Part shown: positions 1 through 64,000 of the stretch, piece after piece
Numbering within the stretch: the first letter of the stretch is position 1
How the letters are laid out: the number at the start of each line of letters is the position of its first letter
Source of the DNA: an uncultured Spirochaetales bacterium
GTDB taxonomy: Bacteria > Desulfobacterota_D > UBA1144
DNA length: 64,000 nucleotides
Assembly (NCBI GenBank): GCA_964440275.1
Contig: CAYTRR010000010.1
Span: 58,808 to 122,807 of the forward strand
Direction: 5' to 3'
Position numbers and translations under genes: made by a program
The notes under the pieces: model-generated
The model's database searches: none
What the model saw: the letters and a program-made list of their open reading frames with translations, nothing else
What the model was told of the DNA's origin: nothing

Positions 1-432
1 ACGGACATGTGGGATCATCCAAGCATTAAACCTTATGAAGAAGCAAGGGAATACCCTAAAGAATCTGTTTTTTCAGATAACTTACCTAGAGAGGAGTCAA
101 GAGACTATTACGAAGCAATTGAAAAAGGGCCTAATAGAGGAAAACAATCATTATCCAAAGGAAAGGTTCTTTACGACACTTATTGCTATGCATGTCATGG
201 AATGGAAGGAAAAGGGGATGGGCCTGTAATTGGGAACAACTTAAGACCAAAAAAGTATTTCTACCCTGTAGATTTATCTCAAAAACAAACTCAGAATAGA
301 ACTGATGGTTATATCTATGCGTATATTAGATACGGGGGCAAAGTAATGATGCCAGCTTATGGTAGGATTACGCCGAATGAAGCATGGGATTTAGTTTATT
401 ATGTTAGATACTTGCAAGGAAAAGTGAAATAG
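1..432 (+). CDS. Monoheme cytochrome c, C-terminal part. The gene runs off the 5' edge of the window. ActE-like subunit of alternative complex III.
   Basis: Single CxxCH heme motif (CYACHG). Reading frame is open from nt 1. Followed 9 nt later by an NrfD-like membrane subunit, as in ACIII actE-actF. Confidence 0.55.
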   Translation, partial: TDMWDHPSIKPYEEAREYPKESVFSDNLPREESRDYYEAIEKGPNRGKQSLSKGKVLYDTYCYACHGMEGKGDGPVIGNNLRPKKYFYPVDLSQKQTQNRTDGYIYAYIRYGGKVMMPAYGRITPNEAWDLVYYVRYLQGKVK

Positions 433-441
433 GGAAATAAA

Positions 442-1668
442 ATGAGTTCAGATACTTCAGACATGTTAGATAAAAAAATAGTTTTTCCAAATATTGTTGA
501 ATACTCCCTTCTTGGAGGTTTCTTAATAGGATTAATAACTTTTGTTTCTTCATTGGCCCTCGGACATCAAGATGTTGCTTGGTCTGCATTTCATCTTAAT
601 TTTGTTTTCTGGGCTGGAATTAGTCATGGTGGAGTAATTTTTGCTTGCGCTATGAGGATTACTAGTTCAAGCTGGGGAAGATCCTTAATGAGAATAAGCG
701 AGTCATTTGGATCTTTTCTACCTTTTGTTTTTATTTTTTTACTTATATTATTTTTAGGTAGAGAATACACATTGCCATATACAGTTTTAGGTTATAAAGA
801 AAAATGGCTTAATACTCCATTTGTATTCTTCAGAAGTATTATCTACATCGGAGTTCTTCATACTCTTATTTACTTTTATTTATATAATTCAATAAAACAA
901 GATTGCGTTGGGACAAAAAGATTTACAGGATTCTTTTCATTCTTGTCTTCAGATTCAGAAAAAAATGTAAATTATGATTCAATTCTATACAAACTTGCTA
1001 TAGCAATAGCATTTGCATATGCATTATCAATGAGCTTTCTGTCTTTTGATTTTATTATGTCTTTACACCCTCATTTTTATAGTACTTTATTTGGAGTTTA
1101 TTATTTTATTGCCTCCCTTCTAGGAGCACTAGGTCTTCTAATCATTCTATCTTCAATTTTTACTAATTATTTCAAACTTGATAAAATAATTACAGAATAT
1201 CAGTTTTATGATGCGGCTAAATTAATGTTCGGTCTATCGGTTTTTTGGCTTTACACTGTTTATTCACAGTTCCTTCCAATATGGTATGCAAATATGCCCG
1301 AAGAGACTGGTTTTATTGGGGCTAGAGTGTTTGAACAACCTTGGAAATCTCTTTCCTGGGTAACAGTAACCGCAGTTTTTGTTATTCCTTTTGTTTCTCT
1401 TATCCCTAGAACAACAAAAATTGTGAAACCCGTAATGGCTACAATTGCAGCGGTTTCCTTCTTTGGATTATTTCTTGAGAAAATTGTTCTTATATACCCT
1501 TCAATAACACATCATCATTTTCATTTTGGAATTGAAAGCATATTGATTTCTTTAGGTTTTCTTTCATTATTCTTATTATGTGTTGTAAGATTTTTAGGAT
1601 ATTTCCCTATATTTGGGTTCAAGGATAAATATTTAATTAAAAAAATATCTAAAGGAGATAAACATTAA
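442..1668 (+). CDS. NrfD/PsrC-family polytopic membrane protein, ActF-like subunit of alternative complex III
   Basis: 408 aa, about 10 predicted TM helices, NrfD-like composition. Tightly follows the cytochrome c gene. Confidence 0.55.
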   Translation: MSSDTSDMLDKKIVFPNIVEYSLLGGFLIGLITFVSSLALGHQDVAWSAFHLNFVFWAGISHGGVIFACAMRITSSSWGRSLMRISESFGSFLPFVFIFLLILFLGREYTLPYTVLGYKEKWLNTPFVFFRSIIYIGVLHTLIYFYLYNSIKQDCVGTKRFTGFFSFLSSDSEKNVNYDSILYKLAIAIAFAYALSMSFLSFDFIMSLHPHFYSTLFGVYYFIASLLGALGLLIILSSIFTNYFKLDKIITEYQFYDAAKLMFGLSVFWLYTVYSQFLPIWYANMPEETGFIGARVFEQPWKSLSWVTVTAVFVIPFVSLIPRTTKIVKPVMATIAAVSFFGLFLEKIVLIYPSITHHHFHFGIESILISLGFLSLFLLCVVRFLGYFPIFGFKDKYLIKKISKGDKH

Positions 1669-1817
1669 TGGATTCAGAAAGTGACAAACTAGGAAGAGCT
1701 GGAGCGATAGGGCTTGCTATAGGAGTAGTCGGCTTTATATCTTTATTGGTTGTAATATCTATGTTAGGACCTTTTATCCCAAAAATTATAAGAATTATAG
1801 GTGGTATAGTAAACTAA
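1668..1817 (+). CDS. Small hydrophobic protein (49 aa, one TM helix), not in the ORF track. Possibly a small ACIII-associated subunit.
   Basis: ATG overlaps the TAA stop of the upstream gene (TAATG at 1666-1670). Translation is MDSESDKLGRAGAIGLAIGVVGFISLLVVISMLGPFIPKIIRIIGGIVN. Translational coupling is suggested. Confidence 0.35.
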   Translation: MDSESDKLGRAGAIGLAIGVVGFISLLVVISMLGPFIPKIIRIIGGIVN

Positions 1818-1824
1818 TTCTTAT

Positions 1825-2823
1825 ATGAAGAAGAAAGTTACATACGCAAATTCAGGAGTTAGTGTAGATAAAGGGGATCAATTTGTTAAAACAATACAAC
1901 CCTTTATAAAAAAAACTCTGACTAACGATGTTGTAGGCTCAACCACATCTTTTGCTGCCCTTTATTCATTAGAAAAAAAACAAAATTACAATAGACCTAT
2001 ATTGGTAGCATGCACAGACGGTGTAGGAACTAAAATTGAGCTTGGAACTAAGACCAATAAGATTAAAAACCTAGGTGAAGATTTGGTAGCTATGTGCATT
2101 AATGATTTAATTTGTACAGGAGCCTCCCCCTTATTCTTTCTCGATTATCTGTCAACATCTAAATTGGAAATTAAATATCATTCAAAAATTATTAAAGGTA
2201 TTACAGAAGGGTGTATAAAATCAAAGTGTTCTTTAATTGGTGGAGAAACAGCAGAAATGCCAGGAACATACAAGTCAAAAGATTTTGATTTAGCAGGATT
2301 TGCAGTTGGCATAGTAGACAGAAAGGATCTTATAGATTCAAAGAAAATAAAAAAGGGTGATTTGCTAATCGGCATTCGCTCGAATGGTATTCATTCAAAT
2401 GGCTATTCTTTAATAAGAAAGCTTTTCTTTGATAAGAAGAAAAAATATCTTAGGGACACTAAGTTCGTGAATGCTTTAATGAGACCAACAAGAATTTATT
2501 TTAATTTAATTAATAGAATTAAAAAAAAGGTAAAGATTAAAGGTATTGCGCATATTACAGGAGGAGGACTTCTTGGAAATATTCCAAGAATAATCCCAGA
2601 GAATTTAGATTTCGATTTGTATCAAGATTCATGGCATACACCACAAATTTTCAATATTATAAGCGAACATTCAAAACTTAGCACTCAAGAAATGCTCTCC
2701 ATCTATAATATGGGAATTGGTATGGTTATATGTATAGAAGAAAAAGAATTAGCTAATTTGAACAAATCTTTTAAATTATTAAAAGAGAAATTTTATGTAA
2801 TAGGTAGAGTAAAATCACGTTGA
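1825..2823 (+). CDS. purM: Phosphoribosylformylglycinamidine cyclo-ligase (AIR synthetase)
   Basis: PurM-like N-terminus (VTYANSGVSVDKGDQFV), DGVGTK motif, typical length of 332 aa. Confidence 0.9.
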   Translation: MKKKVTYANSGVSVDKGDQFVKTIQPFIKKTLTNDVVGSTTSFAALYSLEKKQNYNRPILVACTDGVGTKIELGTKTNKIKNLGEDLVAMCINDLICTGASPLFFLDYLSTSKLEIKYHSKIIKGITEGCIKSKCSLIGGETAEMPGTYKSKDFDLAGFAVGIVDRKDLIDSKKIKKGDLLIGIRSNGIHSNGYSLIRKLFFDKKKKYLRDTKFVNALMRPTRIYFNLINRIKKKVKIKGIAHITGGGLLGNIPRIIPENLDFDLYQDSWHTPQIFNIISEHSKLSTQEMLSIYNMGIGMVICIEEKELANLNKSFKLLKEKFYVIGRVKSR

Positions 2824-2854
2824 CAACTTACGTATTGATAAACTTCAAACTATC

Positions 2855-3646
2855 CTAAAAATCCCATGCGCCAGGTGCATAATAAAATGCAACTCTTATA
2901 TTCAGTTTTTGTAGGTCCCCCCAGGATTTAGGAAAAGGTGGGTACGGGGCAGCTGTTACAATAGATGATTTCGATTCATAATCTAATCTCTGAAATCCAG
3001 AGGACTGTAAGATTTTAACATCAATTAGTTTTCCATCACGACTGATTGACATCTTAACGAGCACTTTCCCCACTTCCCCTCTGTTTCTAGATTCTGGTGG
3101 ATACTCCCAAACCATTTCTATTTTTCTTTTAATCTTCAACATATAGGAGACATATTTAAATTCTTTTGTATTTAAATCGACTGTATCTTCTATTTGCGAT
3201 TCCGTTGAAGATATTTTCGGCTTAAATATAGTAGACTGTTTTTGCAAAGAATCTATTTCTTTTTTATTATCATTTTTGTCTTCTTTAAGTTTCTTTGCAG
3301 ATTTCTTTAGATCACCTCGTTTATCATCTTCTTCTGTTTTTATTTCTTCTTTTTTAGATGAAGCACTTTGATTTGTTTTAGCAGAAGGAGGACTATAATT
3401 TTTAATTCTATTATTGGGTGATTTTTCTTTATCCGCTTTATTTGTATTTTTAGCCAATCTTTTTGCATTATTGTCTATGTCGTTATATTCATGTTCAATT
3501 TGCGTTATTTCTATATACTTAATTGGTTTTTTATATATAAAATTGAAATCACTAAAAATAATAGCAAATACAAATATAAGTAGATGTATCAAAATCGATG
3601 ATAATAGAAAATAGTCCTTATTAATTCTTTTAATTATTTTGTCCAC
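2855..3646 (-). CDS. TonB-family energy transducer: N-terminal TM anchor, Lys/Glu-rich linker, TonB C-terminal domain
   Basis: N-terminal hydrophobic anchor, charged low-complexity linker, C-terminal motif (VGKVLVKMSISRDGKLIDVKILQSSG...YPPFP). Confidence 0.6.
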   Translation of the reverse strand: MDKIIKRINKDYFLLSSILIHLLIFVFAIIFSDFNFIYKKPIKYIEITQIEHEYNDIDNNAKRLAKNTNKADKEKSPNNRIKNYSPPSAKTNQSASSKKEEIKTEEDDKRGDLKKSAKKLKEDKNDNKKEIDSLQKQSTIFKPKISSTESQIEDTVDLNTKEFKYVSYMLKIKRKIEMVWEYPPESRNRGEVGKVLVKMSISRDGKLIDVKILQSSGFQRLDYESKSSIVTAAPYPPFPKSWGDLQKLNIRVAFYYAPGAWDF

Positions 3647-3942
3647 TGTATCAATATTAATTTATTTTTTTGAATGTATCATTATTTTATGTACAAAAAA
3701 CGTGAATTCTGTTGTTATATAGGTGTTTTTCTTACATTTCTTTTCATTTCAAATTCTTACATTTATTCAATGAAATCTCCAAGAGAAAGATGGAATTACA
3801 ATAAAAGTGAAGATACAATTGAACATCATCAAAGAAACGTTAAAATAAACGAAAATAGGTATAAATTAAATAAAATTAAAAATTTAAAATACAAAGATAA
3901 CAAAAAGGATAAAAAACATAGACCTGGTTCACCCAGAGATCG

Positions 3943-4632
3943 ATGGTAAGAGTTAAAAGAATGAGATTAAATAAGCAGATTTATATTTTTATTTTTGCAG
4001 TTTTTTTTGTTAGTTGTTCTACAACTAAAGACATCTGGAACAAAAGACCAGATTGGATGATGCCAGACAAAAATAAAGTTGAATTGCAAGCTGACATACC
4101 TAATGACTTGATTACCGGATTCAATCTTTCTTCCTCAATAGGTCAGACAAAAAAAATGATTAAAGATAATAATTTATCGTATAAAAAAGAAAGAATAGAG
4201 AAAAGAACTAAAATAGAATCTTATAGGTTTGATGGGACTCTTTTCGATACAAAAAATCTTTTTGCATACAAAAAAGCTACATCAGCAGTGGACTTTTTTG
4301 ATGGCACCATGTTGTCATCAAGAGTATCTATAGATGCGATTAGTGATGAAAATTTAGAAGAAATAGTCAACGCAGTTTATCAGCTTTTAGTTAATTTCTA
4401 TTCTAATCCTTTATCAGAAACTTCTATTTACTCTTTTCAAACTTACAAATGGGATATCGATAATGTAGAAGTCTTTTTGTCTATAGATAAAGAACAAAAA
4501 TCTGTTCTAATATCTGAAGTTAATTCTAAAGTTGAAGAATCAAGAAGCTTCCAAGAGTTTAAAGATGAATTTATTGAAGAATATCAAACTTATGAAGAAG
4601 AAGTTCGATATGGAAAAAAAGAAAAAAGATAA
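3943..4632 (+). CDS. Hypothetical lipoprotein with an acidic C-terminus
   Basis: Signal peptide with a lipobox-like FFVSC. No recognisable domain. Confidence 0.35.
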   Translation: MVRVKRMRLNKQIYIFIFAVFFVSCSTTKDIWNKRPDWMMPDKNKVELQADIPNDLITGFNLSSSIGQTKKMIKDNNLSYKKERIEKRTKIESYRFDGTLFDTKNLFAYKKATSAVDFFDGTMLSSRVSIDAISDENLEEIVNAVYQLLVNFYSNPLSETSIYSFQTYKWDIDNVEVFLSIDKEQKSVLISEVNSKVEESRSFQEFKDEFIEEYQTYEEEVRYGKKEKR

Positions 4633-4638
4633 AGATTT

Positions 4639-6600
4639 TTAATTTGCAGCTTCCACAATCTTAGCAAAATCTAACATTATTTCGTTAAGAGAATAATCTT
4701 TAGGTGTGTAAATTGCTTTAACGCCAAGATTTTTGAGTATAGCATGGTCTTCATCGGGTATGATTCCACCGACAATAAGTGGTGTAGCGTCAAAGCCTTT
4801 TTCACCAAGCAATTCCATTATTCTTGGAACTATTGATAGATGAGAACCAGATAATATACTAAGTCCAACTAAATCAACATTTTCTTGTTCCACAGTGCTT
4901 ACAATTTCTTGTGGTGTTAATCTGATACCATGATATATAACTTCCATTCCAACGTCTCTAGCACGAACTGCAATTTGTTCTGCGCCATTAGAATGACCAT
5001 CTAAGCCTGGTTTGCCTACAAGTATTTTTAAAGGCCTCCCAAGTTTCTTGTTTACTAAACCGACTTTTTCTCTTACTCCTTCTGTCGATTTATCGTCAAT
5101 GTTTGCTGAAACCGATGTACCTGTAGGTGGTCTATACTCACCAAGAACTTCTCTCAAAGTATTTGCCCACTCTCCAGTCGTAATTCCATTAGATGCACAT
5201 TGAATTGATATTGGCATTATATTCTCATTGTTTTCCAAAGCCTTTTTTAAATTTTTTAAAGATTCGTCCACAACCTTTTGATTCCTATTTTTCTTGTATT
5301 TCTTTAATGAATTTGTTTTATCTTTTGCTGTTTTTTCATCAACTTTTTGTATTGACTCATCTACTAACAAGGGAGATTTCTCAGTTTCCTTGTAGCAGTT
5401 TACACCTATAATTTCTTTTTTATTTGTTTCTATATCATATGATCTTTGTGAAAGTGAAGATACTAATGATTCTTTCATGTAACCATTTTCTAGAGCTACA
5501 GTTGTACCACCCATACCTTCAATCTTATCAATCTCTTCATATGCTTCAGATTTTAATTGATTAACTTTTTCTTGGATTATAGGAGACCCATCAAATAGGT
5601 CAGAATATTCTAATAGGTCTGTTTCATAAGCTAGGATTTGTTGAAATCTAAGCGACCATTGCTGATCCCACGGTTTTGGTAGCCCCAGTGCTTCATTCCA
5701 GCCAGGAAGTTGAATCGCTCTTGCTCTTGCATTTTTGCTTAAGGTAACAGCGAGCATCTCAATAATGATTCTGGCTACATTGTTTTCAGGTTGCTGTGCT
5801 GTTAATCCAAGAGAATTAACTTGTACACCATACCTAAACCTTCTATATTTTGGATCTTCGACTTTGTATCTTTTAAGACATATTTCGTCCCACATCTCAG
5901 TAAAAGCCCTCATTTTACATAATTCTTCAACGAACCGTATGCCGGCATTTACAAAGAAGGATATTCTTCCTACCACATTTGGAAATTCATTTTCAGAAAT
6001 TTCTCCAGAATCTTTAACTGCATCAAGTATGCATATTGCGTTTGAAAGTGAAAATGCTATTTCTTGAACCGGGGTCGCTCCTGCTTCTTGTAAGTGATAG
6101 CTACATATATTCGTAGGGTTCCATTTCGGTATATTTTTGTAGCAAAAAACAATCATATCAGAAATTAATTTAATAGATTCTTTGGGCGGATAAATATAAG
6201 TACCCCTAGATAGATATTCTTTGATAATGTCGTTCTGTGTTGTTCCTTGAAGGTTTTTTAGCTCTACATTGTTCTCTTCTGCAGTTGCACAATATAATGC
6301 AAGTAACCATGCAGCGGTTGCATTTATAGTCATCGAAGTGTTCATTTTGTCTAGAGGTATTCCATTAAAAAGAGCTAGCATATCTTCCATGTTTGAGATA
6401 GGCACCCCAACTTTCCCAACTTCACCTTCAGACAATATATGATCAGAGTCATATCCAGTTTGAGTAGGAAGATCAAAAGCTATACTTAGGCCGGTTTGTC
6501 CTTTGGATAAATTAGTCTTGAAGAGTTTGTTTGAGGCCTCAGCAGTACTATGTCCCGCATAGGTTCTCATTATCCAGGACCTGTCTTTTGTTTGACTCAT
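4639..6600 (-). CDS. Coenzyme B12-dependent acyl-CoA mutase, fused catalytic and B12-binding domains (methylmalonyl-CoA/ethylmalonyl-CoA mutase family)
   Basis: 653 aa. Mutase barrel followed by a C-terminal B12-binding domain with a DxHxxG-type motif (GLDGHSNG). Substrate class is not determinable by eye. Confidence 0.85.
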   Translation of the reverse strand: MSQTKDRSWIMRTYAGHSTAEASNKLFKTNLSKGQTGLSIAFDLPTQTGYDSDHILSEGEVGKVGVPISNMEDMLALFNGIPLDKMNTSMTINATAAWLLALYCATAEENNVELKNLQGTTQNDIIKEYLSRGTYIYPPKESIKLISDMIVFCYKNIPKWNPTNICSYHLQEAGATPVQEIAFSLSNAICILDAVKDSGEISENEFPNVVGRISFFVNAGIRFVEELCKMRAFTEMWDEICLKRYKVEDPKYRRFRYGVQVNSLGLTAQQPENNVARIIIEMLAVTLSKNARARAIQLPGWNEALGLPKPWDQQWSLRFQQILAYETDLLEYSDLFDGSPIIQEKVNQLKSEAYEEIDKIEGMGGTTVALENGYMKESLVSSLSQRSYDIETNKKEIIGVNCYKETEKSPLLVDESIQKVDEKTAKDKTNSLKKYKKNRNQKVVDESLKNLKKALENNENIMPISIQCASNGITTGEWANTLREVLGEYRPPTGTSVSANIDDKSTEGVREKVGLVNKKLGRPLKILVGKPGLDGHSNGAEQIAVRARDVGMEVIYHGIRLTPQEIVSTVEQENVDLVGLSILSGSHLSIVPRIMELLGEKGFDATPLIVGGIIPDEDHAILKNLGVKAIYTPKDYSLNEIMLDFAKIVEAAN

Positions 6601-6614
6601 CGTATGATTATACT

Positions 6615-7649
6615 CTAATCAGCTGAGCTTAGTATGTCATATCCAGTGATTGACTTACTCTTCTCCGCCATCGAATCTAAATATTCTTTATCTACTAATC
6701 CTGCAAGATGAGCTTTAGAAACTCGCATGAGAGCAATTTTTGCAGTAGCCTCATCAATCATTTCCCCAGTCTCTGGGTTGAACATTGAGCCACCACCCAT
6801 TTCATGATAAAACTCTAACTGTTGCTTAGCTTCTTTAATTTGTTGGTCGTTTGGCGTGAAGGCATTATTTGAAATAATAGCTTGTTGTGGATGAATAACC
6901 CAAGTTCCGTCCATGCCTATTAGAGCAGATCCTTCAACTTTCTTTCTTAAACCTTCTTCTACTTTTTTTACTTGCTCAGGACTATCGTCTTTTCTCCAGA
7001 GACCAAGATAGACGTTATCAATAGCATGAAGACCCGCAGCTTTAGCAGCAGTAATTACAGCTTTTTTCTCATAATAAAAGACTTCATTCTGAGCATCTAA
7101 ACAAGCACTTGGATCTACTCCTAACTCAGCTGTATAGTCAGCAATACCAAAGATCAAGCCCGCCATTCTTGAAGATGCTTTAGCCATATCAAAAGCATAT
7201 TCAAGAGCTCTAGGTCTTTCTATTAAAGCTTCAATTGCTAATCTAGTTTTCCAACCATTTTTGGATTCTAGTTCATCCAAGGTGTCAGAAACAAGTTCTA
7301 CATCTTCTGGTCCATTACATTTAGGTATTATAATCCCGTGAAACTTATCAACTGCTCCACTTAAAACGGCTTCCATATCACCTCTAAAAAATTCAGATCT
7401 TAAATTATTTGGACGTACTGTTATAACTTTTTTTCCAAAATCTAAAGTATTTAAAGCCTCAACCATTGTGGCTCTACTTTGATCGCCTTTGAACTCATAA
7501 GGACATGCGTCCTCCAGATCTGCCATTACGTGGTCAACAGGAGTTTTCTCCGCATTTGCTGCATTTGCATGTAGCTTCATATTGTGACCAGGATATGTTA
7601 ACTCAGTTCTTGGTACTACAATTCGTGTTCCTTCATCTAATATAAACAA
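6615..7649 (-). CDS. HpcH/HpaI-CitE family CoA-ester lyase, malyl-CoA/beta-methylmalyl-CoA/citramalyl-CoA lyase-like
   Basis: 344 aa. N-terminal region resembles Chloroflexus-type MclA. CitE-like core. Confidence 0.55.
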   Translation of the reverse strand: MFILDEGTRIVVPRTELTYPGHNMKLHANAANAEKTPVDHVMADLEDACPYEFKGDQSRATMVEALNTLDFGKKVITVRPNNLRSEFFRGDMEAVLSGAVDKFHGIIIPKCNGPEDVELVSDTLDELESKNGWKTRLAIEALIERPRALEYAFDMAKASSRMAGLIFGIADYTAELGVDPSACLDAQNEVFYYEKKAVITAAKAAGLHAIDNVYLGLWRKDDSPEQVKKVEEGLRKKVEGSALIGMDGTWVIHPQQAIISNNAFTPNDQQIKEAKQQLEFYHEMGGGSMFNPETGEMIDEATAKIALMRVSKAHLAGLVDKEYLDSMAEKSKSITGYDILSSAD

Positions 7650-7671
7650 TCTTGTTTCCTCCTAAAGAAAT

Positions 7672-8835
7672 CTATTTATTTAAAATTGACTTAGCAATAA
7701 CTTCGTGTTGAATTTCGCTTGTACCCTCGAAAATACTTATTACTCTGCCGTCTCTCCAGTATCTTTCAACTGGAAACTCTTTAGAGTATCCGTATCCGCC
7801 AAGTATTTGCATGGCCTCTCTCGTTATAAACTCTACAGCTTTTGCAGCTTTTACTTTTGCCATGCCAGCTTCTAAATCACATCTTTTTCCAGAGTCTTTC
7901 ATAGAGGCAGCATAGTAAACGAGTTGCCTAGCGGCCTCAAGCTCAACTGCCATCTCAGACAGTTTCATTCTAATTGCTTGATGTTCACAAATTGGCTTAC
8001 CAAATTGCTCCCTTTCTTTTGAGTACTGTAAAGCGAAATCAAAAGCAGCTTGAGATACCCCTACTGCTCTAGCAGCTGTCTGGAGCCTAGCTGATTCATA
8101 ACTAACCATTAATTGATAGAAGCCTTTGTTTTCTTCTCCACTTAAAAGATTTTCTTCGGGTACAAAAACATCTTCAAAGGCTAAGTTGTACGACCTCATA
8201 CCATGATAGCCTACTGTGGGTATTGGCTCTCCCTTTATATTAGGATGATCAATTTTTTCTCCTGGCTCTTTATCTACAAAAAATATACTTAATCCCTTAT
8301 GTCTTTTGCTTGCATCAGGATCTGTCCTTGCTAGAACTATTAAGCAATTTGAGCGATTTGCAAAAGTACACCATGCTTTTGCACCATTAAGTAGATAGCC
8401 TCCATCAGTTTTTGTAGCCTTCAGTCGCATGCTAGCAGAGTCTGAACCAGAATCAGGTTCAGTAAAGGCAGCTGCCGGTAAAATTTGGCCAGTTGCAAGC
8501 CCGGGTAAATATTTTTTTTTCTGATCTTCAGTGCCGTGTGCCATTAACAATGTCCCCATTATAACACCTCGAGTCATAACACTACCGACACTAAGCCATC
8601 CTTTGCTTAGCTCTTCAGCAACTATTGCCATTGTTATATTATCAAGACCTAAGCCGTCGTATTCTTCGGGGAACACGATGCCAAAATAACCTTGTTCAGC
8701 CATTTTTTGTATAATTTCAGTAGGTATTTCAGCATTCTTTGCATCTAATTCTGAAGCTATAGGTTCAATCTCTTCCTGAGTAAATCTTCTCACAGCATTT
8801 CTAAATTCTTCGTGGTCATCATTAACTAAAGACAT
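7672..8835 (-). CDS. Acyl-CoA dehydrogenase (short/branched-chain type)
   Basis: 387 aa, canonical ACAD N-terminal, middle and C-terminal signatures (GYGYSKEFPVERYWRD). Confidence 0.85.
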   Translation of the reverse strand: MSLVNDDHEEFRNAVRRFTQEEIEPIASELDAKNAEIPTEIIQKMAEQGYFGIVFPEEYDGLGLDNITMAIVAEELSKGWLSVGSVMTRGVIMGTLLMAHGTEDQKKKYLPGLATGQILPAAAFTEPDSGSDSASMRLKATKTDGGYLLNGAKAWCTFANRSNCLIVLARTDPDASKRHKGLSIFFVDKEPGEKIDHPNIKGEPIPTVGYHGMRSYNLAFEDVFVPEENLLSGEENKGFYQLMVSYESARLQTAARAVGVSQAAFDFALQYSKEREQFGKPICEHQAIRMKLSEMAVELEAARQLVYYAASMKDSGKRCDLEAGMAKVKAAKAVEFITREAMQILGGYGYSKEFPVERYWRDGRVISIFEGTSEIQHEVIAKSILNK

Positions 8836-8981
8836 AAAATTCTCCTAATAGATAAATATTTAATGTTTAAGGCAAAACATACAGTCTTTAATTATACATT
8901 GCAATTGCTCAAATAAAAGAAAAAAGAGTCCAAATACTTATATATTTAGTGTAAAATGAATTTAAAAAGAGGGGGAATAAA

Positions 8982-9449
8982 ATGGATTTCACACATATCA
9001 ATATAGAGTTAGAAAGCGGTACAGTTAAGATTAAATTGAGAACAGATCTTGCTCCCAATCATTGCGAAAGGGTAGCTGAATTGGCGAATGAAGGTTTTTA
9101 TGATGGAGTAGTTTTTCATAGAGTAATACCAAATTTTATGGCCCAAACTGGGGATCCCACGGGAACTGGTACAGGAGGTTCTAATAAGCCAGACTTAAAG
9201 CAAGAGTTTAGCCCAGAGAACCATTTACGTGGAACAGCTTCTATGGCTAGGTCCCAAAATCCAGATTCTGCAAATTCTCAATTCTTTATATGCTTTCAAG
9301 ATTGCTCATGGCTTGACGGACAATATACAGTTTGGGGACAGGTAGAGGAAGGGATGGAACTTGTTGATGGAATCAAAAAAGGTACCGATGAAAGTGGTGT
9401 AGTAGAGAACCCTGACAAAATGATTAAAGTAACAGCAGAGAAGGAATAA
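8982..9449 (+). CDS. Peptidyl-prolyl cis-trans isomerase, cyclophilin type
   Basis: FHRVIPNFMAQTGDPTGTGTGG motif. 155 aa. Confidence 0.85.
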   Translation: MDFTHINIELESGTVKIKLRTDLAPNHCERVAELANEGFYDGVVFHRVIPNFMAQTGDPTGTGTGGSNKPDLKQEFSPENHLRGTASMARSQNPDSANSQFFICFQDCSWLDGQYTVWGQVEEGMELVDGIKKGTDESGVVENPDKMIKVTAEKE

Positions 9450-9451
9450 TT

Positions 9452-10015
9452 ATGGACTTCAACAAAATACCTTTCATTAGAGACAACAAATGGATAATCA
9501 CACCAGTTGTTTATGTTTCCTTTTTAGCAATTTTGTCAATTTTATTTTTATATAAAAATGCTTCACACGAATATGTTGATTATAATCAAAAAGTTATATT
9601 TGGCTTAGAGCTTAATCAAAAACACCCCGAGATTGCAGAAAAACTGAAGTACCCATTAGACTCTAAAGAGTTTGCCATAATTTCAAAAATTATTAATATG
9701 AAAAGCTTTAAATTAGCTAGAGATTCAGAATTATCATTATTGCAGAATGCAAATGTCGCTGGTATTTATGCGTTTAATTCAGAGTACAAAATCCTTGCGC
9801 TGGGCTATATGTCAAACAATGCTGAGGACTGTAGAAAACTTAGGGCTATAACAATTAGTAAATTAGGAAAACATCTAATGTTAATTGAAGACAGTTCTTT
9901 AAGCGAACAACTTTCATGGAAATCACAAGATAATTTATATACTTTTTTTAATCAATTCTCTTCAGATGGAATCGACCTAGAAAGCGTGTGTGGTTATATG
10001 ATTTCTTCAAAATAG
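9452..10015 (+). CDS. Hypothetical membrane-anchored protein
   Basis: N-terminal TM helix. No recognisable domain. Confidence 0.3.
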   Translation: MDFNKIPFIRDNKWIITPVVYVSFLAILSILFLYKNASHEYVDYNQKVIFGLELNQKHPEIAEKLKYPLDSKEFAIISKIINMKSFKLARDSELSLLQNANVAGIYAFNSEYKILALGYMSNNAEDCRKLRAITISKLGKHLMLIEDSSLSEQLSWKSQDNLYTFFNQFSSDGIDLESVCGYMISSK

Positions 10016-10101
10016 AGGTATAGATTTTCGATTATTTAGACTTTGAGTCAATTCAAAATACTTATGAGGAGCAAGAAAACATTTCGCTGTTCCCACCTTC
10101 T

Positions 10102-10770
10102 TTGGATACCCATCACTGTTTCTCAAGATATCTATTGATTAATAAATATTTAGAAACTAAAAAATCTAAATATCTGCTATGGTCGATAGAATTTGACTCA
10201 AATACCCTTATGGATCCTAATGTAATGGAAAGTATAAATTGGTGGAGAACTATAATTGATACATCAAATAAAAATGGAATCAAAGAATCCGCATTAATTA
10301 TGCTTAAAAATATTGGAATTGCTTTATTAAATTTTAGAGATACCAGTAAAGATTTTCATTACGACTCAGGTTTTGTCCATAGCTATAGAATTCCAGAACG
10401 ACCAATAATTACATTTGAAGTTCACCCACCAAGAAGATGCTTTAGACTGATAGAAAACTTCGAGAAGTTAATAGAGGATGTAAATGTAATGAAATTATCG
10501 AATAAGGATATACAGTCTCGAGTTTCTAAAAAATTTAAGATTAAAGATATAAATACTAATTTTTCTGACCCGGTCCTTATTTCCGCACAAATCATTTCCC
10601 AAACCCATAATAAGATTTCAAAACACATTAACGAAACTGACGAGTTGTTTCTAACCCCATTCTTAGCTGAAAAGATTTATTCTGATGCAGTCAACTTTAA
10701 AACTAATTTGAATTACATAGTTGATACTTTTCAAGAAGTTGATTATTGGGATCCTGACAAAAAGAGGTAA
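10102..10770 (+). CDS. Hypothetical protein
   Basis: Long ORF, no recognisable domain. The true start may be internal (MDPNVMES...). Confidence 0.3.
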   Translation: MDTHHCFSRYLLINKYLETKKSKYLLWSIEFDSNTLMDPNVMESINWWRTIIDTSNKNGIKESALIMLKNIGIALLNFRDTSKDFHYDSGFVHSYRIPERPIITFEVHPPRRCFRLIENFEKLIEDVNVMKLSNKDIQSRVSKKFKIKDINTNFSDPVLISAQIISQTHNKISKHINETDELFLTPFLAEKIYSDAVNFKTNLNYIVDTFQEVDYWDPDKKR

Positions 10771-11327
10771 GTAAGTTTCTTTATTTTGTCAGCACCAAAG
10801 TAAATTCCAATACTTATTGCAAAAAGAGTGAACCTCCTTGCAACTGAAAGGGAAGTAAAGTAAGTCATGAAGAATATATATTGGCAAGCAAACATCCACA
10901 CCATTAAGACAAAAAGCGTTAAATAGTAAAAAACTTTATATGATTGCGGATGTGTTATCGGATTATTTAAATCTGTTACTAAAGATATAATTATTATTAG
11001 GATCGATCCAAAAATTACAGGTGATAATGTGTAGCTGTAGCCTTTGAAAATTGCACTAAAAGTACATTGTCTTGCAGAACATCCGACAATTCTAGATAAA
11101 AGCGCAACAACAAAACAAGTGGATACAATTTCTAGAAAATAAAAAATAAAACTATAATTGCTTAAAGCATATTTTGAATCAAAACAATAATAAGCAATAT
11201 CATCTAAAAAAGTAGCCATAAGTACTATCAATAAAGCTCTTTTGCCAGGGATATAGTGCCTGTTGAGAGACGCAGCCATATATATTTTGTTGGAGAAGAA
11301 GAAAGAAGCTAGTAGATTCAAGAACAT
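10743..11327 (-). CDS. Hypothetical polytopic membrane protein
   Basis: Four to five TM segments. No recognisable motif. Confidence 0.3.
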   Translation of the reverse strand: MFLNLLASFFFSNKIYMAASLNRHYIPGKRALLIVLMATFLDDIAYYCFDSKYALSNYSFIFYFLEIVSTCFVVALLSRIVGCSARQCTFSAIFKGYSYTLSPVIFGSILIIIISLVTDLNNPITHPQSYKVFYYLTLFVLMVWMFACQYIFFMTYFTSLSVARRFTLFAISIGIYFGADKIKKLTYLFLSGSQ

Positions 11328-11492
11328 GACTAAATAATGTTTTTTCTATTTTTTCAATAGAATAATCCCCTTAGTCAATTTTAGCATAAATCTATATCGA
11401 AAAGCTTATTTTTATATTTGTAGATATCTTGTAATTAGAAATAAATATTGTAATATCCTATCAAACTGGTAGTTCCAAGGCATTCTAGTGGG

Positions 11493-12494
11493 TTGGATTT
11501 GATAAGGAGCCGAGTACTAATGATTACGCCTGAGAAAGAAAAAAGGGTAAAACTTAAAAAGCAAATAACACAAATTTTAGGATGGATAGTAAGCGGTGTA
11601 GCCCTTTATTTTGTTTATCAATATGTAGTCCAAATAGATTTAGATGCAGCAAAAGCAAAACTCAATTTGTATTGGATTCCTTTTATACTTGTATTTATAG
11701 CAACATATGTATGTTTAATGTCTTTTCTTGCAAATGGTTGGAGATATGTACTTGAGTTGCTCCATGGGTCCCCTTTGCCTAAGTGGAGATTCATAGGAAT
11801 TTATACAAAAACCCAAATTTATAAATATATTCCATCAAATCTTATGCATGTTGTAGCAAGGATATATTTTGCTACTAAACTTGGACCTTCAAAAAGAAAT
11901 GTTGTCCAGAGCTATTTCTTGGAAATTGTATTCATGGTATTGATAGGATTGTTAATTGTTTCATTATGCACATATACAGGATTTTTTTCATTAAACGAAG
12001 AGCTAATAGCTAAGATTAAAGAATTTTCTGGAGGTAAGCTCAAAGGATTTTCGTTAGGAATATTAGGCTTTGGAGCAATTGCTATTGGTTTTTATTTGTA
12101 TAAAGCATTAAGTAATTTTGATAAAGCATTTAGCTCAGAGAATTTGGTGAAGATAGGAAAACTGTTTCTTCTTCTTCTCGGTTTTTTCATTGGAATGGGA
12201 TTGGTAGAATATATATTATTTGCAAATCTTTTAGGCATGGATGTAGGCTATCTTTACATATTGTCCCTCTTTACTATTACTTGGTTAGCTATGTTCATAA
12301 TTCCAGGCGCACCAGGTGGAATAGGAGTCAGAGAATTTATTGTCATAACGCTCCTTGCTCCAATTTATGGACCTGATGATCCTACTATAGGAATTCTAGT
12401 GTTTAGGGTAGTTACAGTATTAGGAGACGCATTATTGCTCCCGATTGGCAATATCTTTTTGCCCGAAGATATTTCGCAAGCAAAAGAAGTTTAA
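11493..12494 (+). CDS. Polytopic membrane protein, possibly of the UPF0104/lysylphosphatidylglycerol-synthase-TM-like (flippase-like) family
   Basis: 333 aa with about 8 TM helices. Weak family resemblance only. Confidence 0.3.
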   Translation: MDLIRSRVLMITPEKEKRVKLKKQITQILGWIVSGVALYFVYQYVVQIDLDAAKAKLNLYWIPFILVFIATYVCLMSFLANGWRYVLELLHGSPLPKWRFIGIYTKTQIYKYIPSNLMHVVARIYFATKLGPSKRNVVQSYFLEIVFMVLIGLLIVSLCTYTGFFSLNEELIAKIKEFSGGKLKGFSLGILGFGAIAIGFYLYKALSNFDKAFSSENLVKIGKLFLLLLGFFIGMGLVEYILFANLLGMDVGYLYILSLFTITWLAMFIIPGAPGGIGVREFIVITLLAPIYGPDDPTIGILVFRVVTVLGDALLLPIGNIFLPEDISQAKEV

Positions 12495-12624
12495 AAAGAT
12501 TTGACTTTTTTTAGAGTTAGATTATATTTATGGAGTAGGTTGAGTTAGAGACAGAATGTTTGTCTCACGAAGAAAGCTAAGAGATTAGCACTAAAACTCA
12601 ATCTTTTTTTTCGCCCTTTTTACC

Positions 12625-13227
12625 CTAAAGATCATGTAGACCACATTCTCTCTTTTCATCTGCTTTTGTTGGATCGTAGTAATCATATTCATTTATAAGG
12701 TTATTCTCTTTCATATAAACATCTAAATCTTGATCAGACCAATTATAAAAAGGACTTAATTTTAATAATCCTTCATCTGTTTGACTAATTATATCTATGC
12801 TGTCCCTAAAAGTAGTTTGACCTTTCCTTAGATTAGTAATCCAGATATCAGGTTTAATCTCATACATAGCTCTCCTAAACGGTTCTAATTTAACTTGTTC
12901 AGTGAATACTTTGTGTAAAGGATTTTCTATTCCTGGTATTTCTCCTAAAAACTTCTCTTTAGGTTTGTAAACATTTATATTTAATTTTAATTCAGAAATT
13001 ATTTTTTTAGCATATACGTAAATTGCTTTTGTATTAAACCCAGTATCACACCATACAATCTTAATATCCTCTTTTGCTTGTACACATAAATACAATATTG
13101 CTATTTCGTAGGGTCTAAAGTTAGTAGTAAGTACTGGATTCTTGGCATTTTCTAAACCCCATTTGATTATTTCAGCAGGACTTTTTTCTTGTAAGGTCTG
13201 ATTTAAAGTGTATATATCTTTACTCAT
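12625..13227 (-). CDS. cysH: Phosphoadenosine phosphosulfate (PAPS) reductase, thioredoxin-dependent
   Basis: Aligns by eye to E. coli CysH (CDTGF..., KLEPFRRAM, WITNLRKGQ, KRECGLH C-terminal motif). Lacks the CC...CxxC Fe-S cysteines of APS reductases. Confidence 0.8.
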   Translation of the reverse strand: MSKDIYTLNQTLQEKSPAEIIKWGLENAKNPVLTTNFRPYEIAILYLCVQAKEDIKIVWCDTGFNTKAIYVYAKKIISELKLNINVYKPKEKFLGEIPGIENPLHKVFTEQVKLEPFRRAMYEIKPDIWITNLRKGQTTFRDSIDIISQTDEGLLKLSPFYNWSDQDLDVYMKENNLINEYDYYDPTKADEKRECGLHDL

Positions 13228-13233
13228 TTTATT

Positions 13234-14232
13234 CTATCTTAGCAGTGATTCGGCTATTATATAAGATATTACTACACAACTAATTGGACCCATAATCCAA
13301 AAACTTAAAATACTGGAAACACTAGTATTTTTTAAAGTTTGGGAAAAACCTGTACTCGCACAAGAAAATCCTATAATTCCAGCTGTAACTATTTCTGCTA
13401 ATGAAATTGGTATTCCATAAAAAGATGCAACAAAAAGCAGGATTCCACCAGTAAGATGAACCGATATTGCTCTAATCAGACATATGTCAGTTATTTCTTT
13501 TGCTACTGTTTCAAGTATTCTGCCTCCAAACAATAGTGCACCAAGAGCCATAAAAAAACCTGCAAGCAAAGCCCCATCACTGGCAGATACGAGATTAATT
13601 GCAACTATTGGACCTGCAGCATTTGCAGAATTATTGGATCCAGCAAAAAATGCAATAAAGCAACCAGATATTACCAAGGAATATTTCAAAATTTTATTAA
13701 TCCTTTCTTCATCGGAATGACTGGCAAGCCAATTGATAATTTTTAAATAAAGATGTTTCCCAATCAAATAATTGCTGAACCATAAAATAAGAGGTGTAGC
13801 AATCCACCATATTACTATTTCTGTTACTTTAAATAAATTTATTTCTTTTAAAGCCAGACCTATTCCAATCATTGTACAAACAACAATATGTGTCGTAGCA
13901 ATGGGTATTTTTAATAAGTTAGCTATAAAAATACAAACAACTGGCAATGCAAGGATCAAGAAAATAAATTTAATACCCAATTTGTGAGCAGATAAATCAA
14001 CTGATACTATTTCTTTCCCTACAGTGTTTACAACTTTTTCTCCACCAAATGCTGCTCCAAGAAAAACAAAAATAAATATTAAAGAGACGGATGCCAGCTT
14101 TGATATCGTATTTGAACCATATGCTGTTGCCATTGATGCAGCAGCATTATTTGCTCCAATGTTGAACGATAAAGCAACTGCTAGTATAGAGATTAATAAA
14201 GTTTCCATATTGATTAAAATGAAAATATACAT
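13234..14232 (-). CDS. PiT-family inorganic anion permease, probable CysP-like sulfate permease
   Basis: Two GANxxANA-like repeats (NIGANNAAASMATAYGS and GSNNSANAAGPIV). Sits inside the sulfate assimilation cluster like B. subtilis CysP. Confidence 0.6.
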   Translation of the reverse strand: MYIFILINMETLLISILAVALSFNIGANNAAASMATAYGSNTISKLASVSLIFIFVFLGAAFGGEKVVNTVGKEIVSVDLSAHKLGIKFIFLILALPVVCIFIANLLKIPIATTHIVVCTMIGIGLALKEINLFKVTEIVIWWIATPLILWFSNYLIGKHLYLKIINWLASHSDEERINKILKYSLVISGCFIAFFAGSNNSANAAGPIVAINLVSASDGALLAGFFMALGALLFGGRILETVAKEITDICLIRAISVHLTGGILLFVASFYGIPISLAEIVTAGIIGFSCASTGFSQTLKNTSVSSILSFWIMGPISCVVISYIIAESLLR

Positions 14233-14382
14233 CTTTTAATCAATTTTAGAAATAAAATTGATAAAAAAATCCAAATTTACTTGAAAAGCTCCTTAAATTA
14301 ATGTTTTCTTATTAAGTAATAGTCAAGGAAATGTGTAAAAACTGAGTTTTTGGCTATTTTTGAGTTTTTATTCTAACTTAAG
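14233..14382. promoter_or_regulatory. Divergent intergenic region between the PiT permease/cysH operon and cysI-cysD-cysN. Probable shared promoter/regulatory region of the sulfate assimilation cluster.
   Basis: 150 nt AT-rich spacer between divergently transcribed, functionally linked operons. No specific motif identified. Confidence 0.25.
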
Positions 14383-16104
14383 GTGAGGTTTTTTGTTTTG
14401 TCTGAAAAAAAAGAAATTAAAAAAGTAAGAAACGAATTTATTAAGGAAGATAGTGATGGTTTAAGAGGATCTATACATGATGAGATTCAAGATGAGTCCG
14501 TCGATAAATTTAATAAAGACAATATACAAGTTTTAAAATTCCACGGTATATACCAACAAGAAGACAGAGATAGAAGGAAAGAACTTAAAGAGCAAGGTTT
14601 AGATAGAGAGTACAGCTTTATGATTCGAACTAAGAACCCAGGAGGTGGTAATATTTCTCCTCAGCAATGGTCAATTTTAAATAAGATTAGTGAAGAATGG
14701 GCTAATAACACTTTGAGAATTACTACTCGAGAATGCTTTCAGTTTCATGGAGTTGGAAAATCTAACCTTTGGAATACTTTGAATTTTTTAAATACTAATT
14801 TAATTTCCAGTTATGGTGCATGTGGAGATATAGTTCGAAATACTGTAGCTTCCCCGATCTCAGATATAAGAAAAGATTTTACTTATGATGCACATTCGAT
14901 GGCTGTAGAAATCGACAAAGCCACCCTTGCTAAATCAAAAGGTTATTATGAGATTTGGGTAGATGGAGAAAAAGTTACAACAAAATTAAATAGAGAAAAA
15001 ATAGAAAATGACGACTTGTACGGCGAGACTTATTTACCGAGAAAATTTAAAATTGGAGTAGGTCACCAACTTGACAATTCTATTGATATTTACACTCAAG
15101 ATATAGGAATAATGCCCGTTTTCAATGGAGAACTAATGGGATTTAATATTTTAGTTGGCGGTGGCTTAGGCAGCCATCACAGGCAGATCCAAACTTTCCC
15201 TAGGCTTGCAGATGAATTAGGAATGTGTGACGAAAAAGATGTTGTTAATGTAACAAGAACAATCGTAGAAATTCAAAGGGATTATGGATGTAGAACAAAT
15301 AGAAAAAGAGCAAGAATGAAGTATCTGTTAGACGATTGGGGTGTAGAGAAATTTAGAAACGAGCTAGAATCAAGGCTTGGTTTTGAGCTGAAAGACTATC
15401 ATAAAGTGGTAGTGAATTCTATTGATAACTACTATGGATGGCATGAGCAGAAAGAAAAAGGAAAGTTCTTTTGTGGAATATTTGTAGAAAACGGAAGAAT
15501 TAAAGACACGGATACTACTATGATGAAAAGCGGACTGGCAAAAATTATTTCAGATTTTAATATAGAATCTCGTTTAACTGCTACACAAGATTTAATTTTG
15601 GTGAATATAGACGAGTCTGACATAGAAAAAATTAATAAAATGTTTAATGAATTCAAAATCGATGTTCATGAAAGTTTTTCCTTGTTAAGGAAGTCTTCTA
15701 TGGCTTGTCCCGCACTTCCAACATGTAGCTTAGCAATGGCAGAATCTGAAAGATTCCTTCCTTCTCTTATTGATGATTTAGAAGAAAGAGGATATGGGAA
15801 TGAAAAAATAAAAATACGCATGAGCGGATGCCCAAATTCTTGTTCACGGCCTCCTGTTTCAGAAATTGGTCTTATAGGGGCTACAATAGGTAAGTATAAT
15901 ATCTATTTAGGTGGGGATTTTTATGGTACTAGGTTAAATAGATTATTTTTAGAACTAGTCGAAGACACTGAGTTAGCAAATAAAATTTCCAGATTAATAG
16001 ATTTTTGGAAACAAAACAGAGAAAACGAATCTGAATATTTTGGAGATTTCTGTGATAAACAAGATTTTAACAAATTAAAAGAAGTGGCCGAAGCGAATGT
16101 CTAA
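14383..16104 (+). CDS. cysI: Sulfite reductase hemoprotein (siroheme/4Fe-4S), CysI/ferredoxin-Sir type
   Basis: Aligns to CysI N-terminus ([15 protein letters not shown]). 573 aa. Start is GTG at 14383 or TTG at 14398. Confidence 0.85.
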
Positions 16105-16981
16105 ATCAAAATTTTTAAGAGAACTTGAAAACGAGTCAATTTTTATTTTGCGTGAAGTTGTTGCAGAGTTTAATAACCCTGTCATGCTTTATTCCGTAGG
16201 AAAAGATTCAAGCGTCATGTTGCATTTAGCACAGAAAGCATTTTATCCTGCAAAAATACCATTCCCATTGCTTCATATCGATACGGGTTATAAATTCAGA
16301 GAGATGTATGAATTTAGAGATACTTTTACTAAAGAAATAGGAGTAAAATTAATTGTACATAGAAATGAAGAAGCGATAGCTGATGGTGCACATCCAGACA
16401 AGCTTGGTGTTGCAAAATGTTGTGGTGCACTTAAAACAAAAGCACTACTAGATGCGCTTGAACAACACAATTTTGATGCTGCGCTAGGAGGCGCAAGAAG
16501 AGATGAAGAAAGATCTCGAGCTAAAGAACGAGTTTTTTCTTTTAGAGATTCTTTTGGCCAGTGGGATCCAAAGACTCAACGACCTGAGCTTTGGAGCATA
16601 TTTAATTCAAAAATAGATGAAGGTGAATCTGTTAGAGTTTTCCCTCTATCTAGTTGGACAGAAGTGGACATCTGGAATTATATTAAGGAAGAAAAAATTA
16701 AAATTGTTCCACTTTATTTCTCAAAAAAAAGAAAAGTTGTTAGAAAAGGGAGAAATCTAATACCAGCAGAAGAATCAGATTCTCAAGATGCGAAAGAAGT
16801 TGTAAGCCGATTTCGAACTTTAGGGTGTTCTCCTTGTACTGGAGCAATTGAATCTAATGCAGACAACATTGATATGATTGTTACCGAAGCAATATCGGCT
16901 ACTAGAAGTGAACGAGAAAATAGAATTATAGACCATGGAACAAATACTATGGAAGATAAGAAAAAAGAAGGCTATTTTTAA
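16097..16981 (+). CDS. cysD: Sulfate adenylyltransferase subunit 2
   Basis: PAPS-reductase-like fold with CysD signatures. Overlaps the cysN start (TAATG). Confidence 0.9.
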
Positions 16982-18234
16982 TGTCCAAATCTATTGATAT
17001 TCTAAGATTTGCAACCGCTGGTAGCGTTGATGATGGCAAATCGACTTTAATTGGGAGACTTCTTTTTGATACAAAAGGAGTTTTTACTGATCAGCTTGAA
17101 GCCCTTGAAGGAACTTCTCATTCAAATGAAGAAAAAGGAATTGATTTAGCTTTGATTACTGACGGGTTAAGAGCTGAAAGAGAACAAGGGATAACGATTG
17201 ATGTGGCATATAGATATTTCTCAACTACAAATAGAAAATTTATAATTGCTGACACACCAGGGCATGTTCAATATACTCGAAATATGTTTACAGGGGCAAG
17301 CAATTCTGATCTTGCAATAATACTGATAGATTCTAGAAATGGTGTCCAACAACAATCAAAAAGACATCTTTATATTAGTTGGTTATTAGGAATTCAGAAC
17401 ATTATTGTAGCAATCAACAAAATGGACCTTGTAAACTACGACCAGAAAATATTTGATTTCCTATGTAAAGATTTTTTAAGTATTACAAAAAATTTAAGCA
17501 TTAAACAAATTGATTTTGTACCAATCTCAGCGCTCAATGGCGACATGATTGTAAATAGGGGTAAAAATATGAAATGGTACAAAGGCCCCACGCTAATTAA
17601 AATTTTAGAATCAACAAAATTAAGCTCCTCACATGTTAAAGAAGCAGCAAGATTTCCCGTACAATTAGTAAATAGAGTCAACAATGAAGCTGCCAAAGAT
17701 TTTCGTGGCTATATGGGAACATTGTTGTCAGGAAAAATTTCGGTTGGCGATTCAATAAAAATCTTACCTTCAAACAAAAAAACAAAAATAAAACAATTAA
17801 TTTTATCATCTGAAAATGTAGAGGAGATTAATCAGAATGATTCCGCAACTCTGGTCCTTGACCAAGAAATTGATATATCCAGAGGAGATATGTTTACTTC
17901 GTTAGACGGTGAACCCGAAGTTTCTAATACAATTTCTGCAAGAATTTGCTGGATGGATGAAAAAGAGCTCAACCCAAAAAACAAGTATTTATTAAAACAT
18001 TGCAACAAAATCTCCAAGGCATTGATTAAAGAGGTATTGTATAAAGTCGATATGGAGACACTGAACCATGTTTCAGCTGAATCTGGATTGGCAATGAATG
18101 ATATAGCACAAGTAGAAATAATGCTCCAAAATCAGATAGTTTTCGATTCATATAAAAGAAACAAACAAACAGGTTCATTCATTATGATTAATTCTGAGTC
18201 AAACAATACAGTTGCAGCAGGAACAATTCTTTAA
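16981..18234 (+). CDS. cysN: Sulfate adenylyltransferase subunit 1 (GTPase). No fused APS kinase domain.
   Basis: GSVDDGKSTLIGRL P-loop, DTPGH. 417 aa, too short for a CysNC fusion. Confidence 0.9.
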   Translation: MSKSIDILRFATAGSVDDGKSTLIGRLLFDTKGVFTDQLEALEGTSHSNEEKGIDLALITDGLRAEREQGITIDVAYRYFSTTNRKFIIADTPGHVQYTRNMFTGASNSDLAIILIDSRNGVQQQSKRHLYISWLLGIQNIIVAINKMDLVNYDQKIFDFLCKDFLSITKNLSIKQIDFVPISALNGDMIVNRGKNMKWYKGPTLIKILESTKLSSSHVKEAARFPVQLVNRVNNEAAKDFRGYMGTLLSGKISVGDSIKILPSNKKTKIKQLILSSENVEEINQNDSATLVLDQEIDISRGDMFTSLDGEPEVSNTISARICWMDEKELNPKNKYLLKHCNKISKALIKEVLYKVDMETLNHVSAESGLAMNDIAQVEIMLQNQIVFDSYKRNKQTGSFIMINSESNNTVAAGTIL

Positions 18235-18249
18235 TATTCTATATGGTAA

Positions 18250-19155
18250 ATGAGTCAATATAAAAATATAAGTTTTTACAAATTTAAAACTTTTGAATCC
18301 CTAGATTTAATTAGGGAAACACTTTATATATCTTGCAAACAACTAAAGATATTGGGAACATTAATTATCGCACCCGAAGGATTGAATGGTATGCTAGCTG
18401 GGATTCCAGAGGCAATTGACAAGATTTTGCCGAAGCTTCGTGAGATAGGTATCGATTCTAACAATATAAAAACATCCTTTAGTGAGATTAAACCATTTAA
18501 TAGATTACGTATTAAAATAAAAGAAGAGATTATAAGCTTAGGAGATTCAGCAAATTCTAATCCTAACAAGAAAGTTGGAGATTATGTTCAGCCAAAACAT
18601 TGGAATAACATAATAGAGAACAAAAATGTTCTTCTCATAGATACTAGAAATTATTATGAAACATCGATAGGTACGTTTGAAAATTCTTTAGTTCCCAGCA
18701 TTAGCTCGTTTAAAGAATTCCCAAAGTTTATTAAAAACTCTAATATTAGCAAAGACAAAGAAATAGCAATGTTTTGCACTGGGGGCATTAGATGCGAAAA
18801 GGCGAGTTCTTACATGCTTCAACTAGGATTTAAAAAGGTTTATCATCTAGAAGGAGGAATTATTAAATATTTAGAAAATGTACCCATTGAACAATCAAAA
18901 TGGCAAGGTGAATGTTTTGTGTTTGACAATAGAGTGGCGATAGAGCATGAGTTAAGTGCAGGTTCATACATTTTATGTAATGCCTGCGGTGAACCTTTAA
19001 GCAAAGTAGATATCTCATCACACAGATACAAGAAAGGCATACACTGCCCATTATGTTTTGATAATATTACAGAAGAGAAAATTCAAAAAGTAACTGAGAG
19101 ACAGAAACAAATAGAGCTAGCAAAATTGAGAGGGGAGGTTCATATTGGTGAATAG
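18250..19155 (+). CDS. trhO: Rhodanese-domain tRNA uridine(34) hydroxylase (YceA/TrhO family)
   Basis: MFCTGGIRCEKASSYM...HLEGGI matches E. coli YceA. C-terminal Cys cluster. Confidence 0.8.
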   Translation: MSQYKNISFYKFKTFESLDLIRETLYISCKQLKILGTLIIAPEGLNGMLAGIPEAIDKILPKLREIGIDSNNIKTSFSEIKPFNRLRIKIKEEIISLGDSANSNPNKKVGDYVQPKHWNNIIENKNVLLIDTRNYYETSIGTFENSLVPSISSFKEFPKFIKNSNISKDKEIAMFCTGGIRCEKASSYMLQLGFKKVYHLEGGIIKYLENVPIEQSKWQGECFVFDNRVAIEHELSAGSYILCNACGEPLSKVDISSHRYKKGIHCPLCFDNITEEKIQKVTERQKQIELAKLRGEVHIGE

Positions 19156-19642
19156 AACATTATTAATTCTAGTTCTTTCTCTTTTTATGTCCTTGGAATC
19201 TAATAGCCAGGTATACCAGGCTGTTGGAACATTTGTTAACACAAAAAATATCAAGATAGGCAAGGTAGACATTATGGAACAAGGAGATGGTTCAAACTTT
19301 AGAATCCAACTGGAAACCTTAACTCCAGGCCTATACGCTATGCATATTCACGAAAAAGGGTTATGTGATAGCCCAGATTTTATTAGCGCTGGAGGACATC
19401 ATGGACTGAGAGCTGACGGAACCTTCTCTGGAGACTTTAAACCTATATATGTTAAAAATGACGTTAGCAAATATACTGGCAAACTAAAAGACTTTAACCA
19501 GATTATCTTTCTAAGAGAAATACTATTAAATCCAGATTCAGATTTAACAATTCTTGATAAAGATGGATCATCCATAATAATCCATGAAAACGTAGATGGT
19601 GGAGCAAGAATAGCTTGCGCAAGGATAGAAAGTAAAAATTAA
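19145..19642 (+). CDS. Periplasmic Cu/Zn superoxide dismutase-like protein (SodC family) with a divergent Zn-loop
   Basis: Signal peptide. HIH, SAGGH, IIIHEN and GGARIAC motifs correspond to SodC copper ligands and the C-terminus. The Zn-binding loop is poorly conserved. Confidence 0.5.
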   Translation: MVNRTLLILVLSLFMSLESNSQVYQAVGTFVNTKNIKIGKVDIMEQGDGSNFRIQLETLTPGLYAMHIHEKGLCDSPDFISAGGHHGLRADGTFSGDFKPIYVKNDVSKYTGKLKDFNQIIFLREILLNPDSDLTILDKDGSSIIIHENVDGGARIACARIESKN

Positions 19643-19875
19643 AAAAGCTTTCCTTCGTCATTTAGTCTTTTAAGATTATCAAATCCACCTATCAATTTAT
19701 CATCAATAAGAATTAAAGGGACCGTTTTCCAATTATGCTTAGTTGAAATCTCTAATCTTAAATCTAAATCATTAGTAAGATTAATTTCGGTGAAGTCAAG
19801 ATTTCTGCTAGACAGTAAGTTCTTTGCCGCGAGACAAAAAGGACAATTATCAGTTGTGTAGAGCTTAATTTTCAT
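19639..19875 (-). CDS. Glutaredoxin
   Basis: CPFC active site. Start set at the internal MKIKLYT (the ORF-track start at 19932 is probably an upstream in-frame extension). Confidence 0.8.
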   Translation of the reverse strand: MKIKLYTTDNCPFCLAAKNLLSSRNLDFTEINLTNDLDLRLEISTKHNWKTVPLILIDDKLIGGFDNLKRLNDEGKLF

Positions 19876-20308
19876 TCTTTTTATTCCTCTTGTATAAAAG
19901 AGCCAAAGTAAAATAAAAAATTGATATAGCAATTAAATCCTGTAGAAGAAAAACTCCCATTTCTTTAAATCTTAATACCCCAAAAATTATAAGCAAAACA
20001 ATTGAATAAATTAAAAAAAAGGATGAACTGAGAATTAATGCTTTAATCAGTCTGCCAAATTTAATTTTGTTATAAAAAATTATATAAACAAGTCCTAATG
20101 CGATTGCAAAGAAATAGAAAAAAAGAATTGAATAGAACATATTGTCAGGGAATAAAAAATTAATTTTTGAAAAATAGTACAAGATATCAACTGAATCAAA
20201 AGGATAAAAGGAGTAAAGATAGAAAAAATAAACCAACAGGCAACCTACAGCAACCACTATTAGGAAATCCAAAAAGTTCAAAATTGACAATAAAAATTTA
20301 GTTAACAT
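19865..20308 (-). CDS. Hypothetical small membrane protein (4 TM)
   Basis: Hydrophobic. No motif. Confidence 0.3.
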   Translation of the reverse strand: MLTKFLLSILNFLDFLIVVAVGCLLVYFFYLYSFYPFDSVDILYYFSKINFLFPDNMFYSILFFYFFAIALGLVYIIFYNKIKFGRLIKALILSSSFFLIYSIVLLIIFGVLRFKEMGVFLLQDLIAISIFYFTLALLYKRNKKNEN

Positions 20309-20417
20309 TTAGATTTAGAGTAATTGAAAAAAAAAGAAAAAAAAGGGTAGATGTAAAAAGAGGCAGCACCCCGCAGCCACTTAAATCCAACCCTTAATTT
20401 TCTAATATGGTTAAAGT

Positions 20418-20437
20418 CCTATAATTAGCTACTTGGC
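20418..20437 (-). terminator. Putative hairpin terminator of the small-protein gene (AATTAGC-loop-GCTAATT)
   Basis: 7 bp perfect inverted repeat directly after the stop. No clear U-tract. Confidence 0.25.
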
Positions 20438-20458
20438 TAATTACAAAATCAAATTGTT

Positions 20459-20662
20459 TTAATCGGCAAGTCCATTCTTTCTTCTTGTTGGACTTTCCTC
20501 TGGACGACCAAAATCTAGGCCAACTTTTGCAGCCCAATTTTGTGTTCCAGCAACGTGACCAGCATAACCTCTACCGTTTTGAGCGTTATGTGCGCTTTGA
20601 CCTGCATCAATGCTTACACGTCTTGCCCAATTTCTCATTGGGGAATTTTGTTGATCTGGCAT
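20459..20662 (-). CDS. Small Gly/Ala/Gln-rich hypothetical protein (67 aa)
   Basis: Strong SD (GGAGGTG) 6 nt upstream of the ATG. Locally elevated GC. A hairpin lies immediately downstream. Confidence 0.35.
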   Translation of the reverse strand: MPDQQNSPMRNWARRVSIDAGQSAHNAQNGRGYAGHVAGTQNWAAKVGLDFGRPEESPTRRKNGLAD

Positions 20663-20722
20663 ATTACACCTCCGAATAGATTAATTGTATCAAATGGTAA
20701 TTTTAAAAACAAGAGGCGCTAA

Positions 20723-21007
20723 CTATTTCTCAGATTCGTCAATAATTAAGCTAGTTTTAGGAGTGGCAACACACATAAGAATCATATTATTACTAATATC
20801 TTCAGCGTTAAGAGCATCTTTGTCAGGGGCCTCTATATACTCAATCTCACCTTCTACTAATTTTGCCATACAAGTTGTACACATACCCTGCATGCAACTA
20901 AAAGGCAGATCCATGCCTTGATTGTTAGCTGAAGTGACAATGGAATCTCCTTCCTCAACGGTAAGCAACTTTCCAGATTTTATAAATTTGATTTCATGAG
21001 CAGCCAT
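20723..21007 (-). CDS. 2Fe-2S ferredoxin
   Basis: Cx4Cx2C...C cysteine pattern. 94 aa. Confidence 0.75.
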   Translation of the reverse strand: MAAHEIKFIKSGKLLTVEEGDSIVTSANNQGMDLPFSCMQGMCTTCMAKLVEGEIEYIEAPDKDALNAEDISNNMILMCVATPKTSLIIDESEK

Positions 21008-21051
21008 TTATTTATTACCTAATTAGTCTCTTAAGATATATAATAAATCAA

Positions 21052-22311
21052 ATGACAAATTATTTAAACGGTAAACTTTTTCTTGAAGATGTTAGCTTTG
21101 AATCCATAGCTGAAAAACATGGAACCCCATGCTACGTCTATAGCCAGGAACATATAATTAAGGAATTTAATGATTACCAGGCAGCATTTGTTAATTATCC
21201 AAATACTACAATCTGTTTTTCTGTTAAAGCCAATTCTAATTTATCTGTGTTAAATATTTTTAAGAATTTAGGGTCTGGTTTCGATATAGTATCTGGAGGC
21301 GAACTAGAAAGAGTAGTTAAGTTAGGAGCTAACCCTAAAAGAATAGTTTTTTCTGGTGTAGCAAAATCAGAAGAAGAAATAAATAAAGCAATTGAATACG
21401 ATATCCTTTTCTTCAATGTCGAGTCGTTTGATGAACTTGAGCAAATCAATAGACTTGCATCAAAAGCTAAAAAAAAAGCTGGAATATCTATAAGAGTCAA
21501 TCCAGACATTGACCCAAAAACTCATCCATATATTTCCACTGGTCTTAGCACTAGCAAATTTGGAATACCAATAAAAGAATCATTAAATGTCTACTTAGAA
21601 GCCAGTAAAATGAAAGATGTAGAAATACTTGGTATAGATTCACATATAGGATCGCAAATTATTGATTTAGACCCTTTTGAAGATTCAATGGAGAGGCTAG
21701 TAGATTTATACTCTCAATTAAAAGAAAAAAATATAAACATTCAATATATTGATATAGGAGGAGGTCTTGGTATTAAATACGAAGACGAATCTACACCACC
21801 TTTTAAAAAGAATTTTGCAGAAAAAATAATATCTCATATTAAAAAAACGGGATGCAACTTAATTCTTGAGCCAGGGCGTTCTTTGGTTGGGAATTCAGGA
21901 TATCTCTTAACAAAAATTCTTTACAAGAAAAAAAATCAAAAGAAAAATTTTTTAATAGTTGACGCGGGTATGAACGATTTATTACGACCAGCGCTGTATG
22001 GATCTTATCACAAGATTGATCCTATATTGGACCCAGCATATTCAAAAGAAGTAGAAGAGACATTTGACATAGTTGGACCAATTTGTGAAACAGGCGATGT
22101 TTTGGGTGGTAATGTAACCATTCCTGACCCAAAATTGGGAGATGTTCTGGTAATAAATTCCGCTGGCGCATATGGGTCAGTAATGGGTTCAAACTACAAT
22201 ACTAGACCTAAAATTCCAGAAATTCTTATTCACAATGATAAAGACTCTGTAATCAGAAAAAGAGAGACGATTTCACAAATTCTTGACAATGAGGTGGTTG
22301 TAGATTTATGA
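21052..22311 (+). CDS. lysA: Diaminopimelate decarboxylase
   Basis: PLP-dependent fold III decarboxylase signatures. 419 aa. Confidence 0.9.
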   Translation: MTNYLNGKLFLEDVSFESIAEKHGTPCYVYSQEHIIKEFNDYQAAFVNYPNTTICFSVKANSNLSVLNIFKNLGSGFDIVSGGELERVVKLGANPKRIVFSGVAKSEEEINKAIEYDILFFNVESFDELEQINRLASKAKKKAGISIRVNPDIDPKTHPYISTGLSTSKFGIPIKESLNVYLEASKMKDVEILGIDSHIGSQIIDLDPFEDSMERLVDLYSQLKEKNINIQYIDIGGGLGIKYEDESTPPFKKNFAEKIISHIKKTGCNLILEPGRSLVGNSGYLLTKILYKKKNQKKNFLIVDAGMNDLLRPALYGSYHKIDPILDPAYSKEVEETFDIVGPICETGDVLGGNVTIPDPKLGDVLVINSAGAYGSVMGSNYNTRPKIPEILIHNDKDSVIRKRETISQILDNEVVVDL

Positions 22312-22922
22312 GCGATTCACTAATACTTTCTATATTTGATAAGGGTGGATTTTTTGTATACCCAATACTTGCTTGTTCTATTATTGCTCTTTCTATATTT
22401 TTGAAAAAGTTTTATTTCACAAGAGACGAACAAATAGTGACCAAAGTATTTACTACAAAGCTAGAAAGCTATATAAAACAAGGAAGCTTTGATAACGCAA
22501 TCACTTTTTGTAACAACGATAAAACAATTTTTTCTAACATAGCTGTTATTGCTTTAATTAATAAAGATCAATCAACAATAGAACTAGAAAAAATCATAGA
22601 AGACGAGGGCGCTAGAGAAATATTTGCTCTTGCAAAGTCGAATGAAATGCTAGGTTCTCTTAGCAATATAAGTACACTTTTAGGTTTGCTTGGAACAATA
22701 TCAGGAATGATTACGGTTTTCCAGGTTATTTCAACTCAAACAGTTGTTGATCCACCAAGTTTGGCTGGAGGGATATCAGAAGCACTTTATACAACTGCTT
22801 TTGGACTTCTTGTAGCCATACCTTCATTTATTGGATATAAATTTCTACTTAATAGAATAAACGAAGCCGCAATGAAACTACAAACTGAATCTAAAAGATT
22901 ATTGTCTACCTTAAAGAGTTAA
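22308..22922 (+). CDS. MotA/TolQ/ExbB proton-channel protein
   Basis: 3 TM helices, ExbB-like C-terminal region. Translationally coupled to the ExbD-like gene. Confidence 0.75.
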   Translation: MSDSLILSIFDKGGFFVYPILACSIIALSIFLKKFYFTRDEQIVTKVFTTKLESYIKQGSFDNAITFCNNDKTIFSNIAVIALINKDQSTIELEKIIEDEGAREIFALAKSNEMLGSLSNISTLLGLLGTISGMITVFQVISTQTVVDPPSLAGGISEALYTTAFGLLVAIPSFIGYKFLLNRINEAAMKLQTESKRLLSTLKS

Positions 22923-22925
22923 AAA

Positions 22926-23327
22926 ATGAATTTCACAAAACTTTTAGAAGATAACGACTTAAGCTTAGATCTTACACCTATAGTGGACGTTGTATTTAAC
23001 CTTCTAATATTTTTTGCGCTATCTCTAAACTTCAGCCAAATAACTTCAAGTCTTAATATTAAACTACCCAAAGCTGGGTCTTCTGAAGTCATTACAGACA
23101 AGCAGATTGTTGTAAGTATTGAAAAAGGAAATAAAATTTATATCAATGATAATAAATTATTTTTAGACCAAGTACCTACATTCCTTACTAATGAAGATAA
23201 GAGCAAAGTTGTAGTTTTAAAAGCCGATAAAAGTATAGATCATGGATTCGTAGTCCAAGTTATGGACATAATCAAAAGATCAGGTTTTAACAAAATTGGA
23301 ATAGCAGTTAAGAAGTTCGATCAATGA
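22926..23327 (+). CDS. ExbD/TolR biopolymer transport protein
   Basis: 133 aa. N-terminal TM helix plus periplasmic domain. Confidence 0.75.
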   Translation: MNFTKLLEDNDLSLDLTPIVDVVFNLLIFFALSLNFSQITSSLNIKLPKAGSSEVITDKQIVVSIEKGNKIYINDNKLFLDQVPTFLTNEDKSKVVVLKADKSIDHGFVVQVMDIIKRSGFNKIGIAVKKFDQ

Positions 23328-24220
23328 ACCAAAAATCAGATTTAATTTCAGGTTATTTGCTTGTTATTGGTACAGCTTTTTTTACTGCATTTTCTTATAT
23401 TTTTGGGAAAATGGTATCTACTGAACTCCACCCTGAAACAGTAACTTTTTATTGGTTTTTGGGAGCTTTTATAGTCGCCCTAATCAATGGATTTATTTAT
23501 TCAATTTTTAATAATAAATTTAAACTAATCCCATCTGACTTAAAGGATTACAAGACTGTTACAATAATATCTTCTGTTATTACTATTGTTTCAGTAGCAT
23601 TCTGGGTTGTGGCTCTCAGGACAGCAGGACCCCCCGTCACCTCATTTTTAATGAAGTTCCAGGTGGTTTTTTCTGTGTTGTTGGGATTCTTGTTCTTAAA
23701 TGAAAAACTTACAAGACCAGAGATTATAGGAATCATTTTAACTTTCTTAGGTGGATTTGTTATAACTTATAATGCATCAAATTTTGAATTTAGAGGTTCG
23801 CTGTATGCCATAATCTCTGCTTTTGGCTATTCATGCTTATTTATGATAGTAAAAAAAATGGGTAGAAATTTAAATATGATGATGGTGGCAGTACTCAGAT
23901 CAGTTGGTGTTTCACTCCTGATTGGGATATATCTCCTATGCTTTAATAAATTTCAACTACCATCTTCTATCGACCTTTTGTATATGTTCATAGGAGGAAC
24001 TTGTGGAGCATATGTAGGAAAAGCTTTTCAGTTTCAAGCAATTAAACTAGTTGACATCTCTAGGACTACAGCAATAACCCCATTGGAGGCTGTATTCGTA
24101 CTTATATTAACCTATATTTTTTTTGAAACTGTACCCAGCACTATAAAGTTGATCGGTGGAGCAATAATATTGGTAGGAGTCCTAACATTGATAATATTTA
24201 GTCGAAGGAAACAAAACTAA
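23324..24220 (+). CDS. EamA/DMT-family transporter
   Basis: 10 TM helices, duplicated EamA-like halves. Confidence 0.6.
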   Translation: MNQKSDLISGYLLVIGTAFFTAFSYIFGKMVSTELHPETVTFYWFLGAFIVALINGFIYSIFNNKFKLIPSDLKDYKTVTIISSVITIVSVAFWVVALRTAGPPVTSFLMKFQVVFSVLLGFLFLNEKLTRPEIIGIILTFLGGFVITYNASNFEFRGSLYAIISAFGYSCLFMIVKKMGRNLNMMMVAVLRSVGVSLLIGIYLLCFNKFQLPSSIDLLYMFIGGTCGAYVGKAFQFQAIKLVDISRTTAITPLEAVFVLILTYIFFETVPSTIKLIGGAIILVGVLTLIIFSRRKQN

Positions 24221-25338
24221 AGAAATTTAGTCTTGAGCTTTTTTTCTCGCTTGTATCTTTGTAAAGCTAGTGTAATCAACTCATTTAGTAATTTTTTGTA
24301 GTTTAGTCCGATCTCTTCAAGAAGTTTAGGGTACATACTTATAGGTGTGAACCCTGGTATCGTGTTTATTTCGCTTGCATAGAGTCTATTAGATTGTAAA
24401 TTTTTTGTTTTTCCATATAAGAAATCAATTCTAGCCATTCCTTCACACCCTATTTTTTCATAAGCTAAAATTGAATTGTTTTTAATTTCATTGCTGAGTT
24501 TCCTATCATTATTTATTTTTTTCCAAGGTATTTCTAGCTTTGATTTTCCGTCAATATATTTAGCATTATAATCATAGAACTCGGAGGAGGGTATTACTAA
24601 TCCTGGCTTAGAAACCTTTAGCTTTTCATTTCCTAAAATACTAACCTCGATCTCATTTGGATTAATTACAGCTTCTTCAGCAATAACCTTCTCTGAATAA
24701 TTAAAAGCCTTTCCTATTTTACTAATTAAGTCTTTTTTCGATTTAACTTTATAAACACCAACACTTGAGCCAAGATTTGCGGCTTTTATAAAACAAGGAA
24801 GCTTAATCTTTAATACTATAGTTCTCACAATTTCTTTTCTTTTTGTTTGCCAAGAAGGGCTAGTAATTTCAACGAATGATGTAGTCCTAATACTGAGGTT
24901 CTGAAAAATCCTTTTTGTTATAACTTTATCTATACATATTGCAGAACTGGTTATATCACTACCAACGAATGGTTTATCTAAAAGTTTTAACAATCCTTGT
25001 ATTGAGCCATCTTCACCTCCTGTGCCATGAACTATAGGAAAAAATACATCAACATTTAGCTTTCTATCTATTTGTCCTTTATCTTTGACTATGACTGAAT
25101 TTTTTTCTCCAATTGAAAAAATGATTTTTTTTCCTGTTGCTACAAATTTATGTGACAATCCGCTTTTTGAGATTCTAGCTTCTCTAAAGGAACCATTTTT
25201 TGTTATATAAATACCAATTATTTTGTATTTTTTTTGATCCAGGTTGTTTAGAATTGAATTGGCAGAGATTATTGAAATCTCATGTTCTACCGAATTACCA
25301 CCATAAATGATACATATTCTCAACATATTTATAACCAT
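24217..25338 (-). CDS. ddl: D-alanine--D-alanine ligase
   Basis: IYGGNSVEHEISIISA N-terminal motif. ATP-grasp fold. Confidence 0.9.
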   Translation of the reverse strand: MVINMLRICIIYGGNSVEHEISIISANSILNNLDQKKYKIIGIYITKNGSFREARISKSGLSHKFVATGKKIIFSIGEKNSVIVKDKGQIDRKLNVDVFFPIVHGTGGEDGSIQGLLKLLDKPFVGSDITSSAICIDKVITKRIFQNLSIRTTSFVEITSPSWQTKRKEIVRTIVLKIKLPCFIKAANLGSSVGVYKVKSKKDLISKIGKAFNYSEKVIAEEAVINPNEIEVSILGNEKLKVSKPGLVIPSSEFYDYNAKYIDGKSKLEIPWKKINNDRKLSNEIKNNSILAYEKIGCEGMARIDFLYGKTKNLQSNRLYASEINTIPGFTPISMYPKLLEEIGLNYKKLLNELITLALQRYKREKKLKTKFL

Positions 25339-25451
25339 AACACTTTTAGGTGAATTAATTGTTTATTATTTCTTATAATTTGGTAAAATAAAATATTCAA
25401 TTTTGTTAATATCTTTTTGATTTTGAGATATGCAGATAGGGGGAATTATAA

Positions 25452-26633
25452 ATGTCTACAAAAGTAGTTATAAGTGAGCCATTACGAACAGCAATAGGTA
25501 CATTTGGAGGTACTCTTCAAGATGTTCCTGCAGTCGAATTAGGCGTAACAGTTGTAAAAGAAATACTAAATAGAACTGGAGTCGAAGCCACGCAAATTGA
25601 TGAATTCATCATGGGCAACATTTTAGGCGCAGGACAAGGACAAAATCCTGCACGTCAAGTTGCACTTGGAGCAGGGCTTGATTACGATACTCCATCTTAT
25701 ACATTAAATAGGGTTTGTGCATCAGGTGTTCAATCAGTTGCTAATGCAGCACAAGCAATAAAAGCAGGAGACGCGGATTTAGCTATTGCAGGTGGTATAG
25801 AAAATATGAACCTTGCACCTTTCTTGCTGCCTAAAGCAAGATACGGTTACAGAATGGCACTAGAAGCAAAAGATACCGTCCTTGATGGAATGGTTTACGA
25901 TGGACTTTGGGACATTTTTAATAACTATCATATGGGTATTACAGCAGAAAATCTTGCTGATCAATACAACATAAGCAGAGAAGACCAAGACAAGTTTGCA
26001 ATTGATAGTCAAGGAAAAGCAAAAAAAGCAATTAGGTCAGGTGTTTTCAAAAAAGAAATCGTCCCCGTACAACTTAAAAAGGGTGTTTTTGATATTGATG
26101 AGCATCCAAGAGAAGTCTCTATGGCTGCATTAAGCAGACTGAAACCCGTATTCACCGCTGAAGGAACTGTTACGGCAGGTAATGCATCAGGTATTAACGA
26201 TGGAGCAGCTGCAATGTTTGTTTCATCCGAAGAAAAAGCTAAAGAGTTAGGACTAAATCCAGTAGGAGAAATAATTTCTTTTGCTGTTGCTGGAGTTGAT
26301 CCTTCAATTATGGGAATTGCCCCAGTTTCCGCAATGAACAAAGCTCTTGCAAAAGCTGGATTGACAATCGATGATATAGATTTAGTTGAGTTGAACGAAG
26401 CATTTGCTGCTCAAGCTTTAGCTGTATTAAGTGATTTTCCCATTCCTGAAGAAAAATTAAATGTTAACGGTGGAGCAGTAGCGCTTGGTCACCCAATTGG
26501 CGCATCTGGGACTATATTGATTGTTAAACTACTTCATGAAATGCAACGAAGAAAGGTAAAAAGAGGTTTAGTTTCATTGTGTGTTGGTGGTGGTCAGGGT
26601 ATTGCGATGGTTATAGAAAACCCTAACGCATAG
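25452..26633 (+). CDS. Acetyl-CoA C-acetyltransferase (thiolase II)
   Basis: Thiolase active-site Cys (NRVCASG) and a C-terminal GHP.GASG...CVGGGQG. Confidence 0.9.
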   Translation: MSTKVVISEPLRTAIGTFGGTLQDVPAVELGVTVVKEILNRTGVEATQIDEFIMGNILGAGQGQNPARQVALGAGLDYDTPSYTLNRVCASGVQSVANAAQAIKAGDADLAIAGGIENMNLAPFLLPKARYGYRMALEAKDTVLDGMVYDGLWDIFNNYHMGITAENLADQYNISREDQDKFAIDSQGKAKKAIRSGVFKKEIVPVQLKKGVFDIDEHPREVSMAALSRLKPVFTAEGTVTAGNASGINDGAAAMFVSSEEKAKELGLNPVGEIISFAVAGVDPSIMGIAPVSAMNKALAKAGLTIDDIDLVELNEAFAAQALAVLSDFPIPEEKLNVNGGAVALGHPIGASGTILIVKLLHEMQRRKVKRGLVSLCVGGGQGIAMVIENPNA

Positions 26634-26643
26634 AAGTAAATTA

Positions 26644-26865
26644 ATGCCAACAGATAGAAATAATCAAAGCAAAGATGTTTATAGCTCTCAGCTTGATATA
26701 GAAACAAAGAGATTTTTCTTCGATTTAAAAGAAAATCATAAGGGGCAATATTTGAGGATTACTGAGGTTAGTGGAGGAAGATCTAGTATTGTTATTCCTG
26801 TAGATGGACTGAAGGACTTCTCTAAGAATATTGAAGAAATAATTGATAAAGCCAACAAAGAATAA
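26644..26865 (+). CDS. DUF3276/PUR-alpha-like small nucleic-acid-binding protein (Bacteroidetes-type)
   Basis: RFFFDLKEN...YLRITE motif is typical of DUF3276. Confidence 0.45.
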   Translation: MPTDRNNQSKDVYSSQLDIETKRFFFDLKENHKGQYLRITEVSGGRSSIVIPVDGLKDFSKNIEEIIDKANKE

Positions 26866-26874
26866 CTATTATGA

Positions 26875-27753
26875 TTAGCTTATAAGCTTAAGGTTCTCTT
26901 CCTGATACAAGTTTTCCCTAATCAAGATTTCAGTTTTTGAACAATACAGCCTATTATCTTTGAAATTTTCTTCGTCATTAATAAAACCAAGAGCAAAAGT
27001 AATACCGTCTTTCTTAGAAAAAAAGCTACTTGTTATTCTTCCGACAACCTTTTTGTCTTTGTTTGTAATTTCTTCAGAAGTTACAAGATTCCCATAAATT
27101 AGTAGGCAAGCTAATGTTTTTCTAACTTTTCCTCGATAACGAATTCTAGCAATTGTTTCTTGTCCCACATAACATCCTTTTGTAAAACTAATTGTAGACC
27201 ACATGTTTGATTCTATAGGAATCACCTTTTCATTAATTTCGTTTGGAAAGCTAGGTATCCCTTGAATTATTTTCCATTTCAAATAAAGTTCTTCATCAAT
27301 TCTATGGTATCCGGAGAAATCATAATCTTTTTCGACCACAGCAACTCCAAGATTTTCTTCTAAACATATAGGAGACCCCCAATCTTTATTTTTTGATATT
27401 TCTAGGCCAGAACCTTTAACTACCAATAGTTTATTTGATAAATCTTCTATATTTACTTTATAGGACATCTTGTATTTATTGAGGTGTTCCATTAAATTCT
27501 GAATTTGCAATGAATTAGTAATTATATATATATTGTCTTCGTTGAACACAGACATATCGAACAAGATTCTTCCTTTATTGTTCAATATGAGATTATGTTG
27601 ATATTTTAGAGTGGAATCGTTAGAAGAAATTCCGTTTAAGAACTTCTCACTATCTTTTCCCTCCAACAACAAGATCCCTTGTTTAAATTGAGAAAAATAA
27701 ATTTTATCTTTTCTAAATAAATCTTTTAATTCATTACATGAAAATTGAGACAT
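26875..27753 (-). CDS. ygfZ: YgfZ-family folate-binding protein (GcvT-like)
   Basis: KGCYVGQE signature. Confidence 0.7.
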   Translation of the reverse strand: MSQFSCNELKDLFRKDKIYFSQFKQGILLLEGKDSEKFLNGISSNDSTLKYQHNLILNNKGRILFDMSVFNEDNIYIITNSLQIQNLMEHLNKYKMSYKVNIEDLSNKLLVVKGSGLEISKNKDWGSPICLEENLGVAVVEKDYDFSGYHRIDEELYLKWKIIQGIPSFPNEINEKVIPIESNMWSTISFTKGCYVGQETIARIRYRGKVRKTLACLLIYGNLVTSEEITNKDKKVVGRITSSFFSKKDGITFALGFINDEENFKDNRLYCSKTEILIRENLYQEENLKLIS

Positions 27754-27843
27754 TTTACACCATTGTTGATTTTTCCTTCATTCTTTATAAAATAACATAC
27801 ATAATATTTACCTAATTCAGTACATTTTGTTTATTATATTAAT

Positions 27844-28785
27844 ATGGAATTCAATTTAGAGAATAAAATTATAGTAATAGGATCAGGTCCTGCTGGGCTA
27901 ACTGCTGCAATCTATGCAGCTAGAGCCAACTTAAGCCCCTTAGTTTTTGAGGGTTTTCAGGCAGGGGGACAACTTACAATGACCACGGATGTAGAAAATT
28001 TCCCTGGATTCCCTACAGGTATAATGGGTCCAGATTTAATGAACTCTTTAAGAGAACAAGCTGAAAGATTTGGAGCTAAATGTATAATGACCCAAGTTGA
28101 TAATATAGATTTCAATTCCTATCCATATGTTCTAACAATAGGAGAACAAGAGATATCTACTTACTCAATAGTTCTTGCAACAGGTGCTACTGCAAAACTC
28201 CTTAATATTCCAGGCGAGCTAGAATTAGTTGGAAGAGGAGTTTCTACCTGTGCTACTTGTGATGGATTCTTTTTTAAAGATAAAAAGATTCATGTAATAG
28301 GTGGTGGAGATAGCGCAATGGAAGAAGCAATCTTTCTTACAAAATTTGCTAAACAAGTTACAGTGGTTCACAGAAGAGACAAATTAAGAGCATCAAAAAT
28401 AATGGAAGACAGAGCTAAATCGAATCCTAAAATTGATTTCTTATGGAACGCTCAAATGAAAGAAATAGTTGGAACCGAAAGTGAAGGGGTTAAGTCTTTT
28501 TCATACACAGATACAAAAACAAATGAAAATCTCACTAAAGAGAGCCAGGGTATTTTTGTAGCAATTGGCCATACTCCTAACAATGAATTATTTGCGAACA
28601 ATATCGATTTAGATGATAACGGATATATAATTACCTCTGGAAAATCTTCTAAAACAAACCTAAAAGGAGTGTTTGCTGCAGGGGATGTTCAAGACAGTAT
28701 TTACAGACAAGCTATAACAGCTGCAGGTACGGGTTGTATGGCAGCAATAGATGCAGAGCGGTTTTTAGAAGAGAATGAATTATAG
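27844..28785 (+). CDS. trxB: Thioredoxin reductase
   Basis: GSGPAG FAD motif and CATC redox-active disulfide. Confidence 0.9.
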   Translation: MEFNLENKIIVIGSGPAGLTAAIYAARANLSPLVFEGFQAGGQLTMTTDVENFPGFPTGIMGPDLMNSLREQAERFGAKCIMTQVDNIDFNSYPYVLTIGEQEISTYSIVLATGATAKLLNIPGELELVGRGVSTCATCDGFFFKDKKIHVIGGGDSAMEEAIFLTKFAKQVTVVHRRDKLRASKIMEDRAKSNPKIDFLWNAQMKEIVGTESEGVKSFSYTDTKTNENLTKESQGIFVAIGHTPNNELFANNIDLDDNGYIITSGKSSKTNLKGVFAAGDVQDSIYRQAITAAGTGCMAAIDAERFLEENEL

Positions 28786-29797
28786 ACTTTTTCCAAGAAA
28801 TAAAGATATTAAAGTATCTGAACTAGGTTTTGGCGTGTGGTCAGTTGCCACGAAGTGGTGGGGTGTTACAGATGAAAAACTTGGCCTATCTTTGCTTCAA
28901 CATGCTTTCGATAGAGGCATAAATTTTTTTGATACGGCTGATGTTTATGGGGAAGGATATGGTGAAGAAATATTATCGAAAGCCTTTCCAAAATCACGAG
29001 ATAGCAGAATATATGCAACTAAATTTGGATATGATATATATTCTAATCCTGGTGAAAGAAAGGGGCACACAGAGCTTCCGCAAAAATTTTCACCTAAAGA
29101 TATAAGGTTCTCCTGTGAACAAAGCCTTAAAAGATTAAAAACAGATTATATAGATATATACCAAATGCATAATCCACGATTTGATTTTATCAACAATGAC
29201 GAAGTATTAGACACTCTTCAACAGCTAGTAAAAGAAGGTAAAATTCGATCATTTGCTATGGCACTGGGGCCAGATATTGGCTGGCTTGAAGAAGGTCTTG
29301 ATGCGATGAATCATGAGCCAATCGCAATACAAATAATTTACAACTTACTAGAACAGGAACCTTCTAAGTTTCTTTTTGAGAAATCTGAAAAAACATCGAC
29401 TGGTTTAATAGCTAGAGTCCCTCATGCCTCTGGTATTATGGATGGAACATTTACAAAGGAGAGAAAATTTGAGAAGAGTGACCACCGTAGTCACCGAAAA
29501 CAGAAGTGGATGGAATCTGGACTACAAGCAAGAGAAGACTTAGACTTTTTATATAAAGATAATGAGAGGACAATAGGGCAAGCCGCTATATTGTTTTCAT
29601 TGGCAGTTAAAAATATTTGCACAGTCCTTCCAAATTTTACTACCCATGAAGAGATTGATGAATTTAGTAAAGCTTCGGAATTGTCTCCTCTTTCAGACGA
29701 TGATTTAAATAAGATAGAAGATTTATGGGACAATTCTCATTCAGATATTCTTTCTCAACCTTTTTCAGATAGCACTAGCAAGCCTACACCTACTTAG
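28775..29797 (+). CDS. Aldo/keto reductase family oxidoreductase
   Basis: AKR signatures (FDTADVYG). Confidence 0.8.
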   Translation: MNYRLFPRNKDIKVSELGFGVWSVATKWWGVTDEKLGLSLLQHAFDRGINFFDTADVYGEGYGEEILSKAFPKSRDSRIYATKFGYDIYSNPGERKGHTELPQKFSPKDIRFSCEQSLKRLKTDYIDIYQMHNPRFDFINNDEVLDTLQQLVKEGKIRSFAMALGPDIGWLEEGLDAMNHEPIAIQIIYNLLEQEPSKFLFEKSEKTSTGLIARVPHASGIMDGTFTKERKFEKSDHRSHRKQKWMESGLQAREDLDFLYKDNERTIGQAAILFSLAVKNICTVLPNFTTHEEIDEFSKASELSPLSDDDLNKIEDLWDNSHSDILSQPFSDSTSKPTPT

Positions 29798-29799
29798 TT

Positions 29800-31125
29800 C
29801 TAATTTGTATTGATTTTTAATGCTCTAAAATAGAAATACGTTCCTACTGATAATATGCATAGATTCCTTATAACTAATGATAGAGCTGCTCCATCATGCT
29901 GCATAGATTTAACTAAATAAAATAGAGATGAGCAATAAATTATTGTTGTAATTGCAGTTATGATTGTAAGATATTTAGCTTTTCCAAGAGCCAGCATTGA
30001 TGGATTAATCCAAAATCCTCCGTTATGAAGTATCATTGCAATTATTAGAATGAATAGTGCTGATTCCGCATTTATATATTGTGCGCCAAAAAATAATTCA
30101 ATAATTTCTGAAGAAAACAAGTATATACCTGAACCCACAATCAATGAAGACAACACAAGCATTTTGACGGATTCTATTATTACTTTTTTATAGTTTTGAA
30201 AATCTTTCTCTGCATTTAATTTAACAAATTCTGGAAATATTATTTCAAGAGCAGGATCCATTATTCTCCTTATAATCTTAGTTATTGCTCTTGCTACTCT
30301 ATATAGACCCGCATAGAAAGGTCCAACAAAATACCCTACTACTAATACTCCAAGATTTTTATCATTTGCCAGATTAAGGATGTTAGAAAAATGAGCATTA
30401 AACATAAACTTTAGATAATCAAATTGTTCAGAATGCCTGAGCGAATGGGATAATTTAAGAGTAATTTTTTCTTCATTTAAAGCCTTTTTTAAGTAAATAA
30501 ATCTTAATAGTGTTCCAATTGCAAAAGCTAGAACAAAACAACTCAATATATAGAAAGTTTTATCAAGGAAACCTGTCTCAACGAAATATATAAAATAAAC
30601 AACCAGAACTAATCTTGATAGGTTTGTAATAATATTTATTTTAAGAATCGAACTATATTGATTATAAGTTCTTAATATTCCATCAAAATTATCATTGATA
30701 GAAATAAACAAGACTGAGAAGGCGTATGCATACATAAGGGAAGTAAGCAAATTATCATTTTCCTCATATGCACCCAAAAGATGATGGATAACCGGGTCAA
30801 CAAGAAGAAAAATAAGTATTAGAGAAAACAAAGACGAAAAGAAAGAGACCATTGTTGAAAAAGATATATACTTAGAGATGTTTTGCTTATTGGTTGCATT
30901 GTCTCCAATAAATTTAACAGTAGTGTCCCACACTCTGAAGCTAATGAGTATATTTAATATTTCTACGCTGGAAATTATCATTGCAAAAATACCAAAAAAA
31001 TAAACCCCAAGAAATCTTGCTATTATTAAAAGTGTTATTGCTGATGCTAATCCACCAATTATTTTAGTTGATACAAGCAATTTGTAGTTATTTAATATTC
31101 TTTTTTTGATATCATCAAATTTCAT
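29800..31125 (-). CDS. Polysaccharide biosynthesis protein, Wzx/MOP-superfamily flippase
   Basis: 441 aa, about 12 TM helices. Confidence 0.6.
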   Translation of the reverse strand: MKFDDIKKRILNNYKLLVSTKIIGGLASAITLLIIARFLGVYFFGIFAMIISSVEILNILISFRVWDTTVKFIGDNATNKQNISKYISFSTMVSFFSSLFSLILIFLLVDPVIHHLLGAYEENDNLLTSLMYAYAFSVLFISINDNFDGILRTYNQYSSILKINIITNLSRLVLVVYFIYFVETGFLDKTFYILSCFVLAFAIGTLLRFIYLKKALNEEKITLKLSHSLRHSEQFDYLKFMFNAHFSNILNLANDKNLGVLVVGYFVGPFYAGLYRVARAITKIIRRIMDPALEIIFPEFVKLNAEKDFQNYKKVIIESVKMLVLSSLIVGSGIYLFSSEIIELFFGAQYINAESALFILIIAMILHNGGFWINPSMLALGKAKYLTIITAITTIIYCSSLFYLVKSMQHDGAALSLVIRNLCILSVGTYFYFRALKINTN

Positions 31126-32696
31126 TTTATTTGATTAATTTTAAAGATATTCTTTTTCGAATTTTCTTTAATAAAACCTATTATTTCTTTATCAAAAAAA
31201 TGTATCTTTTTATTTTCAGATATGCAATTCAAGTTCCTGTCACCAGACAAAGTGCTATAAGGCTTCTCACAGAATCCGGGTATATTAAAATATATTTGAT
31301 TAAATTTACTAATCCTTTCGTTGAATTCATTTTTAGTTTCCACTTTACTAAATAGTGGCAGATAATACGGCTTTAAGGGTATAATGTCAGTCCTTTTGTA
31401 ATCTAATTGTCTTTCACCAAATATAACAGCGCTACCTTCTTCTACTTGATTATATTTTTCCATTATTCTTTCAATATTTTGCTTGTAGGTTATTTCATTA
31501 TAAATAGTTTGTTTATATATTATATTAAACATGAAAGAGGACATTGCTATAAAACAAAATACTACATAAATCCTTTTAAATTCTTTACCCCATCGATCTT
31601 CTTTAGAAATCAATTTAAGTATGATCCCTATAAAAATCAAAAGAGTTGCTGGAAAAAGTATTCTGTAAGAGAAAGGAGAGAACCATATTGTTAGTCTCCA
31701 AAAAAAGACTATTATCAAATATAAAACACCAGAGCAAAGAAAATTATTTGACAAACTATTTAAAGTAAAATCTTTAGTTTTTTTCTGTATCAGAAAAACA
31801 GATAAATAATATATAAAACAAACAGATAAAAAAGAAGATAAGGTAGCAACGATTATATTGCTATTGAATCTTACGCTTGCCATTATCAAGTTTAATTCTT
31901 CAAATAATTTTTTAATAAACTGGATTATAATTTCATATGAGGACTCATAAGTTATATAAGCATGCGAATACGTCGTAAACCCAGAAGAAGCCTTGTTTAT
32001 AAACAAATATGCGGCTACATAGACTGAACAAAATATAAGTAATAAAATTAGATGCCTCAATGAGGATTTGTTATTTTTGTAGGCTTGGAATATTAAAAAA
32101 AGATTAAATATTAACAAATAAGCGCCTATATATCGACTAGTGAATGCTAACGCAAATGCAAAAAATCCAAAAATTAATTTTTTTTTAGAACCAGCGGTAC
32201 TCAATTCATAGGTCTGTAAAACATATAGAACTAATCCTAGACCAAATAAGCTTTCTGTCATTGTATATGAAAAAATATTAAGAAAGCTGCCTGATATAAA
32301 GATTAGCGGAATCATGGAAAATCCTGATTTTATATATTTTTTTACAGAAAATATTATCAAGATGCTACAAATTATATTTATAATCTTTGAAGACCAGAAA
32401 ACATCTAAGCTGCTTATATTAGAAACTAAATAAATCGATAGTGGATATCCGATTGGCCAGGTGCTAAAAAATTTTAGTTCCCCACTGTTCGTCCATGAAT
32501 AGACATAAAACCCATTACCATCTTTTAAAGATTGAGCCAATCTTAGGAAGTGAGTAGAATCAATTGTTAGAAAACCATTTGTATCTATATAGGAATTTGA
32601 TAAAACTGAATAAATTAGAGCGAGAATCGAAACACCAAATACTAGTTTTTCAATTTTATTGAAACGACTTTCTTCAGAATTTGGAACCATTTTCAT
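31122..32696 (-). CDS. GT-C fold membrane glycosyltransferase (ArnT/PMT-like, GT39/GT83-like)
   Basis: 524 aa: N-terminal polytopic region and a C-terminal soluble domain. Overlaps the flippase start. Confidence 0.4.
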   Translation of the reverse strand: MKMVPNSEESRFNKIEKLVFGVSILALIYSVLSNSYIDTNGFLTIDSTHFLRLAQSLKDGNGFYVYSWTNSGELKFFSTWPIGYPLSIYLVSNISSLDVFWSSKIINIICSILIIFSVKKYIKSGFSMIPLIFISGSFLNIFSYTMTESLFGLGLVLYVLQTYELSTAGSKKKLIFGFFAFALAFTSRYIGAYLLIFNLFLIFQAYKNNKSSLRHLILLLIFCSVYVAAYLFINKASSGFTTYSHAYITYESSYEIIIQFIKKLFEELNLIMASVRFNSNIIVATLSSFLSVCFIYYLSVFLIQKKTKDFTLNSLSNNFLCSGVLYLIIVFFWRLTIWFSPFSYRILFPATLLIFIGIILKLISKEDRWGKEFKRIYVVFCFIAMSSFMFNIIYKQTIYNEITYKQNIERIMEKYNQVEEGSAVIFGERQLDYKRTDIIPLKPYYLPLFSKVETKNEFNERISKFNQIYFNIPGFCEKPYSTLSGDRNLNCISENKKIHFFDKEIIGFIKENSKKNIFKINQIK

Positions 32697-32776
32697 TATT
32701 CTATATCAATTAGAATATTAATAAATATATTAGTTTGACTAATTAGATAATTGAATTTATCATCCTACTCAATCCA

Positions 32777-33178
32777 ATGACAGCTTTCTTCAAATATATC
32801 TATTATCTACTAAAAGATATCAAGACCTACAAGTGGGCTACTATTGGTTTATTTGCTTTATACTGCGACTATTCTATCTATAATTTTTTACTCACGCTAA
32901 TTGATATGGATCTTGCTAAAGGAGCTTCAACTTTTGTAGGTGTTAACATATCCTTTCATTTAAATCGCGTCTGGACGTTTAAATCGAAGGCAAGATATTT
33001 TGATGACCTAAAGAGATATATCGCTCTATACACATTAACAATAGCTGTTAACGTGTATACAAACAAAGTAGCATATATGATTCTAGAAGATATTAACGCA
33101 GCTTATTTTATAGCTCTATTTATCTCTGTGACTATAGGATATTTTGGACAAAGATTATGGGTTTTTAAAAACAGGTAA
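32777..33178 (+). CDS. GtrA-family small membrane protein (polyprenyl-phosphate sugar translocation)
   Basis: 133 aa, 4 TM helices, LNRVWTF motif. Confidence 0.55.
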   Translation: MTAFFKYIYYLLKDIKTYKWATIGLFALYCDYSIYNFLLTLIDMDLAKGASTFVGVNISFHLNRVWTFKSKARYFDDLKRYIALYTLTIAVNVYTNKVAYMILEDINAAYFIALFISVTIGYFGQRLWVFKNR

Positions 33179-33200
33179 AACTAGGTTATATTTTTGATAA

Positions 33201-34187
33201 ATGAAAAAAATTCTTTTAACTGGAGCCGCAGGGTTTATTGGATACCATCTTTCCCTCTTTCTTTTAAAAAAAGGTTTAATAGTATATGGCGTAGACAATT
33301 TAAATGATAATTATGATAAACGCATGAAAGAGTGGAGAGTTTCTGAATTAAGAAAAAGTAAAAATTTTAAATTTACCAAAATAGATATTTCCTCACCCGG
33401 TACCCTCAAAAAATATTTTAGTGATAATTTTAAACTTAATGAAGTTCATGCAATTATCAATCTTGCTGCCAGAACAGGGGTCAGGAAATCAACCATAGAT
33501 CCTTATTCATATTATAATTCCAATGTGATAGGTGTTCTTAACTTAATACAGCTTTCTAAGCAGTACAAAGTTAAGAAATTTTTGCATGCATCAACATCAA
33601 GTGTTTATGGAGAAAATAAAGACTCAAGCTTCAAGGTTAGCTCTGATACCAATAAGCCACTCTCCAACTATGCGGCCTCTAAGAAAAGTTCTGAGATTTT
33701 GCTATTCGCCTTCCACAAATTGCATAGGCAAGATATTGCAATATTAAGATTTTTTACTGTATATGGACCTGCTGGAAGACCTGATATGAGCCCCTTTATA
33801 TTCATCCAATCTTCACTTAATTCAATTCCAATAAACCTATTTGGAAACGGAAAGCAGAAAAGAGATTTCACTTATATTGACGATGTTGTAGCAGGCATTT
33901 ACAAATCACTAAAATTAAAAGGTTTTAATACTTTAAATATTGGAAACAATAGACCCGTTTCTATCAACGCACTTATCGAAAAAATATCAAAGCTATCAAA
34001 ACAAGATATTAAAATTATAAAAAAGCCTTCAAGTCCAGAAGATGTACCCTATACTTCTGCTAATTTATCAAACACAAAAAAGTTGATCAATTGGCATCCT
34101 AAAACTAAAATTGACCAAGGTTTAGACAAGACCTTTAATTGGCATGTAGAGAATAAGGAATGGCTAAAAAAAATAAGAACTTACTAA
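33201..34187 (+). CDS. NAD-dependent nucleotide-sugar epimerase/dehydratase (SDR)
   Basis: GAAGFIGYHL Rossmann motif, YxxxK. Confidence 0.85.
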   Translation: MKKILLTGAAGFIGYHLSLFLLKKGLIVYGVDNLNDNYDKRMKEWRVSELRKSKNFKFTKIDISSPGTLKKYFSDNFKLNEVHAIINLAARTGVRKSTIDPYSYYNSNVIGVLNLIQLSKQYKVKKFLHASTSSVYGENKDSSFKVSSDTNKPLSNYAASKKSSEILLFAFHKLHRQDIAILRFFTVYGPAGRPDMSPFIFIQSSLNSIPINLFGNGKQKRDFTYIDDVVAGIYKSLKLKGFNTLNIGNNRPVSINALIEKISKLSKQDIKIIKKPSSPEDVPYTSANLSNTKKLINWHPKTKIDQGLDKTFNWHVENKEWLKKIRTY

Positions 34188-35269
34188 AAGATTTAGTTAA
34201 GATTTCTAAATATTTTGGGCAAAGATTTGATTTAACTCAAGCCGCAGGAGGAAATTCCTCAATTAAATTAGGGAACCAAATGTATATCAAATCCAGCGGT
34301 TATTCATTATCTGAGGTTAGTTTGGACAATGGATATACACTGCTAGATAATGATAAACTTATTGATTTTTTAAATAAAATTAAGAATAAAAGAATTACCA
34401 CAACTATTGAGAAAAACTCAGCAAAGATTTTAAGAGAATCTGTTCTTCAAGGTGGCAATCCTTCGATTGAAACTTATTCGCATTCGCTGATGAAGAAGTA
34501 TACGATTCATATTCATCCAATTGCAAGCAATATTGTTTCTGTTAATAAAAAATCAAAAGAAATATTTGAGAAGATTTTTACGAGGAAGAAAAAAACTGAA
34601 GGAATCTTTTATGTTGATTATAAAAGTCCAGGAATAGCACTTGCCAATGAAATAACCAAAACTTTATCAGCTGGCAATGATGTCCAAGCAGAATACAAGA
34701 CAATTATTCTTTTTTTACAAAATCACGGCTTGATATGTTCCGCGGACAACAAATTAGAGTTAATAGATAGTGTTGAGAGATTTGTTAAAAAATTCGAAAG
34801 TTTTTTGAAAATAAATCTAAATCAATATAAAATGACGACAGAGATTTCCCAAATACTTTGGGAATACTCTCACAAAAACCTAACTTGTTATTATAGTGAA
34901 GATTCTTACATACAAAAAAACATTTCTTTAAAAAATTCTAACACTTTTGGAAAGCCCTTGAATCCTGATCAATTATTATATTGCGGAGAAGCCCCCCTAG
35001 TAATCAAATCTTCACTGAGAAGAGAAATTAAGACTTATTTAAATAAATATCATACCTTCCCAAGAGTTATAATTATTAAAAAAAATATTTATTTTGTTGC
35101 TGCTAATGCATTAAAAGCGAGAGAAAAAGAAGACGTATTTAAGGCACATTTATATTTTAATTCCAAGAAAAACTCTAATCGTCCTCTGACTAAAAATGAA
35201 ATTAAAAAACTAGAATCTTATAATTTATTTAGAAACCGTTTAAGGTTTTGGTTTGATTATATCAAGTAG
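34160..35269 (+). CDS. Class II aldolase/adducin-domain protein with an about 170 aa C-terminal extension of unknown function
   Basis: AGGNSSIK...SG, IHIHP, LQNHGLI motifs match the class II aldolase/epimerase fold. 369 aa against about 210 aa for the standalone fold. Confidence 0.45.
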   Translation: MAKKNKNLLKDLVKISKYFGQRFDLTQAAGGNSSIKLGNQMYIKSSGYSLSEVSLDNGYTLLDNDKLIDFLNKIKNKRITTTIEKNSAKILRESVLQGGNPSIETYSHSLMKKYTIHIHPIASNIVSVNKKSKEIFEKIFTRKKKTEGIFYVDYKSPGIALANEITKTLSAGNDVQAEYKTIILFLQNHGLICSADNKLELIDSVERFVKKFESFLKINLNQYKMTTEISQILWEYSHKNLTCYYSEDSYIQKNISLKNSNTFGKPLNPDQLLYCGEAPLVIKSSLRREIKTYLNKYHTFPRVIIIKKNIYFVAANALKAREKEDVFKAHLYFNSKKNSNRPLTKNEIKKLESYNLFRNRLRFWFDYIK

Positions 35270-35578
35270 CTTACTAATCTTGTATCGATTACCAGAGATT
35301 AATTTATATAGATTTTTACCTATGACTTTTGGTATGCTTCTTACAATTTTGGTCGCTAATGATGATTGTTTGCTTGATTCCATGGATCTTACAATTGCCT
35401 CCATTCCATAATAATATTCACCATTAGACTCGAAGATCATTTCATCTTTTAAACGTAAGTGATTTTCTAAATTTCCAATGTCTTCAATCTCCATTTTGCA
35501 CGATTCTTCTGATTTCATATACGATGCATATCTAGTGCAAATCTTACAGGATTTATCTATATAAAGTTTATTACCCAT
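35240..35578 (-). CDS. DUF393 thiol-disulfide oxidoreductase DCC-family protein
   Basis: CKIC near the N-terminus. Start moved to the internal MGNK to avoid overlap with the tRNA. Confidence 0.5.
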   Translation of the reverse strand: MGNKLYIDKSCKICTRYASYMKSEESCKMEIEDIGNLENHLRLKDEMIFESNGEYYYGMEAIVRSMESSKQSSLATKIVRSIPKVIGKNLYKLISGNRYKISKLLDIIKPKP

Positions 35579-35615
35579 TAAGATATTGTAACTATTAATG
35601 ATAGAATATTTCAAT

Positions 35616-35687
35616 CCGCTTGTAGTGTAACGGATAACACACTTGACTTCGGATCAAGTAATTGGGGTTCAAATCCTCACGAGCGGG
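35616..35687 (+). tRNA. tRNA-Arg (anticodon TCG). No encoded CCA.
   Basis: Hand-folded cloverleaf: acceptor CCGCTTG/CGAGCGG, D-stem GTGT/ACAC, anticodon stem CTTGA/TCAAG with loop CTTCGGA, T-arm TGGGG-TTCAAAT-CCTCA. Confidence 0.7.
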
Positions 35688-35691
35688 TTGA

Positions 35692-37434
35692 CTAAATATC
35701 TTTAATTATAGATTTTGCTTTAACTATGTTGTCTTCTACTGATTTTGTTAGCGCCCCTCTAATTTCATCAGTTTTAGTCATTCCTAGACAATCATTTAAA
35801 ACAGCTTGGCAATACTCATAAGATAAATCATGAATAACACTTTTTATCTTTGGTATGGAATGATAATTCATGCTTAATTCGTTTGCCCCCAAACCTATGA
35901 ATATTGGCAGACAATTGATATCGTTAGCCATTTCTCCGCAGACCGAGATGTAAGTATCCGGAGGAGTATTGTCAACAATATGTTTCAGAATTCTTATTAC
36001 TGATGGTTGAAAATGAGAAAAGATTTCACGAAGATTCTCATTAGTTCTGTCAGCTGCTAGAGTATATTGAATTAAATCATTAGTACCTATACTTATAAAA
36101 TCGACATATTTGCATATTTCATCAATTAGCATTACAGCAGAAGGAGTCTCCACGACGACACCAATCAATATTTTTTCTTCCAAAGCGAAGTCTTTTTTTA
36201 CATCATTTATTATTTCAATTGATTTAACGATTTCATCAATTGTCGAAACCATTGGTAGAAGAATTCTTAGCGATTTTTTTTTATCTTGTACTACTTTGAG
36301 AATTGCTTTAATTTGGGAAACAAATATGTCTTTATTAGCGAGAGAATACCTGATTCCTCTGACACCCAGTGCTGGGTTGTTCTCTTCGTACTCTATAAGG
36401 TCGTTTTTGTCTCCACCTAAATCAAGTGTCCGAATTGTTACTTCATCAAACAAATTGTCTTTAAACAAATTAGAATAATCTGAGTATTGCTCTTCTATTG
36501 ATGGAAATTGTTGTTTTTTTGTGAATAGAAATTCTGTTCTATACATACCAATTCCTTCGGCACCATATTTTTTTGCAATTTTTAGCTCAGAAGTTAGTTC
36601 AATATTCGCTTTTATAGAAATAATTTTATTATCTTTTGTTTGTCCAGATAGTTTCGAAAAACTAAGCAAGCTCTCTTCTAAAGAAATATATCTATTACGT
36701 AGATCTTCCATTTGATCCTTTTCGTCTTTTTTGACTTCCCATGTAACTATTCCTTTATAACCGTCAACATAGACTTTTTGACCGGGTTTAAGATGAATAC
36801 TTATATCACCTAATGACATAATTGTAGGAATACCCATAGACCTAGCTATTATCGCTGTATGTGATGTAGTACCACCTAAATCGGTAAGAATACCTTTTAC
36901 TTTATTGTCCCTGGAGTATTTCAAGGCATCTATTGGAGATAAATCATGGGCGACAAGAATGGTGTTGTTTTTAATTTCAAGAAAAGAATCATTAGCGCCC
37001 CTTAAGTTTTTTATTATTCTCTCAGCTATATAATAAAAATCGGCTAATCTTTCTTTCATGTACTGATCTTGTACGCTCGAAAATTCTTTGCTTTTATTTG
37101 TTAAAACATTATTTAAAGCCCATTCGGCATTAATTAATTTTGTTTCAATAATCTCTATTACTTCTCCAGCTAAAATTTCATCCTCTAAAACCAATATGTT
37201 AAAGTCGAGAATTTCTATGTGTTGTGTTTTGTATCCGTGATCTTGATCTATCTTTAGCTTGCTTACTTCATGTTTAGATATTTCAACAGCTTTATGAAAT
37301 CTATTTACTTCTTTTATAACATCCTTTTTGTTTATTTTTCTTTTTTCTACAGCCGTTTTTGCTTGATTTATTAAAAGAACATTACCTGCAGAAAAACCAG
37401 GAGATATTGCTAAACCTCTTTTTTCTTGACTCAC
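35692..37434 (-). CDS. ptsI: Phosphoenolpyruvate-protein phosphotransferase (PTS enzyme I)
   Basis: 580 aa: PEP-utilising N-terminal domain and a PEP-binding TIM barrel (SIGTNDL). Confidence 0.9.
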   Translation of the reverse strand: MSQEKRGLAISPGFSAGNVLLINQAKTAVEKRKINKKDVIKEVNRFHKAVEISKHEVSKLKIDQDHGYKTQHIEILDFNILVLEDEILAGEVIEIIETKLINAEWALNNVLTNKSKEFSSVQDQYMKERLADFYYIAERIIKNLRGANDSFLEIKNNTILVAHDLSPIDALKYSRDNKVKGILTDLGGTTSHTAIIARSMGIPTIMSLGDISIHLKPGQKVYVDGYKGIVTWEVKKDEKDQMEDLRNRYISLEESLLSFSKLSGQTKDNKIISIKANIELTSELKIAKKYGAEGIGMYRTEFLFTKKQQFPSIEEQYSDYSNLFKDNLFDEVTIRTLDLGGDKNDLIEYEENNPALGVRGIRYSLANKDIFVSQIKAILKVVQDKKKSLRILLPMVSTIDEIVKSIEIINDVKKDFALEEKILIGVVVETPSAVMLIDEICKYVDFISIGTNDLIQYTLAADRTNENLREIFSHFQPSVIRILKHIVDNTPPDTYISVCGEMANDINCLPIFIGLGANELSMNYHSIPKIKSVIHDLSYEYCQAVLNDCLGMTKTDEIRGALTKSVEDNIVKAKSIIKDI

Positions 37435-37697
37435 GAGGGCTCTCCAAATTTGTCGTTAAACAATTTCTCAATTTCATCTATTGCCTCTATCTCATCTGAA
37501 CCAACCGCTTCTATGGTAACTTCGGAATTTATACTTGCCGCAAGTGATAGAATTCCCAAGATACTTTTACCATTAACAGATATTTGACCTTTGGATATCT
37601 TAATTTCAGACAAATATTTATTGGTTAACTGAACTAGCTTCGAAGCGGCCCTAGCGTGAAGACCTAACTTGTTAGATATAAGAATTGTTTTTTTCAT
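37431..37697 (-). CDS. ptsH: Phosphocarrier protein HPr
   Basis: GLHARAAS (His15) and GKS (Ser46). Confidence 0.85.
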   Translation of the reverse strand: MKKTILISNKLGLHARAASKLVQLTNKYLSEIKISKGQISVNGKSILGILSLAASINSEVTIEAVGSDEIEAIDEIEKLFNDKFGEPS

Positions 37698-37715
37698 GGG
37701 TAATTAACAACTTAA

Positions 37716-38468
37716 TTAGAGCGGTTTTTTTTCATTCAAATTTTTGTTATTAATAATTATATCATTTTGAATATTTATTTGCATTGTAAAAGTGTCTGTT
37801 TTTAGTTCTACATACAATGGAAGCTTTATTTTATGCTCTTTTATTTGAGTATATCTTGAATAATTTATTTCCATTTTTCTATGATCATCAACTAAGATCT
37901 TCTCTATTTCGTTGGTTTTTAAGTCAACAATACACTTGTTATTTTTATTAAAAATAATGAGTTTGTTATTTTTTAAATCGTATTTATAACCATTGTTGTC
38001 AAAGGTGTCTATATTCATTCCTAGTAAAAAGTTATTTAACTCTAGTGTTGTTAAAGGCAAATCAAGATGTTTATTAAATATTTTTAAATTAAAAGTTTCA
38101 ATATTTCTTATTTTGTCTTTTTTGCCTAATCTTTGATATATAATTTGTCCATCTTTTGTAAAAAATTCAGCTATCTTTATTTTCCATATAGCGAATATAC
38201 GAATATGTATTTCTGACTCTTTTTCTATGGAAATATCCTGGACTAATTTTAGTTTTCTTCGAAAGGGTAAATTATATAAAACTTTACTTTCTAATTTTGC
38301 AGTACGAATCAACTCTTTTTTACCTTTAAGCTTTTTTATAATCTCAATTACTTTTGGATCTGCTTCGCTACTGTAAATTGATTTTGGACTTTTAGTTTCA
38401 GCATTAGAAGGCATATTTATTGCAAAAGTAAAAATCAATATGAATAGAAATTTATATATAAAATTCAT
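37716..38468 (-). CDS. Hypothetical secreted protein, possibly LolA/LolB-like
   Basis: Signal peptide. Weak resemblance only. Confidence 0.3.
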   Translation of the reverse strand: MNFIYKFLFILIFTFAINMPSNAETKSPKSIYSSEADPKVIEIIKKLKGKKELIRTAKLESKVLYNLPFRRKLKLVQDISIEKESEIHIRIFAIWKIKIAEFFTKDGQIIYQRLGKKDKIRNIETFNLKIFNKHLDLPLTTLELNNFLLGMNIDTFDNNGYKYDLKNNKLIIFNKNNKCIVDLKTNEIEKILVDDHRKMEINYSRYTQIKEHKIKLPLYVELKTDTFTMQINIQNDIIINNKNLNEKKPL

Positions 38469-38560
38469 CGGTATAAGATAAAATACATTTGATTGTTTCA
38501 GTATTTATCAACTTCATCTTAACATATTGACTATGATTTTTTATTTGTTTAAATATCATA

Positions 38561-39631
38561 ATGGGCAATCTAAAGGAAAAAATCCTTTCAGGGCAGAGAA
38601 TTGATGAAAATGAAGGACTAGACATTCTAAAGAACTTTTCCACTTTAGAAATAGGACAATTCGCAAACCTGCTAAAATCCAAGAAAGGACTAAACAAGGA
38701 AGTAAGCTTTGTTGTTGATACTAACCCAAATTACACAAATATTTGTGATACTGAATGTAGTTTTTGTGCTTTTTGGAGAACAAAAGATTCAAACGATGCC
38801 TATACTTTGCCAGTAGAGAAGGTTATTGAGATAGTTCGTACTTCATATCACAACGGTGCAACCACTGTTCTTTTACAAGGAGGACACAATCCATCTATAG
38901 ATTTAGATTATTATTGCGAACTTATAAAAGGACTCATAGATAAAGTTCCTGGTATACACCTACATGCATTTTCTGCTTCAGAGATACATTCAATTGCTAA
39001 ATATACATCTAAAACTACAAAAGAAATTATAAAATTATTTTGGGATCTTGGCTTAAGAACTATACCAGGTGGTGGAGCAGAAGTTCTTTCTAATAAAGTT
39101 CGAAAAAAAATAAGCCCACTTAAGATCTCTGCTGATGAGTGGATTAGAATAACTAGAGAGGCTCATATAGCTGGTTTTAAAACTACTGCGACTATGATGT
39201 TTGGACATGCAGAAGAAGATGAAGACATACTTGAGCATTTGGTAAGAATTAGAAATCTTCAAGATGAAACGAATAGTTTTCTTTCTTTTATTCCTTGGAC
39301 CTTTAAGCCGGAAAATACTTTTATTGGCAACAAGATTAAAACAGAGATAGGCGGTGACAGGTATTTGCGTGTTTTGGGTTTATCAAGAATTTTTCTAGAC
39401 AATTTTACGCATATTCAAGGCTCATGGTTTACTCAGGGTTTTAAGGTCGGTGGGATTTCACTACATTATGGAGCAAACGATGTTGGTGGAACTCTTCTAC
39501 AAGAAAATGTTTTAAAGCTAGCGAATAATCCTTACAAGGCTGGAATCGACCAAATAGTTCATCTTATCAAATCAGAGGGATTTCAACCTATCCAGAGAAA
39601 TACTTTTTACGAACCCATTAAATCTTATTAG
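38561..39631 (+). CDS. Radical SAM enzyme of the MqnC/MqnE/CofH family (futalosine-pathway menaquinone biosynthesis)
   Basis: CxxxCxFC radical SAM motif (CDTECSFCAFW) and family-typical N-terminal region. Confidence 0.6.
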   Translation: MGNLKEKILSGQRIDENEGLDILKNFSTLEIGQFANLLKSKKGLNKEVSFVVDTNPNYTNICDTECSFCAFWRTKDSNDAYTLPVEKVIEIVRTSYHNGATTVLLQGGHNPSIDLDYYCELIKGLIDKVPGIHLHAFSASEIHSIAKYTSKTTKEIIKLFWDLGLRTIPGGGAEVLSNKVRKKISPLKISADEWIRITREAHIAGFKTTATMMFGHAEEDEDILEHLVRIRNLQDETNSFLSFIPWTFKPENTFIGNKIKTEIGGDRYLRVLGLSRIFLDNFTHIQGSWFTQGFKVGGISLHYGANDVGGTLLQENVLKLANNPYKAGIDQIVHLIKSEGFQPIQRNTFYEPIKSY

Positions 39632-40148
39632 CTAACATTTCACTGGAAAATTTATTTATTTCATTATTGTGTAATTCTGGATTTTGTTGCCAGGCCAAAA
39701 TGGTATTAAACATTTCCATTGTGAATGTTTGAATTTTTTCGTCATTAGAGTCCCATGATTTTTCTAAAGAGAATAAAGAAATAAATTTTTGTGAAAAATA
39801 TGTTTGCTCATATTGAGTAGATTTTAATTCGTTTCTTTGGAATCTGATGCAACAATAGCAGTCAGCACATATTATGCTGTATTTTTCATTTAGACCTAAG
39901 GTCATCGACAAGGCAATTACCATACCTTGGCATATAACAGAGAATAAATCTAAGTTTATTCTAGAATAATCAAATTTTTCAATTAAACTGTCGCCTAAAA
40001 CAACTTTTCCTTTGTATATTAAACGTGGGATATCATTGTTACAAATCAGCTCTTCTGGAAAGCTCTTTATGTCTCCGCACATAGCAAAACTTGAGCTTAT
40101 ATCGTCCCATATTGCCTTTTTCTTGTCTGTTAAAGCACTATTAGTCAC
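39618..40148 (-). CDS. Hypothetical Cys-rich protein
   Basis: 176 aa with a CADCYCC cluster. No known domain. Confidence 0.3.
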   Translation of the reverse strand: MTNSALTDKKKAIWDDISSSFAMCGDIKSFPEELICNNDIPRLIYKGKVVLGDSLIEKFDYSRINLDLFSVICQGMVIALSMTLGLNEKYSIICADCYCCIRFQRNELKSTQYEQTYFSQKFISLFSLEKSWDSNDEKIQTFTMEMFNTILAWQQNPELHNNEINKFSSEMLANKI

Positions 40149-40210
40149 GGTATGAAATTATAACCTAGATTGAATAAACCTTATATTGTATGTAAAATAC
40201 ATAGAGTTTT

Positions 40211-41209
40211 TTGGATGTGATAAATATGGATTTCTCAAAATTAGAAGATAAATTACTTACTAACGAAGAAAGCATAACCTTTGACGAAGCTATGGAGTTA
40301 ACTAATACTCCTAAGGATAAAATCTTAGAGCTCACAACTCTTGCGCGAAGAGTTACTTTGAAATACAAGGGTGATGGAGTTTTCTTAAGGTCAATCATTA
40401 GTGCCAAAACAGGAGACTGCTCAGAAGATTGCTCTTTCTGTTCTCAATCGGTTCATTATTCGTCACCTATTTCCAAACACCCATTCTTAGACCCAGAGGA
40501 AGTTCTACAAGCTGCATTACAATCTGAAAAAATGGGTGCATTCGATTTTTGTATAGTTATTGCAGTTAAAGGACCAAACAAGAGACAATTCAAAAAAGTT
40601 CTAGAATCTATAGAGTTGGTCAAAAAGCATACTAAGCTTGAGATTGGTTGCTCGCTTGGTAGCTTAACCAAAGAACAAGCACAGGGCTTAGCTCAAGCAG
40701 GTGTCTGGAGATACAATCACAATATAGAAGCATGTAGAGATTACTTTCCTAATATTTGTACTACCCATACATATCAAGAAAGAGTTGACACTGCAATGCT
40801 TGCGAAGGAAGCAGGTATGGAATTATGTTGCGGCGGAATTATTGGAATGGGTGAAACTGTAAAACAAAGAATTCAACTCGCTTTTGAGATTAAACAACTT
40901 GACCCACACACAGTTCCAATAAATTTTCTTAATCCCAGAAAAGGAACACCATTAGGTCATTTGAAACCCTTACCTAGCTTAGAGGCTATTAAAACTATTG
41001 CTATATTCAGATTAATAATGCCTAACAAAGTCTTAATGTCAGGCGGAGGTAGAGAGATTACATTGAGGGACCTACAATCTATGGGTATTATGGCTGGTTC
41101 AAATGGAATGATTATAGGTAATTATTTAACTACGGTAGGACGTTCACCGGAAGAAGACCTCAAGATGATTGAAGACTTAGAAATACCTATCAGGGATAGA
41201 TATAGCTAA
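40211..41209 (+). CDS. bioB: Biotin synthase
   Basis: CSEDCSFC radical SAM motif. 332 aa. Confidence 0.9.
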   Translation: MDVINMDFSKLEDKLLTNEESITFDEAMELTNTPKDKILELTTLARRVTLKYKGDGVFLRSIISAKTGDCSEDCSFCSQSVHYSSPISKHPFLDPEEVLQAALQSEKMGAFDFCIVIAVKGPNKRQFKKVLESIELVKKHTKLEIGCSLGSLTKEQAQGLAQAGVWRYNHNIEACRDYFPNICTTHTYQERVDTAMLAKEAGMELCCGGIIGMGETVKQRIQLAFEIKQLDPHTVPINFLNPRKGTPLGHLKPLPSLEAIKTIAIFRLIMPNKVLMSGGGREITLRDLQSMGIMAGSNGMIIGNYLTTVGRSPEEDLKMIEDLEIPIRDRYS

Positions 41210-41223
41210 ATCTAAAACCTACA

Positions 41224-42549
41224 ATGACCTCAAAATCCAAGATTAAATCTTATGATCTAGATTATATTTGGCATCCTTTTACTCAAATGAAAGAGTATGC
41301 CAAAGAAGATCCTGTTGTTATAGAAGACTCAGATGGAGTTTACTTGATTGATTCAGACGGCAAACGTTATATTGATGGAGTATCTTCCCTATGGGTGAAC
41401 ATACATGGACATAAAGTCGAAAAAATAGATGATGCATTAAAAAAACAACTCAATAAAAATTCTCATTCTACTTTACTAGGCGTAACAAACCCATCGGCAT
41501 CAATCCTAGCTAAAAAGTTAATCGATATAGTACCCAAAGGACTAAGAAAAGTTTTTTATTCAGGAGATGGGGCAAGTGCTGTAGAAGTAGCATTAAAAAT
41601 GGCCTTTCAGTATTGGATATTAAAAGATATGCCATCAAAGCAAAAATTCATTTGCCTTAAAGATGGGTATCATGGCGATACACTAGGTGCGGTTTCTGTT
41701 GGTGGTATCGATCTTTTTCATTCAGTTTACGACCCACTTCTCTTTGAGTCTTTTCACATTTCATCATATGATTCCTCTGACCAAACAATTTTAGAATTAG
41801 AAAAAATCTTAAGTGAAAAATCTAATGAGGTTGCCGCACTTATTTTAGAGCCTTATGTTCAAGCAGCAGGCGGTATAAAAGTTGCAAAGGATGGATACTT
41901 AAAGGAAATTAGATTAATTTGTGATAAATACAATATTCTTCTAATTGCTGATGAAGTTGCAACAGCTTTCGGAAGAACTGGAGAAATGTTCGCATGCAAT
42001 CATGATGACGTTACACCAGACATATTAGTTCTAGGTAAAGGTTTAACAAGCGGATATTTGCCGCTATCAGCAACTATAACAACAGAAAAAATCTTTGATG
42101 CTTTTCTTGGAGAAGTTGATGAACTAAAGGCATTTTACCATGGACATAGTTATAGTGGGAATCCTTTAGCGTGTGCAACAGGTATTGCGAATTTAGAAAT
42201 TTTTGAAGAAGATAAAACTATTTCAAAAATAAAACAGACTGTTGAAACTCTAGAGGATGAACTAAAAGAATTTAAAGGTCTTAGTCATGTTGCCGATATA
42301 AGGAACAAGGGCCTTATGGCTGGGATTGATCTTAAAAAAGATCCCATTAATGACATTCCCTATAATATAAGTGATAGGATTGGAAAAAGAGTTTGTGATT
42401 TAGCTAGAGAAGAAGGAGTTCTAATTAGACCACTTGGTGATACCATAGTAATAATGCCCCCGGTTTCAATAAAAGCAGAAGAATTAAAAAAACTTACTAA
42501 GTCAATCTATAAATGTATTAAAATAGTTACTGAGGATGAAAAAGAATAA
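41224..42549 (+). CDS. bioA: Adenosylmethionine-8-amino-7-oxononanoate aminotransferase
   Basis: Class III aminotransferase with BioA-typical N-terminus (WHPFTQM). Confidence 0.9.
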   Translation: MTSKSKIKSYDLDYIWHPFTQMKEYAKEDPVVIEDSDGVYLIDSDGKRYIDGVSSLWVNIHGHKVEKIDDALKKQLNKNSHSTLLGVTNPSASILAKKLIDIVPKGLRKVFYSGDGASAVEVALKMAFQYWILKDMPSKQKFICLKDGYHGDTLGAVSVGGIDLFHSVYDPLLFESFHISSYDSSDQTILELEKILSEKSNEVAALILEPYVQAAGGIKVAKDGYLKEIRLICDKYNILLIADEVATAFGRTGEMFACNHDDVTPDILVLGKGLTSGYLPLSATITTEKIFDAFLGEVDELKAFYHGHSYSGNPLACATGIANLEIFEEDKTISKIKQTVETLEDELKEFKGLSHVADIRNKGLMAGIDLKKDPINDIPYNISDRIGKRVCDLAREEGVLIRPLGDTIVIMPPVSIKAEELKKLTKSIYKCIKIVTEDEKE

Positions 42550-44071
42550 TTTTGATAAATCTATATCCAGAAAACTGAGAGAAATCAAAAGTGCAAACCT
42601 ACATAGGACTTTGATAGAAATCTCTAGTTCAATGGGACCTGAAATTAAAATTGGTAAAAAACAATTTTACCAATTCGCTTCAAATAATTATTTAGGTCTC
42701 ACCATTAATCCAGAAGTTATAAAGTCCTCTGTTGAAACTACAAGAAGTTTTGGAACTGGAACGGGTGGATCTCGCCTTGTTACAGGAACATCATCCCTTC
42801 ACAAAGAGCTTGAAAAAGAAATAGCGATATTTAAAAAAACTGATGATGCTATCCTATTTAGCTCAGGCTATTTGGCTAATATTGGAACAATATCAAGTAT
42901 TATGGGAGAAGGTGATGTTATTTTTAGCGATGAATTGAATCATGCTTCTTTAATAGATGGATGCAAGCTATCAAAAGCAAAAACCATAATTTATAAACAC
43001 TGTGACATGTTAGATTTAGAAAAGAAAATAAATAAATTCGCTAAAGGGATGAACCAGAAGATGATTGTTACAGATAGTGTTTTTAGCATGGATGGAGACA
43101 TAGCTCCCTTAGATAAAATTGTAGATTTATGTGAGAAATATGATTGCATTTCTATGATTGATGAAGCTCACGCTACAGGAATACTTGGAAAGACAGGTGC
43201 TGGAGCCAGTGAATTTTTTCAGATAGAGAATAGAATTGATATATGCATGGGAACTCTTTCTAAAGCAATAGGTTCTATCGGCGGCTATGTAGCAGGATCT
43301 TATGATTTAGTAGACTTTTTAAAAAATAGGGCTAGATCTTTTATTTTTGATACATCGTTACCCGCATCCTCTCTTAGTGCAGCGATTTCAGGAATTAAAA
43401 TTATTGCGAACAATACATCTCTAAGGGAGAATCTAAGCAATAATATAAAAAAACTATCAAATTTTTTGGAGGAGCATGACTTCAATCATATAAATTCTCA
43501 AACCGCCATTATCCCGATTGTAATAGGAGAAGAAAAAAAGACTTTAGAAGTTTCCAATTCTTTATTTGCCAATGGAGTATTCGTCCCTGCGGTAAGACCT
43601 CCATCTGTCCCTCTAGGACAAGCAAGAATTCGCATCACGCTTATGTCTTTACATAAGCAAAAACATCTAGAGCGACTTTTTAATTCTCTATTAGCCGCTA
43701 AGAAGATAATAGACAAGACTCAAAGAAAAAGTAAGATTAGATTAAATAAAGAAACCAAGTTGCTACCTAAATTAGATAACGAATTTGAGGTGTTTTGGAA
43801 GCTGCTTGCAGGAAGAAAAATAAATAAAAAAAAGGCAAGGCTCGAATATTTGAAAGTAAATACTAATTTGTCGGCGAATGAACTAGCTCAAAAATTTAAT
43901 CAACTGTATAATCAAACTGAGGATAAAAAATATGTACCTTATCCAGAAAGATGGCTAAAATATGAACGATGGAATGATGAATTAATAGAAGTATCAAAAG
44001 GTGAAAGAGTCTATCGTGACAATCAGGGATATGTAATCTCAAAAGAAGATTGGGAGAAAAAGCAAGTTTAG
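42536..44071 (+). CDS. bioF: 8-amino-7-oxononanoate synthase with an about 125 aa C-terminal extension of unknown function
   Basis: AONS/alpha-oxoamine synthase core over the first about 385 aa. The extension is Lys-rich with no recognisable domain. Confidence 0.8.
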   Translation: MKKNNFDKSISRKLREIKSANLHRTLIEISSSMGPEIKIGKKQFYQFASNNYLGLTINPEVIKSSVETTRSFGTGTGGSRLVTGTSSLHKELEKEIAIFKKTDDAILFSSGYLANIGTISSIMGEGDVIFSDELNHASLIDGCKLSKAKTIIYKHCDMLDLEKKINKFAKGMNQKMIVTDSVFSMDGDIAPLDKIVDLCEKYDCISMIDEAHATGILGKTGAGASEFFQIENRIDICMGTLSKAIGSIGGYVAGSYDLVDFLKNRARSFIFDTSLPASSLSAAISGIKIIANNTSLRENLSNNIKKLSNFLEEHDFNHINSQTAIIPIVIGEEKKTLEVSNSLFANGVFVPAVRPPSVPLGQARIRITLMSLHKQKHLERLFNSLLAAKKIIDKTQRKSKIRLNKETKLLPKLDNEFEVFWKLLAGRKINKKKARLEYLKVNTNLSANELAQKFNQLYNQTEDKKYVPYPERWLKYERWNDELIEVSKGERVYRDNQGYVISKEDWEKKQV

Positions 44072-44085
44072 CTTAAATAAAAAAA

Positions 44086-45489
44086 ATGAGAAAAGTTATA
44101 TTTGTACTTCTAGATGGTTCTAGAGTTGATTCTATAAACAAATATTTAGAAGAAGGACATCTTCCCAATTTAAAAAGTGTAATCGAAAATGAAGGGTCCA
44201 TTCAAAATGCAGTATCTGTGTTTCCTTCGACAACTGGGCCCGCTTATATTCCATTTCTTATGGGCTTATACCCTGGTAACGCAAACCTACCTGGTATTCG
44301 TTGGTTCGATAAATATAAGTTTGCTCAAAATAAATCGCATTATAATTCTCATAGAAGCTATGTAGGAATTGAATCAGTATTTTTAAATTCTGATATTAAG
44401 AAATCCAAAAAAACAATATTTGAATCTATAGACAAATCAAGATCAATCTTTAACGAGATTACAAGAGGACTAAGGGCAGAGTTTGACATGACAAAGATGT
44501 CTAAAATATATTATAAGATGAAATCTCATTTCTATGGTTCAAATGACATCGACTCAGTGGCATTTAAAAAACTCCTTACAGCAATGGATACAGACGCAGA
44601 GTTTATCTTTTGTTGTATCCATGGGGTAGATTCAAATGCTCATATATATGGTTGCGACAACAACATTGTAGTTGAATCTTATAAAAATTTCGATTCAAAT
44701 TTAGGATTGATTATAAATAAAATTAAAAGCGACAATAAAAAGAACGACACTTTACTTATTGTTACTAGCGATCATGGACATTCAAACACTCAAACTCACA
44801 TAGATTTAGTTGAATTTCTTAGAAGGAGAGATTTGAATGTATTGTCATACCCTATGATATTCAATAAGTACTTAAGCGATATCAACTCTTCTGTTATGGT
44901 GTCAGGAAACTCTATGGCTCATATTTATTTAAAAAATAAATCTAATTGGAAAAATAAAACTTACTTCAAAGAGTCTGATAAATTGATTAATGATTTACTG
45001 GAAACTGATGGAATTGATATCGTTGCTACCTTAAATGAAAAACAACAAATACTAGTAAAAAGTAAAAGAGGGTCGGCATTGATTGAAGAAAAGGAAAATC
45101 TTATTTCGTACCAACCTTTAAACAATGATCCATTTAATTACAAAAAAATGAAGGAATTACTTTCAACAGAAGAAATTTTAGAGGAGACTCACAATACTGA
45201 GTATCCAGATGCAATAACTCAACTAGCCCAGATTTTTAAATCCCCCCGCTGTGGAGATTTAATTATTAGCGCTGAACAGGGTTACGATTTAAGGGAAAAG
45301 TTTGAATATCCAGAACATAAATCCTCCCACGGTTCTCTTACGAGAGATCATATGCTTGTACCTCTTATTCTTAATAGAAAGATTAGTGAAAAGAAAATAA
45401 GAACTGTTGATTTGTTCCCAACTATACTAGATTATTTAGGAAAAGACCTCCCAAATAGTATTGACGGAAAAAAATTAAAAATTTACTAA
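44086..45489 (+). CDS. Alkaline-phosphatase-superfamily type I phosphodiesterase/nucleotide pyrophosphatase family protein
   Basis: FPSTTGPAY...GLYPG...GI and TSDHGH motifs. Confidence 0.7.
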   Translation: MRKVIFVLLDGSRVDSINKYLEEGHLPNLKSVIENEGSIQNAVSVFPSTTGPAYIPFLMGLYPGNANLPGIRWFDKYKFAQNKSHYNSHRSYVGIESVFLNSDIKKSKKTIFESIDKSRSIFNEITRGLRAEFDMTKMSKIYYKMKSHFYGSNDIDSVAFKKLLTAMDTDAEFIFCCIHGVDSNAHIYGCDNNIVVESYKNFDSNLGLIINKIKSDNKKNDTLLIVTSDHGHSNTQTHIDLVEFLRRRDLNVLSYPMIFNKYLSDINSSVMVSGNSMAHIYLKNKSNWKNKTYFKESDKLINDLLETDGIDIVATLNEKQQILVKSKRGSALIEEKENLISYQPLNNDPFNYKKMKELLSTEEILEETHNTEYPDAITQLAQIFKSPRCGDLIISAEQGYDLREKFEYPEHKSSHGSLTRDHMLVPLILNRKISEKKIRTVDLFPTILDYLGKDLPNSIDGKKLKIY

Positions 45490-45981
45490 ATCTTTTTTAT
45501 TTAAAAGATCTTTCAAGTCTTTCTCTACGTCTTCTTCTTTAATCTTCGAAGTAGCACTTATTTCTTTTACTAGTCTATTAAAAGCATTTTCAAGTATTTT
45601 TTGTTCGCCGAAAGACAACTCCTTTCCTTTTGAAATGTCATTAATTTCTCTAAATACTTCGCCAGCTTTAATGATATTTCCGGTTTTTAATTTCTCTGTG
45701 TATGTTCTATATCTTTTATTCCAACTAACATTATCTTCTATTTTATATTTACTTTTTCCTTTGATTAGCAGCCACAATTGTTTAAGCTCACTCTTTTTTG
45801 CAATAGGTCTTAGACCCCTCGCATGGACAGAATTCTGCGGAATCATAACAGTAACATCACTATCAACAACCTTTAATATCAAAAACTTATGAGAAACATC
45901 AGCGATGCTTTTTTCTTCAATTGAGGTTACCGTAACAAGGCCATGAGATGGATAGACGGCTTTATCACCGACTTTATACAT
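45475..45981 (-). CDS. CarD/CdnL-family transcriptional regulator (RNAP-interacting domain)
   Basis: N-terminal YKVGDKAVYPSHGLVTV, typical of CarD_TRCF. Confidence 0.7.
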   Translation of the reverse strand: MYKVGDKAVYPSHGLVTVTSIEEKSIADVSHKFLILKVVDSDVTVMIPQNSVHARGLRPIAKKSELKQLWLLIKGKSKYKIEDNVSWNKRYRTYTEKLKTGNIIKAGEVFREINDISKGKELSFGEQKILENAFNRLVKEISATSKIKEEDVEKDLKDLLNKKDLVNF

Positions 45982-46055
45982 ATTTAATTATCTCACAATT
46001 AATATTTTACTGCAATTTGTATTTATAGTTTTTTTAATTGACTAAATAAATAATC

Positions 46056-47039
46056 ATGATTTATATTCAACATATGGATGTTAATAATTTGTTGAGAACT
46101 TTTGAGAGATCTTTAAGGGGAGAGAAGTTGTCTAAAAACACTATTCATACCTATCTAAATGATCTGTCTTTTTATCTTTCACAAAAAGATTGTGTTAAGG
46201 AAAATGTGGATTCAAAAAAATTTTCTAAAGCTGTAAGTAAAGAAAGCATTGTAGAATATTTTCAAAATATCATTTTATCAGATAAGTACAATGACAATGT
46301 TAAATTAAAAGGAAAATTAAGAAGAACAGCTGCAAAGAAAATGTCATCCTTTGCCAAATTTTTTATATATTTAGAAAGAGAAGAAATTATTCCTAACAAT
46401 TATTTGAAAGCGATAAATCGCAGCGAATTAATTGGAAAGTATGAAAAAAGTACTGAACATAAAAACTATATAGACCAAAAAGAATTGTTTTTATTTGTTC
46501 AGCAGCTTGATATTCTTAAAAAAGCTAACAAAAATGATTATATTTTACTGAGAGACGTAACCATATTATTTATTTTAATATTTACCGGCGTAAGGGTTAC
46601 GGAGGTCGTTAACATAATGACTTCTCATGTAGATTTTAATAACAATTACATTCATAGCGTTATGAGAAAAGGTGGAAAAAAAACAAAGATTCCAATAGAG
46701 AAGGATTTTCTTAAACCAGCAATCAACGACTATAAAGGATTGAGAGAAGAAAAACCATTTGAGAACCAATCTTTTTTTACTAATGCTAGAGGGAATCCGA
46801 TTTCGAGGCAAACAATTTATAGAATGGTAGAAAAATATTCATTGAGATTTCTCAATTATAGAGTCCATCCACATACTTTTAGACACACATTTGCTACTTG
46901 CTTATTGCAGAATGGTGCAACTACTGCTGAAGTAAAAACAATGCTTGATCATGAAAATATTACCTCCACTGAAGTATATGAACATGTAAATGAAATAAAA
47001 ACTAAGTATAATCTTATAAATAATTTTTATAAAAAATAA
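46056..47039 (+). CDS. Tyrosine site-specific recombinase (XerC/XerD-like)
   Basis: R...HxxR...Y catalytic residues (HPHTFRHTFAT, TEVYEHV) and an N-terminal SAM-like domain. Confidence 0.75.
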   Translation: MIYIQHMDVNNLLRTFERSLRGEKLSKNTIHTYLNDLSFYLSQKDCVKENVDSKKFSKAVSKESIVEYFQNIILSDKYNDNVKLKGKLRRTAAKKMSSFAKFFIYLEREEIIPNNYLKAINRSELIGKYEKSTEHKNYIDQKELFLFVQQLDILKKANKNDYILLRDVTILFILIFTGVRVTEVVNIMTSHVDFNNNYIHSVMRKGGKKTKIPIEKDFLKPAINDYKGLREEKPFENQSFFTNARGNPISRQTIYRMVEKYSLRFLNYRVHPHTFRHTFATCLLQNGATTAEVKTMLDHENITSTEVYEHVNEIKTKYNLINNFYKK

Positions 47040-47065
47040 GAGAATTTTGTAAGTAGCATAAAAAT

Positions 47066-47917
47066 ATGAAAAAAAATATTCAGAGAGCAAATACTTTAAT
47101 AGAAGCGATACCTTATATTAAGAAATTCAATTCAAAGACCATAGTGTTTAAATATGGCGGCAGCATTGGATCAGAGGATTTTTCTAACTTTGCCAGAGAT
47201 TTAGTCTTAATGAAATTGGTTGGAATAAATCCGGTTGTAGTCCATGGCGGTGGCGCAGAAATAAATAAGGCACTAGATGCCAATGGAATTGAATCAGAGT
47301 TTTTTAATGGACTTAGAATTACTTGCGATAAAACTATACAGATTGTTGAGAAAGTTCTAGGGGGGAAGGTTAACAAAGAGATTGTGACGGAGATTAATTC
47401 TAATGGTGGTAGCTCTGTTGGTATTTCTGGAAAAGATGGCGGGCTCCTTAAGGTAAAAAAAATTAAGATTAAAAGAAAAGGAGTTGACTTAGGAAGAGTT
47501 GGTCAAATCGTCAAGGTTGATTCAAAAATTATTATTGAACTTCAAGAAAGTGGATACATCCCAGTAATTGCACCGATTGGGTGTGACAACAAGGGTGTTA
47601 CATATAATATTAATGCGGACCATGCAGCTTCAAAGATTGCTTCCGCACTCAAAGCAGAAAAATTGATTGTTCTTACAAATGTACCTGGGATTTCAGGAGG
47701 GGACGGAAAGCTAATATCATCATTAAAGAAGAAAGATGCTAATTCTCTCATCAAAAAGGGTGTAATAGAAAAAGGAATGTTGCCAAAAGTCCAATGTCTC
47801 ATAGATGCTTTGTCTGATGGAGTTGGAAAAGCGCATATTATTGATGGAAGAATCCCTCATGCTGTTATACTAGAAACTTTTACAGATTCGGGCATAGGCA
47901 CAGAGATTTTATTATGA
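47066..47917 (+). CDS. argB: Acetylglutamate kinase
   Basis: Amino acid kinase fold (FKYGGS). Confidence 0.9.
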   Translation: MKKNIQRANTLIEAIPYIKKFNSKTIVFKYGGSIGSEDFSNFARDLVLMKLVGINPVVVHGGGAEINKALDANGIESEFFNGLRITCDKTIQIVEKVLGGKVNKEIVTEINSNGGSSVGISGKDGGLLKVKKIKIKRKGVDLGRVGQIVKVDSKIIIELQESGYIPVIAPIGCDNKGVTYNINADHAASKIASALKAEKLIVLTNVPGISGGDGKLISSLKKKDANSLIKKGVIEKGMLPKVQCLIDALSDGVGKAHIIDGRIPHAVILETFTDSGIGTEILL

Positions 47918-47924
47918 GGAAATT

Positions 47925-49124
47925 TTGAGGAAGTCGAAATTAATTTCAAAAAATAATCAGTATTTGATTCAAAATTATAAAAGATATCCTATTAATATCG
48001 TTCAAGGATTAGGCTCATGGGTTTATGATTCAGATGGAAATAGGTACCTAGATTTTACTTCAGGAATAGCAGTAAACAATTTAGGACATAACAACAGAGA
48101 AATCAACTTATCAATTAGAAAACAACTGAAAAAGATTACACATGTTTCGAATCTTTTTCTAATAGAAGAACAAGTGAAATTTGCTGAAGCATTGGTAAAA
48201 TCTAAACCTGGATACAAGACTTTTTTTTGTAATAGTGGCACCGAGGCTAATGAAGCTGCAATTAAACTAGTAAGAAAATGGGGTCTTTTTAATGAAAATA
48301 AAAAAGTAATAGTGTCCGCTTCTGGGGGATTTCATGGAAGAACCCTAGGTTCGTTGAGTGCGACGAGTCCAAAAAAATACAGAGAAGGCTTTTACCCTCT
48401 AGTCCCAGGATTTAAATCGGTAGAATTCAATAATATTGATAAGTTAGAAAAGATGATATCGAAAAATAAAGATATAGCTGGGATTCTTCTTGAACCAATA
48501 CAAGGAGAAGCTGGGGTTAAATTAGCACAAAAGAATTATCTAAAGGGAGTAGAAAATTTATGTAAAAAGAATAAAATCCTTTTCATGCTAGATGAGATTC
48601 AAGTAGGGCTTGGAAGAACAGGGAGATTATATTGCCATGAACATTTTAATATCAAACCTGATATTATTTGCTTAGCAAAAGGCTTAGGAGGGGGTCTTCC
48701 ATGTGGTGCTATTCTTGCCAAATTGAAAATTGCAGACTTTCTAACGCCAGGATCTCATGGAACAACCATGGGTGGTAATCCGCTGGCTATGACAGCAGGA
48801 CTAGCAAGTTTTAACCAAACAAAGAAGGCAACCTTTTTGAAAGAAGTAGAAAAAAAGGGAAAGTATTTCCTGGATGAATTAAAAAAAATGAAAAAAAATA
48901 AATCAGTTAAAGAGGTGAGAGGGTTAGGTCTAATCTTAGCAATTGAGTTCCATTCCGAAGATTTTGCAAAACAATTTTCTCAAAAGTGTATAAAAAAAGG
49001 TCTTTTAATCATACTTACTGAAAAATTTAATATTAGAATCTTGCCACCTCTTAATGTTAAAATAAATGAGATAAGGAAATCTATAGAAATATTTAATTCC
49101 GTTTTTGATGAAGCAAATGAGTAG
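47925..49124 (+). CDS. argD: Acetylornithine aminotransferase
   Basis: Class III aminotransferase within the arg cluster. Confidence 0.85.
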   Translation: MRKSKLISKNNQYLIQNYKRYPINIVQGLGSWVYDSDGNRYLDFTSGIAVNNLGHNNREINLSIRKQLKKITHVSNLFLIEEQVKFAEALVKSKPGYKTFFCNSGTEANEAAIKLVRKWGLFNENKKVIVSASGGFHGRTLGSLSATSPKKYREGFYPLVPGFKSVEFNNIDKLEKMISKNKDIAGILLEPIQGEAGVKLAQKNYLKGVENLCKKNKILFMLDEIQVGLGRTGRLYCHEHFNIKPDIICLAKGLGGGLPCGAILAKLKIADFLTPGSHGTTMGGNPLAMTAGLASFNQTKKATFLKEVEKKGKYFLDELKKMKKNKSVKEVRGLGLILAIEFHSEDFAKQFSQKCIKKGLLIILTEKFNIRILPPLNVKINEIRKSIEIFNSVFDEANE

Positions 49125-49998
49125 GTCACTTATATCAATTTCAGATTTTAACAACATAGATTTAGAATCTATTCTTGAATCTACATCTTTGTTCAAAAAC
49201 AATAAAGTATCTTCAAAACATGAAGGTAAATGTATAGGTTTGTTGTTTGAAAAATTTTCAACTAGAACAAGACTGTCATTTGAAGTTGCTATATCTAGAC
49301 TTGGCGCTTATCCAATATATATAAATAAATCGGATACTCAAATATCTAGGGGAGAATCAATTGAAGAAACTGCAAAAATGTTTTCTCTTTATCTTGACGC
49401 ATTAGTTTATAGAACCTCAAGACATAAAGACTTAGAAGACTTTAACAAGTTTTCAGATATACCAGTAATTAATGCTCTTTCAGATTTAGAACATCCAACT
49501 CAGATTATTTCAGATATTTTCTCTATACTAGACACTCATCCTGATTGTGAGTCTATAAAGGATTTAAAAGATTTAAAAATTGTCTACATTGGTGATGGCA
49601 ACAACATTGCTAATTCATTAACTCTTGCTGCAGACATTATGAAGCTAAATTTAACTATATGTACACCTTTAGGGTATGAACCCAAAGATAAAAAATATTG
49701 GATTGATAATCCAAAAAAAGCACTAGCTGATGCAGATGTTGTATATACCGATGTATGGACTAGTATGGGAAGTGAAGGAGAAGAGCTGAAAAGAATTAAA
49801 GACTTTGAGAATTATCAAATTAATTCTGAATCAATTAGATTAGCAAATAAAGACTATTCCTTTATGCATTGTTTACCCGCACATATTGGAGAAGAAGTTA
49901 CTAAAGATATTATAGAATCATCAAATTCAATAGTTTACCAACAAGCTGAAAATAAGAAATATACTGCAATGGCAATTATTGATTATATTTTAAAATAA
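49105..49998 (+). CDS. argF: Ornithine carbamoyltransferase
   Basis: STRTR, HPTQ, DVWTSMG and HCLPA motifs. Confidence 0.8.
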   Translation: MMKQMSRSLISISDFNNIDLESILESTSLFKNNKVSSKHEGKCIGLLFEKFSTRTRLSFEVAISRLGAYPIYINKSDTQISRGESIEETAKMFSLYLDALVYRTSRHKDLEDFNKFSDIPVINALSDLEHPTQIISDIFSILDTHPDCESIKDLKDLKIVYIGDGNNIANSLTLAADIMKLNLTICTPLGYEPKDKKYWIDNPKKALADADVVYTDVWTSMGSEGEELKRIKDFENYQINSESIRLANKDYSFMHCLPAHIGEEVTKDIIESSNSIVYQQAENKKYTAMAIIDYILK

Positions 49999-50000
49999 TT

Positions 50001-51632
50001 CTAGCTAAACATCTCTTTGTTTCTTTTAGACTTATGAAAAGTTATTGCGAATCGATGAGCTTCGTCTCTTGCCCTAACCAAAATGCCAAATTCTTCAATA
50101 TTATTCTTAAAGTCGGCTGGTTTTTTTTGATTAGGTAAGTAGATTTTGTCTGTTTTCTCGTTTTTTCGTGGTTTTGCAATTGAAGCGATGTTTATGTCTG
50201 AATTTAATATTTTAGAAATCCTATTTAGATGGCCTTTGCCACCATCAATTAAGATTAAATCAGGTTTTTCCCATCCATTTTGACCTATCCTTTTCAATCT
50301 TCTAGAAACTACTTCTTCCATCATTGTATAATCGTTCGGACCTTTACTTTTAACCTTAAATTTTCTATAAAAACTTTTTTGGGGTTTTCCATTTATAAAA
50401 GTCACCATTGAGCCGACGGGGTTTGTTCCTTGAGTGTTTGAAATATCAAAACATTCAATTCTTTTTGGGACTCTATATAAACGCATTATATTTTTTAGAT
50501 TGCTAAGAGTTAGATTAGTTTCTTTTTCTGATTTGATATTATTCTTTATATGATCTTCAGCATTATTCTTAGCTAATTCAATAAGTTTATTTTTCTTACC
50601 TTTCTTTGGAATCTGAATATTTATTTTTTTAAGTCCTATTGCTAACAAATCTTCTTTTAATTCAGTCAAATATTGAAATTCATTAGACAACAAAATACCA
50701 TCAGGCGTTGAAATTTGTTTAGAGTAAAATTGAGAGATTAGCTGATAAATTTCTATTTCAAGCTGTTTTGTTTTACTTGTAAAAAACAAATCTGCTTTGT
50801 CGATAATATAACCACCACGTATAAATAAAATAATTATCTGAACTCGGTTTTTACTAGAAGCAAAGCCTACCACATCTAGATTGCTAACTTTTTGTAATGA
50901 TTTCGTATCAAATACTGGATTATTTTTTAAAGTCTCAAATTGGTCTCTATAAAATGCGGCTTCTTCAAACCTTTCTTCTTTTGCCATCAACTCCATTTTA
51001 CTTTTAATTTTTTGTTTTAGTTTGGCAACTTTACCTTTAAATATATCTACTACAAAATCTATATTCGTTACATAATCTTTTTCTAATCCAGTTTCATCAC
51101 AAGGACCCAAACACAATCCAATATTTTTAAATATACAGGCCCTATCTTTATGTCTATTAAATTTAGCATCAGTACAATCTCTAACACCAAATAACTTTTG
51201 TATTAATCTTTTTGTCTCGTACAGAGATTGAGATGACTTAAAAGGACCGAGATATATTGACTCCTTGTCGTCACATTTTCTAGCTATAGAAATTCGTGGA
51301 TATAATTTATTAATTTCTAATCTTAGTGACGCATAAGTTTTATCATCTTTTAAAAGAATATTGTATTTTGGTTGCTTATTTTTAATAGTTCTATTCTCTA
51401 AAAGTAGAGCATCCTCTTCAGTCTTAGTTGAAATAAAATCTAAATCGTCAGCTTCTTGCATTAAAAAATCAATATTTCTTCTAGAATCTTTCGATTTGTA
51501 GAAATAAGTACGAACACGTTTTTTAATATTTTTTGCTTTTCCAACATAAATTGCTTCATGTTTTCGATTTTTGAATATATATATCCCTGGTTTTTCTGGC
51601 AAATCAGACAATCGCTTCTTATTTATAATCAC
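50001..51632 (-). CDS. uvrC: Excinuclease ABC subunit C
   Basis: GIY-YIG N-terminus (GIYIFKN...YVGKAKNIKKR). 543 aa. Confidence 0.85.
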   Translation of the reverse strand: MIINKKRLSDLPEKPGIYIFKNRKHEAIYVGKAKNIKKRVRTYFYKSKDSRRNIDFLMQEADDLDFISTKTEEDALLLENRTIKNKQPKYNILLKDDKTYASLRLEINKLYPRISIARKCDDKESIYLGPFKSSQSLYETKRLIQKLFGVRDCTDAKFNRHKDRACIFKNIGLCLGPCDETGLEKDYVTNIDFVVDIFKGKVAKLKQKIKSKMELMAKEERFEEAAFYRDQFETLKNNPVFDTKSLQKVSNLDVVGFASSKNRVQIIILFIRGGYIIDKADLFFTSKTKQLEIEIYQLISQFYSKQISTPDGILLSNEFQYLTELKEDLLAIGLKKINIQIPKKGKKNKLIELAKNNAEDHIKNNIKSEKETNLTLSNLKNIMRLYRVPKRIECFDISNTQGTNPVGSMVTFINGKPQKSFYRKFKVKSKGPNDYTMMEEVVSRRLKRIGQNGWEKPDLILIDGGKGHLNRISKILNSDINIASIAKPRKNEKTDKIYLPNQKKPADFKNNIEEFGILVRARDEAHRFAITFHKSKRNKEMFS

Positions 51633-51686
51633 TTACTTATGTTATCCGATTTTGCAAATTTAGAAAATCTGATAACTTTTAATAGT

Positions 51687-52349
51687 ATGAAGATCTTTGA
51701 GATAGGAAAGATAATAAGAAAAATTCAAGAATGTAGACAAAATAGCTCCCCAACTGCCGTTGAAAGCTTTATCGAACTAAACAAAAAGAGGAACCCTTTT
51801 AAGGTTTTAATCTCCACAATAATTAGCCTTAGAACCAAGGACGAAGTTACTTACAAAGCCTCTAAAGCATTATTTAAGCTTGCTTCAACTCCCCAAAGAA
51901 TGTCTTTATTAACTCTAAAACAAATCCAGAATGCAATTTATCCTTGTGGATTTTATAAGAATAAATCAAAAATAATTAACAATATATCTAAAAGAATTTT
52001 AAATGAATACAATGGAAAAACTCCTGACTCTATAGATGAATTATTGAAATTCAAAGGTGTAGGAAGAAAAACGGCGAATTTGGTTATCATATTAGGATAT
52101 AACAAGTTAGGGATCTGTGTTGATACACATGTACACAGAATATTCAACAGAATAGGGTACGTTGATACAAAAAGCCCAGACGAAACGGAAAATGAACTCA
52201 GAAAGAAATTACCTAAAAAATACTGGATGCCAATAAATTCCTTGTTTGTTTTTTATGGACAAAAAATCTGTAAGCCAATCTCTCCTTATTGTTCTAAATG
52301 CACTATAAATGAAGACTGTAAAAAGAAAGGTGTAACAACCAAAAGATAA
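51687..52349 (+). CDS. nth: Endonuclease III (HhH-GPD glycosylase with a 4Fe-4S cluster)
   Basis: HhH-GPD motif (VDTHVHRI) and C-x6-C-x2-C-x5-C. Start set at the internal MKIFEIGK to avoid overlap with uvrC. Confidence 0.8.
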   Translation: MKIFEIGKIIRKIQECRQNSSPTAVESFIELNKKRNPFKVLISTIISLRTKDEVTYKASKALFKLASTPQRMSLLTLKQIQNAIYPCGFYKNKSKIINNISKRILNEYNGKTPDSIDELLKFKGVGRKTANLVIILGYNKLGICVDTHVHRIFNRIGYVDTKSPDETENELRKKLPKKYWMPINSLFVFYGQKICKPISPYCSKCTINEDCKKKGVTTKR

Positions 52350-52390
52350 TAAACCCTATCAATTAAAACAGGGTTTATTACTTTGTTTTT

Positions 52391-53809
52391 CTATACACTA
52401 TAGTACAAGACAAATTCAAATGGATTTGGTCTCGCACGCCATGGTGTAATTTCTTCATCCATTTTATAGTCGATGTATGACTGAATCAAATCTTCAGTAA
52501 ACACATCACCTTCTAGAAGAAATTTATGATCCTTTTTTAAAGCATCCAAAGCTTCATCTAGAGCTGCTGGGACAGAGGGGTACCTTTTTAATTCCCTTTG
52601 TGAAAGGGAGTAAATATCTTTCTCTAGTTCTGGTGTAGGTTCAATTTTATTTTTAATTCCATCAAGTCCAGCCATTAGTAGAGCTGCAAAAATAAGATAA
52701 CAATTTCCCGCAGGGTCTGGGAATCTGGTTTCAATTCTTTTTGCTTTTGGATTCTCAGAATACATTGGAATTCTTATAGCAGCGCTTCTATTTCTGGCGG
52801 AATGAGCAAGAATGATAGGCGCTTCATATCCAGGAACTAGTCTTTTGTATGAATTAATTGTCGAGTTAGAGAAAGCACAAATTGCCCTTGCATGTTTCAG
52901 CACTCCCCCTACGTAATGTAAAGCCATATCGCTCAAACCAGCATATTCTTTTCCTGCAAATAAAGGTGTTGAGCCTTTCCAAATAGATTGATGTACATGC
53001 ATACCCGAACCATTATCTACATATACTGGTTTCGGCATAAATGTGGCAGACTTTCCATGCAATTTTGCTACATTTTTAACAACATATTTGTACCACATAA
53101 CATTATCTGCCATTGTTTTTAAAGGAGCAAACTTCATATCTATCTCTGCTTGACCAGGACCTCCAACTTCATGATGATGACATTCAACAGTAAGACCACA
53201 GTCTTGCATAATGCTAACCATTTCTGATCTTATATCTTGATATGTATCGTTAGGTGAAGTAGGAAAGTAACCTTCTTTGTATCTAATTTTATGTCCAAGG
53301 TTTGGAACCTCATCCTCACCTGAATTCCATTCACCTTCTACAGAATCAACTGAATGAAACGCTTGGTTTGGTGAGAATTCATATCTTACATCATCAAAGA
53401 TAAAAAATTCTAGTTCTGGACCAAAATATGCGGTATCTCCGAGACCTGTTTTTTTAAGATACTCTTCGGCTTTTGTAGCCACATATCTTGGATCTTTGTC
53501 ATACCTTGTTTTTGTTACAGCATCTTTAATATCACAAATTATTGAAAGGGTACTATGAGATGTAAATGGATCTAGTACAGCAGTGGAAGGATCAGGAACA
53601 ATTAACATATCACTATTATTTATATCCTGCCAAATTCTTACACTTGAACCATCAAACCCTAAACCGTCTTCAAAAACACTTGCATCAATTTCGGACGCTG
53701 GGAAGGAAGTGTGTTGCCAAGTGCCTAACAAATCACAAAACCTCATATCTACAAATTCTACTTTTTTAGATTTAATTAGCTCTAATACATCGTTAACGTT
53801 ATATCCCAT
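52391..53809 (-). CDS. glnA: Glutamine synthetase type I
   Basis: 472 aa, GSI signatures. Confidence 0.92.
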
Positions 53810-53848
53810 GAAACACCTCCTAAATATTTCATCTGAAAAAAATTTTAT

Positions 53849-54223
<375 letters not shown>

Positions 54224-54307
54224 TTATGATACATTTAAAAGAAATATTACGAAACACACATCTCTTTTTCTATTTATATAACAGCAAAATTCGTGCCAAG
54301 AATGTTA

Positions 54308-56032
54308 CTATTTTCTAGCACTAAATTTAAGCCCGGCTCCCGCTCTATCCCATGTTTTATCAGTGATTTCTTTAAGCTCCGCAACCTTTACTTTCTGAGA
54401 GGCAGTCATTGGAAAACCACCTTCAAAAATTTCTATAAACCTTGGAACCATTGCTATAATGGTCTTTTCTGCCATCCATTTACAAAACTCTGCATGATCA
54501 TATTTTTCACCATCATTTAGAATAATATTAAGTTTTAACTCGTCGTCTGAAATATCTGGAAGCCTCACACCTACAGCTATAGCATCTTGTATAGCAGGAT
54601 ATTCGAGTGCTAAATCAGCTACCGCTATAGGGTCAACGTTTTCACCGGAAACTCTCAATCTAGAGTATCTACCTTGGAAATAATATCTACCATCAGTCCC
54701 CGCAGCAAAAATATCATCAGAATTAAAAAATCCATCATCATCAAACGCTTCTCTAGTTCTTCTTTCGTCCTTAAAATATTCATTAAGTGTAGTGTTTGGA
54801 ACTAAAGGTCTAATAAAAAGTAGCCCTTTTGCACTTTCAGGAGGTGATTTTTCAACTTCTGGGTCCCAATGAGGTTTAATAACTTCTTCTATGTTTTCCG
54901 GGTTTCTAATTTCTAGATAATATCCATCTACCGTGTAACCGCAAGATCCAACTCTTTCATCCTCGGCATATTTCCATAAAGGCATACCCATTTCTGTAGA
55001 ACCATATCCCTCTATTATTTTTAAATTAAATCTCTGTTCAAATTCTTTCAAATTTTTAGGAGCAGGTCCGGCTAGTACAAATCTAATTTTATGTGCTTGA
55101 TCGTATTCACTAGTCTTAGAAGACCAAAGATATTCTGAGACTGCACCCAAAAAATTTGTTATAGTAGCTTCACAATCACGTGCCCATTTAAAAAAGTTTG
55201 ACGCAGAAAATCTAGGAAAAAAAACAGCAGTAGCTCCTGCACCTATAGCGCTAAATAAGCACATAGCTTGCGCATTCGCATGCCCTAAAGAAAGAACGCT
55301 CATCAATATGTCATCCGAGCCGACGCCTTGCTGTAAGTAACTCCTAACTGTCATTATTATTCCGCCATGTTCTCTCACAACACCTTTTGGGAGACCTGTC
55401 GTTCCAGAGGTAAACATACATCTTTCTTTATCTTTAATTAATACTTCAATGTTAGGGTTCTCAGTTGCAAACTCATAAAGATTATTGAATGGCCTAGAAT
55501 CTATATTGCCAATCTTCTCAGGCACCTCTTTTGGCTCCCCTGTAACGTAAATAATTTTGAGGTTTTCTAATTTATCTGCTATTTCTTGAATTAGTGGAAG
55601 ACCAGAAGGGTCAACTACTAGCGCAACCATTTCAGAGTAATTTATCACATAAGACAATCTTTCCCCTTTCTCATCTTTATTGATAGGAACTTGGATTCCA
55701 CCAGTCTTATGTATTCCAATTATAGATAAAACAAATTCAGCACAGTTGAGCATATACATCCCAACTTTATCACCTTTTTTAATACCAACTTCTTCTATTA
55801 ACCCATTTGCAACTTGGTTTGCTTTTTCGTTTGTTTCTTTATAAGAATAAGTTTCAATAACTTTTCCCTCACCATCCCCTATCTTAAACATAGGTTTGTC
55901 AGGATGGCTAATAGCACCATCTTCTAAATATTTTGTTATTGGTTTCCAAGTGGAAGTATCATCAAAAGTTCCATTCGGAAGCTCTCCAACTCCTAAATAT
56001 TTTTTATCTACCGGTCGAAAAAAAAGCCTCAT
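54308..56032 (-). CDS. AMP-dependent acyl-CoA synthetase/ligase (paralogue 2 of a tandem pair)
   Basis: TSGTTGLPKG motif. 574 aa. Confidence 0.8.
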   Translation of the reverse strand: MRLFFRPVDKKYLGVGELPNGTFDDTSTWKPITKYLEDGAISHPDKPMFKIGDGEGKVIETYSYKETNEKANQVANGLIEEVGIKKGDKVGMYMLNCAEFVLSIIGIHKTGGIQVPINKDEKGERLSYVINYSEMVALVVDPSGLPLIQEIADKLENLKIIYVTGEPKEVPEKIGNIDSRPFNNLYEFATENPNIEVLIKDKERCMFTSGTTGLPKGVVREHGGIIMTVRSYLQQGVGSDDILMSVLSLGHANAQAMCLFSAIGAGATAVFFPRFSASNFFKWARDCEATITNFLGAVSEYLWSSKTSEYDQAHKIRFVLAGPAPKNLKEFEQRFNLKIIEGYGSTEMGMPLWKYAEDERVGSCGYTVDGYYLEIRNPENIEEVIKPHWDPEVEKSPPESAKGLLFIRPLVPNTTLNEYFKDERRTREAFDDDGFFNSDDIFAAGTDGRYYFQGRYSRLRVSGENVDPIAVADLALEYPAIQDAIAVGVRLPDISDDELKLNIILNDGEKYDHAEFCKWMAEKTIIAMVPRFIEIFEGGFPMTASQKVKVAELKEITDKTWDRAGAGLKFSARK

Positions 56033-56037
56033 ATTAT

Positions 56038-57765
56038 TTACTTTCTAGCACTAAATTTAAGCCCAGATTCTGCCCTATCCCATGTTTTGTCAGTGATTTC
56101 TTTAAGCTCTGCAACCTTTACTTTCTGTGTTGCAGTGACTGGAAATCCCTCTTCAAAAATTTCTATAAACCTTGGAACCATTGCAATGATAGCTTTTTCT
56201 GCCATCCATGTGCAAAACTCTGCATGATCATATTTTTCACCATCTTTTAAAATGATATTAAGCTTTAATTCATCATCAGATACATCTGGAAGCCTTACTC
56301 CTACAGCTATAGCATCCTGTATAGAAGGATATTCGAGTGCAAGATCAGCAACCGCAACAGGGTCAACATTTTCACCAGACACTCTTAATCTAGTGTGCCT
56401 TCCTATAAAATAATATCTTCCATCAGTACCACAAGCCATTACGTCATCAGAATTAAAGAATCCATCATCGTCAAACGCTTCTCTCGTCCTTCTTTCATCC
56501 TTAAAATATTCATTTAGTGTCGTATTTGCTACCAGTGGCCTAATATATAGAATTCCCTTTGCTGAATCTGGTGGATCAGAATCAACGTATGGATCCCAAT
56601 GAGGTCTTATAACTTCCTCAACCTTTTCAGGATTTCTTAGTTCAACATAGAAACCTTCAGTGGGATATCCCATTGATCTATCTCTAGGGTCTTCCGGGTT
56701 TTTCCACAAAACCATTCCCATTTCGGTCGAACCATAACCATCTATTACTCTTACATTAAATCTTTTCTGAAAATCTATTAAATTTCTTGGGGCTGGAGAA
56801 CCTAGCATGATTCTAACGTTATGTTTTTGATCATATTCGCTAGGTTTCGAAGAGAAAAGATATTCTGCTACAGCGCCTAGCATGTTAACACAAGTTGCTC
56901 CACAATCATGAGCCCACTTAAAGAAGTTTGATGCAGAAAATCTAGGAAAGAAAACAGCAGTAGCTCCTGCACCAATAGATGTAAACAAACACATAGCTTG
57001 AGCATTCGCATGTCCTAGAGAGAGAACACTCATCATGGTGTCATCGCTTCTAATTCCTTGTTGTTGGAGGTAGGCTCTAACTGTTAAAACGACACCTCCA
57101 TGTTCTCTAACAACACCTTTTGGCATGCCAGTAGTCCCTGAAGTGAACATACACCTTTCTTTGTCACTTATTAAAACATCAACATTAGGATTTTCTGATG
57201 AAAACTCAGAAAGATTATTAAATGACTCAGCAGCTATGTTCCCAATCTTTTCAGGAACATCAGATTTTTCACCTGTGACATATATTACTTTTATATTTTC
57301 TAATTTGTCTGCTATTTCTTGAATTAGTGGAAGACCTGAAGGATCAACTACTAGTGCTACTTGATCGGAATAATTAATTATATAAGCTAGCCTTTCCCCT
57401 TTCTCATCTTTATTGATAGGAACTTGGATTCCACCAGTCTTATGTATTGCAATGATAGATAAAACAAATTCAGCACAGTTGAGCATATACATCCCAACTT
57501 TGTCGCCTTTCTTAACTCCAACTTTTTCTATTAATCCATTTGCAACTTGGTTTGCTTTTTCGTTTGTTTCTTTATAAGAATAAGTTTCAATAACTTTTCC
57601 CTCACCATTGGCAATTTTAAACATGGGTTTGTCCGGATAGTTAACAGCACCATCTTCTAAATATTTTGTCATTGGTTTCCAAGTGGAAGTATCATCAAAA
57701 GTTCCATTCGGAAGCCCTCCTTCTCCTGTATATTCAGCAGAACGTGTTTTAAATAATAATTGCAT
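56038..57765 (-). CDS. AMP-dependent acyl-CoA synthetase/ligase (paralogue 1 of a tandem pair)
   Basis: TSGTTGMPKG motif. 575 aa. About 80% identical to the downstream copy. Confidence 0.8.
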   Translation of the reverse strand: MQLLFKTRSAEYTGEGGLPNGTFDDTSTWKPMTKYLEDGAVNYPDKPMFKIANGEGKVIETYSYKETNEKANQVANGLIEKVGVKKGDKVGMYMLNCAEFVLSIIAIHKTGGIQVPINKDEKGERLAYIINYSDQVALVVDPSGLPLIQEIADKLENIKVIYVTGEKSDVPEKIGNIAAESFNNLSEFSSENPNVDVLISDKERCMFTSGTTGMPKGVVREHGGVVLTVRAYLQQQGIRSDDTMMSVLSLGHANAQAMCLFTSIGAGATAVFFPRFSASNFFKWAHDCGATCVNMLGAVAEYLFSSKPSEYDQKHNVRIMLGSPAPRNLIDFQKRFNVRVIDGYGSTEMGMVLWKNPEDPRDRSMGYPTEGFYVELRNPEKVEEVIRPHWDPYVDSDPPDSAKGILYIRPLVANTTLNEYFKDERRTREAFDDDGFFNSDDVMACGTDGRYYFIGRHTRLRVSGENVDPVAVADLALEYPSIQDAIAVGVRLPDVSDDELKLNIILKDGEKYDHAEFCTWMAEKAIIAMVPRFIEIFEEGFPVTATQKVKVAELKEITDKTWDRAESGLKFSARK

Positions 57766-57859
57766 AAAGTCACCCCTTTAATTAAATATAATGTGCTAAT
57801 TATTAAAAATAGCTAATAGACTATATAGGTTGCCATATAATTTTGCAGTATTAAAGTCT

Positions 57860-58657
57860 TTAAAAGAAAGTTGATTTTTTTATTTTGACCATAAAATTTG
57901 TTATTTCCTTGATAATTGATGATTTTTTCTTCAGATTCCTTTCAATTTGCTTAATAATTGCACTTCCTATTACTATTCCATCTGTGATATTTTTAAGTTC
58001 ATTAACGTGGGATGGTTGAGATATTCCAAAACCAACGCATATAGGTTTTTTTGTTCTTTCTTTAATGTTCTTTATGAAACTTTTAAGGTTTTTATCCAGC
58101 ATCTTTCTAACCCCAGTTACCCCTGTTACAGAGACTACATATATAAATGAGTTTGATAGTTCCGATATGACCTTAATCCTTTTTTCTGTACTTGTGGGTG
58201 CTATTAAATAAATTAGTTCTATACCGGCTTTGTTAGCAGCACGTTGAGCCTCATAAGATTCTTCTGGGGGTAGGTCAACAATAAGAATGCCTTCAGCGCC
58301 AGATGTTCTAATATCTTTCATGATTTTGTCCAATCCATATCTAAGGAATGGATTGTAGTAACCAAACAATATAATAGGAGTTGCATATTTTTTTCTAAAC
58401 TTTTTTATCAAATCTAAAGCGGTTGATATAGTAACATTATTAGCAAGAGCTCTTTCGCTAGCTTTTTGAATTGTCGGACCGTCAGAAATTGGATCTGAAA
58501 ATGGAATCCCAAGTTCAATAATATCAGAACCATTTTTAGATAATGTTTCCAGAATTTTTAATGATGTATTAATATCTGGGTCACCAGCAGTCGTATAAGT
58601 TACAAAACAAGTTCTTTGTTCTTCTTTGGCTTTTTTTATAGTTTGCAGCAAATTCAT
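57860..58657 (-). CDS. trpA: Tryptophan synthase alpha chain
   Basis: TrpA TIM-barrel signatures (ELGIPFSDP). Confidence 0.9.
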   Translation of the reverse strand: MNLLQTIKKAKEEQRTCFVTYTTAGDPDINTSLKILETLSKNGSDIIELGIPFSDPISDGPTIQKASERALANNVTISTALDLIKKFRKKYATPIILFGYYNPFLRYGLDKIMKDIRTSGAEGILIVDLPPEESYEAQRAANKAGIELIYLIAPTSTEKRIKVISELSNSFIYVVSVTGVTGVRKMLDKNLKSFIKNIKERTKKPICVGFGISQPSHVNELKNITDGIVIGSAIIKQIERNLKKKSSIIKEITNFMVKIKKSTFF

Positions 58658-58661
58658 CTTA

Positions 58662-59870
58662 TCAAATTTTATTTTTTTCTAGAAAGTCATTTACAGACTC
58701 TAAATCTTTATCTCCTCTTCCTGAAAGATTTACAATTACGATTTGATCTTTTCTCATTTTAGAAGCGGCGATAAGAGCATAAGCTAAGGCATGAGAAGTT
58801 TCTAATGCAGCAATAATTCCTTCTTTTTCTGAAAAATATTTAAGAGCTTTCACTGCCTGTTTGTCATTTACCGAAGTGTATTCGACCCTCTTTGTATCAT
58901 TAAGAAATGAATGTTCGGGACCAACTCCTGGATAATCAAGTCCTGCTGAAACAGAATGTGTTTCTGTGACCTGCCCATCTTTGTTTTGTAAAATATATGT
59001 TTTGCTACCATGCAAAACTCCCACTGTACCAGCCGAGATACTTGCTGAGTGCAAACCAGTTTTAATACCATTGCCTCCTGCTTCAACACCAATCATTTTT
59101 ACTTTTTTGTCATTTAAAAAAGGATAAAATAAACCAATCGCATTTGACCCGCCACCAACACAAGCAATGAGTAAGTCGGGAAGTTTTGACTCAATATTTA
59201 AAATTTGTCTTCGAGCTTCTTTTCCAATAATTGCTTGGAAATCTCTAACTATCATAGGGTAAGGATGTGGACCAGCAACACTACCAATTATATAAAAAGT
59301 ATCTTTTACGTTTGTAACCCAGTCACGTAATGCTTCATTTAAAGCATCTTTAAGAGTTTGAGAGCCAGATTTTACTGGAATGACTTTTGCGCCCAACAAT
59401 TTCATTCTTTGAACATTGACAGATTGTCTATAAGTATCTAAAAGACCCATATATATTTCACATTTAAGACCTAAAAGCGCACATATAGTCGCCGTAGCAA
59501 CTCCATGTTGTCCAGCACCAGTTTCCGCAATAATTCGCTTCTTCCCCATAAGCTTGGCTAAGATTGCCTGACCCACTGTGTTATTAATTTTATGAGCACC
59601 CGTGTGAGCTAAATCTTCTCTTTTAAGATAGATTTTTGCTCCGCCTATCTTATTAGAAGTTCTCTCAGCAAAATATAGAGGAGTTGGTCTCCCAACAAAA
59701 TTTTTCAATAGAGAATTAATCTGACGATTAAAATCTTTCTTGTTTTTAATTTTTTTGTAGTTGCTTTCAAGCTCATCCAATGCAGGCATTAGTGTCTCTG
59801 AAACGAACTTCCCTCCATAGGCACCAAATCTTCCATCTTTATCAGGATACTGAGTTATTTTTTTAGACAT
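58662..59870 (-). CDS. trpB: Tryptophan synthase beta chain
   Basis: PLP motif (HTGAHKINN). Confidence 0.92.
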
Positions 59871-60474
59871 CTTTAACTAATCTTACAATAGATTCCAGTT
59901 TTTTAATATCTTTGTATCCAGGTGACGACTCAACTCCAGAACAAATATCAACAAAATTTACACTCGTTTTCTTCATCGCATCTAAAACATTTGATTCGTT
60001 TATACCCCCAGACAGAATTAATTTTTCTTTTGGAGAAATATTTGAAAGTATATCCCAATTAAATGTTTTACCCGTGCCACCCCTTTCATTAGTATTTGAT
60101 GAATCAAAAAGCCAGTAATCTGATTGATAGTCTAAAATGTATTCTGATAAACCAGGATGCATAGCAGAGAAAGCTTTTATAGTTTTACAATTCAGTTTTT
60201 CTGTCTCTTCGGGAGTTTCTTCTCCGTGAAGTTGTACATAGTCCAAATCTAATTCCAAAATATAATTATTTATTCTATCAGCATCTTCATTAACAAAAAT
60301 ACCAACTTTTAAAATATTTTTACCAATTACGCTAATTAATTTTTCTGCCATCTTAATATTAATAAATCTTTTGCTTTTAGGATAAAAATTAAATCCCACA
60401 AAGTCGATTGGTAAATCTTTACAAAGATTCGCATCATCTACATTCGTAATACCACATATCTTTATTTTATTCAC
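59863..60474 (-). CDS. trpF: Phosphoribosylanthranilate isomerase
   Basis: KICGIT N-terminus. 203 aa. Confidence 0.85.
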
Positions 60475-61615
60475 TATCTATCAACCTTAAATATTCATCT
60501 TTCATCTTATTGTAATTAAAATTGTCTTTTATAAAAGTTTTAGCCTGCTCACCCATTTGATCTAATTCTTTTCTAGTGGCGTAAGCATGATTAATTTTAT
60601 TAATTATGTCGTTTACATCGTAAGGATTAACAAGAAAGCCAGTTTTGTTCTCAATTATTAATTCTTCTGTCCCACTGTTTCTTGATCCAATCGCAGGAAC
60701 ACCTCTAGCCATGCTTTCCAGGACAACATTTGGAAGACCTTCTATCTTGGAGTTCCAAGTTCTATTGCACAATACGAATAAATCAGCAGCATCATAATAC
60801 TCATGAATGCTCTTGTTTGTTACTCCGCCTACAAAAAAAACTCTTTCATTGAGATTTAATGAACTAACTAGTCTTTTATATTTATCTAGAAATCTACCTT
60901 CACCAACACAAATATATTTAATTTTTGGATTATTAATTTGAGACATTGCTTTGATTACAAAGTCTTGCCCTTTTCTTGGAAGTAGTCGTCCTACTGTTAA
61001 AAGTACAAAATCATTTTCATTGAATCCCAAATCTTTTCTTATTTTTCTTACTTTCTCTTTTGATATGAAATCCGCATCTATTCCATTATACACAAGTCTA
61101 ATTTTTTCTTTTGGAAAAAATTTCTCATAGCCTTCCATTAACATCTTAGTGTTTTTACTAACAGCAATGATTATGCTGGAATTTCTATACAACCTTCTTA
61201 ATAAATATTTTGGAATAATTTTTATTGGATTGCGACTCTTAATTATTGCTTCTATACCCGAACCAGCAATTCGGACAATTTGATTGTTCGCTTTTGAATT
61301 GAACAAGCTTCCAACAATCTCAGCTTCTTCACCAAGGTATAAAATTTTGTCAGGTTTAAATTTTAGCACAAGATTTTTAAGATTTAACAAGCCTACAAAA
61401 TATTGAATTAATGGTATTTTTTTAAAATTTCTACCCCCAGGGAAATCTATTCGCTTAATTTGATAAGCATTATTGTCTGTGTTTTTAATCGAATAAGATG
61501 GACAACATACAATCAATTCATTTTTTGTGCTAATAATCTCAGCTATCCTTTTAGCCGATGTAGCAATACCACCCTGAAATGGTGGAAATTCATGAGTATA
61601 TATCAGAACTTTCAC
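60467..61615 (-). CDS. Glycosyltransferase family 4 (GT-B)
   Basis: EGLPNVVLESMARGVPAI motif. Confidence 0.8.
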   Translation of the reverse strand: MKVLIYTHEFPPFQGGIATSAKRIAEIISTKNELIVCCPSYSIKNTDNNAYQIKRIDFPGGRNFKKIPLIQYFVGLLNLKNLVLKFKPDKILYLGEEAEIVGSLFNSKANNQIVRIAGSGIEAIIKSRNPIKIIPKYLLRRLYRNSSIIIAVSKNTKMLMEGYEKFFPKEKIRLVYNGIDADFISKEKVRKIRKDLGFNENDFVLLTVGRLLPRKGQDFVIKAMSQINNPKIKYICVGEGRFLDKYKRLVSSLNLNERVFFVGGVTNKSIHEYYDAADLFVLCNRTWNSKIEGLPNVVLESMARGVPAIGSRNSGTEELIIENKTGFLVNPYDVNDIINKINHAYATRKELDQMGEQAKTFIKDNFNYNKMKDEYLRLIDSE

Positions 61616-61707
61616 AATCTAATTATATTGTATTCTATTATATATTAAAGATGAGAATTGACACCCTATCTTCATTGAGTTAGCTTATAAATTTGGAGGG
61701 CACATAA

Positions 61708-61893
61708 ATGATTGGACCCATTGGTCTTACAGAGCTTATCGTAATATTATTAATAGTCTTGCTTGTTTTTGGTCCAAGCAAACTAGGAGATATAGGATCT
61801 TCTTTGGGCAAAGGTATTTCAGGTTTTAAAAAGGCTATGAAAGATGAAAATTCAAAAGAAGAAAATAGCGATAACAACAAAGAAGAAAACTAA
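61708..61893 (+). CDS. tatA: Twin-arginine translocase subunit TatA/E
   Basis: N-terminal TM helix with FGP hinge followed by an amphipathic helix. Confidence 0.85.
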
Positions 61894-62315
61894 ATTTTTT
61901 GTGCTAATTCAATCAGAACCCCATTCATACTTTTAGGATGAGCAAATGCTACTATAGTGTTATTTATGCCTTCCCTGGGTTTTTCATCAATCATTTCAAT
62001 TCCTTGAGATTGCAAGTGTTTAATTCCTTTTAAAATGTCTTCGACCAGATAGCAAACGTGATGCATTCCTTCTCCTCTTTTTTCTAAGAATTTAGTAATT
62101 GAAGAATCATCAACTACTGGTTCTAGTAATTCTATTGCAGTAGTTAGAGAGGCATTTTCTGGAACGAGCATAATTGCTCTTACTCCTTGGTCAACAGAAG
62201 TCTCATCGTGTTCAATTTTCAAACCAAGTGTATCTACATAAAGTTTAGCAGTTTTTTCAGCATCATATACCGCTATACCAATGTGATACATATTTACAGT
62301 TTTAAAGATATCCAT
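61890..62315 (-). CDS. Methylmalonyl-CoA epimerase (VOC/glyoxalase family)
   Basis: 141 aa VOC fold with MCE-like N-terminus (HIGIAV.D...LG). Confidence 0.65.
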
Positions 62316-62348
62316 GGCATATAAATTTAATATATAACTAAGGATTCA

Positions 62349-63758
62349 TCAAATTATTTTATATTTATCGATAGAGTTATCTTCGTTGATGACGATGTCC
62401 ATATTATTGATAACCTTGTTGGACTTGTTTAAATCAATTATAGAGTTCATGGTGCTAATATAATTAGAGTTTAAATTGATTTTGACCTTTGTTTTTTTTG
62501 AATGAGAAATTTGAACTATTTCTCTTATTACCTCGTAGCAAACAATCTCTTTCTTTGTTACCAAGCCAGAGCCAAAACAATGATTGCAGCTTTCGCTGAC
62601 GAGAGACGAAGTCCTAGTTCCAACTTTTTGTCTGGTCATTTCTATTATCCCAAATTTAGAAATTGGCAGAATCGTATGTTTTGATTTATCTTCTTGCATA
62701 GCACTTTTGAACGTGTTAAGTAATTTCTTTTTTTGACTACTTTTTTGTAGATCAATAAAATCTATTAGAACAATCCCATTTAAATTTCTAAGAATAATTT
62801 GTTTTGCTATTTCTTTTGCAGCAGCAACATTAACAGTAAAATTAGATTCTTTTTTTCTATTAAGGCTTCTGCCTGAATTTACATCAATTACAGTCAATCC
62901 CTCTTTTTCTTCTATAAGCAAGAAGGAACCATTCTTTAAGTTTAATTTTTTATGAAATATTTTTTCTATTTCCTTTTCTATACCGTGTTTCCTAAATATG
63001 TTGTCTTTTTTATTTGTTGTTTTTAATTTAATCACTGATTTATTCTTTTCTAATTTTTTCTTGAAATACGTATGGATTCTTCTTGAATCAAATTCAATTT
63101 CTTTAGTTTCACTGTTTAGAAATTCTCTTAAAATACTATCTAGAATATTATCCTCTTGATGTAAGATGCCAACCGACTTATTTTTTTTAAAAAGTTGCAT
63201 AATCATCTTCCATCTTTTTTTTGTTTTGGATATATCTTCTCTTATGTCTTTTAATGTTTCGTTCTCACATGATGTCCGTAAAATAATCCCAAGCCCTTTT
63301 GTAGCCATTTTTTTGAGAGACTTAAGCCTCTTTCGAGTTTTTTCATCACTGATTCTTTTGGAAATACCTAGAAAACCAGGCTTGCTTAACACCACACAAA
63401 ATTTTGATGGTAACGTTATAAAGTCTGATACCTTAGGTGCTTTCCTAGGATCATAATCACTAATTCCTTGAACCATTACAAAGTTATCTTGAACTATTTC
63501 ATAGACATGTAATTCATCAGCGCCTACTTCATCTTTTATGGGATTATTTTTTGATAGAAAGGCTGATTTACCAAAGCCAATATCAACGAATGAAGCTTCA
63601 ATGCCAGAGGCATTAGGATTCTTTTCCGCTTTATAGATATTTCCTCTTATTGAAATTTGTTCTCTGTTGTTGTCTATAAAGAAATTCCTTAACCGTGAAT
63701 TGTCAACAACCGCAACTCTTATTTCATCTAGAGTCTCACTAATAAGAATTTTTCTCAA
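62349..63758 (-). CDS. rng: Ribonuclease G/E family endoribonuclease
   Basis: S1 domain near the N-terminus and an RNase E/G catalytic core. 469 aa. Confidence 0.8.
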   Translation of the reverse strand: MRKILISETLDEIRVAVVDNSRLRNFFIDNNREQISIRGNIYKAEKNPNASGIEASFVDIGFGKSAFLSKNNPIKDEVGADELHVYEIVQDNFVMVQGISDYDPRKAPKVSDFITLPSKFCVVLSKPGFLGISKRISDEKTRKRLKSLKKMATKGLGIILRTSCENETLKDIREDISKTKKRWKMIMQLFKKNKSVGILHQEDNILDSILREFLNSETKEIEFDSRRIHTYFKKKLEKNKSVIKLKTTNKKDNIFRKHGIEKEIEKIFHKKLNLKNGSFLLIEEKEGLTVIDVNSGRSLNRKKESNFTVNVAAAKEIAKQIILRNLNGIVLIDFIDLQKSSQKKKLLNTFKSAMQEDKSKHTILPISKFGIIEMTRQKVGTRTSSLVSESCNHCFGSGLVTKKEIVCYEVIREIVQISHSKKTKVKINLNSNYISTMNSIIDLNKSNKVINNMDIVINEDNSIDKYKII

Positions 63759-64000
63759 TTATTTTTTCTAAGAAGATTAAATATTGTTTCAGCAACTTCT
63801 TCTGGTTCTAAAGCACCTTTTTTTAATCTATCCATTAATCCTTTGATCTTTTTCGTGTCTTTTATTTTTTCAAGTTCTGATTTGATTTTTCTATCTAAAA
63901 CCGAATCAATTTCAGCAATCTGTCTCTGCTTCTTCTTGTTTACCAAATTTCCATTATTACTTTCAAATTCTACAAATGATTCAATTTCTTCTACAAGTTC
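63755..64000 (-). CDS. Hypothetical protein, C-terminal part. The reading frame is open to the 3' edge of the window.
   Basis: The frame upstream of the ORF-track start continues without a stop to nt 64000 (...ELVEEIESFVEFESNNGNLVNKKKQRQ...). Confidence 0.3.
   Translation of the reverse strand, partial: ELVEEIESFVEFESNNGNLVNKKKQRQIAEIDSVLDRKIKSELEKIKDTKKIKGLMDRLKKGALEPEEVAETIFNLLRKNN

What the first reader, a model, noticed from the sequence alone, without database searches (positions are those of the whole stretch)
4639..8835. B12 acyl-CoA mutase, malyl-CoA-lyase-like and acyl-CoA dehydrogenase arranged as an operon
The three consecutive minus-strand genes encode a fused mutase of a size (653 aa) closer to ethylmalonyl-CoA mutase than to canonical MCM, a Chloroflexus MclA-like HpcH/CitE lyase, and an ACAD. 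This combination recalls the ethylmalonyl-CoA pathway (Ecm, Mcd, Mcl1) or methylaspartate and citramalyl-CoA routes rather than simple propionate catabolism. A methylmalonyl-CoA epimerase lies at 61890 and a thiolase at 25452. Ccr and mesaconyl-CoA hydratase are not in the window.
Basis: partly seen in the sequence, partly recalled or inferred. Interest (0 to 1): 0.5.

Follow-up and report, generated by a model that had tools for sequence, protein, structure and literature searches.

The report
Ethylmalonyl-CoA pathway core operon, Dadabacteria

Summary
Three minus-strand genes (ACAD 7672-8835, HpcH/CitE lyase 6615-7649, fused B12 mutase 4639-6600) lie 22 and 14 nt apart.

- **Mutase:** it is an ethylmalonyl-CoA mutase (Ecm/MeaA), not MCM. 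It is 58-61% identical to MeaA of EMC-pathway bacteria, against 34-36% to MCM, and matches the Ecm group at every active-site column checked.
- **ACAD:** it falls in the methylsuccinyl-CoA dehydrogenase (Mcd) clade (NJ bootstrap 95/100). It keeps Arg252, Arg421 and the Ala285/Phe287 methyl pocket but lacks the ~170-aa N-terminal extension.
- **Lyase:** it is only ~30% identical to Mcl1 yet keeps all catalytic residues. Its 66%-identical Binatia orthologue sits in a cluster of mesaconyl-CoA hydratase (Mch), long Mcd, lyase, epimerase, Ecm and MeaB.
- **Accessory genes:** a methylmalonyl/ethylmalonyl-CoA epimerase (61890) and a MeaB chaperone (cut by the window's right edge) lie in one co-directional cluster.
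- **Ccr:** a bona fide crotonyl-CoA carboxylase/reductase (Ccr) occurs in marine Dadabacteria MAGs (genus TMED58).
- **Gap:** Mch was not found.

The closest known arrangement is the actinomycete emc operon. This is a new variant of a known system, of moderate interest.

The parts
7672..8835 (-). Short-form methylsuccinyl-CoA dehydrogenase-like ACAD (387 aa), first gene of the operon
   Evidence: Pfam finds the ACAD N, M and C domains. The best PDB hit is Paracoccus Mcd 6es9, residues 168-550, E 7e-108. It keeps Ser248, Arg252, Ala285, Phe287, Thr418, Arg421 and Glu535 of PdMCD; Arg376 is His and Glu380 is Ser. It groups with both long Mcd clades at NJ bootstrap 95/100. There is no room for an N-terminal extension, since only 146 nt separate it from the upstream divergent gene.
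6615..7649 (-). CitE/HpcH-superfamily CoA-ester lyase (344 aa, TTG start), inferred beta-methylmalyl-CoA/L-malyl-CoA lyase of a divergent clade
   Evidence: Pfam HpcH_HpaI. The best PDB hits are malyl-CoA lyases 4l9y and 5ugr, at 30% and 29% identity. Asp44, Glu46, Asp47, Arg79, Glu144, Asp171, Asp299 and the Phe-Thr-Pro hinge match MCLR Asp42, Glu44, Asp45, Arg76, Glu141, Asp168, Asp299 and Phe263-Pro265. The 66%-identical orthologue sits in the Binatia EMC cluster.
4639..6600 (-). Ethylmalonyl-CoA mutase (Ecm/MeaA), fused catalytic and B12-binding domains (653 aa), last gene of the operon
   Evidence: Pfam MM_CoA_mutase plus B12-binding. Sources name the homologues 'protein meaA' or '(2R)-ethylmalonyl-CoA mutase'. 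It is 58-61% identical to MeaA of Paracoccus, Ruegeria, Methylobacterium and Streptomyces, against 34-36% to MCM. At 36 of 37 surveyed active-site columns it has the residue shared by the Paracoccus, Ruegeria, Methylobacterium and Streptomyces MeaA; the 37th (MCM position 85) varies within that group. The DxHxxG cobalt-ligand motif (DGHSNG) is present.
8836..9030 (-). 5' leader and possible promoter of the operon; AGGAG ribosome-binding site at 8846-8842
   Evidence: Sequence read. A weak sigma-70-like match lies at 9028-9000 (9 of 12), which is not above chance.
61890..62315 (-). Methylmalonyl/ethylmalonyl-CoA epimerase (141 aa), accessory enzyme that supplies (2R)-ethylmalonyl-CoA
   Evidence: NCBIfam TIGR03081, 142.5 bits against a cut-off of 114.95. 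Pfam Glyoxalase_4.
63755..64000 (-). 3' end (last 81 codons) of meaB, the G-protein chaperone of B12 acyl-CoA mutases, cut by the window edge; co-directional with RNase G and the epimerase
   Evidence: Contig L175 is 99.93% identical to window 51890-64000 and continues beyond it. The full 318-aa gene passes TIGR00750 MeaB (305.4 bits against 240.75). The window's last frame translates to its C-terminus.
25452..26633 (+). Acetyl-CoA C-acetyltransferase (thiolase), a candidate entry enzyme (PhaA-like); its link to the operon is only inferred
   Evidence: Pfam Thiolase_N and Thiolase_C. NCBIfam TIGR01930, 476 bits against a cut-off of 240.

Best explanation
The window comes from a streamlined marine Dadabacterium (GC about 32%). 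I read the three genes as one operon, mcd-like, then mcl-like, then ecm, encoding the central carbon-skeleton steps of the ethylmalonyl-CoA (EMC) pathway.

**Proposed sequence of reactions**
1. Ccr, encoded elsewhere in the genome, makes (2S)-ethylmalonyl-CoA from crotonyl-CoA and CO2.
2. The epimerase at 61890 converts it to the 2R form.
3. The 653-aa AdoCbl enzyme (Ecm), serviced by the MeaB chaperone encoded next to the epimerase, rearranges it to (2S)-methylsuccinyl-CoA.
4. The 387-aa flavoenzyme oxidises that to mesaconyl-CoA.
5. A hydratase not yet located makes beta-methylmalyl-CoA.
6. The 344-aa Mg-dependent lyase cleaves it to glyoxylate and propionyl-CoA, and probably also condenses glyoxylate with acetyl-CoA to malyl-CoA.

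**Shown here:** family and clade membership of all three proteins, conservation of catalytic and substrate-pocket residues, operon compactness, conservation of the gene group across Dadabacteria, and presence of the epimerase, MeaB and (in related MAGs) Ccr.

**Inferred:** the actual substrates of the ACAD and the lyase, the existence of a hydratase, and that the full pathway runs for acetyl-CoA assimilation.
For: **Mutase**
- It is 58-61% identical over its full length to MeaA/Ecm of Paracoccus, Ruegeria, Methylobacterium and Streptomyces, against 34-36% to MCM.
- It carries the Ecm-type residue at every column that separates Ecm from MCM.
- NCBI and JGI name the close homologues meaA or (2R)-ethylmalonyl-CoA mutase.

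**ACAD**
- Its best solved relative is Mcd 6es9.
- The essential Arg252, plus Arg421, Ser248, Thr418 and the Ala285/Phe287 C2-methyl pocket described for PdMCD (PMC5798300), are all conserved.
- NJ bootstrap is 95/100 for the clade that joins the Dadabacterial ACADs, one further short relative (P0388) and both long Mcd clades.
- It is 45-47% identical to Mcd genes adjacent to ccr and ecm in 14 proteobacterial loci.

**Lyase**
- All Mg-binding and catalytic residues and the lid hinge of malyl-CoA lyases are present. The catalytic residue is Asp, not the Glu of the Mcl2 thioesterase.
- The orthologue (66% identity) lies between a long Mcd and an epimerase-Ecm-MeaB run, next to Mch and an adenosyltransferase, in Binatia. 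All EMC-pathway genes, including ccr and ecm, have been reported in most Binatota orders.

**Context**
- ACAD plus lyase are adjacent in every Dadabacterial locus examined, with the mutase adjacent or about 4 kb away in all but one.
- The epimerase passes its equivalog cut-off.
- MeaB passes its equivalog cut-off and lies in the same co-directional cluster.
- Ccr passes TIGR01751 (499 against 378.55 bits) in MAG TMED58 and is present in two syntenic marine MAGs. TMED58 is a Dadabacteria genus.
- The same enzyme set forms a genetically validated operon in Streptomyces: ccr-ecm-mml-mch-mcd (PMC4606968).
Against: - No mesaconyl-CoA hydratase was found in the window, in its 8.3 kb extension, or in any Dadabacterial locus.
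- Ccr was shown in related MAGs, not in the same genome as this window.
- The ACAD lacks the N-terminal extension that all 14 context-validated proteobacterial Mcd carry. It also has His instead of Arg376.
- The lyase is far from every characterised lyase, at 29-35% identity, and all NCBIfam lyase equivalogs fail their cut-offs.
- Propionyl-CoA carboxylase, MCM, Mcl2, PhaB and crotonase were not examined.
- The trees are neighbour-joining only.
Confidence: 0.68

Rival explanations
1. The trio is a Ccr-independent catabolic or salvage module. It would degrade ethylmalonyl-CoA (for example from promiscuous carboxylation of butyryl-CoA), or C5 dicarboxylates such as methylsuccinate or mesaconate taken up from seawater, to glyoxylate plus propionyl-CoA. 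It would not be part of an assimilatory EMC cycle.
For: The operon is not linked to ccr, which in TMED58 lies next to trpS. No mch lies nearby. Two tandem acyl-CoA ligases of unknown specificity lie close to the meaB-epimerase cluster. The genome is streamlined and heterotrophic (PMC8115339).
Against: Ccr that passes its equivalog cut-off is retained in genomes of about 1 Mb in this lineage, which is hard to explain without an EMC pathway. The enzymes and reactions would be the same ones, so this differs in physiology rather than in mechanism.
Confidence: 0.14
2. The ACAD is an ordinary short-chain acyl-CoA dehydrogenase, for example butyryl-CoA to crotonyl-CoA feeding Ccr, or a general beta-oxidation enzyme. 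On this reading it is not a methylsuccinyl-CoA dehydrogenase, and the true Mcd lies elsewhere.
For: It has canonical ACAD length (387 aa) with no N-terminal extension. The best NCBIfam hits are acryloyl-CoA reductase and glutaryl-CoA dehydrogenase, both below cut-off. Arg376 of PdMCD is not conserved.
Against: It retains Arg252 (essential in PdMCD), Arg421 and the shifted Phe287/Ala285 pocket, none of which generic ACADs such as 2dvl have. NJ bootstrap places it with the Mcd clades at 95/100. It is always adjacent to the lyase in Dadabacteria.
Confidence: 0.09
3. The lyase works on another 3-hydroxyacyl-CoA, such as (S)-citramalyl-CoA as in itaconate degradation or the 3-hydroxypropionate bi-cycle, or in a methylaspartate-cycle-like route. 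The association with the mutase would then reflect a different pathway.
For: The NCBIfam scores for RipC/Ccl and CitE (about 104 bits) equal or exceed that for malyl-CoA lyase (84 bits), and all are below cut-off. CitE-superfamily lyases are promiscuous (PMC3832036). JGI labels the clade citrate lyase beta.
Against: No CoA-transferase, itaconyl-CoA hydratase, mesaconyl-CoA transferase or methylaspartate genes are nearby. The solved relatives rank malyl-CoA lyases first. The Binatia orthologue sits among Mch, Mcd, epimerase, Ecm and MeaB.
Confidence: 0.06
4. This is simple propionate or odd-chain catabolism: the mutase is a methylmalonyl-CoA mutase, the lyase a citrate-lyase beta subunit and the ACAD a beta-oxidation enzyme, adjacent by chance.
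For: The epimerase and MeaB also serve the methylmalonyl pathway. Tyr89 and Arg207 are conserved.
Against: Identity to MCM is only 34-36%, and the protein carries the residue shared by the reference MeaA sequences at every column where those differ from MCM. The PRK09426 MCM equivalog scores 508 bits against a cut-off of 876. No citD, citF or citC are present. The gene group is conserved across Dadabacteria.
Confidence: 0.03

Closest known systems
Actinomycete emc operon (Streptomyces ccr1-ecm-mml-mch-mcd; PMC4606968)
   Same: Ecm, a CitE-type beta-methylmalyl-CoA/malyl-CoA lyase and an ACAD of canonical length are co-transcribed. In S. tsukubaensis, disrupting ccr1 (which inactivates the operon) abolishes growth on acetate, and the whole operon restores it. 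I re-found the arrangement in Streptomyces sp. BHT-5-2.
   Different: - The gene order is inverted here: mcd-mcl-ecm rather than ecm-mml-mch-mcd.
- ccr and mch are not in the operon.
- The Streptomyces Mcd belongs to the FadE3-like ACAD clade and lacks Arg252, whereas the Dadabacterial enzyme groups with the proteobacterial Mcd.
- The lyases share only 32-33% identity.
Proteobacterial EMC pathway enzymes Ecm, Mcd and Mcl1 (Rhodobacter sphaeroides, Paracoccus denitrificans, Methylobacterium extorquens)
   Same: - Ecm is about 60% identical, with an identical active-site signature.
- The Mcd core is 46% identical, with the same carboxylate-binding arginines and methyl pocket.
- The lyase shares all catalytic residues with MCLR.
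   Different: - Proteobacterial Mcd are 555-564 aa, with a ~170-aa N-terminal extension that stabilises a dimer. The enzyme here is 387 aa.
- Arg376 and Glu380 are replaced by His and Ser.
- The lyase is only 30% identical, below the >=50% that defines the MCLR cluster in PMC3832036.
- In Proteobacteria ccr-ecm-mcd are often clustered, with the lyase elsewhere.
Binatia (Binatota) EMC gene cluster
   Same: It holds the closest non-Dadabacterial orthologues of the lyase (63-66% identity). That lyase sits next to Ecm, and MeaB and the epimerase are present. All EMC-pathway genes have been reported in most orders of that phylum.
   Different: Binatia carry a long (545 aa) Mcd of the 8ciw type, a two-domain Mch and an adenosyltransferase in the cluster. 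Dadabacteria carry a short ACAD and no hydratase nearby.
Haloarchaeal lyase-MaoC-ACAD-MaoC cluster (Halomarina sp. PSR21 plasmid, L094)
   Same: It has a short ACAD (46.7% identical, with Ser248, Arg252, His376, Thr418 and Arg421 as here) next to a CitE-type lyase (35% identical).
   Different: It has small MaoC hydratase genes on both sides of the ACAD and no Ecm nearby. Its function is uncharacterised.

Membership tests
Ethylmalonyl-CoA mutase (Ecm/MeaA, EC 5.4.99.63) | Single polypeptide with an acyl-CoA mutase TIM-barrel and a C-terminal B12-binding domain carrying the DxHxxG cobalt ligand | tested here: met
   Pfam PF01642 plus PF02310. DGHSNG is present, and His610, Asp608 and Lys604 equivalents are conserved. 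It lacks the MCM N-terminal arm, with the alignment starting at MCM residue 81.
Ethylmalonyl-CoA mutase (Ecm/MeaA, EC 5.4.99.63) | Closer to validated-lineage Ecm than to MCM, ICM or HCM | tested here: met
   Identity is 58-61% to MeaA of Paracoccus, Ruegeria, Methylobacterium and Streptomyces; 34-36% to P. shermanii, E. coli and Mesorhizobium MCM; and much lower scores to HCM and IcmF.
Ethylmalonyl-CoA mutase (Ecm/MeaA, EC 5.4.99.63) | Ecm-type substrate-pocket residues that differ from MCM, with the carboxylate binders Tyr89 and Arg207 retained | tested here: met
   At MCM positions 208, 245, 288-289, 328-335, 362, 366 and 611 the residues are G, L, VN, GVQVNSLG, A, P and S, as in the Paracoccus, Ruegeria, Methylobacterium and Streptomyces MeaA sequences. 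Tyr89, Arg207, Gln197 and His244 are kept. The signature was derived from my own alignment, not from the 2008 Ecm paper, which I could not read.
Ethylmalonyl-CoA mutase (Ecm/MeaA, EC 5.4.99.63) | Converts (2R)-ethylmalonyl-CoA to (2S)-methylsuccinyl-CoA with little activity on methylmalonyl-CoA | not testable with these tools
   Needs an enzyme assay.
(2S)-Methylsuccinyl-CoA dehydrogenase (Mcd, EC 1.3.8.12) | ACAD core with the catalytic Glu535 equivalent | tested here: met
   Glu is conserved in the IFEGTSEIQ motif.
(2S)-Methylsuccinyl-CoA dehydrogenase (Mcd, EC 1.3.8.12) | Cluster of three arginines (Arg252, Arg376, Arg421) that binds the terminal carboxylate | tested here: inconclusive
   Arg252 (essential in PdMCD) and Arg421 are present, with their partners Ser248 and Thr418. 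Arg376 is His and Glu380 is Ser in all five Dadabacterial sequences.
(2S)-Methylsuccinyl-CoA dehydrogenase (Mcd, EC 1.3.8.12) | C2-methyl cavity made by Ala285, with the aromatic residue shifted to position 287 | tested here: met
   The motif AAAFTEP gives Ala285 and Phe287, as in PdMCD. Generic ACADs have Phe or Tyr at position 285.
(2S)-Methylsuccinyl-CoA dehydrogenase (Mcd, EC 1.3.8.12) | N-terminal extension of about 170 residues that mimics a dimer-dimer interface (homodimeric enzyme) | tested here: not met
   The protein is 387 aa and aligns to PdMCD 168-550 only. Only 146 nt lie upstream. All 14 ccr/ecm-linked proteobacterial Mcd are 555-564 aa. The protein is therefore Mcd-like in its core, not a canonical Mcd.
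(2S)-Methylsuccinyl-CoA dehydrogenase (Mcd, EC 1.3.8.12) | Phylogenetic grouping with characterised Mcd | tested here: met
   NJ bootstrap is 95/100 for the Dadabacterial clade plus P0388 plus both long Mcd clades (6es9 type and 8ciw type). It falls outside the two long clades, which group together at 69/100. Only neighbour-joining was used.
Malyl-CoA/beta-methylmalyl-CoA lyase (Mcl1 / MCLR type, EC 4.1.3.24) | CitE-like TIM barrel with Mg ligands (Glu141, Asp168), water-binding Glu44 and Asp45, and Arg76 held by Asp42 | tested here: met
   Glu144, Asp171, Glu46, Asp47, Arg79 and Asp44 occupy these positions.
Malyl-CoA/beta-methylmalyl-CoA lyase (Mcl1 / MCLR type, EC 4.1.3.24) | C-terminal lid domain with a Phe-x-Pro hinge and a catalytic Asp (Glu in the Mcl2 thioesterase) | tested here: met
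   Phe264-Thr265-Pro266 and Asp299 (GEMIDEA) are present.
Malyl-CoA/beta-methylmalyl-CoA lyase (Mcl1 / MCLR type, EC 4.1.3.24) | Sequence membership of the MCLR cluster (>=50% identity to MCLR) or the MCLC cluster (>=57%), as delimited in PMC3832036 | tested here: not met
   Identity is 30% to 4l9y and 29% to 5ugr, with only partial alignment to the Chloroflexus type. All NCBIfam lyase equivalogs score below cut-off. It is a separate clade shared with Binatia.
Malyl-CoA/beta-methylmalyl-CoA lyase (Mcl1 / MCLR type, EC 4.1.3.24) | Cleaves beta-methylmalyl-CoA and L-malyl-CoA | not testable with these tools
   Supported only by gene context.
Complete ethylmalonyl-CoA pathway | Crotonyl-CoA carboxylase/reductase present in the genome | tested here: inconclusive
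   Ccr is not in the window. It is present and above the TIGR01751 cut-off in marine Dadabacteria MAG TMED58, and syntenic copies occur in SAT211 and ERR599130_bin.109. Homologues at 70-73% identity are named Ccr in 'Thermodesulfobacteriota' MAGs. Presence in the same genome as the window was not shown.
Complete ethylmalonyl-CoA pathway | Mesaconyl-CoA hydratase (Mch) present | tested here: inconclusive
   No Mch was found in the window, in its 8.3 kb extension, or in about 15 Dadabacterial loci. The family is too divergent for a motif scan. A metagenome scan returned 27 small MaoC genes, none assignable to Dadabacteria. Whole genomes could not be read.
Complete ethylmalonyl-CoA pathway | Epimerase and the B12 chaperone MeaB present | tested here: met
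   TIGR03081 is passed. TIGR00750 is passed on the contig that continues the window.
Complete ethylmalonyl-CoA pathway | PhaA/PhaB/crotonase entry steps, and Mcl2, propionyl-CoA carboxylase and MCM exit steps | not tested
   A thiolase is present. An SDR just outside the window is ambiguous between FabG and PhaB. The others were not searched.

The most novel reading that the evidence does not exclude
Dadabacteria may run an EMC pathway built from non-canonical parts. The first would be a methylsuccinyl-CoA dehydrogenase of ordinary ACAD length, probably tetrameric, that branches outside both extension-bearing Mcd clades. That would show the N-terminal extension is not required for Mcd chemistry and may be a later acquisition. 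The second would be a third type of malyl-CoA/beta-methylmalyl-CoA lyase, currently mislabelled citrate lyase beta. The third would be a hydratase unrelated to, or unrecognisably diverged from, known Mch. If so, KEGG-style surveys systematically miss this pathway in an abundant oligotrophic ocean lineage that would then depend on external B12 for central carbon assimilation.
Probability: 0.25. Interest if true: 0.55.

Novelty: new variant of a known kind. Interest (0 to 1): 0.4.

Why it matters
- **Ecology.** Marine Dadabacteria are cosmopolitan, genome-streamlined heterotrophs. The main published genome survey of the marine lineage does not mention CoA-ester, glyoxylate or B12 metabolism, and no paper in the library links them to the EMC pathway. 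An EMC core kept in a genome of roughly 1 Mb implies that C2/acetyl-CoA assimilation, and hence cobalamin supply, matters for their ecology.
- **Enzymology.** A short ACAD that groups with Mcd and keeps its substrate pocket is a natural test of whether the Mcd N-terminal extension is needed for specificity or only for quaternary structure.
- **Annotation.** The lyase clade carries only generic or citrate-lyase-beta labels in the sources that name it, so pathway surveys that rely on such labels would probably score mcl as absent. The short ACAD fails every NCBIfam equivalog cut-off.

Tried and rejected
- **Searches that found nothing in the window**
  - No cobalamin riboswitch or other Rfam element lies near the operon; the only hit in the window is one tRNA.
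  - The promoter and terminator scan gave no signal above shuffled controls.
- **Neighbouring genes as the missing hydratase**
  - The conserved ~200-aa ORF convergent with the mutase (3943-4632) was considered as a hydratase or chaperone. It has a signal peptide and lipobox and no Pfam hit, so it is probably an unrelated lipoprotein.
  - The ORFs at 9452-11327 are membrane or unknown proteins, not hydratases.
- **The search for mch**
  - tblastn with the Binatia two-domain Mch, and with the Streptomyces and Halomarina small MaoC proteins, found nothing in the window or in the Dadabacterial loci.
  - The plasmid collection yielded almost no Mch references.
  - Mch sequences are too divergent for a clean motif.
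  - An AT-biased GDT[IL]Y motif scan of metagenome contigs returned 27 small MaoC genes. They sit next to unrelated CitE-like genes, show no synteny with Dadabacteria, and carry no taxonomic label.
- **Linking Ccr to the window's own genome.** Look-ups of close mutase homologues returned only unnamed ENA and JGI contigs. The Ccr loci share no genes with the window.
- **Literature.** I could not retrieve the 2008 Ecm paper that defines the signature sequences, so I derived the signature from my own alignment.
- **Not run.** I judged structure prediction and fold search unnecessary, because sequence-level matches to solved structures were already unambiguous.

Full report
**Observation.** The window (GC about 32%) carries three consecutive minus-strand ORFs at exactly the reported coordinates: 7672-8835 (387 aa), 6615-7649 (344 aa, TTG start) and 4639-6600 (653 aa). 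Pfam assigns them to the acyl-CoA dehydrogenases, the HpcH/HpaI-CitE lyases, and the methylmalonyl-CoA-mutase family with a B12-binding domain. The gaps are 22 and 14 nt. AGGAG and AGGAGG sites precede the first two genes. The upstream neighbour (a cyclophilin) is divergent and the downstream neighbour is convergent. The three genes therefore form a compact unit. The promoter and terminator scan adds nothing above chance. No riboswitch is present.

**Source organism.** Close homologues of the mutase (77-87% identity) and lyase (up to 95%) come from marine metagenomes and from MAGs labelled 'Thermodesulfobacteriota' or 'Candidatus Dadabacteria'. Contigs from such MAGs share the window's gene order. 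An ENA contig of 202 kb is 99.93% identical to the last 12 kb of the window. The window is therefore from a pelagic marine Dadabacterium, a lineage described as genome-streamlined (PMC8115339).

**The mutase is an Ecm.**
- Against annotated replicons, identity is bimodal. It is 58-61% over the full length to 'protein meaA' of Paracoccus, Ruegeria/Tritonibacter, Methylobacterium and Streptomyces (and of Leptospira). It is 34-43% to everything called methylmalonyl-CoA mutase.
- I aligned these references with P. shermanii MutB (1req). The query has the residue shared by the Paracoccus, Ruegeria, Methylobacterium and Streptomyces MeaA sequences at 36 of 37 active-site columns; the remaining column (MCM position 85) varies within that group.
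- It differs from MCM at positions 208 (N to G), 245 (M to L), 288-289, 328-335 (H-x-Q-T-S-G-W-S to G-V-Q-V-N-S-L-G), 362, 366 and 611.
- Tyr89, Gln197, Arg207, Tyr243, His244 and the Lys604/Asp608/His610 cobalt-ligand triad are conserved.
- The MCM equivalog model fails its cut-off (508 against 876 bits). NCBI and JGI name the close homologues meaA or (2R)-ethylmalonyl-CoA mutase.

**The ACAD is an Mcd-clade enzyme without the Mcd extension.**
- Its best solved relative is Paracoccus Mcd (6es9, E 7e-108). It aligns only to residues 168-550, that is, without the ~170-residue N-terminal extension that defines Mcd structurally.
- Of the residues that PMC5798300 identifies as determining specificity, it keeps Ser248, Arg252 (mutation of which inactivates PdMCD), the Ala285/Phe287 C2-methyl pocket, Thr418, Arg421 and Glu535.
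- Arg376 and its partner Glu380 are His and Ser, in all five Dadabacterial sequences.
- A library-wide HMMER search shows that its nearest relatives outside its own clade are mostly proteins of 520-570 aa that align through their C-terminal ~385 residues.
- In NJ trees the Dadabacterial short ACADs are monophyletic (100/100). Together with one other short protein they join the two long Mcd clades (6es9 type and 8ciw type) at 95/100. They branch outside those two clades, which group together at 69/100.
- All 14 Mcd genes found next to ccr and ecm in proteobacterial loci are 555-564 aa, including loci at 28-33% GC from marine Alphaproteobacteria. The short form is therefore not simply a by-product of genome reduction.

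**The lyase is a divergent Mcl-type enzyme.**
- Its best solved relatives are the Rhodobacter and Methylobacterium malyl-CoA/beta-methylmalyl-CoA lyases, at 30% and 29% identity. The Chloroflexus type, human CLYBL, RipC and CitE follow.
- Every residue that PMC3832036 lists as catalytic or metal-binding is present: Asp44, Glu46, Asp47, Arg79, Glu144, Asp171 and the lid-domain Asp299 with the Phe-Thr-Pro hinge.
- The catalytic residue is Asp, not the Glu typical of the Mcl2 thioesterase group.
- It belongs to neither the MCLR nor the MCLC cluster as those were delimited, and no NCBIfam lyase equivalog passes its cut-off. Sources call it 'CoA ester lyase' or 'citrate lyase beta'.
- Function is inferred from context. 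The next-closest orthologues (63-66% identity) are from Binatia. There the gene lies in a cluster of adenosyltransferase, mesaconyl-CoA hydratase, long Mcd, lyase, tandem epimerase, Ecm and MeaB. A genomic survey of Binatota reports all EMC-pathway genes, including ccr and ecm, in most orders of that phylum.

**Conservation and accessory genes.**
- ACAD plus lyase are adjacent in every Dadabacterial locus examined.
  - In pelagic marine contigs and one further contig (L015), the mutase follows directly.
  - In sponge-associated Mycalebacterium and one related contig (L016), the mutase lies about 4 kb away.
  - One contig (L014) shows no mutase within 10 kb.
- In the window, 61890-62315 passes the methylmalonyl-CoA epimerase equivalog. 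The Ecm literature describes this enzyme as a promiscuous ethylmalonyl/methylmalonyl-CoA epimerase; that statement rests on my own recollection of the 2008 paper.
- Directly upstream lie RNase G and a gene cut by the window edge (63755-64000), all co-directional and with overlapping stop and start codons. On the 99.93%-identical contig the cut gene is a 318-aa MeaB that passes TIGR00750.

**Ccr.** An AT-biased degenerate scan for the Ccr motif WGY[ED][TS]xxGS[FY] across GTDB species genomes returned 64 loci, 60 of them genuine ccr. Three low-GC marine MAGs (TMED58, SAT211 and ERR599130_bin.109) share a trpS-ccr arrangement. The TMED58 protein scores 499 bits against the 378.55-bit cut-off of the Ccr equivalog. 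TMED58 is a Dadabacteria genus. A further contig with a 72%-identical Ccr (L091, from a JGI metagenome) keeps trpS upstream and the same downstream genes. Ccr is therefore present in the lineage, though I could not show it in the same genome as the window.

**What is missing.** I found no mesaconyl-CoA hydratase in the window, in its extension, or in any Dadabacterial locus. The attempts to fish one out of public collections failed or could not be assigned taxonomically. The hydration step is chemically required between the ACAD and the lyase, so its gene is either elsewhere in the genome or unrecognised. The exit steps (propionyl-CoA carboxylase, MCM, Mcl2) were not examined.

**Comparison with the known.**
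- The closest described arrangement is the actinomycete emc operon, ccr1-ecm-mml-mch-mcd. In S. tsukubaensis, disrupting ccr1 (which inactivates the whole operon) abolishes growth on acetate, and the complete operon restores it (PMC4606968). I re-found the arrangement in a Streptomyces replicon.
- That operon also has an ACAD of ordinary length. However, its ACAD belongs to the FadE3-like clade and lacks Arg252, so it is not the same solution as in Dadabacteria.
- A haloarchaeal plasmid carries lyase-MaoC-short ACAD-MaoC, with an ACAD 46.7% identical to the one here.
- Relative to all of these, the Dadabacterial version differs in several ways. The gene order is inverted (mcd-mcl-ecm), and ccr and mch are unlinked. 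Its Mcd-like enzyme has a proteobacterial-type core with no extension, and its lyase clade is shared only with Binatia.

**Verdict.** The MCM/CitE refutation condition is not met. This is a known pathway module in a lineage where it has not been described, with two structurally non-canonical components. It is of moderate interest: useful for marine carbon and B12 ecology, for Mcd enzymology and for annotation, but not a new kind of system. My confidence is about 0.9 that the mutase is an Ecm and about 0.65 each for the proposed ACAD and lyase reactions. It is about 0.55 that a complete EMC pathway operates.

Noticed in passing
window 61890-64000 (-) and L175 7205-10426: meaB (B12-mutase G-protein chaperone), an RNase E/G gene and the methylmalonyl/ethylmalonyl-CoA epimerase are co-directional, with overlapping or near-abutting ends. 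The chaperone gene is cut by the window's right edge. An RNase G sitting between two mutase-accessory genes is an odd pairing.
   Followed up: yes
window 3943-4632 (+); L001 11964-12569; L007 5873-6490; L015 13090-13704; L016 5819-6439; L014 11122-11721: A fast-evolving ~200-aa protein with a signal peptide or lipobox and no Pfam match lies convergent to the 3' end of the mutase in every Dadabacterial locus that has one, even where the rest of the neighbourhood is rearranged. In L014, which has no mutase nearby, it follows the lyase. Its function is unknown.
   Followed up: partly
window 54308-57765 (-): Two tandem AMP-forming acyl-CoA ligase paralogues (574 and 575 aa, about 80% nucleotide identity to each other) of unassigned specificity lie 4 kb from the meaB-epimerase cluster. 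They could activate the pathway's substrates.
   Followed up: no
L091 299-4402 (JGI 3300010938 contig carrying a Ccr 72% identical to that of the Dadabacteria MAG TMED58): A 1367-aa ORF combines malate synthase and isocitrate lyase domains, a fused glyoxylate-shunt protein. It lies 5 kb from ccr, so this contig's organism appears to carry both acetate-assimilation routes.
   Followed up: no
L012 7956-10944 (Leptospira interrogans replicon); L033, L037, L039, L074: Leptospira carries an Ecm-type mutase (59.5% identical, annotated only as 'methylmalonyl-CoA mutase family protein'). It is followed by a gene annotated 'protein kinase' that matches MeaB. Leptospiraceae MAGs also carry ccr.
   Followed up: partly
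L093 4486-5646 (Streptomyces emc operon ACAD): The Streptomyces emc-operon 'mcd' is a 401-aa ACAD of the FadE3/4iv6 clade. It lacks Arg252 and the Ala285/Phe287 pocket, so actinomycete and proteobacterial Mcd appear to be different ACAD lineages recruited to the same step.
   Followed up: partly
L094 8001-11253 (Halomarina sp. PSR21 plasmid): A haloarchaeal cluster reads CitE-type lyase, small MaoC, short ACAD (46.7% identical to the window's) and second MaoC, with no Ecm nearby. It may be an uncharacterised methylsuccinate or mesaconate route.
   Followed up: no
L149 559-2553 and about 25 other marine low-GC metagenome loci (L096-L170): Small MaoC hydratases 44-61% identical to the Streptomyces emc-operon Mch are common on marine contigs of about 30-37% GC. 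At least nine of them lie next to distant CitE-like lyases. Their taxonomic origin is unknown.
   Followed up: partly
window 46056-47039 (+): A phage-integrase-family tyrosine recombinase gene lies between carD and the arginine-biosynthesis genes. It is probably a XerC/D-type housekeeping recombinase rather than a mobile element, but I did not check.
   Followed up: no
window 12625-18234: This is an assimilatory sulfate-reduction cluster: PAPS reductase-family genes, sulfite reductase, a CysN-like GTPase and a PHO4-family transporter. It appears ordinary.
   Followed up: no
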